Below, piece after piece: positions 1 through 64,000 of a stretch of 64,000 bases of DNA. The translations under genes and the position numbers were made by a program. Source of the stretch: Phoronis australis. Lineage: Eukaryota; Animalia; Phoronida. Numbering within the stretch: position 1 is the stretch's first letter; each line of letters opens with the position of its first letter. Where the stretch lies: NCBI GenBank assembly GCA_002633005.1, contig NMRA01000043.1:338018-402017 (forward strand). Direction: 5' to 3'. The notes under the pieces are model-generated. The model made no database searches and was not told where the DNA came from. It saw nothing but the letters and a program-made list of their open reading frames with translations.

Positions 1-180
1 TCTCTACTAACCTATCTTGCCGCAGAATACTCGCCGATGGAAAGTGGTGGCGACAATTGTTGAAAAACAGCACAAAACAAAAGTAGAATAGAACAGATTC
101 GCACGGTAAAGTCAACGCAAAACCAAGTGGCGGGAAACGGTTGCCTCCTAAAACGTCACTTCCGGAGTAGCGGACGAGTA
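1..180 (-). promoter_or_regulatory. Possible promoter and first exon of a gene running off the left edge
   Basis: CpG-richer patch, ETS-like CACTTCCGG at ~157-165, and a donor-like AG|GTTAGT at ~11 on the minus strand. Confidence 0.25.
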
Positions 181-2798
181 ATTAATAAAATTACGAAAAG
201 CTGTATTTAAGTGGAAAATATGTCTAGGATAACCAACCAACCTTATTTTAGCTTAAAATGACATGGAAAAAGGTTGCCTTCGCCTTTAACATAGAGTGGT
301 GTGAGGAGAAGTGTTTACTTACTGAATATGCCCTCTGTTGAGAAGATTAGAATGCAATCGGTAAGACACGTTGGTTTACCTATTTTCCCATCCCGGGATG
401 ATCCCGGGAATACTTTCAAAGTTACAAACAGTTGGAATTTATGCAGAATTTCATATTTTTTGCCTCTAAGATTTCAAGGTTGTTCCATTCTTGTGCCTCA
501 CAAACTATACCCTTGAACACAGCATTGATTTTTAAGTAATTAAAATTATTTCATGATCGAATGTTTTGCCTATTCTGGCTAGGGGTATGTGAAAAACACA
601 GAGTTCATGAATACATTGTCCTCCGTCTTATTTTAGTGTTACGTAGGAATGGATTCCACGCACAAATAAATATATATTGGGAAGCAACTGAAGATTAATA
701 AAAAGCGGTTTGGCAAGCAAGCGCATGTTGGTCACTCATGGCAGTCCCGGTGTACAGTAAAGAGACAGCTGTGACCCTCGTGTCCCAGCTACCCCTCTCA
801 TACTCATGTAGACTGTGAATTTCATCTAGGAACCCATATTGGTTCCTAGATTTCATGCATGATTTATTGCAATCTTGACCAATATTCAACGGCTCGCCAG
901 ACAAGAGTGGTTTCAGGCTTGGTGGCACTGAACACTTAAGCTGCGGCCGCGGCCAATTTGCACTGCCAAAATATTAAATTTTGGAAGAAGCCAAGTTTAG
1001 GGGCATTTTGTAGGTAGGCCGCATGGTGGGCTCAGTGGATGTGGTTTGCTTGTATTTGTGAACATGTTGAGAATGAAAAAAGAGCACTAGCTCGGCTGTA
1101 GCTGCACTCTTCTTCAAGATGGCGGCCACCGGTTGCAATTGGCCTATCGCCAGGATTTTGATTTGCGGCTTAACTGACCATTTGGAACTCATCATATTCT
1201 TGACACACCTTCATTTCCAAGCGGCCATTTTACCCGACAAGCAACAGGTTGTTGGGTAAAACTTATTGTTTGTTAGACGACGCAAGGGGGCAGAGCTTGC
1301 GATAGGTCAACTGTGCATTGCTGGGTAGCGACTGAGAAATTGGCAGCGATTTCAGGTAGCCCCTCAAACATTAAGCCAAAATTCATTTCAAAAAAAAAAC
1401 GTGTTGCCGTTCTATGACAGTACTTTTGGACCACATTTTCGGAATTGGTAGGAAATTTGCTTTCAGAATCTAATGTTGGCTTTAGTCATACATCAGCAGC
1501 TAAGTGGTGGTTTTGACGTGAAAGGTGCCGATTTTGTGCTTTTTTTCTTAGCCGCCTACCTTAATTGCTTTTCAGTAGAAGTGAAAGGGCCAAAACTCCG
1601 AGGCACAATATAGTTACTGTTCTCATCTGTAGGTCTTTTTATGTGAAATAATTGAAAACATGTCATTCTTTGCATCCTGTTTTCGACAGAATGCAGAAAA
1701 GGTAACAAATCAAGTAACGTGTGTTTTCAAAACCTAGCCAGAACTGCTCTGTGCCTCCTAACGCCTATGTCACTTACTAGTCCAAGCTTCGTTACCTTTG
1801 ACATACCCATGAGTTCTTGTAATTGGTTAATGCGAGCATGTGTCATGACGATAAGCTCCACCTAGCGGATCACGAATGTTATAAATTTCGGGCAGCGACT
1901 GACTTTCAGAGGCCTGCTATGGATGGCGGAGGTCACTTATTGAAAGGGAAAACACAATAATGTGTGGTTAAATTATTCTACACTATGATACATTTTAGGA
2001 AAAATATGACTAGGATACAAAAAACTTACTCTCCAACAAAAAAATCAAAATGTTGTCATTGCATGTAAGGCTTTGCTATATCAGTTCGGGCTTTAAGGTA
2101 CATTATCGTTTTATGGCTGAAAAATATGCATCTTTGGGATTATTGTTGGGTGGACTTTTTGCAGTTGTCAGCTTCAACCAGAGTGATGAAACAACAACAT
2201 TCGTAGTATATAGTGCTTTTATTACTAATCGCCAATTCTCGTCGATGTGTGCAAGTCATTCACTGAAATCAAGGCCGGTAACTTTACAAGTTAAATGCGA
2301 TTAAAATATTTATCATTTATGGAATATAATTTAATTCGTCAGTTAAGTATTTGGCTACGAATCTGAGGGCTACCGGCTCGGATCCGCGATGGGGTTGATA
2401 TCAGAAAATCACTTTGCTCACCAATAATGTTACTTTAACGTTAGTTCACAAAATCAAGTACAATAATACGTAATCGCTTTCCTATAGTGCAATATATTCA
2501 GCCAAAGGTAAAAAACGCATGGTTGCTTAAAGTTGAAATTCTACAAAACCGAAAACGGAGCGTCTTCGAACTAAACCAGAATATTTTTGGTATGAGTAGA
2601 CAGTCTCATTTCAAAATAAATTTATTGCATTTTTACCGAATTGTAACACGTCACTATTTTGAAGCTTAAAATTAACATGAAACTGGTCCCAAAGTTATTC
2701 TTATAACTACTACTTTGTTAAATTAATATTGTGCAAAGTAAAATCATAATATAAAGTACTTGTACAAGAAAACGCCCTTCACTATTCATTATCAGTAT

Positions 2799-3600
2799 CT
2801 ACTCTAGTGTCTTTCCAACCTTAGGCCTGATGTGCTCCTCTCTTCTCATTGCGCATAGCCTGGGAACGAGTACAAACATAAGAAACACGCTAGCCATAGT
2901 TGTGTTTCCAACACAAAACGCTGGCATTACGTAAGTTCCTCCAATCATGGCCACGACGTAAATCCAGGCAATCATGGCGCCTGCCGAGAACAGCCACGTG
3001 ACGAATAAAAGCTTTGCCTCGTGGTAAAAAGCGCGTGAGCAGCAGCATCGGAAAATCGTCACCAGCAGCACGAGGAAAAGGAAAAAGATGTACCACAACG
3101 ATACGAGAGTTTGCTCATTAACTTCACAATGGGAAATAAGCGAGAATTTTGGAGGCTCGTAACGACCATGGATTGGCAATATTTTCGTTGTCGGAGCTGG
3201 CATGTCAAGATACAGACACTGTATGAGAATGGCTATTTCGGGAAGAACAAGGAAAAGCAGAAAGGCGAGTTGTTTTCCAGTGGTTACATGCTCCTTGGAC
3301 GTGTCGTGAAGATGAACGGCTTTTGCTCTGAGAATCAACACAGACAGGGCTAACGCATTCAGAAATTCAATAGCGGCTTTATTAACACTACAGGTAATAA
3401 ACGACGGTGGGGAGAGTAGAGAAAAGTTGAGAACAAACATTAAAAACACGGAAAACAAGAGAAGAAGAAGAAGTCCAGGAAACGTCGACTTGTATTGGCT
3501 GCAGCAAAACAGAACCAGAATCAACAAAACTACCGCGACACCGACTGAAGACAAGACAATGATAACTAGGCCAAAAGTTGTGCGTTCCTGAAAGAGAGCT
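2799..3600 (-). other. Class C 7TM domain (7tm_3) with very short C-tail
   Basis: Seven hydrophobic segments in ORF 2799..3743; TM3 Cys (ITCSV), ECL2 Cys (SHCE), HEAK and VPRL motifs. Confidence 0.9.
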
Positions 3601-6600
3601 CCAAAACGAGGCTTTGAACCTTTGCCGTTTTGAGAACTTTGGAGGCAATGATCACAGTTCGACTCGCACCACGACTGCACGCGCGAACCTTCTTTTGTGT
3701 AAAACTGCGGCTGACGCGAAAGCTTGAGGGCACCGTTCCACACGCCAACCTAAAAATAAACATAAGATAGTGATTCGTTGTACGCGGGGCATAGTGAAAC
3801 AAATCGTTTTTCATCAATTTCCTGCTATAGAACTCTTAAAGCTAGAACAGTTTAGTCAGCACTTATTTCCAACAACGCAGGATGTTTTTTTTTTAATTAG
3901 ATTGTTTGATTGGAGAAAGTTTTTGTTTAATTTTGTCATTTTGTTGATGGGCCACAAAATGGCCAGCGAAGGTAATGAACGACAGGAATCTTTTTGGTGC
4001 ATAAACTTAGAAAATTGACCATGAAAACACAAAAACACAAAGGCTATCAATTTTGAAATATTTAAGTGATTTCTTCTGGTCGATGGAACTTGCTGCGTGG
4101 ACAAGCAAAAAAGTATATCTAGAGATTCTCGATTATATATTCCCCTCAGAAATTCAGCTGAGATCAACAACGTGGTAACTTTAGACAGCCACTGCACTTC
4201 ATACCTGCACAGCTGATATTTTCTTATTGACTTCGTAGTATCTCATAATATTCAAGTGCGGTCGAAGATGCCCGTTAGAGTCAAACATGTACGTGTTTAT
4301 GCCACTGTTTCTAGTCACGAGTGATTCGTTCACAATCAGCTGGAACATTTCTTTCGTAACAGAAGGATTGAAAGATTCTGGACAAGACAAAAACTTATAA
4401 TTTCCACACAGACGTTGCAAAATCCTTTCCGCATTCGATACGTAGAGGGATATTCCATCTATAGTTGCCTGCGTGTATGGTGTGACGTATTGACGAACGT
4501 CAGATTCGGTAAGCTGCTCTCGCCCGGTACAGTGCTTATTGTACATCCGGCCACTTCCCAGGTTGCATTTGAAATGTTCTTGCCAGAATTGCGACATCCA
4601 CGGGTCAGATCGAATATCTTTGAGTGTGGTCTGCCGTACGTAATGGATGAAACCTCCGTCCAGTTTCGGATTGTGGGCAGAAAGCGTAATTGAATTCTTG
4701 ACGACTTTTGGATATTGCGATTCTACTCCAGGCTGCCAAGCAGTACTACTGAGAAGGTACAGGTCTGAAGCATGATTTTTCACTGAGGCGAGAAACTCTC
4801 TCGCGGCATCGTCTGACAGGAAAAGTACAACGACTGGCGTATCCTTTCGTTTAACCAAATTTTTAGCAAGCCCTGATGCAAACGTTTCGTTGCCTAGTTT
4901 AAACACGTACTCAGAAGCCGAACAATATCCAGCTTTTTCCAGCATTCGTTTGAAGGCAGCCATCTTGTCTTCATTATCGGGCGAACAAACTAGAGACACG
5001 TGAGACCACCTGACCTCCTTCAGGAAGTCAATCATAGCTTGCAGCGTGTATAGTTGGTCTGCGGACAAGCGAACGAGAGTTTCCTGAGCTGTTCTGTTTT
5101 TGGACATGGTTGAAGAAGCGACTGGTGTCATCTTTAAAAGAAATTCACCTTAAAATAAGATTCACATCGTAGTCAGTGACGTTGCCGTTAGCATCAATAA
5201 TGAGTTCGTCTGGACAAAACAGAGAGCCAATGTCGTAAATCTTATTGCACAATACTGATGCAATATTTCCATTTTGGTAGAAGTTAAGCATTACCGATAT
5301 TTATTACATTTTGTACACAATGTGGTGGAAAACAAAATTTATCGAAGAGATGTGCCTCTGACTGAAAAAGTAAGCAGACGTGGTCTCCCTCGTTTCCAAT
5401 CGACTACATGAATAGACCTAGTTCGGGTGTAGGCATGGTGCCTCTAGACAAGTGTAGAGACAGATTTCCTTGCCTGCATTTAGTTCCCCCTTTGACTTTC
5501 AGCGTAGTTGTAACGTGAACAGAAAAACGCAAAAGCAAATAAGCTTAGCAGAAAACCCAGCGTTCGAGCCGCGGTCGGGACATAGATCTTTTCTGACTAT
5601 ACGTCACGTGATGCGACCAACGTACGGCGTGTAAGAAGATTAATAATTCTTGCTTATACGATATCAAAACGATAATTTATAACAACGCAATTAGGTAAAA
5701 GCACTTGCATTACCTGAAGATGAAAATTATTTGGGTACATTTGCAAAGCTCTGGTAACTTTGTCGGAATATCCTCCAAAAAGTAGCATCTCATACATCCA
5801 TATTGGCACAGCGTTTTCTTCAATAAATGTTTGATAAGTGACCGAAACAGTTGATAGTAATTTTTTTGCACGATTGGGATCGTCACAGTCGTCGAATATC
5901 AAATAACCTGTAACAGACAAGTTGCCTTATATCAAAACAGTGTCCTTCTGATAAAGAAAATATAGGTTATGAAATCAAACCTAATCTGTCACTTGGCAAA
6001 TGGCTGCTTTACTTAGTCGCGAACATGCTGCAGTTTACGAAAGACTACAATTTAAAAGATCATTTATTTTTCTCCCTAAATACCAACACAGCAATATAAT
6101 AAAGCTGCATGATAACAGCGTGCAGAAGGGAAGGGAGACGGGGCTACAGGGTGAGCCCCGGCACCACACACAGGGGGCATCCAATCACTATGGCTAAAAT
6201 TTGAAATTGAGACTGTTTCACTCATGCATTTGAGTAGAGAGGGGCATCCAATAAAAATAGGCCAAACCTCTGCACGGTATTGCGTGACTTTGAACCTTTT
6301 TGCTATTGAAATCTTCAGATCCTATTTGCACATAGCTCTTCTGCACTTACCTAAACCACTGCCGTTGAAGGAGTTCCGCATTTTCGCTGCAGCAAATTCC
6401 ATGGCCTTCATATTGATGAAGCCCTCCGCACTAAACTGCCCGCAGATCCGCCCATCGCCGTCTGACTTATGAATGGGTACCATGCCAAGAAATGAAAAAG
6501 GTTTGGATAAATGTTTATATTTGATGTCCATGTTAAATTCAGACAAGCACGCGCACTTGTCGCATTTTTCCTTCATGTCGGATATGGCTTTTCCACCCAC

Positions 6601-9600
6601 TAGGACAACCGAAGTTGAGTTCAGTTGCAGGATGCCCTTTGCCCAGGAACCAACCTTCGAATATTTATAAGAAGAGTTGTCTTCTCGTTTGTAGTTGAAG
6701 ATTTCGTAATGCGGTGCCGAGTTTCCAAACATATCGAAGCTGACGTTACGTCCAGTCTTACTGACGAAAGCAACCTTTTTAATATAGTTGTTCACTAGAC
6801 TTAAGTCTTTTACTGGCGGACACTTGCTGGGGTTGCTTGGACAATGGTCAGATATGAGATTGTGTAGAGCATGAGCAAAGGCAAGCACGGCATCGATGGT
6901 GGCGCCGGCTTGTGGCTGGATATCCTGATCATTAAAAGTCTGATTGTTGTCACAAGGAACACCGTACGTCATTTTTTCGGGGAAGTCACACTTAAATTTG
7001 TATTGCCAGTAATCTTTCAGCCAAATGTTTTGATTGTCGACATCTGGGCGAATGGATTTGAAGTGGTTCAAAAATGAAGCATTTTCCTTTGGCAAACTCT
7101 TGCGCGAAGTCAGAACAAGAGCACCAGCTGCAATATCATCGAGATCAACTGTCACGTATTTGTCTGTTCCCCAATGACTTGTTCCGATCCATACAATATC
7201 GCTGGTGTTGTTGCCGTAGGCGTTTTTTACAGCCCTGAGCATACCACGCGCGTCTTCACTCCGCCCAAGGAAAACTACATTTTTTGGTATATATTTGCTT
7301 TTAAACATTTCAGCGTATGTTTGAAAAGTACCCCTGGTCCGGTAATATGGTTTTAGGTCAATGACAGCCTGTACACAAACGCCACTGTCTTTAGACATTT
7401 TCAATATTTCTTTGGCACCACTCTCGCCAGATTGTCCTTCAGAGTACATAACAGTTAAATTTTTCAAACCTAGGTGTTTTACAAGATCCATTAAAGCCCT
7501 TATTTCATTTGTGTCGTCACTTATTGTCCTCACGAAGTGGGGATACTTTTCTTTGTCACTAAGAGATGGACTGGCATCAGACATGCCGATAACGGAAGTT
7601 TTCGTCCACCCAGTGCAGTGAAGAAGATCTTCCGTTGATACACCCCAGGTAGGCCCTATATAGACAGACGGAAGCACTGGGTCACCATCGCCGTCAGTAC
7701 ATCTGTCTTTATGTAAGATTTGGTTCACTAGGCGAACTGAACGGCTGTTATTGTGACATGTATTCAGAATTGTAGCGCTAAGCTTTGTGTTGGGGAGAAT
7801 ATCCGGATTGTTGTTCACTGCGTCGACAGTGAACAGCATGGCTTCTACACTTTGGAAGTCAGCATCCGTGAAGCTATTCAAATCACATTCCTTGTCACTT
7901 CCGCCAGGCCGGTTGACGCCAAATAGCCCCGCGATTACCACACCACTGTCACCAACCAGCATTCTGCAAAAGATTAATTTATAATTTAATGGTCCTTAAA
8001 CCAAAAAACTGGTACTGCCAATCAGGCAAATTGATGATTTGCAATCCTTGCCTTTAGAGGCACAAAGACAACGCTAAGCGTTGATGTACGCCCTCAGAGT
8101 ACCACCATTTCTAGGGTTGCTTACCAGTTTCATGTAACGTTCTAGGAGACAACAATCCGGCCCCACAACAGCACCGCCAACCGTATGCCTAGGGGTGTTT
8201 ATTAGTATCACGAAGATAACTAGGCCTACTTGGTGGCGCACAATATGTCGAAACCTCCCGAAAATGGAAAGGCTTCGTTGACTAGGTAACGACAAGGTGC
8301 GACCATATAATAATTATGTACCTCTCAGCCTTTGATGGAGGGTTCAAGCAGGGACACTTGGAGCACATAGATAATGCATTCGGTATTGGATTACTTCCGT
8401 TATAGAACTTAATGTTTCCCGTCATGTTGAGATGCCCGTATGAGAAGTGACCAATCTGGAAGAGGATGATAATATCACGTATGCTTTTGATGTACATTAT
8501 GGATTAATGAGCGACGATCTTCGACAACGGCAATATGGTGCAAATGGTGGTGACGAAAATGGTGGCGCTGACATTATGAACTGATAACAGTACATTGTAT
8601 TTTAATCTACATTTTACTACCATTAAAGAATCTTGAAAAGCAGATACCTACCTCGCGGCTGGTAACCTTTGGACCATCTAGCTGGGTATTGAAAATGTCA
8701 GCTTCGGGATTTGCCATGTCTCCATTTTCGTCGAAATATATTTTTGTTCCTGCTAGTGACTCAAAACTTTGCTTCCGAATGTACCGAGTCATTTCTTTGG
8801 CAGACATCTCCGACATGTTTTTACATAGACCCGGCTTACCACTACAGTGGTTACCGTGAGCTTCCTTGAGTGCGTTCGCAAACGCAAAGACTGCTGACAC
8901 AACACTAGACGTGTATGGATACTCTTCGTACGACTCCTCCCGTTTTGATTGGTCGACAGCAGCTTGTGACGAGTTGTACAAATGTTTCCAGTACTCAGAA
9001 AACCAAGGATTGTTAGTGTATTTGGCGGGGGTAAGGCTGAGGTAATATGTCTTAAACTCTTTCATCTCCTTGATTGTGGAGTACATGCTGACCACTCCCG
9101 GCAAGTCGACATTGTTGACCTCAGGGAGGAGGAATATAAACATGGTGCTGCGGTCGAGATTTAGCGATTTGTAGACGCTGAAGAAATAATCCATCGTTGA
9201 AGTGTAGAGTGCTACTACGACGCCATGGGCACCTAAAATGAAGTTACGTCAAATTAAATTTACAGTTTGGGGCTCTCGAAAGCACGTCTGCAAATGTGTG
9301 GAATGGAGAGCAGCTGAGTTATACTGAGACACAAATGTTACTCACTCTAACTATAATATACATAATGAATAGAAATATGTTACAGATACATGTATAATAT
9401 TGGATATATGCTCTGGCCAATTCCAGTGAAGAATCTTTCAGTCGTGTTTTTATCTTGTGCATGTAATTTGTCGTTCAATGTAGTTAGTACTAAGCATGCA
9501 CTCACCAGTTTCCATGACTTTTGCGAAGAACGCTTCTATTGCGGCTGGCTCAATCGTAGCATCATTTTTAATTTTCAACAAATTCGTTATACACACACTC

Positions 9601-12600
9601 TCCTGTGAGGCTTGCCGAGTGAATTCGGATTGGATACTTTCAGTTACGGGGTCGTTGCCTGCGATCATGGATACGTGGGACCATCCCAGTATCGATGTAA
9701 GGATTTTCATCCAAATCTGAAACAAATCGATAAGGTGACAATGCGAGTGGAGGCCTTTGGAAACCATGATGAGAAGTCAATAATGGTATTTACCGTGTGT
9801 GCGTTACTATACACAAGATGTCAACGCTTGCTCAGTTTCCAAAGAACATCTGACGCTATTTGTGACTGTCCAGGGACTAATTTTGCAATTGAAATTATAG
9901 TTCCTAGGGAACAATATGATTCAGGGTGGGGTGAAAGAGGGGCTGAGGTTGCGCCACGGTTCAAGCAAGTACAATTGTCGATTTCACTTTTCTCAACCTC
10001 ATTTTTTCAAGGTTTACTGATCACGGCAGATTTTTGCTCCTCCTCTGGCTGTCGCTAAGTCTCTAGCCTAGAGACCAATAATTCTTCGGCAGGCCGCCAA
10101 AACGGCTGACCCTGCCCGGTCGTCCTGATCCCAATTTTTGTCCACATTGACGGATTCGAACGATTTTACGACTCACAACAGTCTAAACCTACAAAATCAG
10201 GTTTACGACAACATTCAAATCACGGTTCATGGATATGAAAAACGTCAAACTCAGGTTGACTTCACATACTACAAAAATGACGTTTTACGGGTCGTTGAAA
10301 GGACTTTGCGCCTCTCGCCGTTAACGCATAAATTTCGTATTCTGACATTTTAATCGCAGAACATATGTTACGGACACAGATTCTGAAACATTTAGTTTGG
10401 TGATGGAGATTACCTTCACAGATGCACCAGCATTAGCAACAGTCCTGCTGAAGTATGGATGTTCTGTCTTGTCACTTAGTTTGGTGGCCTGGGAAAGTCC
10501 ACTTATCTGTACCATGGAGTTCAGTGGAGTGATTATCTCGGATATTTTCATTGAGTTTGCGCTGTATTTCTCACCGATAATACCTGCAATAGGCCTATAT
10601 AGATCCCGAAAGTCTCTTAGAAATTCAAGAAGAACAAAACTCCAATTGAAATACTGATGCATCGTTCATGATTTCTAGAAGGTATTAGACATTGTATGGA
10701 AAGTGCAGTCATGTGTTGAACGCGTGAATGAAGGGTACACGTGTTTGATTTGGTATGATAGTGTTTTTTTTGACTCAGAAGGCTAAAAAGATTTTTCATG
10801 AAAAGTAATTTGACTTTTTTATTCTCGAAAGCAATACCAACAAGTCTTCCACGTTGCGCTCTTGGGAGTTGTTCTCGTCACTGTATAACATTACTAAGTG
10901 ACTTCTCAAGGGACACAGAATGCCGAAGCGAGATAGTAGGTTTTGAAATAAGACTTTTTAACGAAACGGGTGCAGCGTTTTAGAAAGGACGGCCGGCATT
11001 TGATTGCATTTGATTGCCAATGTTTCAAACTAGTGTGGGAACACCGATTAAAGTCTCTAGGAATAATTGTTAGACAATGTTCGAGTATAAAAAATCATGT
11101 ATGCATACAAAAATACGTTTAATTTGAATTTCAACCGTCCTACTGGCCTAACTTGGGCCCTGAAAGAATAATTATTATCGCTGCATGTGGCTTCAAAACA
11201 TATAATTACTCGCCAGTTATGCTATCACGTTATTCTCCAGACTGAGATGTTCAGGTCGTGCGCATTTCCACAGTTCAACAACTCTTATGGTCTTTGTTAC
11301 CTGGATACATTACAACAGAGGACGCATTACAACTAGCTTTTCTCTGTGCTTCCGCCACTGAAATGTAGTCCATCAGGCTATTCTGGGCACGATTGATGTC
11401 ACCGCATGTGTCCCAGGCTATACCTCCTGTATTCAGAGAAAATGGGAAACGCATTAGCTTATTGTCTTTGCACTTTCGCTGGCATTAAAGGGAGAAACTT
11501 TCAGAGGCGGATCTACGAGGGGTTCAACCCCCCCTCGGGACAGGTTCAAAAATAAAAATTAAAAAATGTCGGCAGGAAAACAAAATCAGATACTAAAAAC
11601 AAAAAATATTACACGGGAGGGGGAACCCCCCCCCTTTACTGAAAACGTAGATCTGCCACTGACTTTTATTTAGTCAAGATCATAATGTGAATTTAATATG
11701 CATGCATTTGAAAACAACATTTTACCAAATACTCAGCGAGTATTTCTGTCACAGTGGAGTTACTTAATATACCAAAGATAACCCTCAGTTCATATTGACG
11801 CTAACGTCATTTTAGAACAAAATACTATTGAGCGCATCACTTGAAAGAAGTCGACAGTTCTTTGAACAATAATTACTGTATTTTCTACTATATTCTCGGC
11901 AAGAAAAGTAATTTTACATGAAGCAACATTAGCGCGGAATGCAACCCAGATGATCCGCAACAGCATCCGAGCGATCTGCCGCTGAGCCGCCAAATCTCAC
12001 CCGTTAAATACATGTAGCGGAGTCGGGGAGAAAAACCATTTTTCGAAATCGGCTCCAATACGGAATAGAACCCGAAGCTCTCACATCGCAGCCAAACGTA
12101 CTGTTGGCTGAGCTAAATCGCGTTCACAAAACGGCAAAGTATTTTAAGCGTGTCTATCTTGTAAAGACAGTGGCTTTAATTTCAGCGAATGTCTGGCAGG
12201 CGGCGATTTGGAATAAAACCTCAAGAACACAACGGATTTGACCGTTTTATAGCTCAGGTCAAAGCGAATAGCAGTCTATCTCATGCATCATTAATCACAG
12301 CAATGCGTCTTTTCGACCGTAAAAAGTTAAAGTCTCTTTACTGAAGCGTTTGACCCGATTGGGGCTCTGGTTTCAGCAAATGCCTGGCAGATCACAGTGG
12401 ATTTTGTTGCTCTGGTGAAAGCCAATCACTTCAAGAAGCCTATCCATCGAACAATAATTATCGAAATGCGTTTTTCGACAGTAAAATGATAATGTCGTTT
12501 TAACATGGTTTCTGTCAGCTTCTGTGGTTTGTGCTGTAGTTAGTAACAGACTTGTAAGACGTGTCAGTCCAACTGAATAACAATTCCTTTATTTTGGTAT

Positions 12601-14839
12601 TTTCGTATTTTTGTTACAGTTTTTCAGTACAGCGCCACCTAGAATAAAGGACTCTTTTCATGATTTACGGTGTGCCGGTAGATATAATGCGACGGACACC
12701 AAAAGCCAGGCTCGTAAATAATAAAAATGTCATGAAGTGCCGCAGAATTAGTCGAATTCGTCCGAAAATGAGAAGGCATTGTAGAAGTGTATCTGACAAA
12801 TTTCACGAAATTCCGTCAAGTGAGTAACTGAACTCCGAAGGTACAGAGGAAGCGTATACTAGAATTACTTCACAACGGTAGTCGTAGTCATCTGTCGTCA
12901 GCTCCACTGGAACACATTTGTCTACTTTCATCGAGATCCTCTAAGGGTTTTGGAGATGTAGCAGCCTAGGCAGAGATAACGATATTATGCACCTACAAAA
13001 ATGTGCCGCACAACAAACCATCCTTTCGTGAAGGTTTTCCCCAACATGATAATATCTTTCTGTAGGTGTTTGCAAAATGCTTACCTACTGAATAAAAACG
13101 TTTGATCGGTTTGTGTTCGTTTTCCACGAAACAAATCTTAATAAAATGTTAATTGCTGCTCCACAGTTCTGGTGGAGAAAGAAGACCCTTTTGAATGGCT
13201 CTAACCTAAAGGTGAGCTCTCTTGCAGCAAATTTAATCGGACAGGCACTCTTTTTTTATTCAATATAATAGGTGCAGTACAGATCACACAATTACAGGTG
13301 CTTTTTGTTCTAGTCAAGGAACAGTTAAGGTGTTAACTTACAGTGCTAATATGCACAAAGGTAATTTGACAATGGAGGAAAGATAAACACAGTAGATGCT
13401 AGGATTCATTAGACTACGCAAACAAGGTCAACACCTCGCCAGCGCTCTATAAATTCACAGTACTTCATTTTGTTTATATATATAAACCGTTCAGTAGAAA
13501 TGTAGAAAGCAACTTCCTTTTTAAACATTGCAAGGCACGGATGTTTGCACTTCAATCTTTGTTTATAAATGTGATATTTTCCGAGGGAAAGAATCATACT
13601 TTGTAAAATTGCCTCACCTGAACACCAAACAGAACTGATTTGACAGACAGCTCTAAACTAATTCCAACAGCATCTTCGAGCCAGTTATTTACATTATTCC
13701 AAAACTGCTGAGTTACATTACAAGACCAGTACACATGGACAATAGATTCAATTTCACTTAAGCAAAAAGTGCACAATGGGCTATCAGTTACGCCAATCTT
13801 GTATAAAAATTCATTACAGCCTATGATTCTGTAAATCAGCCTAAACTGGAACCATCTCAGAGAAGCATCTTCTGTGAATGAATGGATGTAAGAAAAAACA
13901 TTGTACCACCATTCTGCAGTATCAGGGAGATTTATTTTTTTACTCCACTTCATTTGACACTTTGTTTTTCCTCAATTCTGAGAGACAATAACGTGGTAAA
14001 TTTTATCTACTCCTTTGACATCTCCCAAATAACTTCAATGTATCGTGGACGACGCGGTAAAATTACTTGATGCTTTCCCTCTCTGAGATGACTCCAGCTA
14101 GCATATAATGAGCTTCGTAGACCGTAAAATAAAGTTACTTGAGGGGTAAAGTCAAATTTCTGTATAAACTCCTCATAATTAAGGAAACAACCATCAGAAT
14201 TAAGTAAGTCGTGTACACGAGTTCTGCCTTTTTGATACCACCGTTAATGGAAAACAGGCTTGTTATCTATCAGTATATTCGAACTAAACCATAGAGGCTG
14301 ATAAATACCATCGTTTTCAAAAGAATCTGAATTCATGGACACATTGAAAGACCTCTTTCCAAAATACATTAGAGGTCATCTTTGAAAAATAGAAATCCCC
14401 GAACATTAAGTAATTCTCTGAAACTCTTGATAACAGACCATTTGCTAAAACTGCCCATGGACTTGTAGTACGTACTTTGACAAAGTCAGGCACTCTTTGA
14501 GTCTATACGAGGGAAAGAAAGCTACTTACCAAACTTTACGCCTGGTATGAAATTATCTGCATTCAATTTTTTTAATGCGAAAACAAACGCTTCAAGGTTT
14601 TGAAACGACGCTGCATCTATTGGGGTTGAGCAGACCTCTGTTCCGCTACCAGGGCCAGGCTTCAAACGAAGCGGGAAGAAACCTCCTAACATAATGTCTC
14701 CGTTCATCTTCAACATCTTTTGACTTTCGCACGAATTGCCATTCACAAAGGTGGTTGTTAGGGCGCATATCATCGAAGCAAGCAACACCGAAAGTTGATT
14801 TGACATCCAACGATTTCCATGTCTGGAATCCGCTGCCAT
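2799..14839 (-). CDS. Class C GPCR (mGluR/CaSR-like) with three tandem Venus flytrap (ANF_receptor) domains and a 7TM; ~1738 aa, 10 exons
   Basis: Hand-spliced exons, all GT-AG and phase-compatible: 14839-14530, 11426-11301, 10583-10414, 9716-9506, 9232-8652, 8455-8322, 7963-6351, 5907-5714, 5131-4205, 3749-2799; total 5217 nt = 1738 aa + stop. Hydrophobic signal peptide. VFT motifs GDIMLGGFFP / WDTC / LSDKTEHPYFSRTV / NPWFSEYW, repeated as VIAGLFGV / LNTC / LSDKEKYPHFVRT / NIWLKDYWQYKFKC and FLGMVPIH / FDDC / DPWMSQFWQEHFKC. 7TM has class C motifs FYHEAK (cf. FNEAK) and VPRL (cf. PKxY). The exact C-terminus is uncertain (possible donor AAG|GTTGGA near 2820). Confidence 0.9.
3700..6510 (-). 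other. VFT domain 3 (end of exon 7 to start of exon 10)
   Basis: FLGMVPIH...C...AMEFAA...G|YLIFDDC...FGGYS...AMIDFLKEVRWSHVS...VVVLF...DPWMSQFWQEHFKC...TIDGI...FDSNGH...VGVW. Confidence 0.85.
6600..7963 (-). other. VFT domain 2 (entirely within exon 7)
   Basis: VIAGLFGVN...[33 protein letters not shown]...IGP...LSDKEKYPHFVRT...GESG...WIGTSHWG...IDAVLAFAHALH...VSFDMFGN...KVGSW. Confidence 0.92.
11502..11661. mobile_element. ~160-bp MITE in GPCR intron 1
   Basis: TIR CAGAGGCGGATCTACG / CGTAGATCTGCCACTG; 5-bp direct repeat ACTTT on both flanks. Confidence 0.7.
13254..14486 (-). mobile_element. 5'-truncated non-LTR retrotransposon (L1/Tx1-like ORF2 3' end) in GPCR intron 1
   Basis: ORFs 13594..13953 and 13409..13597 (frameshifted) encode an RT C-terminal zinc knuckle: FQFRLIYRII...PLCTFC...ESIVHVYWSC. 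AATAAA plus A-tail at 13251-13260 on the minus strand. 12-bp TSD CAGGCACTCTTT at 13242-13253 and 14487-14498. Confidence 0.85.
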
Positions 14840-15280
14840 TTTTGTTTGTCAGTGATGTGAGTTTGCTAAGTTGTGTGCTCAAAATAACCTTTCGCTTTAT
14901 ATTGTGAGGATGAATGTACCTTTTGTTCGTGTAAGCGCTCTGTCAAGTTTCGTACACTAGGTGAACTAGAGGTTGATGACCCGTAAACAACATACCTTCA
15001 CTTGATGGTTGTGTAATTCATGAGAAAAATAGGTGATGTAGAGTCCAAGGCCTATAGTTGCTGGCTCATACATTTAAACTGAACGACTGAGGCCGCGTTC
15101 CCGTCCGAGAAGCGAACTTAGATTTAGACTAGTTACGGCTATGAAATTCAGTGGTCTGAACTTATGCGCCATACTACAATGAAAAGTGATTTCAGGATTT
15201 CCAGGCTAACATTTCGCTATTTTTGAAACCATGCTCGGCCCATGAAATGTCACGCCGGCAGACGTCACATGAATCCTAAT

Positions 15281-15342
15281 TGTATAACCTAGTCTCAAAC
15301 AATAGCGAACTGTATAACCCAGTCTCAAACAATAGCGAACTG
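15281..15342. repeat. 30-bp tandem duplication
   Basis: TGTATAACC(T/C)AGTCTCAAACAATAGCGAAC x2. Confidence 0.85.
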
Positions 15343-15431
15343 TCAGCTCTTTCCCGAAATTACCTCTAATTTAACTGAGGAATAATTTGAGGTCAATTTC
15401 ATACTAGGCAAGTGGAAAACTCAATTTTTTT

Positions 15432-15946
15432 GGCCCTTTCATACTAACGTCGGCGATGTTTATGGAGCTGCACTCATGCACTATGAGCGGTTAACTTTGG
15501 TTCTGAATCGAGGTTTACAGCGCCAGTTACTAAGTTCGCTGTAAACAGGTGGATTAACAGCGGAGCGTCGACGATGCGGGGCAGTATGAACGGTCAATTC
15601 CGGTCTCATCGAAGTTATCGCCAGGAGCTACTGCTATCGTCAACAATTAAAGGCCATTGTTGTCGCTAATAGTTGCTTATATTTTGCTCGAATAATCATC
15701 AATCAAATTGAATAAGTTTTACGTCAATATGCACATGTAGATGTTCTTTAATTGTCACTTTAAAAAAATCTTGGCGCGCACGGGATACATCAGCGCTACC
15801 CGTTGCAATTACTTCAATGACGACCGTGTCACCTACCGTTTACTTCGATGTCGTTAACCACCGAAGCTGGTATGAACGATTCAATTGACTTCGCAGTTTA
15901 CAAGGAATCTCCGCTCATTTCGTAGTTAAGTTAGTATGAAAGGGCC
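15432..15946. mobile_element. ~515-bp PIF/Harbinger-like MITE just upstream of the GPCR start codon
   Basis: Perfect 17-bp TIR GGCCCTTTCATACTAAC / GTTAGTATGAAAGGGCC, flanked by TTT on both sides. Confidence 0.75.
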
Positions 15947-17769
15947 TTTTGAGATAGAAAGGCGGGTTTACTAGCCACTTTGCAGGCAGCATCTATGAAA
16001 AGACTCCGATTTGTTGGGCAGAGGTTTTATACCGTAACAAAACCGTTTGGTCAGTAAATGTCTTAAAGTCAACTGTTCACTTTAGAATTAAAACCGAATG
16101 AACAACGTGTTTACAGAATTGAATAGAATTCGAAGCCCTAAGTACTGTTGCACACTTACCGAATCCGTCGTTGGACGACCGTCGACTCTCGACTCAAAAG
16201 CCCAAAATGACCACGGATCATGATCGGTTCTTGATTGTAATACATACACTAACCTTGGAGAAAATATACATGTACGGACATGTATAACTGTAAGGACACG
16301 TCCGTATATAAATTTATGAAGCTCATGTCAACAATTGATCATGAACAATTCTAAATATGTTTTCTCAGCTTTTCAACTCCGCGAGAACTTGTTATGCGTC
16401 GGTTTTTGAACTATGAGCCGATGGCCTTTATGACAAAGCTAAAATTGATTGATAAATTGATCGATTGATTAAAGTTCTAAAATGTCTAATAAGGATGGAT
16501 ATTTAAAAACCTGTGATATTTTGTACACAATGTCCCTCTTTATAGATCATGTCAAGCCCACTGTTTAAAACTTACGTTACTACTTGAGTACGGTTTTACT
16601 TTCGCCTGGCTAAATGAGGAAATTGGTTGTAAACAATTACTTACGGAAGATTTTAAGCAACATTGATATTGACATCCAACCTCGGTATCTAACTATGGGA
16701 AGACAAGAGGTATTACCAAAGTGTGCGAAGTGTGTATAAAATTTTCATAGGTGAATTCGTGTTCCAAAATACGCACTTTTCTCCGCCATGGGGTATTAGC
16801 ACGGATTCTGCGAAAGAAAGACGTGCGTTGATTAGAGCCAGGCAATAGGATAGTTACGCTTGCCGTGTTATTGGAGCAATGTGGGAATTGAAACACATAA
16901 TTATACTGTTGGAATGTTCTCAATATGGCCCTAGAACGCCAACTTGATCTCGCGCTGCTGAGGTTGTGCAGTGCAGGCGTGTCATATGCTAGCATTCTTT
17001 CCGGTGTTGGCTATTCCTACAGAATTTACTGTCACTGAAACTTTTCGCAACACCGCTGTTTTTCAACCGAATTACATAAGAGTCATATCATAAGAAAGCC
17101 ATTTGTCAGTTCATGATGATGTATGATTATAGCAGAAGCAAACGATAATAATTTAATTCATAAATAATCGTCATTTCGCGTACGTTTAAAAAATAGGAAA
17201 TCAACCCGAAATGTTTTATAGATGATTAATTAATCCAGCAGGTAATAATTTGAAATGAATCAAAAGATTGCTACCCTATCAAGACAAAGATTTTAGAATA
17301 TGGATCCCTCACAGTTGCTGTGAAGAATTTAGTCAGGCATTCATCTAAAATTATATATCTTAATAATTGTACCTTTGATGCCGTTTGATACCGGTGTTCT
17401 GTAAAAATTCAGAATGCAGTGACATTCAAATAATGTGATAAACTAATTATTACAACTACCTGTCCGAAATTTGCAGATAGGACTAAAGGCTTTCTGATAG
17501 ACAGAAAACGAGCAAACATCTATTGTGTAGGATTGAAATGTGCTGTGGATAGATTACTACACAGGCAGCATTGTAGGTCTTTCCATAGTAGTTTGTAAAT
17601 AACTGAACTCATTTGTTCAGAAAGTAAAAATTAATTAATAATCCTGATACATGCAGTGTGTGTTACCATAAACAAGAGACATTGGAACATGTTTTTACAA
17701 TTGTGTTACTTAAGAACGTGGACTCTCGAAAATAACAATATTCACGACAAAGAGACGAATGAACACCTG

Positions 17770-20700
17770 GGCCCGGTCTCCAATCTTCGTGCTCAGACTC
17801 ATTCTCATACTCGAGATTTCATACTCAAAATCGTGCTCACTGGAGTCGTACTCAAAAAAGGGCGTATCTAATGTCGCATTTCGAGTAGACTCCAAACGCC
17901 AAACGTACTCAAATCTGAGATTCATACTCGAGTTGCTATGGAACTCTTTATGATGTGAAATGTAAAACCACACAAAGTCGCGCTGATTCATCATTCTCTA
18001 TTGGCATAGACCACCCCAGCAACTACATTATCGTCTGCTGTCGCTACAACTACAAGAGTAGGCCTATAACGTGGAATTCTGAGTGTTCTGTAACTGTTAT
18101 TCATTTTTTCAGTTTCAATACAATATTCTTAAACCATTTCTTTGATACATTTGACAATTATTAAGCTTTACTTCTTGAGTTTCTCATCTCTCGAAAATAT
18201 CTTAAGAAATTTGTAACAGCTTATCACATCAAAGAACCCCTTTTCTCTCTTGCTAATTTAGTATTGACATAGAACCCATTGCTGTGTAGGTGTACGCTGA
18301 TGTCAAAGCTTTGATACTGTATCTTTGTATTTTACCGGGATGTATCAAGTTAAATGACATTTGACGCGTGAATTAAAAAACAACACACGTGCAGGAATTC
18401 AGAGTTCAACAGTGAACGGGACGAGACGTCTACTTAGAAATCAGCAAACAAAATCTGGAATACCATTCGGGGATCAAGGAATTATAGATGACTAAACTAT
18501 GACATGAAATGTACCTGACAGGGAAGCGAACTTTATTTAACTTTCCTCACCTCCCCGTCTTTTGGAAACCCTACAAATCGTAGACACGCCTACTGAAATA
18601 AGTTATAAGGGCAGCACAAACTTCTCACACGACTTTTCCCACAACTGCTTTCGACATTTGTAATGACTCGCCGACAAGGGATTAGAATGCGCCTGTTGCC
18701 AGGAATCGTAGACTAAGGAGTTTATACATTGGCGGCGATGACATGCAGTGATACTGCGAGTTAATAAGGTGAAAAATAAGAAGATTTAAAATGAAAATTA
18801 TTATCTCTAAACTGAAATTGAAGCGCTGAAATATGGTAAGAGGACTTAATTTGCTGAGTCTGTTGGTGGCCTTTCGATATTTTGTTTTGTCGCTCGTATT
18901 TATTTTCGAGTACGATCAAGGAGTGTACTAGTACAGGAGAGTTCACTTCGCCATTTTACCATTCGCCACAATGGTTACCGTTCGAAACACTAGCGCCCCA
19001 AGCGGTGAATAATCAACACTTAGGAGCGCAGTCCGAACAATGTAAACACTGATGAATTCATACTTCAATGACATTCAACGTGCAATAAAACTACTGTGTG
19101 ACTAAAAATGGTTAGAATACATAAACTAACATCCACTTACAATAGAATGAGAAAGAAAATGTGTATTTTAATCAATATTAAAGTGTATTTGTTTTTATTC
19201 TCTTGAAGCTCCCTTCAAAATCCATCATGGTTTTGTTTCATGTTTGAGTGCTTAACACGGTAATTATCGTTCCTTATAACAGTTCATACCTCCATGGATT
19301 ACATAATTTGAATGATTTCTTCTGGGGGTTCAGAGGGGAATTGCCCCCAGGTGCCAGCTAAGGGGGTACCAGGCAAAAACCAGGTGGGCGCCAAATGGGT
19401 GTTGACCCCCTCGCAGGGGGGTTACATGGGAGGAGTGCTAAACAGGTAAAAACCAATGAGTATGTATGCCACATGGGTGTTGAGCCCCTCCCATCGCCAC
19501 ACATTTTGATTGCTCCCCTGACCATTGACAAACATGTTGCTCCCAGCTCACTGCTGGTTTCATCTCCACCCAACAATTTCGCATGTGTTCCCTATTCAAT
19601 GCACCAGGCTACTAGCAATGCAGACAATTGTTTTGTGCAGTGGGTGTTACACAAGTGAGAAGAAGAAAGCAAGACAATTCATCACTACCACAAAATTACA
19701 ATTTTAGGACATTCCAATACTTCTTAGACATGCCAGTATAGGGCTCAATTCCACTCTCCCACTCACCAACAGTCACTTGCTAATCTGTAGAATAGCTCAC
19801 AACTTACCAAATGAAGTAACATTGAGTATATCATCACTCATAACTATTCAGAGTTCAAAATATCATGACAAAAAATTAAGAGGTACTGAACAGCAATCAA
19901 AATATTCACTACCCACATAGCTTTATACAAAATTGAATTAAAAAGACTGATAAAACCAAAATTTTATTTTATATACCCACTGTTCCTATTAGTAAATATT
20001 TCAGGTAAGTTAAAACCAGAACACAAGATCATATCTGACACCTAGCCACAACTGGGGCTTAAATTAATCACAATCTCCAAAAACGTACAAAATAGGTAAC
20101 ACATACACCAACCAAATACAACAAGAAAATCTGACCAACCTTGTCACTCTCTATTAATTCACTAGTAAACAACAGCACTTTTCGCCAAAGAAATGTGTTA
20201 TAAATAAAGCTGAAAACTAACTTACTCTGAGAAATTTTATCATCGAGAAGCAAAATGATACGGATAGCTTGGGTTTAACAAAATTTCAGCCCACCACTCA
20301 GATTCTGAATGATCCATCAGTTTCATTTTGGCACTCTCCAAATCACAGGCTAACCATTCATAAAATTTTTCAATCTGATCAACCTTAGTAAAATACGAAA
20401 ACTAGATTTTGACTAATTGTCCTTTCTACACGTGATGTTCCAGTACTTGCTTTGTGAGACGATAATCAGAAATGCAAAAAAGCATATTCCAGAGCTGTAA
20501 TATAATTTCCGGAGAACTTTTTGACCCTGACATCTTCATTTTTGATGGATTCGGGACATCAAATATTGTTCGGGCGCTGCAGTCAGTACCAGCTTGTTCT
20601 TCATTCATGAACATGGACTCCTCGAAGTGATGAGAGCATAACTTGCAGTTCTTGGACAAATAGGATGCATATCTATTCATAACGTCAGCTCCCAGCGCTC

Positions 20701-23362
20701 GTACCTGAACAGAAATCAATGACTGAGAGACTCAGGAACAAACCTCATACTCACTAGGTTCACAGAAGACTGGTACACTACACTACATAATTGCTGTCGT
20801 ACAGTGATTGTGATAGAGACAAAAGTGTTTTGGTGTCAACTGAAAAAAACTCGGATTCAAGTGTTGATCCACGGATATTTTAACAGGGCCGCGCTTCCGC
20901 ATCATTGACACATAGAATTAATTTTTTAATGCCGCACTACATTAAAATTATGTTGAATTTTTCACCTTTTCACCGAGACCCACAGATTCTCTAACTTGAC
21001 TCATGACAGACTTGTGGCCCTGTGGCTGTGATTGTGCCATGGCCATGTCACCAGTCATATTACCCATGGGCATGGGCATGGGCATGGGTATGTTTTCCTA
21101 AAATTATCCCTGCGATCGTACGGGTGACATTTGGATTTGGAATTCATGGACTGCAAGTATCCAAAAAGCTGACGATCAAATTGTACGTTCCTTCCGCCGG
21201 CAGCCCGGCTGTACAGTATGCCTAGCCTACACTGTAGACAACAGTGGCAACGGGACTGCGACCGACTTGTCTAACAACAGTGAACAGAACACACAAAATG
21301 AAAGGCAGTGTATCATATTATTGAATAACAGATAATGCTTACCTTTCTGGATCCTTAGGAAACCTAAAAATGACACGTCTGGGGTTTTCGATGATGAATT
21401 CATGCAATTTATCGCACTGCAAAATGCGTCCTTCCCCATTGTTTTGGCGCTTCCTGGTTGACAGTTGCTTAGTCACCACTTGGCGGCGCTAGTAGTAGCG
21501 GTAACAGCGAACTCACAAGTGAACTCTCCTATACTACTAAACTCCTTGGTACGATTTCAAGCACACTGCCAGACCAAACTTGAAATTTGGAGCGTATACT
21601 CGGAATTTTACTCAAAATCTTACTCGAAATATAGATGAGATACGCTTCAGTTCGAGTATACTCGAAAATTGAGTACATGCTCGAAATTTCGAGAACAGAT
21701 TTTCGAGTATGACAATGAAAACCTACTCAATTTTCGAGTATACTCGAAATGAAGTGTATTTCATTTATATTTCCAGTACGATTTTGAGTAAAATTTCGAG
21801 TATATGCTCCAAATTTCAAGTTTGGTCTGGCAATGCTTGAAATCGTGCTCTAAAATAAATACGAGCGAGAGAACAAAATATCGAAAGGCCACCGAGAGAC
21901 ACAGCAAATCTAAAAAAATTAAGTCCTCTTACCATATTTCAGCGCCTCAATTTCAGTTCAGAGATAAGAGTTTTCATTTTATATCTTCCTATTCTTCACC
22001 TTTTAATAACCCGCCGTATCACTGCATGTCATCTCCGCCAATTTATAAATTCCTTCTCACTCTACGATTCCTGGTAACAGGCGCATTCTAATCCCTTGTC
22101 GGCGAGTCATTACAAGTGTCGAAAACAGTTGTGGGAAAGTCGTGTGAGAAGTTTGTGCTGCCCTTATTTCAGAAAGTATGCCTACGGTTTGTAGGTTTCC
22201 AAAAAACGAGGAGGCGAGGAAAGTTAAAAAAAGTTTGCTTCCCTGTCAGGTATTTCACATCAAAGTGTAATCATCTATAATTCCTGAATCCCCGAATGGC
22301 ATACCAAATTTTGTTTGCCGATTTCTAAGTAGACGTCTCGTCCTGTTCACTGATGAACTCTGAATGCCTGTAGGGGCCTACATGTAGTGTTTTTAACTCC
22401 CGCGCCAAATGTCGGTTAACTTGATACATAATGGTAAAATGCAAAGATAAAGTATCAGAGTTTTGACATCAGCGTAAGCCTAAACAGCAATGCCGGGTTC
22501 TATGTCAAGACTAAATTAGCAAGAGAACAGGGGTTGACCAAGAACCAAACAACTGCGGCCCAAAAATGTCGGCTGGAGTTTCGGGCTGACGTGGACAACC
22601 GGCTTACTAGAGAAGAACGCCACCGCTGGCAATTAAGGTACAAACTTTTGAAATTCGACCTCTTGTCAAAGTAGATGTGCAATTCGAACTCTCCCTTAAA
22701 AACGTTGGTTGCAGGCCTGTGATACGGTACCTGACCCCCGGCCCGGGGTCACCGGCCCACCACTGCTTCAATGCGAAAGAAAATTTCAATAGTTAGTGTG
22801 ACCGTGGCAATTTTAGGAGTAAATGTGTCAAGTATAGGGTAGAATGAACTCATTTTGCCCCCCTGGCTAAATCAGACACTGAGATTGTGGCTGCCCCGTT
22901 CCGGCAGTGACTTTCTTTGATGTGATGAGCTGTTACAAATTTCTTAGACATTATCGGGAAATGAGGAACTGAAGAAGTAAAGCTAAATAATTGGCAAATG
23001 TATCAAGAAATGTTATAAGAATATTGAAAAAATCAATAACAGATAAAGAACATTCATTGCATTATTTCTAAAACTTTGCATTTCCACGTTATAGGCCTAT
23101 TCTTGTAGTTGTAGCGACAGCAGACGACAGTTGTCAGGGTTTCAGCGCGACTTTGCGTGGTTTTGCATTTCACATCATAAAGAGTTCCATAGCAACTCGA
23201 GTACGATTCTCATATTCGAGTACCCGGTACGTTTGGAGTCTACTCGAAATGCGACATAAGATACGTTTTTTTGAGCACGACTCCAGTGAGCACGATTTTG
23301 AGTATGAAATCTCGAGTATGCGTATGAGTCTGAGTACGGAGATTGGAGACCGGACCCGGGCC
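17770..23362. mobile_element. Harbinger-like non-autonomous foldback element: two ~1.3-kb inverted arms, the left arm interrupted by a nested transposon
   Basis: Ends GGCCCGGTCTCCAATC...GATTGGAGACCGG(ACCCGG)GCC with CTG on both flanks. 17770-18916 plus 21549-~21677 is the reverse complement of ~21724-23362. Rich in TACTCGA/TCGAGTA subrepeats. Confidence 0.8.
18917..21548 (-). mobile_element. P-element-superfamily deletion derivative with a decayed THAP domain
   Basis: 32-bp imperfect TIR CAAGGAGT(G/T)TA(C/G)TAGTA(C/T)AGGAGAGTTCACTT. 7-bp TSD GTACGAT (18910-18916, 21549-21555), single-copy at the empty site near 24942. THAP remnants MGKDAFCSAINC...[frameshift]RFPKDPER (21439-~21342) and LCSHHFEESMF...TIFDVPNP (~20704-20545). 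Confidence 0.85.
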
Positions 23363-23776
23363 CTGTTTGACAGTTGTCAACATTCGGGACTGAAAGAAAT
23401 GAACAACTGGATTAAAAAGGGGGACTTCCGGATACAAAGCGGGCATCTGGGTCTATGCCTAAACGCAAGGGTGCAATGTTCACCGCAACACACAAAGACT
23501 TCCCGATAGCGTTTGTGTCGAGCAGGAGACGTTACACCCAAAGGCGCCCGCCGGCGTTTTTTGTTTATTTTTTTTAAATCAAAAGGGCAATTGCGAGTGC
23601 CTTAAAATTACGAGTCCCTCAAAAAACTATGAAACGTCCCGTTTTTTATTTCTAGTCCAACGGGAAATAGTGCTATGTCGCGTGGGAAATTATAGTAGTA
23701 TATGACATTATGATGGTGTGGCGGGATGGCGGGAAAAATTCAAAAAGTGGGATAGTTCGCCAAGAGAGGACAACTG

Positions 23777-25204
23777 GGCCCGGTCTCCAATCTCCGTACT
23801 CAGACTCATACTCATACTCGAGATTTCATACTCAAAATCGTGCTCACTGGAATCGTACTCAAAAAAGCGTATCTAATGTCGTATTTCGAGTAGACTCTAA
23901 ACGTACTCAAATCTGACACTCATACTCGAGTTGCTATGGAACTCTTTATGATGTGAAATGCAAAATCACGCAAAGCCGCGCTGATTCATCGCTCCCTATT
24001 GGAATAGACCACCCCAAGAACTAGGCCAGCCCATAGACTATAGTACATCTATAATCTATGGCCAGCCTACATTATCGTCTGCTGTCGCTACAACTACACG
24101 AGTATGTCTATAACGTGGAATTCTGAGTGTTCTGTAACTGTTATTCATTTTTTAGTTTCAATAAATATTCTTATGCCATTTCTTTGATACATTTGGCAAT
24201 TATTAAGCTTTACTTCTTGAGTTCCTCACCCAGTCCCGAAAATGTCTTAAGAAATATGTAACAGCTTATCACATCACATCTCTGTTGCTAATTTAGTCTT
24301 GACATAAAACCCATTGCTGTGTAGGCCTACGCTGATGTCAAACTTTGATACTGTATCTTTGTATTTTACCGGGATGTATCAAGTGAGTTGACATTTGGCA
24401 CGTGAGTTAAAAAACAATACTTGTGCAGGCATTCAGAGTTCACCAGTGGCAGTGAACGGGACGAGACGTCTACTTAGAAATCGGCAAACAAAATCTGGAA
24501 TTCCATTTGGGGATTGAGGAATTATAGATGACTAAGTTATGATGAGAAATGTACCTGACAGGGAAGCGAACTTTTTTTAACTTCCCTCCCCTCCTCGTCT
24601 TTTGGAAACCCTACAAAACGTAGGCACACATACCGAAATAAGGGCAGCACAAACTTCTCACACGACTTTTCCCACAACTGCTTTCGACGCTTGTTATGAC
24701 TCGCCGACAAGGGATTACAATGCGCCTGTTGCCAGGAATTGTAGAGGTAGAATGGCGGCCATAACATACAGTGATACGGCGGGTTAATAAGGTGAAGAAT
24801 AAGAAGATTTAAGATGAAAACTATTATCTCTGAACTGAAATTGAAGTGCTGAGATACGGTAAGAGGACTTATTTTTTTAGATTTGCTGTGTTTCTTGGTT
24901 CCCTTTCGATATTTTGTTCTCTGGCTCGTATTTATTTTCGAGTACGATTTCAAGCACACTGCCATACCAAACTTGAAATTTGAGCATAGACTCCGAATTT
25001 TTACTCAAAATCGTACTCGAAATATAGATGAGATACACTTCAGTTCGAGTACACTCGAAAACTGAGTACGTGCTCGAAATTTCGAGTACAGATTTTTCGA
25101 GTATGACATTGAATACACCAAAGCTGAGTCTGTACTCGAGTTGAGTATGAAGTGTGAGTTTGAGCATGATTCGAGTCTGAGTACGGAGATTGGGAGACCG
25201 GGCC
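23777..25204. mobile_element. ~1.43-kb Harbinger-like non-autonomous element, same family as the foldback arms
   Basis: TIR GGCCCGGTCTCC(C)AATCTCCGTACTCAGACTC at both ends; 3-bp CTG TSD; colinear with 17770-18916 plus 21549-21720. Confidence 0.85.
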
Positions 25205-28200
25205 CTGGAAAGTATATGACTGTACGCTGTCAGCAACACAAAAGTACTGGACTGGATTTTTTAACAAGATAAACTTTTTATTTTTTATTTTCATTTCACG
25301 GGTATAGATAAGTGCTGCAGATAACATTCACTACTCAGAAATCGAATCAAAAAGTGTATGGTTAACAGGTAAACATTGCACAAACTGAAACAATTGTAAT
25401 TTATGCAAATTCAAACACACGCACTTAGCTGTGCAAATACGAGCAGTTTTCCGAAATTTACCCAAACACATCTCTTAGTATGGTCGAAACGTTTCAGTCA
25501 TAATTGCAGAACAAACACTCAGAAACCAAAAGTCACTTCTTTCCGTAAATTACTGTAACATCAATGTTTTAACACCCAAAAATGTCTTGTTGAAAAACTC
25601 CTAGCATGTAGTTTAATAAAAGTGGAGATGAAAAGATATCAGAGGCCAGACTATTCCCGGTATTCGGCCAGGTCCATGGGTCGGTGCGTGTAAAGAATAA
25701 ACAATGTGATTCTACGTTTTGTTGACTAATTTTGCCGGGAAATCGCTGGTTGTCCAAAACCGTAGCTCAAGAGTCTCGTTTGATGAACAAAAGTGTCAAA
25801 ATGAAAATGAATCAGTTGAGCAGACTGGCGGATATTTACAGTGCAAACTCTCGCGGCTTGTCTCGGGGTCACAAGCTCTACTACAATGGCCACGTGCCGG
25901 AGTTGTCATTCCAGGGTTAAAGTTTTAGGAACGAACTGAAGGCACCAATAGTTATTCAACATGTCAGACTTTTGAATTTTCCGAGACTGTGTCTAGTGCG
26001 GACTAACAACATCATTTGATTCACATGTAGTGACGTTAACTGTGAACAGTAAAAACAGACAAAGCTTCAATGATAAAGATCTTGATCATGTTTTATTAAA
26101 AGTTGTAAGTCTTGTCGTAGTGAGCATGGGTCTTAAGTTTTTATCGGCGCCCCAATGACCATCTAAGCTACTTTCGATCTTTAATACAACGCGAAGCGTT
26201 GAAATGCGCCCACGACTGCACCGCAAACGCTATGCTTCTAGGATTGTTTATTTCTAGCATAAAATTAGATGGCACAGAATACATTGAACTCATCCAAAAA
26301 TGGGAAGGTGTCGTCGTCTCTCAAAATTTTTTGCCAAATTTCATGGAAATTCATCAAAGAACTCCAAAGATACTAAGGCAAACTGCCATTAGGAACCACA
26401 GCAGTAGTCGAATCCGTACACCAGCTAATAGGAATACAATTACAAAATTTCAAAAACATCTTACAAGGCCTGAGTTTAGGAGATACTGCAGTGTACAGCC
26501 GTAGATGCGACAAATGTCAATAGGGGGCACCACAGTTGTCGGACCCGTTTGAAAATCCGGGTCAGTCGACATGCTCTTACTGTCAGTAGGAAGACATCTG
26601 CCAATTATCATAAAGATTCTTATCTCGGGGTGGCAGACTCAGGAACAGAGGATAAACAAACCGACTAAAAATAATTGAAATGGCTACTAGTTTGTGCAGA
26701 ATACATCGAATTTGTCACAAAAAGGAAAGGCCCTGATGTAGGCCTACATGGAAATGTCTGGGCGAAGAAGACGAGAATTGACGTTTTGTAACAAAAATCA
26801 CAAAAACTTTATTGTTTTATAGCTCTGGGTCAAAACTAATAACTTCAAAAATTCTGTCCGAACAATGCGTTTTTCTGCCGTAAAAGAGATCCGCGAAATT
26901 TGCCATGCATTACAAACGAAGCACTGTGACGCAATCACAGTGTTACAAAAGACGATTCATTCACCCAAAATACACGGTCATTAACTCCCAAACTCGACAC
27001 AGCTAGGGACCGCCAAACACGGTTCACTACAACAAAGCATATGCCGAATACACGGTCACGTACTCATCGGTTTCGCTGGTAAGTGGCGCGAAATAGTGAT
27101 CATTACTACGCAGAACTAAAGGGAATTGAAACAGACAGAGTCTTTTCATGACGTTTGAACAGTCCATGTCATTTTGACTGAGAAGAAAGCTGAAGATAAC
27201 GGAAGTCAAAATTGAGAATTGATGCTACAAAAAGATTTTGGACTCCAATAAATTGTAGAAGAAATAAGCAGTTTAAATGAAAATAATGTTTATTGTTTCT
27301 AATTCACAATAACTTAATCACACTACAGCCAAACAAATGACTTTCTAAAACCGCTCTGAGGTGGTGGCATGTTACAACTATTACTAAAATCTGTTGGTCT
27401 ATTTACACTCACTTATCCACCGTGCCAGTCTTTTTCAATGAAGGTTTCAAGCTATGTTCAACATTTGTTTGGAGTTAGGATGCGCTTTTATACTTGGTCG
27501 ACAAGAATTTACAAGAACATTTTGAAATTTTAAGCACCGAAAACAAGCCTAGGTATGATTTGTAAAGAGATAATTTGTCCATCTACTCAAAAAGTGTGCC
27601 TTTTTAAACTGGCAGAAGACCGAATGGCCTGCTACCTCGTTCACTTGTTGTTATAAAAACATATAAATGTTTATGGACTTTTTTACTAAAATGATGCTTG
27701 AGGCAACGTCTGATTAGGTCATTCTTAGCCCTAACCAGCAATCTATACGGGTGTTTTTGAAGACTGCCGATCAGAAAACAGATCTTGGTTTGTGGTTGAA
27801 AATTGGAAAGAAAAAATAAAGCGAAATGTTTACAGGTGTGTAGTAATTTTATCACTGACAAGATATTTTTGTAAGGAAGGTTACCGTAAGATCCGCAAGG
27901 GGTGTCGACATAGCGCTGCACATCCGATGGTCGGTGGGATTGAACACAGACAATGAACGTCCGTTTTCGCGCCACTGGTAACATGATGAAGCATGCTTTT
28001 GTCCTGTATTATTCGCGCTCGTACACGAAAGGTTTTGTATTAATATGATAACTAATCGCCATTTTAATATCCAGTACCGCGGGGGTTTACCTGCTGAGGT
28101 GACTGTTTTGCGGGCAAAAGATGGCGCTGTGAATTTGCCCTTTTTGGAATCGATTTCACAATGTGGCTACCGGTGATTGGGACACATTTTGCTATTCTTG

Positions 28201-28923
28201 ATTTACAAAAGGAATTTACAAGAACTCTGATATTGTATTACCATCACAGAAGTCTGGAGCTTTGCTGTGGAGAAAAGATCAAAACTTAATACATATATGT
28301 ATTCCTCATTTAAAATTGATTTTGAAATGTAATCCTGGCGTGGTATAAAAGTGATATGTATTTATTGAAGAATACACAGAACATACAAAGAAATAATAAC
28401 AAACCCAGAAACCGCGAAGCATTATATCTGGGTTGTAAACAATTCATAAATGAAACTAATATACATAGAGGTATTCCCTATATCTTTTTAGTTGTTCCAA
28501 TCATAACTTGATTATTGAGGAAGGTAGACTTGCTATTGTGGACCAAAACTACCGTGTGTGTTGTTTCCGTGTGTCCCTAATTGGAGATGAATATCATTTC
28601 ATATGTGTTTATAAAAAGTACTGTTCTCTGACTAACTGCATTTATACCTGAGTGGTGCTAGCGTGAACCAAATAAACGTAAATTTGTAAAACCCAAGGAA
28701 AATGTCGGAGCCTATTGCTCAGATTAATCTAATGAAAATTTTATTTCACGCCACTGCCCTCAGGGAAAAGCTGCTCGGCGTTGTCCTGTAAATTTTATGT
28801 AACATGTGGGCCAAGGCCTTACATGTTGAAAATAAATAAACAAAAATTAAAGTCCTTGGCCACAGGTCCGTACCAGAACTACATTGGTCATTGAAACCAG
28901 AAATGTCAACTGTGACAGCTAAC

Positions 28924-29086
28924 CATAGGCGGATCCAGGGCCGGGGGAGGTCAAGGGGTCCGGACCCACCTTTTCCCTTGATTTTAATATCAAATCTAGA
29001 CTTTTCAAATTGTCGACTTGGACCCCTCTTTTTAAAAAAATCTTTGATCCGACCCCCCTTTTAAAAAATACTGCATCCTCCCAGTG
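28924..29086. mobile_element. ~160-bp MITE, related to 11502-11661
   Basis: Ends CATAGGCGGATCCAG ... CTGCATCCTCCCAGTG; 5-bp direct repeat CTAAC on both flanks. Confidence 0.6.
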
Positions 29087-29130
29087 CTAACGTAAAATAT
29101 GAACTTAATATTTTTTATTAATAGTCTAAT

Positions 29131-32100
29131 TCAAATGACGGCCGATCTGTCGGGAGTCATTGACACCACGTCGTCGTACGTCGGAGGGCTGTCGCTATAA
29201 GGCGGTGGAAATTGCGAACAAACGTTCTGAAATGACGAGCTAACTGTAAAGTATGACGGAGTGGCTAGGGTAACTTGAAGTTCAGCTTGATCTGCAGCGT
29301 ATGAAGTTGACTGTGGAATGTAATGAAACTGCAAACACAAAGAAAAATTTACTTTAGTGAACAGAGAACAGCTTACAGTGCATGTTGGAAGAATATGAAA
29401 AACAGTTTAATAGCATTGCCTGTTATATTCCTGCAAACAAACACAGCCGGGTGTTTTGACACTTCGTGACCCAAATAGACACGCTTTAATGCAAATTTTC
29501 ACTTATTTCTTTGACAATCTGGCATTTTATTTTCCTTGATTCTTTGCACATGAGTACAACTGAAGAAATCTTACAAAAGAAAACGGTGCCCACCTCTCCG
29601 ACGTTAATTGCATCCGGTGCTAAAAATACATGGGCATTGAGTAACTACTCCAAATATCTTATTATTATTATCAGGTGGCTCAACCGACATCTGATCACTA
29701 TAAGATTGACATGCTCCAGCAAGAATCATGTATGCGGTTGCTAGGAGTCACGTTCTGCCTGATCAGAATTTTTTTACTCTCATGAAAGGTTATCAAATGC
29801 GCCCACCGGAATACCTCCTGCGATTCCTCCTGCGAGATTTCACCCATCGGTGACGAATTCTTAAAGCAAGAATGAAATTTCAATTTATTACAGAACCAAT
29901 GTAGTTCTCTACATAGTGACACTAAAGTAATCTGTAGTATACGTAGACAATGGGTTTATTATCTCCCCTGTGATATTTACCTACGCTGTCAAGCTACAAC
30001 GTATTGGTTATGTTTACTTTTATCACGCAAATGTCACTTTGCAAAAAACATACGCTGGTTGAGCACAACACCAATACATTTACAACAACCAAATGACGAA
30101 GTTTCCCAAGGATTTTTCAGTCAAGGCCCATATTCATGGGGAATGCCAGTGAAACAAAGAAGTGTTATTGACAAATACCGTAGGAACTCATTCAGTTTTA
30201 AAACCACGAAAACTACACAAAAATACGTCATTGTTAAAAATATTAACTGCCTTCAAACCTTATCAGTGAGCTCATTTATTGATCTAAAATCGTGTTAAGA
30301 ATTTAGTTTCCTCGAAATATTTTGTTACGCATAAAACTAGGCCGTACACAAAACCGGTTCCTGTATTCGCACAGCGGGTTAGGTGAAATTGAGCACTTGA
30401 GTTCCGACTCCCCAAAAAACATTATCTGTGCATTAATTTGATGTTGCAAATGCAATCTTATAGCATATTTTACATTTTATGTACTTAAACTTTGAAATTC
30501 GAACATCCTCATGACGGACTACGTGAGTGCGAACTCACGCAGTATGCGCACAGTTGACGAAATGTGTTTGGTTCTGGGTTCTCTTATAATGGAGGCTCGC
30601 GCCAAGCGGAAATTAATCGAGAAACCCACCTAATGGTTGATCACTGAACTACTTGAGATCTCGCAGAACAAATAGCAGTGAGCACAGTTCCTAGCGTCTG
30701 CCGAGAGAGATGGGTCTTGTGAATGTAGGAATGTTCCAACTGAACGAAACGAACTGGATACAAACGTGAGCTCAGAAATAACACAAATCGTAATGGTTGG
30801 CGTTATAAAAAAGAACAAAACGGTAACACTCGCGCAACTTATTTACAAGCAAACGCTGAAATTACAAAATAATCTATTCTTATAACTGAAATCTGCACAT
30901 GCTTGTATCATGTGTGATCACGGGATCTGATACGATGCACGGGATCTGAGTTTTTGACAAATTCACTTTCCTGGCGAAAAAAACCGATTTACGATAAATA
31001 AAAAATCTCACCATATTTGGAATGCGTCCTCCTTTTCTCTCCTGCTCAAACATGCGTCTTGCGTGAATGAGAACTAGGCCAAAACTGGTGATCTGGAATT
31101 AAAAATAAATAAAATGAAAACGGTTGCTTGTCTTCCATAACTACTCTCATTTACAAAACATTTCAAACTGACTTTTAATTAATCTCTATTTCTCATGTTT
31201 CATGTTTTATAGCAAATGAGGAGGATAACAACAAACGCTGCAAAACATATAACGTCAACATAAGAGTCGTTTTACATTTAACTGCACTGACGACAAACTT
31301 GTTGTTTATAAGTAGAATAACGAAAGTTTACACACAATGAAGCGGGAAGTGGCAGAAATATCTTTTAGACGACAGGCGGTTCCATTTTTATATTATTATC
31401 TGCCGTGTTGCCTTGTAAATGTATTGCAAAATTTTTATACTATATAGTTCGTTTCTGTAGTTAAATAGTAAGTTACATGTAAGTAACCTGATATTTAGCG
31501 TACTTCACTACAAATTCTTGGTGATTACGTTGTATGGTTAATATAGTTCGGGAGTAGCCCGTAGTTAACACAAACTTCGTTGAAAGTACGACTAGACTTT
31601 TTGTTTGAAAGCTTGATACAGAGTCACTCGTAGTATCGGAACAGTCTCCGTTCTTCAGTTGTGAAGCTACGTAGTAATACACCGAGAGACATAACAAACA
31701 AACAAATTAAAACACTAGCTATATTTTGAGACTACATGTCTCATCATCAGGCAATAAGTGGAATGAACATATAAGTAGCGAAATAAACAGTGAAATACAC
31801 GTGAGAGCAGGAAGAGGGGCACACAAGCAGTGAGTGTGAATGTATCACACAGTAAGAAGCCCACAAGCCTATCAAAACAGAACCAGCGTGCTGTACGCCC
31901 CTGTGAGCTGCTCATCCAATACAGGTTTTCGTGACTCATCAATAGCGATTCCAAATCTTTAGTCGAAATGTCATTTTCAACATAGCGAATGATGGTACTC
32001 TGCTATTTCTTGCCTAGTTATTTTTCGGCCATGTTGGTGTACAAGATCACTTAATATACCAACATGGGGGAAAATAATATTAAAAAGAAAAAAACAAGGA

Positions 32101-35100
32101 TAGTACAGATACGGAGATTAGGAGCATCAAGATTTATAAAAGATTCTTAAAATTTTACTAGCACTACTTAAGAGGAATTCACTGTGAAAAAGGTCGAAAT
32201 TTAGACTACCATTTAATAATAATGTAAGTTTAGTAGAAATGTTATTACAAGATGTGAGAGCATTTTCAATTAATTGGTTTCCATTGAGTGCAAGAAAGAG
32301 ACAATAAATTCCACTCGGAGTAATAAACGATTAAAATGAAATAGCACTACCGGGGTATATGCCAAGGACCTGTAGAGTGAACGTACGTCACGTGGCCGTG
32401 ATGATCTCATGCCTGGTGGCACACCAAACGTTTTGTACTTATTTGTTTTTAAGTCTGAATTATATATACTTACTTGAACTACAATGCGCACTACTGCAAA
32501 TACCAAAAGGAATATCTCCCACCCGCTTAGCTCCTGAAAGTAAAATTTATAGCAACGTAAGTAGTAAATTTTCTAAAATATTATCCAGTTTGAGCAGTAC
32601 TCAGTATTAACCAGATCCATTTCGGAGTGCATAGTCTGCGACTGGATGAGTGAACGGCNGGAGATTAGGAGCATCAAGATTTATAAAAGATTCTTAAAAT
32701 TTTACTAGCACTACTTAAGAGGAATTCACTGTGAAAAAGGTCGAAGTTTAGACTACCATTTAATAATAATGTAAGTTTAGTAGAAATGTTATTACAAGCA
32801 CTACCGGGGTATATGCCAAGGACCTGTAGAGTGAACGTACGTCACATGGCCGTGATGATCTCATGCCTGGTGGCACACCAAACGTTTTGTACTTATTTGT
32901 TTTTAAGTCTGAATTATATATACTTACTTGAACTACAATGCGCACTACTGCAAATACCAAAAGGAATATCTCCCACCCGCTTAGCTCCTGAAAGTAAAAT
33001 TTATAGCAACGTAAGTAGTAAATTTTCTAAAATATTATCCAGTTTGAGCAGTACTCAGTATTAACCAGATCCATTTCGGAGTGCATAGTCTGCGACTGGA
33101 TGAGTGAACGGCTGTGTATTAAATTGGCACAGCTATGGTACACGTAGTCGGGGTATTGACGGTTTGTAGTTGGCAACACCTTTGTAAGTTGTTGCAGAAA
33201 GAGATGATTCTTCTTGGTTTTCCCAGTTATGTAAAGTAACAACACCTATTACAAATTATTTGTACCTGATTGACTTGAAATTTAGAAGAAGACCCGATTA
33301 TGCGATTAGTGCGAAGGGAATGCACGCTTAATTCCATTGCAGTTGAGATATGTTCTCAGCATGTGCGCCTCGGAGAATCCAAGGCTGCTTTGCATACACA
33401 CAAAAATTACTAACAGGATCAGGCAAGTATTCACGAGACCATTTTTTTCCTAATCGTTTCCTTGTCATCTGGACAAAGCGGTACGTCAACGTGTTATGTC
33501 AAAGAATCGTTGATTATAGTGGTAGAAATGTTGACTATGGAGTATCGGTGCGGACCGAATATTGATCAGGATAACGTGTATCCGAGTTCCAATTTGTTCA
33601 ATATTTTTACTATTTTGTTAACCTTTTAAGAAAAATAAACGAAACCTTCTCATTGAAAAAGAACATCCTTGTGGTGAAGATTTCGCGGTCAAATTTCAGC
33701 CTTACCAAGTGCAATGTGGAGTGCGTCTGGCTCACGGAAATGATGCCCCAGAACTCAACAGCAAAGGAAACTATGCTGTTGAACAACCACGGCAACATAC
33801 AATATTTGTTCTCCTAAAATACGAAATAAAAATGTATTACGAAGCGAAATAAAAGTTCTGTAATCCAGAAAATGTTTTCTCGAAATCTTAAGAAACAAAA
33901 CTAACTGAGGTGAAAAAGTTACTTTAACCTCATACAGTCCACATTTGATGGCTTACAAAGTACTATGTAAGGAAATCTGGACTTAGATATTTGCAATATC
34001 TAATTTTCTGTAGAAAGTAGATGTCCCACCTCCCTTCCCTTGTCACCAGCAAATATTTTACTGCCTTGAAAGTTTGCTTTTATTCTTCTATTCCGCCATG
34101 TAATATTTTGCGAACAATATATATGAGTGCTATTTGGTTAAAACAGACTTCTCAGTTTTCAATTCGCGTAAAAAGTGTCCATGTTTAAGGGCAAGTTGCC
34201 GTACGCCCAGTTCCTCGAGTATACCCCTGGCTGCTTGTTACCTTTATTGCGCCTACAACTAGAACCAGGGAAGTAACTATGAACAGTACGTAGCTCGACA
34301 TCCATGCAAGAGAAGCTGTCAATTGCGTGACTCTCTGCCAACCTGTGTGCAAGAAAAGGAACCTATTAGCAAATGGTATAATTAACCTATAACATAAACT
34401 TTCCATTTGTTGGAGGGGTAGACAATCTAGTGACAGTCATTAAATGGTTTCAAGATTACCCCGTCATCAAGGTAGATGGGATTACAGTACACATTGGTCA
34501 GTTTTGGAAAACAATGAACAAAATATAAGCTGCATTTTTCCTAAAACAAAAGTCGCTCGCTCCCAACAGTGTTGTGTCGGCTGGAATGGAAAACAATGCT
34601 CGCCTTCGTCGAGGCTCAACATTTGCGAGACATGCTAGAAACAATATTTCTTGGCCCAGGCAATAGAATTATTGAAAAGTATGAGTGTTCACACAGCAGC
34701 AATAGTAACAAAGGCACCACATTGTAACATCAAGTTTTCTCCTCTTAATAACGGTAATCGAACTGATTCTTAAAATCCGGGACCCCTGAAAATGACTGTT
34801 GCCACTTTCCCGTCATTAACGGCCGTTTTAAGTCGGTTACAGTCTTGACTGTATGTTTACTAAAAATACTAATAACGAAACATTGCGTTGTGACATCCTG
34901 CTATATCTTGCCAAATTTGCACTTTTAGCATTTTTTCTACCTGTAGTCCTTGCTAAACGTTTTTAAAAATCTCTTTGAAATGGCCTTCCCGGCGTGAAAG
35001 AATTTATTATTTAGCTTTTGGTTTAGATTAGTTACAGTGATAGAACTGAATTAGACTAGTTCATTTGATAAAACTGATTTAGACTAGTTACCGGGATAAA

Positions 35101-38100
35101 ACTGATTTAGACTAGTTACCGGGATAAAACTGATTTAGACTAGTTTCCGGGATAAAACTGATTTAGACTAGTTACCGGGATAAAATTGATTTAGATCTAT
35201 TTCGTAATCGAGAAGTGGTATTTGAGTGTGGGAAGAACCCCCAATTTCCATGTTATTGAGAACAGTTTCAATAAATTAGTCTGAAACGGTAAGCCAGATA
35301 GTGGGCGGAGTATACGTGGTCTCGAGAAATGACGAATCCCTTCTCGCCTCAGTAAGAACAAAATTGATACCAAAGCGATTCACATGACAGAAGCATTGTG
35401 TTGAAGCTCAACTTTGAAGCGTAGGCAGTAATGTCTTACCTTGGTATTGGTATACCGCCTTCAGTGTAACGAACCTGTATGCCAGGAACAGCAAAGATAC
35501 TAATGATATTACCTGAAAAACATTTTTGGAAGTTTAATTTCTATTAGTATCGATATTTGTGCTAATATTACAATTCATTTGACATTTCTTATTTTTTTTG
35601 CATTTATTATCATTGCTATTAAATATTACTATTATTATTATTACTATTACTATTACTATTACTGTTACTATTATTATTATTACTATTACTATTAATTACT
35701 ATTGCTATCACTATTATTATTATTGTTATTATTATTATCATCATCATTATTATTATCATTGTCATTACCGTTATCGTTATTGTTATTATTATTACAACTA
35801 CTGTTAGCACGAATCATGCAAAAATCAGTTTTTGCAAGGCAACCTTTGACTGTACATTTTTATCTAACCTCTCCTGGAATTTTTATGAAACTCATTTTCC
35901 AATTCCGAATTCGTATATCCTTATGTAGATTAGGCCCAAATAGTCAGTCAAGAACTTGATACAATAGCTTCTTCCACAAGTATTCTAATGATTTCACATC
36001 TGCCCTCCAGAAATGACTGGACACTGTATAGTATACAGTGCACAGTATACAATGTACAGTATACCCTGCACAGTATACGCTGCTCTGCACAGTACACTCT
36101 GCACAGTATACACTGCACAGTGTACATTGCACAGTATACATTGCACAGTATTTTTGGAATATGACTGTTTATCAAAGAAAATGTTGTAAATACTGTCAAT
36201 GAACCAATCTTCAAAACAAAGCGAAGCAAGAAAGAACATAAAATAGAGACAACAACAAAATTTTCTATGCAAATATTACAGCCCTATAGCACAAAACATT
36301 TAGGCCTATTCTCGTAAAACTCGTACTAAAAGTAGTCAGCCTCCACACGGTTACTACTTGATGCAACTCCTTTGCCGTGATCTCTGTTTATGAATCTGAT
36401 GAACAAACTATTTCAGATGTCATATGAAATGGTAATGTGTGTTCTCAAGAGTAGGTTATCAGTGTTTTATTTAAAGAATCAATACTTAATATTTCTCTAC
36501 ATAGAGTATGAGATTATTATACAGTTACTGACTTTCACCAAAGGCAATGTGCTAGTTTTTAGACCCCATAAAATGTGATAGTTACCGAGGCTGAACCAAA
36601 ACTATTATTATTTTTTAGGGCCTAAAAACCAACATACTGACCTAGAGTGAAGATCAGCTATTGTTGTTATTACTTAATTACAACTCCTTAATTACAACTC
36701 CTAAGTAATTCACGGAAGGAGGCTTTCTACCATATGTCGATCACTCGTTCGGTCAATCAGCTATCATTTTTTTACCGAAACCATTGAGATTTTGAGTAAA
36801 ATTCCAGAAAATGACAGAAATAGAGAAAGAAAATATCTCTTATATTTTCGGAAAGATCATGTTTTGGGGTCACACTGTGCAAAGCAATCGACAAATGTCA
36901 TTTAATTTGGCTACATCAACACGATGGCAACCTGCGTGTCAGACTACACGGCGCGTTTTTAAAAGTATGTATTTAACGTCAGTGAAGATTTTAACTTTTT
37001 AAACAAATCTTTTGTACAATACCGTGACAGTGGGAACTACAATGCCTTGATGCAGGTTTGCACTTACCCGATGGTTTACATTTTACGCTTATTTAAAAAC
37101 AAATGTGACGTCAGAATCCTGATGAAATAAAAAGGCTAGAGACAAGTGTTTTTAACAGAATCTTGTGTTAATCGGTCAGTGGAGACACCAATAGTTTGCA
37201 GGAGACTTGACAAGAACTGGCTGAACACGTTATAACAGGATTTAGCATCCTTTTAAGGCAGTGAGGGAAGGCACAAAAACTGCTAATCGTACTGCCAAGA
37301 ATAAAAAGTTTGGGTCTACGTTCAGCCATTTTTGAGTCACTAGCACAGAAAGATGATATTAGTCACTAGAAGCATCAAATCAGGTGACTCATCTGATAAC
37401 AGTAACTGTAGGCAGTCGCATAACAGTAACTGTTGGCAGTCGCATGTGCATCAGTGAGAATTCGTAGAGTCACAAATGAATCATGATGTAATGTAATCAA
37501 ATTAAGATTGACACCTGCAATCAAGTGGAGTAGAAGTATTTTGTCTAAAATACAATACACTGTCTGGTCTCCAAGTTCAGTGAGTGAAGTACTCGTGTCA
37601 CTGTTGACGGTCTACATTTTGTTGAGAGATTAGCAAATTATAGAAATTGTTAGCTTCGTCGCTATCGATTTTATTATCGTTTTCTATCCATTTGTCGCCA
37701 TATAAAATGTACTCTGCTGTTGGAAGCACAGCTGCCACAGCATGCCCAGGTAGTTATGGCAATCGACGTAAAGTAAGACAACGATCGATAAGCGCAATTG
37801 CTTTACCAACAGCAGCAAGAATGCTCAAGATGAAAACAAAATGTGCATCGGTTTCTTTTCGTGTGTTCAAAAGATGGAAAAGTCATAAGCAAATGCTTTG
37901 TTCCGTTTTAACGCATGTAAACAGGACGATTACTTCTTGGGCTTGGCATTCTCCAAACTCGGAACTCGAGAAGGCAGGCCAGAATATTTTGACACTTTTG
38001 ATTGAGTACGAACTCAAACTAAGTGTCTATGATTGACTACTCTAGTTCACGTAAAAATAGAGATTTTGAAGTCCTAAACTTGAATTTGTAGCTCAAATGA

Positions 38101-39000
38101 TGAAGTCGAGTGCGAACAATAGTACTGGTTTTGAACCATCGCCTGGTGTACTAGAGCACATAATGAAATAAGCAGTTGTACTGAAAGTACACTGTGCGAT
38201 ATAAGCCACTACTGAAACCAACAATATAAGTCCTGCTAGTGTATACCGACGAAAAAAATACAAGTACTGCAGCGAACAAGGCGCATGTCAGCCTAACGTA
38301 CTCAGGTAACACGTCATAATTTGTCTCTTATAATTACGCTCACCAGTAGATATATAATTCTACTTTGATCCGACTAGTCATGAAGGTATTAGATTCTTGT
38401 TCCCGCTCATGTAAATACCAGCAGCATTGTAACTCCTAACCTCAATTCGTGTCACTCATCTGTCATTGGTGTATAGAATGAATTCAAACCCACTAATTAA
38501 ACTATATTAGGATGAAAACCTTTTGAAATACCTTAGAATTAATCGTCATCAGGAAAATGCGGTTGTACATGAGAAATTTCCTTATTTTTGTCTACAAACT
38601 CGAAGCATTTATGTTCCAGGAGACCCACAAGTGGAATAGACATTACACATGTACATTACACATATTCATTGCACATGTTCATTACACATGTACATTACAC
38701 ATGTACATTCCACATATTCATTACACATGTACATTACACATGTACATTACACATGTACATTACACATGTACATTACACATGTACATTACACATATTCATT
38801 ACACATGTTTCTATCATGTCCATAGCCAGTGTAAACCTCCCTTTGACATGGTGATGGATTCTAGTTTAACGAATACTTACCACATTGTACAGTCCAATAG
38901 ATACGACAGATTTCTTTCTGTCATGAAGTACTACAAGACATCCTCCGCCTCTTCTGTCAGGGTCCCTCCCGTTTAGTCCTGGATCCGCAGTCATTGTCAT
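29131..39000 (-). CDS. Four-TM LAPTM/DUF4728-like membrane protein with C-terminal PPxY motifs (~246 aa, 7 exons)
   Basis: Exons 39000-38881, 35512-35440, 34342-34242, 33813-33706, 32987-32928, 31092-31012, 29328-29131; all GT-AG and in phase (741 nt). Reads ...SVVSIGLYNV|VISLVSLLFLAY...LVLVVGAIK|ENKYCMLPWL...|ELSGWEIFLLVFAVVRIVVQ|ITSFGLVLIH...FPPPYSDSPPTYDDVV. The frame is open upstream of the ATG, so the N-terminus may be longer. Confidence 0.78.
32113..33113. repeat. Near-identical direct duplication around an N at 32659 (probable assembly or haplotype artefact)
   Basis: 32114-32658 is repeated at 32660-33112, differing by a ~90-bp indel; it includes the 60-bp exon (32474-32533 and 32928-32987). 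Confidence 0.8.
35040..35196. repeat. 28-bp minisatellite, ~5 copies
   Basis: ATAAAACTGATTTAGACTAGTTACCGGG tandem units. Confidence 0.9.
35624..35800. repeat. (TAT/TAC)n microsatellite
   Basis: Degenerate trinucleotide run. Confidence 0.95.
36020..36150. repeat. Degenerate GCACAGTATAC tandem repeat
   Basis: Repeated (T)GCACAGTA(TA)CAC units. Confidence 0.8.
38641..38808. repeat. 13-bp minisatellite
   Basis: CATTACACATGTA, ~13 copies. Confidence 0.95.
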
Positions 39001-41552
39001 TTCGTTTTGTATTCTCGTAGTCCAAGAATAATCCTCTTTCCGCCAAATCTCTAAATGTGTAATTGATCACTGCGGGTGATATGAAGCCGTCCGTTGAAAA
39101 ACGCTTTAATCAAAAAACGAGCATCGCTCTCTCGAACTTTGTCCCCAAATATGTCACCGAACGCCGTGAATTCTTGTATTTAGCCACTGTACATTATTTG
39201 CTCCTCTCAGACTAACACCTGGTTTGAAAATGACTCGCTAGCACTTCCCCCACCTAGCCTGTGATGACTCGTGTATTATCAGCAAGGCGCATGCGTGAAC
39301 GCACCTTTGCAGTTGTGCATGCGAATAGATGAAAATTGATCGAACATTAATAAATGTGTGTCGTAAATAGGTAAACTTCGCGGCAAAACATTATAGATAA
39401 AACACTAAGCTCTGCTAATGGAACATGAACAGCATTTTATGATGACATATAAGCCTACTTAATTTCTATAATTTATGGTACTGTTGGATCTAAATGTGGA
39501 AAACGGTGCAAGTCGTACAATCGTATGTGTGGAAGGCTGTGCTTCTAAATCCGTTCTTAAAGCTGCACTTACTGCAGTCAAGAAACATGTTAATTAATCA
39601 TATCAAACGAATTCCTTGCTATGATAGCAACGGCTTCAACATTCAGTTGAAACAGGGTGTTGATCTGCAAAAAGTTGAAAGGCTGACCAACACTGTGATT
39701 TTTTTGGTGTTTTTACACGGGATGTTCCGAATGTTCTTCTTGCCAACGGAGTCCTTATCTGTGGCAAGACAGACCTCGAGACTAATACTGTTGGACATGC
39801 GTGATAAGTAATTTGGTTCTGCCTTTGTTATTTCAAAACATTAAACAGAAGGAAATGCAGATTCGTATTTCAACAAGGAAGTCGCAGCAATGCGCACTGT
39901 GCCACGTGTTGGTGTGACGTCACAAAAGGAACACAAGTGCACGTAGTCAGAATACAGAAATAAAAAAATGTCATGTTGTGAATTTTTTCCATTCGAAGGA
40001 AATCAGTAATTTAGTATAGACATTTGAATTAGATTTAGGATTCAACAACAAAATTGAACAAAGGTTATTGCGCACAGAAAGAGAGCATGTAACACTCGTG
40101 CGTATAGTTGTTATTCAGTTGTAGAGCAGAGTGCTCGTATGGCGCCACACAAAGAGGGTACAATTTTATTTATTCACAAATTGGACTTTGCGATAAATAG
40201 ATTTAAGATAAAAATAAACTAGTATGAACTTTCCAGACAGTAACCATACAGTCACTTTAAAATAAAGATATCAGCCGTGTTACCCTGAGGGTTGAAATTG
40301 AACACTGCTTTCGTTGTGTTTAGTATGATATGAACATCATGATCGGGGCAAGAATTTTATTTTCTTACACAATGCAGACGTCATGTGCTTTATATTCTTA
40401 CAAAAGCAAGTTGTATAATGCAACATCTGTACTATTAATCTCTGAGGCTATCGTTTGTCCAATGAGTCAGTCTGTCTTACACAAATGATGTGCAGAAATG
40501 CTGTTCTTAATATTCGGGTAAAATACGTCACTGCTTTTCTTAGAATCGTGATAAACCGAACACCTGCTGATGGCAGACATTTATGTTTATTTTTATGTGT
40601 TTTTCAATTGTGCAATGTTTGTTCGAAGCTCCAAACAAACTTTCATAAATCTGGATGCACTTCTAAAAAAAATCTGCAATTTCATTGACTTCATACAAAT
40701 ATTAATTTAAACAACTCAGTCAAAACTGGATTTACCTGGTTGAAAGCGTTGGTGTTCATGGCTGAATTTGGAGCACCCCTGCATTTCAATCTGTGGCACC
40801 ACTCATATGTGTGCGGCAATGACTGTCATGTAACGTGTCACGTTTGAATTTCAGTTTTGTTTAAAATCCTCTAGCAGACCGATTCTGTTTTTGTCCTGTT
40901 CTGTTTTCAGACTGTTTGCGCGCAATCATATTGACCAACACAGGCTAGGAACCGAAGCAAAAAACTCTTCAAACGAAGTGAGAAAACAAATATTTCTTGT
41001 CTGCCTCGAAAAAAGTTTGTTTCAAAGAATTCATCAACGTGAGTGATTATTTGCTGAAAACAAAATAGCCGTAAATAACATGAGCATTTGTTTAGCTGTG
41101 CATACTTTTGTACAACATGGATGCATTACTTGTTTGATAGTTTAAACTCAAAATGGAAAAATGTTAAAGACAAAGAAGTGCAATATAACGCCGGACTAGG
41201 AGGAATATGAACGTGTCGACCAGATTGTGCTAACATTGGAAAACGAAAAAGCGAGACATCTTGATGTAAGCAAGCACAAATGTCCACCGAAACACGCAGA
41301 CATTGCGATCGTGTTTATTTTAGTGATGCCTGTAAAAGTGAACTGGGAAATAGGGGTATATTGTGAGGCAATGCATAAAAATGCGATAATGCTAAATTCC
41401 CCGCGCGTGCCAAAAAGAAGAATATTCTGATGCTGTCTATCGGGACGCGTGACAATCCTTCAAGAAGTGGGACCGTTCCGCCAAAAGCCTTACAGTTACC
41501 AGAAATGTCCGTACGTCGTGGCTTGTGATAATCGAAACACAATAGCTCAAGA

Positions 41553-42197
41553 TAGTCAAGATTAGCTTCAAATATAATCAAGACTAGCACCCAATATAGT
41601 CAAGACTAACACCCAATATAGTCAAGAATCGAACCCAATATAGTCAAGACTAGCACCCAATATAGTCAAGACTGGCAAACAGTATAGTCAAGACTAGCAC
41701 CCAATATAGTCAAGGCTAGCACCTAATATAGTCAAGACTAGCACCTAATATAGTCAAGACTAGCACCCAATATAGTCAACACTAGCACCCAATATAGTCA
41801 TGGCTAGCACCCAATGTAGTCAAGATTAGCATCCAGTATAGTCAAGATTAGCATCCAGTATAGTCAAGACTAGCACCCAGTATAGTCAAGACCAGCACCC
41901 AATATAGTCAAGACTAGCACCCAGTATTATTCAGGACTAGCACTTAATATAGTCAAGACTAGCTAGCACCCAGTGTAGTCAAGACTAACACCCAATATAG
42001 TCAAGACTATTACCCAATATACTCAAGACTAGCACCCAATATAGTCAAGACTATTACCCAATATACTCAAGACTAGCACCCAGTATAGTCAAGACTAGCA
42101 CCTAATATAGTCAAGACTAGCACCCAGTGTAGTCAAGACTAGCACTTAATACTAGCACCCAATATAGTCAAGACTCAGTAGCACCCAATATAGTCAG
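41553..42197. repeat. 22-bp minisatellite, ~29 copies
   Basis: ATATAGTCAAGACTAGCACCCA head-to-tail with point variants and no spacers. Confidence 0.95.
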
Positions 42198-42520
42198 TAT
42201 AATCATTCAGATTGTCCCATTATGCTTGAATGCTCATATTTAAGGGAAAGTCAGTGGAGGAGTTTTGTTTTTTCAAAATTACGAAGTTTTCTGTGTTCAC
42301 GTTTCGTAAAGGACGAACTACTTTCAAAACGGCCAGCCATCAAACTACCTTCACCACGGTCAGCCATCAAACAGTACATGCGTCTGAGACTGAAATTTGA
42401 TAATTTAATTGCTTGTCTGTGTGGGATTCAACGTGAAGTTATTAATATCTCCAGTGACAGCTTTCATGTCACGTTTTCCTCCAGAGAACAGTCTATAAAG
42501 TCAGCCTGTCATAAATAACT

Positions 42521-43472
42521 TTATTTGCTGAGACGTGGAATTCTAGTTGGGATCAAGGTGCAGTTAAGACACATACAAAGCCCTCTCAGCTCTAAAGTCA
42601 GTTGTTTAATATATACAACATTCCAATTTTAGTGCCATAGTTGAGACATCTACAAATTTTCCAATGTTTTATAGTTGTTTGATGTATGTAAAATTCCATT
42701 AAAGTGCCCTTGTTTCCAATGATTTTATATTTTCAAAGCGTATGTGTCGTGTCCAGACAGATCCCAAGTATATTTTCTCGGCCTCGGATAAACAACGTAC
42801 ACGCGTAGTTGACTGAGCAGCTTATATTCAGAAATGAGTGTGCTGCATTTTGTGTTACTTAAAAGGGAACTGTATTTTATTCTGAATAAATTCTGGATAG
42901 TTTTCTATGAATTGTTGATTAATTTCACAAATAATTCAACACCAAAAATTAAACTTATGTTCTCTAACGAAGCTCGAAAAAATACCGGCTTGGAGCGCTG
43001 CTTAGTCTCGTGACGTATTTGGCGGGGGCAAAGTCACTGTCCTGTGTTAGCGTGCAATCAAGTAGCGTTTTTTATATTGTCGGAATAAGAAATTTTAGTG
43101 TGAAATTTCGGGTCACAAGGGATACCTGTTTNTATTTGCTGAGACGTGGAATTCTAGTTGGGATCAAGGTGCAGTTAAGACACATACAAAGCCCTCTCAG
43201 CTCTAAAGTCAGTTGTTTAATATATACAACATTCCAATTTTAGTGCCGTAGTTGAGACATCAACAAATTTTCCAATGTTTTATAGTTGCTTGATGTATGT
43301 AAAATTCCATTAAAGTGCCCTTGTTTCCAATGATTTTATATTTTCAAAGCGTATGTGTCGTGTCCAGCCAGATCCCAAGTATATTTTCTCGGCCTCGGAT
43401 AAACAACGTACACGCGTAGTTGACTGAGCAGCTTATATTCAGAAATGAGTGTGCTGCATTTTGTGTTACTTA
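42521..43472. repeat. ~340-bp near-identical direct duplication beside an N at 43132 (probable assembly artefact)
   Basis: 42521-42862 matches 43133-43472 almost exactly; the second copy starts right after the N. Confidence 0.8.
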
Positions 43473-46359
43473 ATTGTAGTCATTTTTCTTTTAGAGTTCT
43501 CATAGGTCAATTCTCAAATATCCATTTGTGATATGGGAGGATACGGATTTGATGATTATTTAAAACGGCATTCTGTTTTTTTTTTTTTGCAGTAATGTTT
43601 TGAGAGACAGATAGTCCAACCTACAGTTTTAAACCCGACCAAAAAGCTGATTAAATCATTCAAAATCATTGGCTTTGCTCCTCTGTCGCCATTCCACGGC
43701 TCCGAAATCTGCATTTCTGCGTACATACAAACTTCGTGGAATTTAAACACATAATTTATAAAAAAAAATTCGAAGTAGTGGCGACAAATTCGAGTACAAA
43801 AAATCCCATATAGCATTGGTTGTATGGCTCATCCCATATAGCATTGGTTGTATGGCTCGTTGTTGTAAACCTAGAGAATGTTACACTCCATGCCATCGAA
43901 ATTTGGAGGAGAAATAGGCCTATCTTGTATCATAGAAAACAACTTGTCAGTGATTTAGACTACTGAGGGTTATGAAACTGGCCAAAAATTATACATTAAT
44001 TGAATATTGGAGGTGATTTGAGGGCTTCGAACGAACTCACAGTTCGCTCACAAAATTTCAGGACACGGAGTGGCTTGAAAATTTATGAGCTTGATCTAAA
44101 AAAGAAGATCTACAAAATCCTTCCCAAACCCAAACATCACCTCTAAGGAACAAATTAAGGTACCTGTTTTATAACGGGAAGTGGCACAAATGAGGAAAAT
44201 TTGGTATTTGACAGAAGAAGCAGCGGCAGCCTTCTTTTACAAATACTAGGCGCCATGCTTTCTATTGGGCCCTGCAGCACATCTCATTGTAGTTGTCGAG
44301 AGTGCACTTGGAAAGCTGCCAAAAATTCACCAACTCGGGGAAAGATCAAACACGGCGATAGTAGACTACAAACTAAAACGCGTCTCTTGTCAATATTTTC
44401 TTTCACATAACAGCCCACAGCCCTGTTTCCTCATTCTCTTTGACAATAGAACGTCTATCGTGTATAGTTCTCACCTTGCTATTTCGGGTAACACGGAAAC
44501 CGTGCAACTCAACCTGTTACACACTCATTGTGTATTGGTAGAGAAGATCGAGTTATATTGATCAGAGAATGGGCGGCTGGTCACCGACAATACGCCATAA
44601 CCAACAAAGGCATTCTCTTCGCTTTCACGAGCAGGAAAAGTGCCAACAATATGTATACCGTTGATCAAATAATATACTTGAGACACTTCCGTGAAAAGGT
44701 CAAGAGACACAACAATTTGAAGTGTTTAAATATCAACATTTCTGGTCTCTTCTGAAAGGCCAATCTCTCTAGATTCAGGACCCGCATTTGAATATCCTAT
44801 AACTTTCAATTCTTAGTTACGTGGATCTATGTTGGGGTCATGTGACCCTAAAGTCACCCCATCTTTTGCATGTGTTTCGAATTCTTAAAACTGATTAGCA
44901 AATTATGTAGGCCGAATGCGCACTTGGTGACCCCAAGATTAGAGCTACAGACTCGAACGTATAACTTTAACGCTGGGGCAAAATATGATTACACAGTCAT
45001 CCACGTAAAAATAATATACTGAGATCCTTATCTTGATTTTACAATGTTAAAAATAATTCTGAGTTCGATTTCGAATAAAAAGATTAGATCGGGTCCTCAA
45101 GAATGGTGTGACAGAGGTAGGTCAAATGCGTATGTCTGTCACACTAGGAAGATACGAACAAAGTAATGACTTCCTGGTCACATGCAATTCATAGCCAATG
45201 AAAACATGTTTAGTAGTCTTTTTTTACTTAGCAGACATACAGGGATAAAGAGGTAAAAGATTTCTGAGACAATTATAAAATCAAGTCAATAAGTTGCAGC
45301 GGATTTTCAAAAATCTAAATGCATTGGACTTTCTCAGCAGTGTTTGGTGAAACATTTTGCATTACAGTCAGCTCTACACATAGTAGATTGTAACTTATTA
45401 TAATTAGACATTAATTTTGACCACATTCTTGCTTTAAATGAAACAAACTACATTTTAATGGACACATCGCTTGTTTTTGTGTTGCTGACCCATATTTGTA
45501 AATATAGCCTTAGTTTTAAGAAAATGGCAGACGAAAAGTTTTCAACAAAAATTTCTGACATGCCTTAGAGCTAAAAATAATAAGAGCCCTGAAAATGCAT
45601 AGAATTGATACATGTTAACTTAATGTTTAGGGAGAATCAAGGAATCATTTCTAGTCAAACCTGCAAAGCCATGTTTACCACATAAGCTTGGCTAGGGTGT
45701 ATTTAGATTGGAAAAGATATCAGCTTCATTGTAAATATTTAATCAATTGTAAGACCTCTATAGCTTTTATATATACTGAATAGATATCTCAGCCTAAGCG
45801 AATGTATAAAAACAGGAAATTCAGAGCGTAGGCCCATCACACTAATCCAACTTACATAGCGCGAGGCATCATGAATAAAGTTGTGTTTGACTTCACAAAC
45901 ATTTCACTAAATCATCACATAAAAATGTAACCTTTTACAATTCGCCGAAAATTGAAGGTAAAAAGACATTTAAAAAATCCTTAATCTACATATGTGCGTC
46001 ACACTCCTTAAGGACAAATTTCAAGGCACAGGTGAGATAAGACAAAAATAGATGGATGCGTTGAAAGATTCCAAGAACACTTAACTATTGATGTATTATA
46101 TTTCTAGACTGAAACAATTTTTCACTATTGATCCAAATGTTCTCTGATTGCAGTGGGCCATATTATTATTCAAAAACAATGTTCAGTTGAGCATTCATGT
46201 CCCATCTCAGGTGATCACATGTACAGATAATTCTGAATATCACATCCTCTGGCAATGTTCTACTCCAGTGGTTTCTTTCTCACTAGAAGTTCAAAGTTTT
46301 GACACCCCTCAATTTGTGTTAATACATCCTCTCTGGAGTTAGTTAGTAATATGAAACGC

Positions 46360-47080
46360 TAGGTGTTTTTCTTGATAGACATATTACTTGGGACACGCAC
46401 CTGTCCTCTGTTCTAAGTGTCTCGGAATGCTGAATTAAAGATTATTTTAATAAGAAATATTTTGGATTTAGACTGTCTAAATCTGTTGTTCTTAGCCTTA
46501 GTTTTGCCACGTTTCGACTAGTACTATGTTGCCACTTTAGAATAGTACTATGTTGCATGGGCATCTGGTAATAACGGTCTCAAATCCAGTTAACAAAGCT
46601 TGCAAGCAAAATTCGGCTGCACGAATTATTTTGCAGGAAAATAAATATGCAAGTATTAACTGCACATTGGACTAGCTCAAATTGGATGTGCTTAGAGATT
46701 ACCATACATTTTTAGCAAGTGTCTCCATGGCTTGGCACCTAAATATCTTTGTGATAAAATAAATTAGCATGCTAGGTTCACAACAGACAATAGGTCTTAT
46801 AGTGACAAAGGCCATTATCTATACCATAACTAACTTAAGGAAACACACCCTTTTCACTCCGATGCCCTGCCATGGCTCAATTTCGACTCTGACGCTGATC
46901 AAAGCAGTTCTATTGATAGTTTCAAGTCCAGGTACCTGGGTAATATTATAATACTCGTATATTTAATTGTGTATTGTAAATGGAAGGGTCAACCCTGACA
47001 GTTCTTGATTATTTTATTACCCCTCACTATAGTTTTGGCGACTGTGTGCGCTTTCAAGTTCTAAACACAAATAAGCTTAT
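46360..47080 (+). pseudogene. Decayed LINE (CR1/L2-like) ORF2 3' fragment
   Basis: Interrupted remnants such as SLVLPRFD* and AARIILQ, typical of the post-RT region; many stops and frameshifts. Confidence 0.4.
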
Positions 47081-47878
47081 TGATATGCTAAACATCCCGC
47101 ATCTAGTGTAAGAAAGATGCAGAGCTCATGATCATTCATTGTTAATCCGTTGTGTCCAGCTTGATAACGCGCTTGGTGAGAAGAATGAGACAAGCCTTAT
47201 GGGAATGCACAATTAACTTCATCGTGGACATTAATGTGCCAGAACAAAAAGAATTTTTGAAACGTAAATGGAATAGTGCAATTAAGAAAGTATTTAGAAA
47301 AGTGTTTAAAAATTCCCAAATCAATTATGACAAGCTTTTGAGAAAAACTAAAGAGCTTATTTATAACAAAAGCTTAATGGAAGAGATCGAAAATTATAAT
47401 ACTGAAAATCCTCAGGTAAGCCGGGATCATATCAAGAAAGTTAGTCCAAGAATTAATAAAAATTGTACCTTTCGAGGTTTATGATGAACATAATTCAGTT
47501 TGCACGAATCTGAATTTTGTACGTAATAATCCTCATCACTCCCTTTACTCAGATTTTGTTCCTGAATTTTCCTTTGATGATGAATTTTTTAAGAATATTT
47601 TACAAGCCAAAGAATACATTGAAATTTTAATGTCGTCCCCTGATTACATATGCAATGACGAATTGAACTCTGGCATTAATGTGCAAGCAGTTTAGAGAAT
47701 CATGTCCAAGGTAAAGCCTAACAAAGCGATGGATAATGACCATATCCAAAATGAATTGGTGGTGGCTGCCTTACATTAAGTATTTCATTCTTCCGCAGTA
47801 TGACCTCTCAGTGTGTTTGAAATGGTGACTTATAAGCCCAAGTTGTGACTGGGTAGCAATTACTACAGGTCACTAAAA

Positions 47879-47912
<34 letters not shown>

Positions 47913-47920
47913 ATTGATTG
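47879..47920. repeat. (TGAT)n microsatellite
   Basis: Direct reading. Confidence 0.9.
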
Positions 47921-48559
47921 TAGTCTTTCGTTCATTGTGTCAAACTTCTTTTTGTTACTTTCATTGTATGTGTTAACTAATTCTTTTTTACCATCTTCTT
48001 GACTACATTTTTAACTTTCTTACTCGGCATCAGGAGCCTATGAGAGACCGGTAGTATTAGTGAATAGGTTTTATCCTGTATTAAAATTCTTACAAATGCA
48101 CAAACACTTCAAGGCCAACTCATCCTAATGAAGATAGACCAAAGGTCACATTCGGTCTATAACACTTGTAGTTACGACAAAAAATTGTGGCCCCATGAAG
48201 ATACCACTATCATCAGAACCGGTTTATGCATCATTTATTGGATGAACCACAGCAAAAATACCTTGTTAAAAATGAGCAAAAATATTAAAATCGCGTGTAA
48301 AACCACGGATTTTCTTCTTGGTCAGAAACGGCTGTCCAAAAAGTGGCACGCAACCAAACCAACAACACCGCCGTGACCTGTACAAGACCAATGATGCAAG
48401 ACATTCCTTAGTAGCAAAGTGAAGCGTCTTGATTTAATTCTGTGGTTCTTCTTCTTCTTCCGAAATTCAACAAGCGATCGAAATACCGGTCCTTATATGT
48501 TGGCACATGTTAGGGATAAATTTGAACTGTGCATAACTGTGTAAATAACAACAAAACAA

Positions 48560-49630
48560 AGAGCTGGTTAGTGCCAGGATAAAAACAAGTTTTATAATTT
48601 TCTTAGTGAGGTTGATGTTTGGGATGTGACTCGCGAAAATCTCTATGATTTTTGATGAGATGGCATGTTGTGGGAGACTATTCCAAAGTAAAATAGATGG
48701 GAAGAAAGAGTTCGCGTAGTACGTTCTCTTCATGGTATGAGAGTGGGAATTACGTGAACTAGAAATATTTGTGTGAGGAATGGCAACCAGGCTGTGCACG
48801 GTCTTGTACACGAGTCTGTTTTGAGCACGTCTTGAGTGGGTCATTTGAGAGTGGAGAGAATAGACATAACAGAGGAGTATCTTGAATGGTCATTTAGGAC
48901 GAACCTGGCTGCTTTACGCTGTATTCTTTCTATCTTGTCAATTTTGGCATGTGCGCACCCAGGGACGAGCCCCCACCTCCCATTTGTTAGCAAACGGTCC
49001 ACTTTATCAAAGATTCGAGCCCCCCATATTAAAGGCTGTGTGCGCGCATGATTAGAAAATGGGAGGGATCCCAGACAGAGGAGGAATGTTCAAGTTTTTG
49101 CCTCTCTTGTGAAGCCTAGGCCAACGCTTTTGTTTCGCGAGGTGCATTTTTGAGGTTTAGCTTAATGAAGCCAAGAATTGTTTGCCTTAGAGGTGATTTT
49201 GTCTATGTGAGTGTTCCATGATAAATTATTGCTAAGAGTGACTCTGCTCAGATTGACTCCAAGGTATGGTGCTTGATTTAAGCATTTGAGCGATGCGTTG
49301 TGAAGACTGTAATTGTATATTATGGGGGAACGTTTTCTGTGGACAGGTAGGAAACATTGAAACCCATTTCCCAGGAATTTCCCTAGCAGACTAGGGGTCT
49401 AAGTGTTTTTGGAGTATTTGGCAATCACGGGGAATAAATAGGTCCATAGAGGACTGCATCAGCAAAAAGAAGGACATTTGTAATGAAGTCAGGAAGATCA
49501 CTAACATAAAGTATTTTAATACTTTACTCATAAAAGACTGCAGGACCAAGGACAGAGCCCTGGAGCACCCCAGATTGTACTGAAGAATTTGAGAACTCGC
49601 CATTAGCGGTGACTCTCTGTGTTCTATCTT
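48560..49630 (-). pseudogene. Decayed LINE reverse transcriptase fragment (CR1-group-like)
   Basis: Remnants TQRVTANGEFS..SGVLQGSVLGP, YLGV, HIDKITSKAN..LGFI, and YYANSFFP..WNSLP (ORF 48467..48844); disrupted. Confidence 0.7.
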
Positions 49631-50999
49631 AGAGAAAGGAAGGTTGAAGTTAAACTGAAACAGATGACAGTGAAAAAGTTTTTAAAAATTTTTCCAAAGA
49701 AAAGTTAGTGGCAATGTTCCCTTTTTGTAACTTTTCAAATTAAAATTCACTGATCTTCATAGCATCTTCTCCAATTTGTAGAATTTCAAAACAAATCCCT
49801 ACGAAATGTGGAATCACAGGTCCCCTTCTCTAGCTAGTGTAATAAAGTAGCAAAAATGAAACAACACAAGTTTTGCAGTAAAAATCAAACTTTTTAATGC
49901 ATCAAATGATAAAATCTGTAGAGTAAGTGAGCTCAATCTTCCCATTCAAAGAGTCAAGCCACACAGACAATACTATTTCACCCAGATGTTTCATATGTGC
50001 CAGTATTTTAATGAAAACACCAAGTTCCGAAAATGCATATACTGCTAACAGAAACAGCCATTTGAACAGCAATTTCTATAACTGCAGTTTCCATAGCAAC
50101 TAACCGAGCCTTAATCGTCACGTTACTTAAGCCGGTGCAGTAGTTCACCCTTACTCTCAGTCTTGGCTGAACAACACATAGAAAGCAAGTTCACTAAAAA
50201 ACTTACAAAAGTTACACAAAACAACCAAATATTAAACAAGCCTAGTCATGACAGGTCAAATGTAAATAAATAAGGGGACACATTAGGATTAGTACAAGTA
50301 AGACCAGTGCCCAGATTTTCCTCATCAAGGAAACTGGTTTGTGCTACAGCCCAAAGTGAAAACTTAGCCAAGAATGCAAGAGAATACGATCAGAACTGAA
50401 CAAAAAATACAAGCACTCAATGGCACTAGGTTAAAATTTAAAAGTTAACCTATAAATTAAGTACATGTTCCATCAGTTTCAATATACCATAGTGTAAAAA
50501 CGTATTATCTATGAAACTGTTTGCTGCTAAATGGACAACTATAAGATAGTTGCCAACTGATAAAGTATTGCACATACAATGCATTGCTTTTATTTAGGCA
50601 GCAAGCATCAATAAGTTTCATCAAACCAATAAGGGGATAAGTTTGTAAGAGAATATTCATTGAGACCATTACTCAAAAAATAGTACCTTTCAAGACAACT
50701 AAGCAACTGATTGTCGTCAACCATTCTTCTAAAGTTGTAACTTGACCATTTCAACTCTTCAAAAAGAATGGTCGAAAACATGTTACATGTTGTTCCAAGA
50801 CGAGCTAACAGCTGAACTGACTCGGTAAAATTCAAAGCAATGAGCGTTACAGAGAAGCCTAAGAAAGCCTTTAACTGACATCAAGTCAACTTGTGACCTC
50901 ACGTCACCAGAGTCACACACACCAACACACCAAAACAGTTTCCTGAAACACCATCATTAATCTGTCAAGTTGCTCGTCCTTGTTGTGTCATGCCATGCT

Positions 51000-53900
51000 T
51001 TAGTCAGTCTCCGGTTTAGGGATCCCCCAGTTGCTGTTTCTGGCTGCAGACGGTCCCCAGATACTGCCGAGGGCATTGAACGGGTCAAAACCTCCCAAGT
51101 CCTGTAAATGAGACAACAACTGTGGGTCCATGTAACACTCACAGGAAATAATTCATGGGTTTAATCAGAGGTTTTAAAATTTTATTACAAAACAAATACC
51201 CTGACCTTAACTTCACCAAACCATTAATCAAAAAATATATTAACTAGGTTGTGAGATATGAAAGTGAGGAATCTAACATTTTGATGTTGGTTTTACTAAA
51301 AATATGAATTACTGGATACCATTATTAAAGTGGAACTTGCACACTAAATCCTTATCCCTGTGACAACTTGGTCAAATTAGTTAGAAACACTACATATAGA
51401 GACGATGTGGATATGAAGTAAGTTGAAAATTGCCAGATGTTTCTAAGAACGAGTTTTGGGTCGAAAATGATCCGTTGTGTCCAGTAAGTATCGTACATGG
51501 TGTTGGGGAATAACACACTGCAGATGCAGGTTATGTGAGACCCCACAGTGTGGACGTTCGAGTGCTAAATCCAGGTACAAATTGCCAAGTTAACTGCTGC
51601 TGTTAACTTAACCCTTGTCCTGCACTAGGCCAAGTCAGCCAACATGCCAATAATCCTATTACAATGCTTTGGGTGTACTCAATCGACTATAAGCTGCAGC
51701 TGGGCTAGGAGAGTACACTCACTTCAGGACACTTGTGATTTTCATTCAGAAATTGGTTCACAGTTTCCTCTACACTTCTCTGATTTAAACCATGTGGCTG
51801 TGATTGCCAGTTTGGGAGATATTGGCAGGTTTATGTAAGTGTAGACAAATAGTTTAATTAAATGGCTGGAGCTAGACATGAGAAGATGAGAGTGGCCCAG
51901 TTTACTTTCACTAAGGCTATGATGAAGATTTACATATGGTGAAAATCTCCATTAAATTCTGGACAACTTTTATGTTGCCATCTTTTCTGTGAAATTAACA
52001 GTTACCCTTCAAATTTCCAATTTAAAATTGTTACATCATTAGTTTGGGTGAACCTCATAACAGCTTAGTGAACACCAGTAGTGGTGACCTCCTTAGCTCA
52101 GCACACAGGGAAAGTAGACTCAGCAGGATAAGGGTTAAATCAGGACAGAAGTTAACAGTTCATACTGACTACAACTCTCCAATAGTCAACATGTTGATAT
52201 TAGTACAAAAGGGCCTTAAACTGCTTTACCAATGAAACTTGCAAACTGTGTAATAACGAAATGAACAAGTCAGTCCAACAAGGAATAGATCACATCTTGT
52301 ATTTACATTCACTTTTATTGAATAAAGATGCAGACTACGTGGCAGAGTCATGTTTATGTTGAGTTTGTATGAAGTTATATCCATTACGCAGCAGAATGAT
52401 TCATGATATTGCTTTTCTATTTGTATTTGTCACTATGAAATCTACTATACTTGTGCTGCCTGATTCAGGGAATGCTTTGAGAGCTTAACTATGACTTGTG
52501 CATCTCAAGCACTAATTCACTGTTCTAATTATTCTTATCTCAGCAAAGATGTGATTGGACAACAGTAATTGTTCAGATTAGATGACCGACTTTGTGAATT
52601 CCGAAGTACAGTTGTAACTTAATTTTAGTTTAGTTCATTTCAGTGTACTATTGTGAGAGAGGTGTGTTTAGTAAAGTTCACATTTTACTGCAAGGCTCAT
52701 CAACAGTTTACTACACTCCAGCAAATTTTTGACTGGCAGTTTGCAAGACGTACCTTGTTAGCCACGTCATCGGGTGCAGTGTCCAATGGTTCCACACTGT
52801 TGGTAGACTGGTCAAGCAGCGAGGACTCCGCAGAGCCGGCATTAGCCCAAATGGAGGACACAGAGTCCCAGCTGGAATTGGCTGCCTCAGACAGACCACC
52901 CCACAGTCCAGACGCCATCTATAGGAGAAGGGAAAGGGTATGTTAGGTGACAAGCCAATGGTATTCTTAGAATTCTCCCTACACAAATGCCACTCGCACA
53001 TTGGAGAATGGTATAATCTCACCAATTTCAGACTCAAAAGGCAAACAAGTGATATTTTATTTTCTCACTTTTTCCATAAATGATACGTAACACCATATTA
53101 ATGTTTTGCCAATGTTAAAGAACTTTTAGAACCATAGCACCATATTGATACAGTATTTTGAGAACATTGAGGACATTCTCAGCATCAGAAGCCTTTGAAA
53201 ATGAAAAACGGTAATTATTTTGGAAGTCATTTTGTTCATGAAGCTCCAATTAGACACTATGATAGTGTAGACATATCAAAACTATAGAATTTGGACTTAC
53301 AGGAGATGGCTTGGGTGGTGAGTCAGTCACTGTCGACCACTTCTCGGGTGGGATGAATTGAGGGTCCCAGAGCGCCTCGGGCGACTGGACAGGGCTGATA
53401 TTGAAGCCTGGCCAGTCATCACCCTTCATCAGCTTCCGTTGGTACTCCATCAGGAGGCGACGTCTCTCAGCCTGAAGGCGCTGCATCATGGTAGGTGGCG
53501 ACTCATATGACAGGCCTGGCTTCAGGGCTGTAATAGGAACCCTCGCTGGTTAGGTAAACAGTCTAACTGGATTACAACAGCCAAACCCTCATGGAACCTT
53601 TCTAAAATGTTTATTGTAACAAACTCAACTTGTGTACACTTGGGTTGTAAATGAATGCATAACTAGGTTTGTGGTAATGCAAATGTAGCATACTGCTACT
53701 ATATAGGTTCACTGTCTTGCAATCAAGGGGTGACGTAATAATCGAAAGGACAAGAGTGCAACCTTAACACTTCGACCTGCCGGGCCTTATGCAATCCTAT
53801 TGTTACATCAGATAACACAAATGGCAGTGCAGACAACGATCTAGATTGTTGCTCCTTCTGCGCAAAGGGACAACACAGTGACTGCTTAAATGAAGGGGTT

Positions 53901-56900
53901 TGTTATGGGAGAACGAGGGAAAGATAATAACATAATATATTGGTATTAATAGCTACTGAGGGAAAAGACACAATAGCTGACTTACGTGTTATGATATGTG
54001 AACTGGGGCAATTGTACATAATTCAAATTTCAAGTATATAATTCAAAAGCTACAAAATAAACCAGACAATAAAGTAACAAAGGCCATGTCCTTTGGAAAG
54101 CATTGAACTAGCGTAAATATGGAAGAACCAGCTGGCACTCACCATCTAATCCATATACCGGAGATGGTGGCTGGTTCCACGAGTTGGGTTCCTTTGCATG
54201 TCCACCCAGCTGGAACGGGCTGACATCTGGTGGGAGAATGGGCACTGGGTTAGAGTTCCAAGATGGTTGCTGTTGAACACGGCTACCGATGGGACCGGGG
54301 CTCGAACCTGAAGTGGGAAATGAGCGAGAGTTACGATAATGGCTACAAGGGTACCTGCATGCAGGGCTTCCCTGCAGATGGAAAGTGGAGAAAGTACACA
54401 TCGCCACGACAACCACATGCTTCACTAAGCATTGCATGAGAGAACAGATCTAAGTTAAAACTTCAATACAGTAAAACTGTCAGAGAGGCAGTGGAACTCA
54501 AGACTACTCAGACGAACAGATGCAGAACTGTGGATTTCGTTACCGAATCAGAATTCTATTAAAAATACTGTAACTATTGCCAAAGTGTAACAGTCCAAAC
54601 AAAACTCCTGACTTCATAGAAATCTGTTGAGTGGAGCTGAAGTCACCTCATAATACAATTATGTTATGATTGACTGTAGCCAATAGAAAGCACACCTACT
54701 CTGTATGAAGTCTTTCTTGAGCAGATGAAATCCAATTTCATAAATTAAGCTGATGATATTAAGAGTTGCTTAACGACACATTGCATTTGTAATCCCTTTT
54801 AAGTCGGTGATAATGTGAAACCCGTTTATAGTCCCTAACGTCTTTAAGATTACACAACGGCCACTTTGTGTAAGGTTTTGACTATAGGATCGATCAAAAT
54901 AACCTCCTGATCTCTCCTGTTTTTACAACTTAGAAAAGTTAAAATGTTTTCAAACTAACAAATAATCTATTGATACTATAAAATAAGTAAACTAGATCCT
55001 TTACAAAAGAAAATCAAACTAGCAGTGTAACACAGGCAGTCATTAACTTATATTAACAAACCTGTTGGTCGGAAGTCATCCACCAACATAAAGGCGGGAC
55101 TGCCAGTGCTGATGGAGTCACCACAAGCATGGTTAGGTGCTGCTGCTGCTGTTGCATTGGAGTCCAGGACCATCCCTTGGCCATTGACGACAGCATTGCT
55201 GAAGCTCCCAGCTGATGTGGGGTTGACCAAACTGCCAGCCGTACGGGTATTGCCACGGCGACCATACTGCATCTCCACCTGTTGAGTCTGGTAGGCCATC
55301 TCCGAGAAGTCTTCTGTAAGAGACAGTCACATTTATTTTGATAACGCTGCAGTGGAAGTAATGCATTTGTTCAGGTAAACACCTAGTGTTTAAAGTACAT
55401 TGAATATTCAGATAATGTGAACCCATTGGTTATACCACTCATTGGAGTAGTCCTAGAAAAATAGTGGGGGACATAGAGCACCGAGGTGAACCAAAGACAT
55501 AAATATTGTCAGGTTCCAGTGCAAAAAACAAATTTTTGTAAAATAGAAACACAATATTAAATTTTGTTTAATTTTGACCAAAGCAAGACAGAAAATGGAA
55601 TTGTACTAAAGGGACGCCTCCCCTGGCTGCATCACTCTTAACTACATCCCCAATACAACTTGAAAAATCATGCAAAAGCAAGCAGTAGCCTAACTGTGCT
55701 ATACCAGTCAAGACAGTCACGTGCTTCAAGTACGTAGTAGTACGATAATAATAATGTGATAATGTTAAATCCAATAGTATTACTAGGGCATAAAAACAAT
55801 AACAAAAAGGAGAAAACATGGCACAAAGACAATGCTCTCCTCATGTGCGGTATTTATGCAGTTTTGCTTTTACCCATGGGAGTAAACTCTCGTTACTGCT
55901 TATTTTTAAATTGATGCATTGCGATTTCTCAGCCTGGACAACACCATGTCCAGCAACACAACAACATCAAGAAGCCTATAGTTCTAACACACATGGTGAC
56001 AGTAAAGTTTTAAGAAAAGACGGCTAACCCGGTACAACAAGAGGGTCAGGCATGTCCCACAGAGGCGGTGGGGAGTCCTTGCTGACGTCGCTGCTGTCGG
56101 TGTCGAACACGAGTGGGGTGTGGCCTGTGAGAATGAGGAGACTGTGACACAACAACGACATAACAACAACATCAACAGTGTGAAGAAACAATCAGCATAC
56201 TGGAGGCAATACTACTTGATCAGTCAGCTGTCAATCATAGTATGAGTTGTACAATAAATGTATGACCTCTGGCTGTAGAGTATCCAGAGTATAGCAACAG
56301 GATTTAGATGGGCCTGGCCAGAGATTACAGTAAAAAGTCTTCAGCGTGGATCACAATATGGTGGAAAATTTCAGTTTAAATAATTTCTTGACAAAAATAA
56401 TCATTAAGAAAAAAACACTTCCTTGCTAGCATTAGTCTTACTGTGCCATTATTCTAAACCAATATTCTAAACCAATATTCGACACAATTTTGAGCACTTG
56501 CAGCAAAGTTGTAAGCCTTTAACAAACTTAAAAATGGAAATGCCAGTAATACTAATTTTGTCCAATAGGACGAATGGAGTTCAATGATTACTTCAACAGG
56601 AATTTGTGATTTTGGCTCGACCTTATTAGTGCTACGTAGCACTTTTAACACCTGTTGTGAAAGTTGCTAAACTTTGGGGTAATAGTCAGGTACAATGGTC
56701 TGGCATTTTGAGAACCATCTTTCTCCAATGAATAATGGCCATCAAACTGGTTACCAAAATCCAGCACCTCTGTAAGTAACCATTGACAACTTCAATTCAG
56801 TTGTGGTAAATACAAAACTATGAGCTAATTTTGCATGGAGACAGGCATTAAATGGTCAATTTGCACATGACTGAATTGTACGACACTTTTTCGAACCAAG

Positions 56901-59900
56901 TGAAAATCATGAAAAATGCTGGATGTTCTTTAACCTTTGCTTAAAACCTTCTACCTCAATATTCAAGTTGGTTTTGAGCTCATGGCTGGCATTCTGATAC
57001 ATTGTTATGAATTGAAAGGGCCTTGAAGGCCATGCTAATCCGCCACGCCAATAGAGTAACTTAAGTAGTCCAGTCTAAAGCGACAACAAACTATCACTTC
57101 TTATGAAGCCTAGAAATCATTTTTGTCTGAATAGAGAGGTAAATTTTATTCCGATAAGGGGCTTTGTTGTGTTTTTGACAGCAGTCACAGGTATATAGTA
57201 TCATTAAAGAAATAATTCCTGCAGATACAACAACAAAGAAACTGACCGTTTACAAATAAGATTTACATACAATCATGCAGTGAAACATTAAAACTCTGCT
57301 TACTCTTTAGCCGCATAGGACGGGTGGGCTTGGCGTTCTTCTTTGCAGCCTTCATGGTAGCTTCGGAGGCCATCGTGTGTGGGGATGATGGGGGCTCTTT
57401 AAGGTCATAATGCTTGCCATTCTCTCGGTGAGGAGTGTAAGGCAGGGACAGTGATCTGTAATCAATCATGTACAACTGTTTTCCAATAGTAAAGAAAGAC
57501 TATTAGTAAATAAGAGACTTTCGGTGATATGTTTTAGATCAAATTTCCACTTGTGTCATCACACTAACATGGTACAGATATCAGCTGAGTTTTGTGCGTT
57601 CAAAATGTAACAACACCTTGATATGTTAGCCCTTCCCACACCTAATTTTTTTCCTTTCATCGAATATATCTGAAGGTAAATTCCAAAACCAAAGCATCAT
57701 TATTGGAATATAAAGAACACTAACACAAAATTAATACAATTTTATTAGACTGTGGAAAGAAGTGTTTGAACAGATTTAACCTTGGTAAATTTTCAACATG
57801 GCAGCTTCTTTGCATTACTTGGCATTAAAACATATTATTGGAACTCAGACACATAGTAATGACTCACATACTTGAATGTGCTTCATGATACATTTCATGA
57901 AACAAAACGAATCACTGACTGTAGACTAAACACATTCATTAGCTAACAACTGCACGGTGTTGTTAATCTGTGATGTTACCACATGCATTCAATTCATAAA
58001 TCTGCAACAAAGGTACATGCATTCTCATAATGAGCCATGCAGCAGCAGCTCTCAAGCTCACCAGTGATCAGCATGGATTGCATGAGAACTCATGAGACAC
58101 TTTCATAGGATTTGATTCTACACAGCAGTGTTGTCTAAATCACCACAGTTCACTGGTGTCTAAAGGCCATTTTTGAGGCTGCCAACTGCGTAAAGTCTGT
58201 TCTGCTGGCCTGACTGTAAGTGAATCTTTGACAACATAAGCAACACTTTAATTTGTATTTCGTCTCAAACACTCACGTCTCCAAGATGTTCGCCTTATCA
58301 GCCTTGCTTCTCTTGCTCTTAACCTTTTCAGAGAAGCCATTCTCCTGAAGGTGTGGCTCGCCCGAGGGATGGGGATCATCAGCAGACTTCTTCGCCTTGG
58401 TCTTAGTCTTCTGTTTCTCTGCCTTGGGCACGAGTGGTTCTGGAGTAGAGCAGCCGGCGCTGGAGTTCTGCAAGGGGAGATAAGCATGCCACAAACAGGT
58501 ACAAAACGTGCCATACATCTAAGGAACTGAATAGCTGTGCACACCTACCATTCCCATTGGTAGTCAATTAAATGGGCACTTCCTCTAGACTTAAAAGCTA
58601 AACATGGAAATGAAGAAACAGAATGGATTAAGCAACATGAACATCAATAGAGGGATAATCTGCAATTCATGCACAGCGGCTCACGTTAGTTGGACAACAC
58701 TGTCAAAACTAATATCATTTCTACAAATTTTTACTTGCCAATGCCCTGTACGATTGGTGGGTGGGGGAGAGTGAAAATCATTTTCTGACATAGCATAGGA
58801 AAATTTGACACCCGTTTTGTGTGGGTGAGCAACTTTCGCTATATAACTTGCACTTTAGGTGGTGACTGTGGAAGAAATGTTCCTTTAAAGCAGCTTGAGC
58901 CAAGCCATCTCAAAAGAAGCTGAATTCAATGGGTTCAAGGCATTAGTAAACAATTACACTTCTACACCACACACACACTACAATCATTAATTAGCACAAA
59001 CCTTGTCATCATTGTCAAGACTAGAGGTCTCTGTGGTCGTCGAGGAGTTATCGTCCCTATCCAGCTCATTCATTTCCTTACGCTGTTTCTTCTCCAGCTC
59101 TCGTCGTTCTTTCTCTTCTCGGCGAATCATAGCTTTAGTCTTGTGCTTCATCTTCTTCTTACCTACAAAGTCAACCTTCCAATGTGAGTTCAATTTTAAA
59201 TTTCAATTTTAACCACATTAGACTACAAGTCATTGTAAACTACTGCACACTAAAAAAAAACAATTCCTAGAATTAATGGAACATTATTGATTTTATGACC
59301 AAAAAACATGCTTTTGAGGTTATTGTTAGACTTTTTTAAGAAATGAGTGTTTTTTGTGATTTGATTACAAATCTCCAAGTATCACCATTGTCTGACAGAC
59401 ATTTACTGAAATCATTATTCACTTCAGTCGTATTGAAAACCATCATATCCAATAAAGTAAATAAAATGTACCGTCTTTCTTTTTTGACTCTACATCAAGC
59501 AGATTATTAGTGACAGTAGTAACGTTGGCAACGACGATGTCCGGCTTTACATGATCTTTGATCAGCTTGCTGTTTAACTTGTTCTCGTTGTTGACTTTCT
59601 CCAAGACTTCAGCGGACTTCCTCTTTTCAGTATTTTCCTTGTTCTTCTTGTCTTCAAAATTACTGTTAATACTCTGTAGCTCAGCCGAGTTTCGTTTCGC
59701 GAGTTTTTGACGCGACCGCTGCTTCAACTCACCTCGGTTTTCATTGTTGAGTATACTAGCCTTTTCTGTTTGACATTTTGACTGTTTTAATTCTTTTTCT
59801 CGAGAACTCTGTCGATCATACGATGGGCGTATCGTCTCGACCTTTAGGATGGTCTTGTTATTGCCAACAGGTGGTGATCCGTTCTCCTTCTTCTCTTTTG

Positions 59901-62900
59901 TCTCCGACTTGCACCCAAAAAAATTGAATGACGGTAGGTGACTCGAGATCTTGCAATCACGGCCTGATTTGGACGAGGTCAGACTGGTCAACCGACGGAG
60001 ATCGAAAATCTTGCTGCGGTCAAACTGCCCATTGAGCAAGACATCCGCTTGGAATATGCGGTCTGACTCGATGTACGTGTAGAGTAGGATGACTAATAGG
60101 AAGAAGCCCATGGCTGAGACACAGGAATAGTAAAGAATGGGTTCCCATGGGGGGCGGGGCAAGGTGGACGCACAGCGAGAGAGTAAGTGGGGAGGGAGGG
60201 TGGCCTGTAGGGTGTAGTTGAGCTCATGGCCGATGCTGCTATGTACGGACAGTGTTTGGCGGATCTTGGACATGGTGAAGTCAGGTGTGAACCTGAAAAA
60301 AGGAGGAAACAGGTGAGAAGTCAGGTGTCAACATGAAACAATGGAGAAAGAACACCTGCTTAGTATATAATGTCACAATAACTGAAGTCATGGTAAAATT
60401 GAACACAAACAAGATGATTAGTTCTGGTTGCCAAGAAACATGAGAAAGTGCCTATCCAGCTTTTTGTTTCCATTGTGAGTTTCAAAACTTGTCTAATGCT
60501 AGAAAATGACTAATCATATTTAATTTTTGGTCCAAGAACTTGTTTTACATAAAATTTTACGGACAATACAATGAATAATTACGATACCAAATGCATGTTT
60601 TAGGTAGTCGCATAGGGTATCAGTTCCTTATTGTTCAGTTCAATATTGACACAACAAAATTACTAAGCCAAACATAATCTCAAGCAAATACAAGTTTTAG
60701 GAGTTGAAAAACCTTCCGTGTTTGCTTTGGTGCGTTAGGTCGCCATAGTGACCATTCAATGGATGTTGATTAACAAAGAGCAGGTGATTACGATTAACTA
60801 CGTACGCCACTTCAATCTTTCTTGTTTCACCCGGTTCTAGCTTGAACGCCTCACAGTTCAGGACACGAAATCCGTAACCTTCGCACGACAGACCATTGAC
60901 AGAGAAGCCGTGCACAAACACTTCGAGTTCCCCCGTGTTTTTTATGGTAAAAGTTCGTCTGACAGTGAAATTAGGCAATATGTGTCTTTGTGGTCTCTTT
61001 TCTGCAAAGGAAGTAGAGGCATTTGAAGACAGCTCAAATGTGAATAACACTATTCCATTAACAAGTGAAATCATTCAGCTTAGAAACCATCAACAGATAT
61101 TACTGCCATTGTGTAATTAATTAGAAATGGCAATATCAGAATCAAGTAGATGACTGCAGACATACTAAACAGCACTGTAACAAATTTACACTGAGCATGA
61201 GACCCAACAAAAGAATCCAGGTTGGAACTGACTTTCAAATAATCTCGATAATAGAAAGCAGCTCCTTTCCACACACCTCACACTGACCACAAAGAAATCT
61301 GATGCTAACTGATCTTCAATGAGATGACTTTCTGGTGCCCTAGGACCAAAACTTAAGGTCAAAATCTTTAACACTTTCCAATGTCAAATCCCCAACTTAC
61401 TCTCACAGTTCAGGAGATGCGTTTTGTTGAGTTCAAATAACAGGGGTGATGCTGAGCCCGGTCGCTGATTCCCAAGACGTAACTCCCCATAGGCTCCCCG
61501 GCCGTGGAGAACCAGAGCCTCCAGGATCGTTACATTATTACGGACAATAAGCAGCGTGGTACGAGCGATATCATCCTTAGGATGAAATCCAACTGTGATG
61601 AGAAATCGTCGATGTTCGTGCATCCAAATTGGCAGTGACCTGTTGTGAGTCTTAGCGCCGACTGTATTTTCTATTTTTCGCCGAAACAATGTCACTGAAT
61701 TGTTAACTAAGTGAGGCTGTAAAGACAGAAATTGAAAACTTGAACAATAGTACTCACAAGACTCGACCATGACATAGTAGCATGACAGCAATAAAAACCG
61801 CCCACGAGAATGATGAACACAATAAAACGTTAAATTCAATCTCAACAACAATTGATGGAAAGAGCTATGAATTACACAACAAATACAGAACCTATGTTGC
61901 ATTATGACATCCCCACAGAACAAAGCAAACTTTCGTGGGCTGTTCCAGTAAAAATGTATGGGAGGGGGAAGGCACTTTCATTTTCTACCCACCACCCAAA
62001 TTTTCTTTTATTTCTCCAACCCACCACCCATACATTTTAATTAGGTTGAAATGCAACCACCCATATTATTTAAATTATGCTTGAATTATTCATGGTTATG
62101 TATGTGTTCGGTTTTATTCTCTTTAGATATTTTCGGTCATCAGTGTTTCGCTAGCCAACACTGGTCAGTAGACACATCAGCTCCCTCCCAGGCAAGGGAT
62201 AAACATTCACACATGCTTTCCAGTGAATAGCAATTAATGAACAAGAATGTTGGTATGCACCCTTCGTGTGAATTGCACATGACAGGTGCTAGGGGTGCGC
62301 ATTATTTCAAAATTCCTACAATAGGAGTAACACTTGTAAACAAATTGCCTCTAGGACACACATCATGATCTGTTAAGCACCTTTAAGATGATCGACAGAC
62401 AAGAACTAGCCGTCTTTTCAAATGTCGAAAACTGAAGAGGCCAACAGGGTGGTCGAATCAAAACGCAAATACTGTTGTCAGCACATTCCTGCCACATATC
62501 TTTGCGCCAAATTTCACCCAGTTGCGCCTAGTGGTTTTTGAGATAATCAACCTGTCTTGTCAAAAACTAAAATGGCCAACAGGGGGTACTATGGTAGCCA
62601 AATCTGTCTGAAAATTGACTGGTGCAGGTGCATCCCTACCATCTATTTCTGTGCCAAATGTCACCATGATCTGTGTAACGGTTTCAACATAATCAACAAA
62701 CGAATAATGAATGACTTGAGGAGTCGAAAACTAACAGAGAGTGCCAGAGTGGTTGAATCCGTCCAAAAACGACTGGTGCTGGCACATTCTCGCCATATAC
62801 CTCTGTATCAAATTGCATCGTGAACGTCAAGCAGTTTTCGAGGTAATCGACGCACAAGAAATGGCTTGTCGAAAACTAAAACAGCCAACAGGGGGGACCA

Positions 62901-63560
62901 CAGCAGCCAAATCAATTGGTGCTTGCGCATCCCCAACAAATAACATGATCCGCTAAGCGGATCTTGAGATAAGTGACACACAAAGAATGATAATGACGGT
63001 CAAACAGACAGATGGACATACAGACGGAGGGACGGATGCGATGCTGACCATATGCGTCTAAATAAGATTTTGTGGGTACACAAAAATTCCATGTGAGATC
63101 ACAACTCATGTCGGTTACCACAAACTATTACTGGCATGCACTGTAATATCAGCTTGTTTGGAGGAGCAGCGCAATCAAATGCTTCAACAAAAATGTATCT
63201 TGAGAAGACTGGCTTTAGGACAATTTGTACAGTACGCTAATGCCGTCACATTACCACACAAGGTAAAATTTTGACTATTTGCAGCACGGTTTGGACATTG
63301 GAAGAATGAAAGTTATGGTTATTCCTTCTCACCTATATTGAAGATTCAGCCTAACAGTAAAAAATTCTCACCCTGTGAATTTCAATCTCCTCCAAGCGAA
63401 ACATTTCCTCGTCCTCTGTTTCCACATAGTCGGTGAGATACTCGCCAAGCTGCGGTCCCAGTAGGTCTAGGATGGTCTGAGGACTCGGGTAACTAGCCAG
63501 CAACACTACCTGGGCAATAGCTATAGTGTCCGAGGGGTTTTTTAGCTCCACCATCAGGGC
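51000..63560 (-). CDS. TMEM131: Transmembrane protein 131, 3' portion (13 exons; 5' part lies beyond the window)
   Basis: Phase-consistent exons 63560-63372, 61716-61401, 61001-60806, 60292-59472, 59162-59002, 58467-58277, 57455-57304, 56124-56029, 55313-55062, 54307-54143, 53527-53301, 52918-52754, 51101-51000. Motifs LIVRNNVT, PNFTVRRTFTIKNTG, CEGYGFRVLNC, FTPDFTMS, LLSRCASTLPRPPWE + TM, DDNSSTTTETS, SPPPLWD, terminal FDPFNALGSIW. Confidence 0.9.
51612..52134. mobile_element. Possible piggyBac-type MITE in the last TMEM131 intron
   Basis: TTAA|CCCTTGTCCTGC ... GCAGGATAAGGG|TTAA (12-bp TIR with 1 mismatch, TTAA flanks). Confidence 0.45.
62240..63087 (+). mobile_element. Helentron/HINE-like non-autonomous element with internal ~150-bp tandem units
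   Basis: Starts AACAAG; four diverged units beginning AAAACT(G/A)AA..GCCA at ~62428, 62563, 62727, 62872; ACAG/ACGG microsatellite at 63003-63035; ends in ACACAAAAA. Confidence 0.55.
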
Positions 63561-64000
63561 CTAGAGAACACAACAAGATATCAATAGTGCACCAGACACA
63601 TTAATGTGACACATGGAGATACGAAAAGATGTCAAGTTAACACAATGTTCATTAATAAATCAGTTTCTCACATGACCTGGACTGTGTTACGACACCACTG
63701 GTTAATAACTTTTTGATATTACATAGATGAATCACAAAGTAGTGCAAAGTAGAAATATATACGCCTAAAATTTTATCGTATGCAATACACTAAAACAACC
63801 AGACGCCCGCCAAACAAACAATGCCGGAATTCCGAGAAGATGACAAGGTTATTATTGACAAATCAGGTACTGCAACCGTACGTATTCCCAGTCGGAAGGA
63901 GATGCAAGCAACTTCTTAAACGGACCCATCTTCGGCAGCGAATCCCATATCCATGTTCATTCCAACGGAGACGAACCCCAACTCAAGAAATGCGGAGACA

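Follow-up and report, generated by a model that had tools for sequence, protein, structure and literature searches.

Three Venus flytrap domains, each followed by a three-cysteine linker, in a class C receptor gene of Phoronis australis

In the textbook account, G-protein-coupled receptors (GPCRs) of class C couple their Venus flytrap (VFT) domain to the membrane domain through either a rigid nine-cysteine cysteine-rich domain (CRD) or a GABA-B stalk. A gene in a 64,000-nucleotide stretch of the Phoronis australis genome (contig NMRA01000043.1, positions 338,018 to 402,017; the window, to which all positions below refer) raises the question of how VFTs are connected when three lie in one chain and each is followed by three clustered cysteines. 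We conclude, with a probability of roughly 0.7, that the gene comprises three copies of an old module of a VFT and a three-cysteine clip, which is likely held by two disulfide bonds, one between its first and second cysteines (Cys1 and Cys2) and one between its third (Cys3) and a cysteine in lobe 2 of the VFT.

The gene and its three mini-linkers

The gene is intact and transcribed, and it encodes a class C GPCR of 1,738 residues with three mGluR-type VFT domains and a seven-transmembrane (7TM) domain. Its features are as follows.

2799..14839, minus strand: class C GPCR gene; 10 exons, 1,738 aa, single open frame, GT-AG at every intron
14839-14530, 11426-11301, 10583-10414, 9716-9506, 9232-8652, minus strand: exons 1-5
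8455-8322, 7963-6351, 5907-5714, 5131-4205, 3749-2799, minus strand: exons 6-10
8444..14719, minus strand: VFT1 (aa 41-470, exons 1-6); own VFT profile, Pfam ANF_receptor on exon frames
9591..9593, minus strand: lobe-2 Cys of VFT1, C244 (SVCIT); aligned column
8371-8345, minus strand: mini-linker 1, SMCSKCPCL (C497, C500, C502); spliced directly to VFT2
6640..7962, minus strand: VFT2 (aa 512-952, exon 7); ANF_receptor E 1e-46, mGlu4 E 5e-54, own VFT profile
7375..7377, minus strand: lobe-2 Cys of VFT2, C707 (GVCVQ); aligned column, aligns to mGlu4 GGVCIAQS
6570-6544, minus strand: mini-linker 2, EKCDKCACL (C978, C981, C983); within exon 7, running on into the start of VFT3
3735..6519, minus strand: VFT3 (aa 993-1427, exons 7-10), membrane-proximal; ANF_receptor E 2e-13 on exon 9, mGlu8 E 7e-20, own VFT profile
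4922..4924, minus strand: lobe-2 Cys of VFT3, C1183 (GYCSA); aligned column, mGlu8 alignment
3674-3642, minus strand: mini-linker 3, SWCESNCDHCL (C1450, C1454, C1457); shares an exon with the 7TM; a 24-aa Gly/Ser/Lys-rich stalk comes next
2862..3581, minus strand: class C 7TM domain with a very short C-tail; Pfam 7tm_3 (PF00003) E 8e-16, hydropathy

The gene model was built in this analysis, and five of its nine introns have no listed RNA joint. The other four (14529-11427; a 196-nt intron near 8651-8456, for which the read is offset by 2 nt; 8321-7964; 5713-5132) are backed by spliced reads present in raw-read data from three runs with the same species label; the joint 7963/8322, which leads from linker 1 into VFT2, occurs in 5 reads from 2 runs. 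The class C features of the gene are the 7tm_3 domain, matching PF00003 with 58.8 bits against a cut-off of 33.5, and the three extracellular ANF_receptor-type VFTs. These VFTs are merely 17-19% identical to one another, from which we infer that the duplications are ancient and not local to the Phoronis gene. No close orthologue was found, the best identity per VFT being about 28-32%, and when the 7TM exon served as query in a word-indexed search, no relatives emerged among 7,997 candidates.

The three linker motifs lie on the minus strand where a preliminary description of the locus had located them. Their cysteine spacing is Cx2CxC in linkers 1 and 2 and Cx3Cx2C in linker 3; the likeness to the start of a CRD drawn in that description needs one small amendment, in that the Cx3C spacing of such a start is present in linker 3 alone. 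No other cluster of three cysteines within eight residues occurs in the 1,444-aa ectodomain. The chance of such a cluster is about 6e-4 per given site and about 2e-6 for all three with 20 offsets allowed for each, and the three-cysteine linkers are confirmed as real, beyond chance. Every VFT also keeps its lobe-2 cysteine, as had been noted: C244, C707 and C1183 share one alignment column, which is Cys in 34/34 aligned units, including three CRD-bearing receptors, and they are the counterparts of the cysteine used for the inter-domain bond in receptors of the mGluR/CaSR/T1R type.

From that type the gene departs in having three VFTs per chain rather than one, and no nine-cysteine CRD. A Pfam scan for NCD3G (PF07562), which had been expected to give no full match, found nothing in 10/10 exon frames with E allowed up to 10, nor in 7/7 mini-linker relatives with E allowed up to 1; the CRD-bearing controls matched in 3/3 cases (E 5e-15 to 2e-18). 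A six-frame scan of 2500-15200 yielded seven 40-aa stretches with at least five cysteines, none of them in the coding frame and none CRD-patterned. A hidden CRD exon is excluded because linkers 2 and 3 sit within exons and RNA reads join linker 1 directly to VFT2. The proposal that a three-cysteine mini-linker replaces the CRD after each VFT, with no extra cysteine-rich exon to complete one, is therefore upheld. A self-built gene model with five introns lacking an RNA joint might suggest that CRD exons were overlooked or that the linkers are remnants of a dying gene, but this reading is ruled out by the exon positions and spliced reads just cited, by the intact open frame and by the reappearance of the three-cysteine pattern in more than 200 linkers of relatives; we give it practically no weight.

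The VFT-plus-clip unit in other invertebrates

Relatives were collected with a profile seeded with mini-linker proteins, and the family counts given here and below refer to the best 150 of its 9,633 matches. We scored 233 non-CRD linkers, the Phoronis gene's own included; 9 linkers of CRD type, 5 artefacts from short or fused vertebrate gene models and 11 units with the lobe-2 position unaligned were left out before the count, and units with an incomplete VFT match at the junction lie outside the scored set. The linker cysteines are conserved in these relatives, with exactly three clustered in 209/233 linkers and four in 3. As first suggested, it is a VFT together with its mini-linker that forms the repeat, a pattern seen across the family.

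Clip carriers are 7TM receptors with 2-5 VFTs and single-pass proteins with 2 VFTs, the latter contributing, in proteins lacking a 7TM, 72 VFT-TM linkers of clip type. They share the signature of at least two VFTs with Cx(2-11)Cx(0-4)C after each, to which the Phoronis gene conforms; its Cx2CxC spacing is uncommon, occurring in 3 of the three-cysteine linkers in the sample, two of them from Phoronis. The clip is found in molluscs, a nemertean, a brachiopod, a horseshoe crab, echinoderms, a hemichordate and amphioxus. Members with the same unit include Branchiostoma XP_035691717, Saccoglossus XP_002735016, Tubulanus XP_074641006, Limulus XP_013773119 and Lingula XP_013398354, together with molluscan two-VFT single-pass proteins such as XP_060604760; the multi-VFT relatives have 2 to 5 VFTs against three in Phoronis and carry the database names 'uncharacterized' or 'mGluR-like'. 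Judged from these sequences, VFT plus three-cysteine clip is an old invertebrate module, and the Phoronis gene belongs to an uncharacterised invertebrate family of multi-VFT receptors.

The Phoronis 7TM clusters with 19 other mini-linker 7TMs, away from 6 CRD receptors (SH-aLRT 92.7), in a fast tree search of 26 rows in which the Phoronis gene lies on a long branch; a quick tree of 34 VFT units gave no placement of the Phoronis units. Searches of the literature, covering the main text of openly accessible articles, turned up neither a report of animal multi-VFT GPCRs nor one of a three-cysteine linker. An Atlas search with the relative P0004 returned a 105-member ANF-only cluster, which may be P0004's own.

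Loss and pairing of the clip cysteines

It had been proposed that the odd linker cysteine is stapled to lobe 2, forming a rigid domain-to-domain relay. Among the 150 best matches, at least three linker cysteines are present in 204/209 VFTs with the lobe-2 cysteine and in 0/13 without it (Fisher p 2e-17, with no correction for kinship). When the lobe-2 column is masked and the tree is built from VFTs only, parsimony gives five independent losses, nine of the 13 loss units forming one clade (support 0.79) and the position of P0160 being weak. Six other conserved VFT cysteines, taken as controls, show no association with the linker cysteines (p 0.45-1), and all six are kept in 12/13 loss units. 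The total of lobe-2 and clustered linker cysteines is even in 215/222 units of the sample and odd in the remaining 7/222; five units have the lobe-2 cysteine yet fewer than three clustered linker cysteines. The losses, each with that of a linker cysteine, fall at VFT-VFT junctions. A linker cysteine is thus coupled specifically to the lobe-2 cysteine, as a disulfide staple predicts, and the idea of such a staple is well supported: given the paired losses, a disulfide bond between clip and VFT is likely. This part of the proposal is supported; the rigid relay, considered below, is judged unlikely.

CxxC is a common metal-ligand motif, and class C receptors are dimers, some of them disulfide-linked. 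The four cysteines could accordingly be ligands of a metal ion, or two subunits could be joined through the odd one, with no intra-chain staple. The site is extracellular, however, and 11/13 units without the lobe-2 cysteine have one linker cysteine fewer, with a pair left, as expected of disulfides but not of a site with four ligands. We consider these arrangements very improbable.

As to which cysteines pair, alignments with sister units show, for each of the five loss groups, that the absent cysteine is the one at position 3. The clearest case is Lingula P0099, with CSKPPCRT against CLNPPCKC in P0073, in a clade that includes Phoronis VFT2 (support 0.985). In P0099 and P0109 the two cysteines retained are spaced as Cys1 and Cys2 are in their sisters, and the flanking motifs (PPC; GxNC) are intact, and a reciprocal loss is seen in unit 4 of P0065, which is without Cys1 and Cys2 and retains Cys3 and the lobe-2 cysteine. 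The sister alignments favour a Cys1-Cys2 bond, closing a short loop, plus a Cys3-lobe 2 bond. The predicted bonds would be C497-C500 and C502-C244 in unit 1, C978-C981 and C983-C707 in unit 2, and C1450-C1454 and C1457-C1183 in unit 3. In Phoronis linkers 1 and 2, Cys1-Cys2 would be a tight CxxC bond.

In the mGluR CRD, the VFT-bonding cysteine comes before the partner of the first cysteine, and the clip might follow this order, with Cys2 bonded to lobe 2 and Cys1 paired with Cys3. A Cx4C bond would be easier than CxxC in Phoronis linkers 1 and 2, and the Cx6C remaining in P0152 has the Cys1-Cys3 spacing of its sisters, which also fits survival of Cys1 and Cys3. In a predicted model of P0004, the CxxC superposes on the mGluR cysteine pair at 527/528 (mGlu3), 518/519 (mGlu2) and 530 (mGlu5), a match that speaks for the staple; Cys2 (C1011) falls on the VFT-bonding mGluR cysteine in 14/50 rows, so that this model leans to Cys2 as the lobe-2 partner. 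The superposition, at 3 Å rmsd, is nevertheless too coarse to tell adjacent cysteines apart, and in 4/50 rows it is Cys3 (C1014) that takes the position. The pairs kept by P0099 and P0109, and Cys3 standing alone in P0065 unit 4, also argue against the mGluR order, which we think improbable beside the Cys1-Cys2 and Cys3-lobe 2 pairing. AlphaFold pLDDT is about 80 for linker 2 of P0004, about 50 for its linker 1 and below 50 for the linker of the Phoronis model; prediction of P0004 VFT2 and linker as separate chains, with no alignment used, scored 0.03, a value that carries no weight either way.

Coupling to the membrane and comparison with known receptors

In the proposed relay, staples would pass closure of the distal VFTs domain by domain to the 7TM, an idea compatible with the two-disulfide clip but judged separately. 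The median distance of 8 residues from the last cysteine to the next VFT (106 junctions in the sample) favours it, as does retention of the lobe-2 cysteine in 91/91 membrane-proximal units versus 118/131 VFT-VFT units among the same matches. Against it, the same clip occurs in the single-pass proteins, the internal-junction staple was lost in five lineages, and four membrane-proximal units of 7TM receptors in the sample have merely 1-2 linker cysteines. The Gly/Ser-rich stalk before TM1 is, moreover, long and variable (24-62 aa): the last cysteine lies 24 aa from TM1 in Phoronis and a median of 30 aa in 16 7TM relatives, against 15-18 in 6 CRD receptors. A two-VFT predicted model (pTM 0.66) has no firm inter-domain geometry. 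A rigid relay is on balance unlikely. We favour a clip that places the next VFT a few residues away at internal junctions and, at the membrane, leads into the longer stalk; given this length, coupling to the 7TM would proceed by re-orientation of VFT3 in a putative dimer through a looser, GABA-B-like tether instead of a rigid CRD rod.

The Phoronis gene shares with mGlu1-8, CaSR and T1R the mGluR-type VFT, conserved cysteine pairs, the lobe-2 cysteine and the class C 7TM, and its cysteine cluster begins, just as theirs does beyond the VFT, at the (P)xSxC position. It differs in having three VFTs, three cysteines instead of nine, no A1 modules, a longer stalk and a very short C-tail. In the model of the relative, the clip would sit where the VFT-contacting cysteine pair of the CRD sits. 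It may take the anchoring role that the CRD's top (B2') sub-module has, fixing the exit of the chain from lobe 2, but with neither of the two rod-like A1 modules; B2' holds five cysteines, against three in each Phoronis clip. According to PMC11362167, B2' keeps VFT and CRD aligned chiefly through the inter-domain disulfide and, in mGlu5, by itself spans C511-C534. GABA-B, described in PMC5719802 as a class C GPCR signalling without a CRD, resembles the Phoronis gene in this respect but has one VFT per subunit, whereas the Phoronis VFTs match mGluRs best and keep the lobe-2 cysteine and the clip. Venus kinase receptors (VKRs) and schistosome SmGBP likewise have a VFT without a CRD, and Bordetella BvgS, a bacterial histidine kinase, has tandem VFTs; these proteins, in contrast, carry a kinase or no effector domain, and the SmGBP chain stops after the VFT. 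A review of VKRs nowhere mentions cysteine or disulfide.

If the reading is right, VFT plus clip joins the nine-cysteine CRD and the GABA-B stalk as a third wiring of VFT to membrane, conserved from molluscs to amphioxus. The natural paired losses point to bonded cysteines, making the staple testable by a few point mutations. As a natural minimal form of the VFT-anchoring part of the CRD, the clip would help to find out what activation requires of the CRD; it also informs the question of CRD origin and provides a signature by which a large family of orphan receptors, invisible to Pfam, can be recognised in sequence. More speculatively, and with the odds against it, this undescribed, stackable module may define a large invertebrate family of 2-5-VFT GPCRs, with single-pass partners, whose stapled VFTs pass on conformational change so that one receptor integrates several ligands, and the CRD may have been built from a minimal core that the module still preserves.

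The ligand of the Phoronis receptor is probably not glutamate. At the positions of the glutamate-site residues R78, S165, T188, D208, Y236, D318 and K409 of mGlu1, VFT1 and VFT2 are each identical at 1/7 and VFT3 at 0/7, against 7/7 in three mGluR controls.

Gene structure and the cysteine linkers

The three linker motifs, at the positions assigned to them in the preliminary description, and the lobe-2 cysteines (C244, C707 and C1183) were confirmed on the minus strand. They lie in a class C GPCR gene whose ten-exon model has GT-AG boundaries at every intron and a single open frame of 1,738 aa.

2799..14839, minus strand: class C GPCR gene
8345-8371, minus strand: linker 1, SMCSKCPCL (C497, C500, C502)
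6544-6570, minus strand: linker 2, EKCDKCACL (C978, C981, C983)
3642-3674, minus strand: linker 3, SWCESNCDHCL (C1450, C1454, C1457)

The protein comprises a signal-like N-terminus, three Venus flytrap domains (VFT1, 41-470; VFT2, 512-952; VFT3, 993-1427) sharing 17-19% mutual identity, and a 7TM domain. The exons are thinly covered by three stranded RNA runs of a single study; first mates fall on the plus strand, consistent with a minus-strand transcript of this gene, and RNA joints back 4/9 introns. Many reads are just 90-95% alike to the window, which points to other alleles in the sequenced individuals.

As anticipated, Pfam scanning for the nine-cysteine domain (CRD; NCD3G, PF07562) returned no match in any of the ten exon frames. 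The domain was likewise absent from 7/7 mini-linker relatives and was detected in 3/3 controls. A hidden CRD exon is excluded, because linker 2 is continuous into VFT3 inside exon 7, linker 3 is continuous into TM1 inside exon 10, and RNA reads splice the linker-1 exon straight to VFT2 (joint 7963/8322). The linkers are the sole such cysteine clusters in the ectodomain (chance ~2e-6).

Distribution of the three-cysteine linker

Two single-pass proteins of molluscs, each with two VFTs, emerged from an initial search; a three-cysteine linker follows every VFT in them as it does here. A profile of these proteins and exon 7 was searched against 1.84 billion representatives, and the best 150 of 9,633 matches, which include 7TM receptors with 2-5 VFTs and many two-VFT single-pass proteins, were examined; two very long matches, fused Polypterus CaSR-like gene models, were left out. 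Among the matches listed, five VFTs occur in Tubulanus, Sinanodonta and Babylonia, four in Saccoglossus, Anneissia and Limulus, and three in Branchiostoma and Lytechinus; Lingula is represented by fragments. The 7TM tree places this gene, on a long branch, with mini-linker receptors and apart from CRD receptors (SH-aLRT 92.7). VFT2 clusters with two Lingula proteins and one unnamed protein (support 0.985), and the best match of VFT3 is P0073 from Lingula.

We scored 247 post-VFT linkers from 129 proteins, this gene's three among them; removal of nine CRD-type and five artefact rows left 233. Exactly three clustered cysteines, mostly as Cx5Cx2C, Cx3Cx2C or Cx4Cx2C, are present in 209 of these; since the set holds close paralogues and the profile was seeded by mini-linker proteins, this count describes spread and not frequency among all class C receptors. 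The metazoan class C architectures given in PMC11362167, PMC5719802, PMC12716839, PMC3703292, PMC6307864 and PMC3206071 are ANF with NCD3G, ANF alone (GABA-B) and Cache with EGF. In the open-access literature searched, neither animal GPCRs with several VFTs nor a three-cysteine linker is described. The linker, or clip, is real and conserved and, within that literature, a new form of class C receptor wiring.

The two-VFT single-pass proteins without a 7TM (P0002, P0004, P0006-P0017 and many other matches) form a large family, and a mollusc genome often encodes several of them; in P0002 and P0004, the two examined in this respect, the cytoplasmic tail is of low complexity. Such proteins are possible co-receptors or decoys for multi-VFT GPCRs.

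Probable coupling of the linker to lobe 2

Co-loss was counted in 222 units (a VFT with its linker) with an aligned lobe-2 position. Three or more linker cysteines occur in 204/209 units with the lobe-2 cysteine versus 0/13 without it, and the 13 represent five independent losses on a VFT-only tree with the lobe-2 column masked. General decay is excluded, because no such link to the linker cysteines is seen for any of six further VFT cysteines, and all six are kept in 12 of the 13. The sum of lobe-2 and linker cysteines is even in 215/222 units. The pattern of co-loss supports the earlier proposal that the odd linker cysteine may be stapled to lobe 2, and we put the probability of such a disulfide at about 90%.

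The partner is probably the third linker cysteine. Sister alignment identifies the lost residue as the third, clearly so for P0099 against P0073 (both Lingula) and for the relative P0109 against its own clade; a nine-unit loss clade and P0160 are consistent with this, and P0152 is ambiguous from spacing. Conversely, unit 4 of P0065 keeps the lobe-2 cysteine and, of the linker cysteines, only the third. In a VFT-only crystal construct of mGlu8, serine stands where C1183 aligns, which we read as removal of a cysteine unpaired once the CRD is absent.

Predicted structures bear on the same question. The VFT2 model has a flytrap fold but a linker pLDDT < 50; in the P0004 model, linker 2 reaches ~80, with its CxxC within a short helix. 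Superposition of the P0004 model with mGluR structures gives Z 37-40 and an rmsd of ~3 Å; the aligned range mostly ends at the CRD cysteine pair 527/528 of mGlu3 or equivalents, which puts the clip at the site of that pair, of which we take C527 to be the VFT-bonding member. The register favours the second linker cysteine as partner (14/50 rows, against 4/50 for the third), contrary to the pairing preferred here; superposition yields range ends only.

Likely consequences for the receptor, and minor features

According to PMC11362167, one of the nine cysteines of the mGluR CRD is bonded to the VFT, and the B2' module maintains VFT-CRD alignment chiefly through this disulfide. The clip would tie the exiting chain to lobe 2 as a pared-down B2'. 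A median of 8 residues separates the last linker cysteine from the next VFT, implying a compact chain of domains. The lobe-2 cysteine is kept in 91/91 membrane-proximal units, which suggests that the anchor matters most there. A rigid rod to the 7TM is unsupported: the stalk to TM1 spans 24 residues in this gene and 24-62 across 16 relatives, longer than the 15-18 residues of six CRD receptors, and the same clip is present in single-pass proteins. A looser tether between clip and 7TM is more likely. The rigid domain-to-domain relay proposed earlier we consider unlikely.

The glutamate site is not preserved in any VFT of this receptor, its residues being kept at 1/7 positions in VFT1, 1/7 in VFT2 and 0/7 in VFT3; the residues that contact the amino-acid backbone are, by contrast, retained in the majority of family units (S165, 150/222; T188, 127/222; D208, 152/222; Y236, 163/222). 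The ligand of this receptor may be other than an amino acid, or some VFTs may be structural.

Further cysteines in the protein, listed below, may form dimer or loop bonds.

14731-14729, minus strand: C37, no evident partner
11331-11329, minus strand: C136, same lobe-1 loop as C599, in VFT1
7701-7699, minus strand: C599, aligned to a lobe-1 loop cysteine of mGlu4 that we take to be inter-subunit
7617-7615, minus strand: C627, no evident partner
4987-4985, minus strand: C1162, no evident partner

A cysteine pair behind a PW-F-x-x-F/Y-W motif occurs in VFT2 (C836, C848) and VFT3 (C1302, C1314) and is missing in VFT1 (8844-9000). Other features of the window are as follows.

13594-14502, minus strand: intron 1, broken frames resembling the terminal part of a LINE reverse transcriptase and its zinc-finger motif; RNA reads on both strands with many differences
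11519-11662, 6223-6257 and 5615-5660: short intronic repeats drawing many partial-match RNA reads from other genome sites
20426-20731, minus strand: reading frame with a CSxHF motif, similar to a fragment of a THAP domain
59443-61977, minus strand: exons similar to TMEM131
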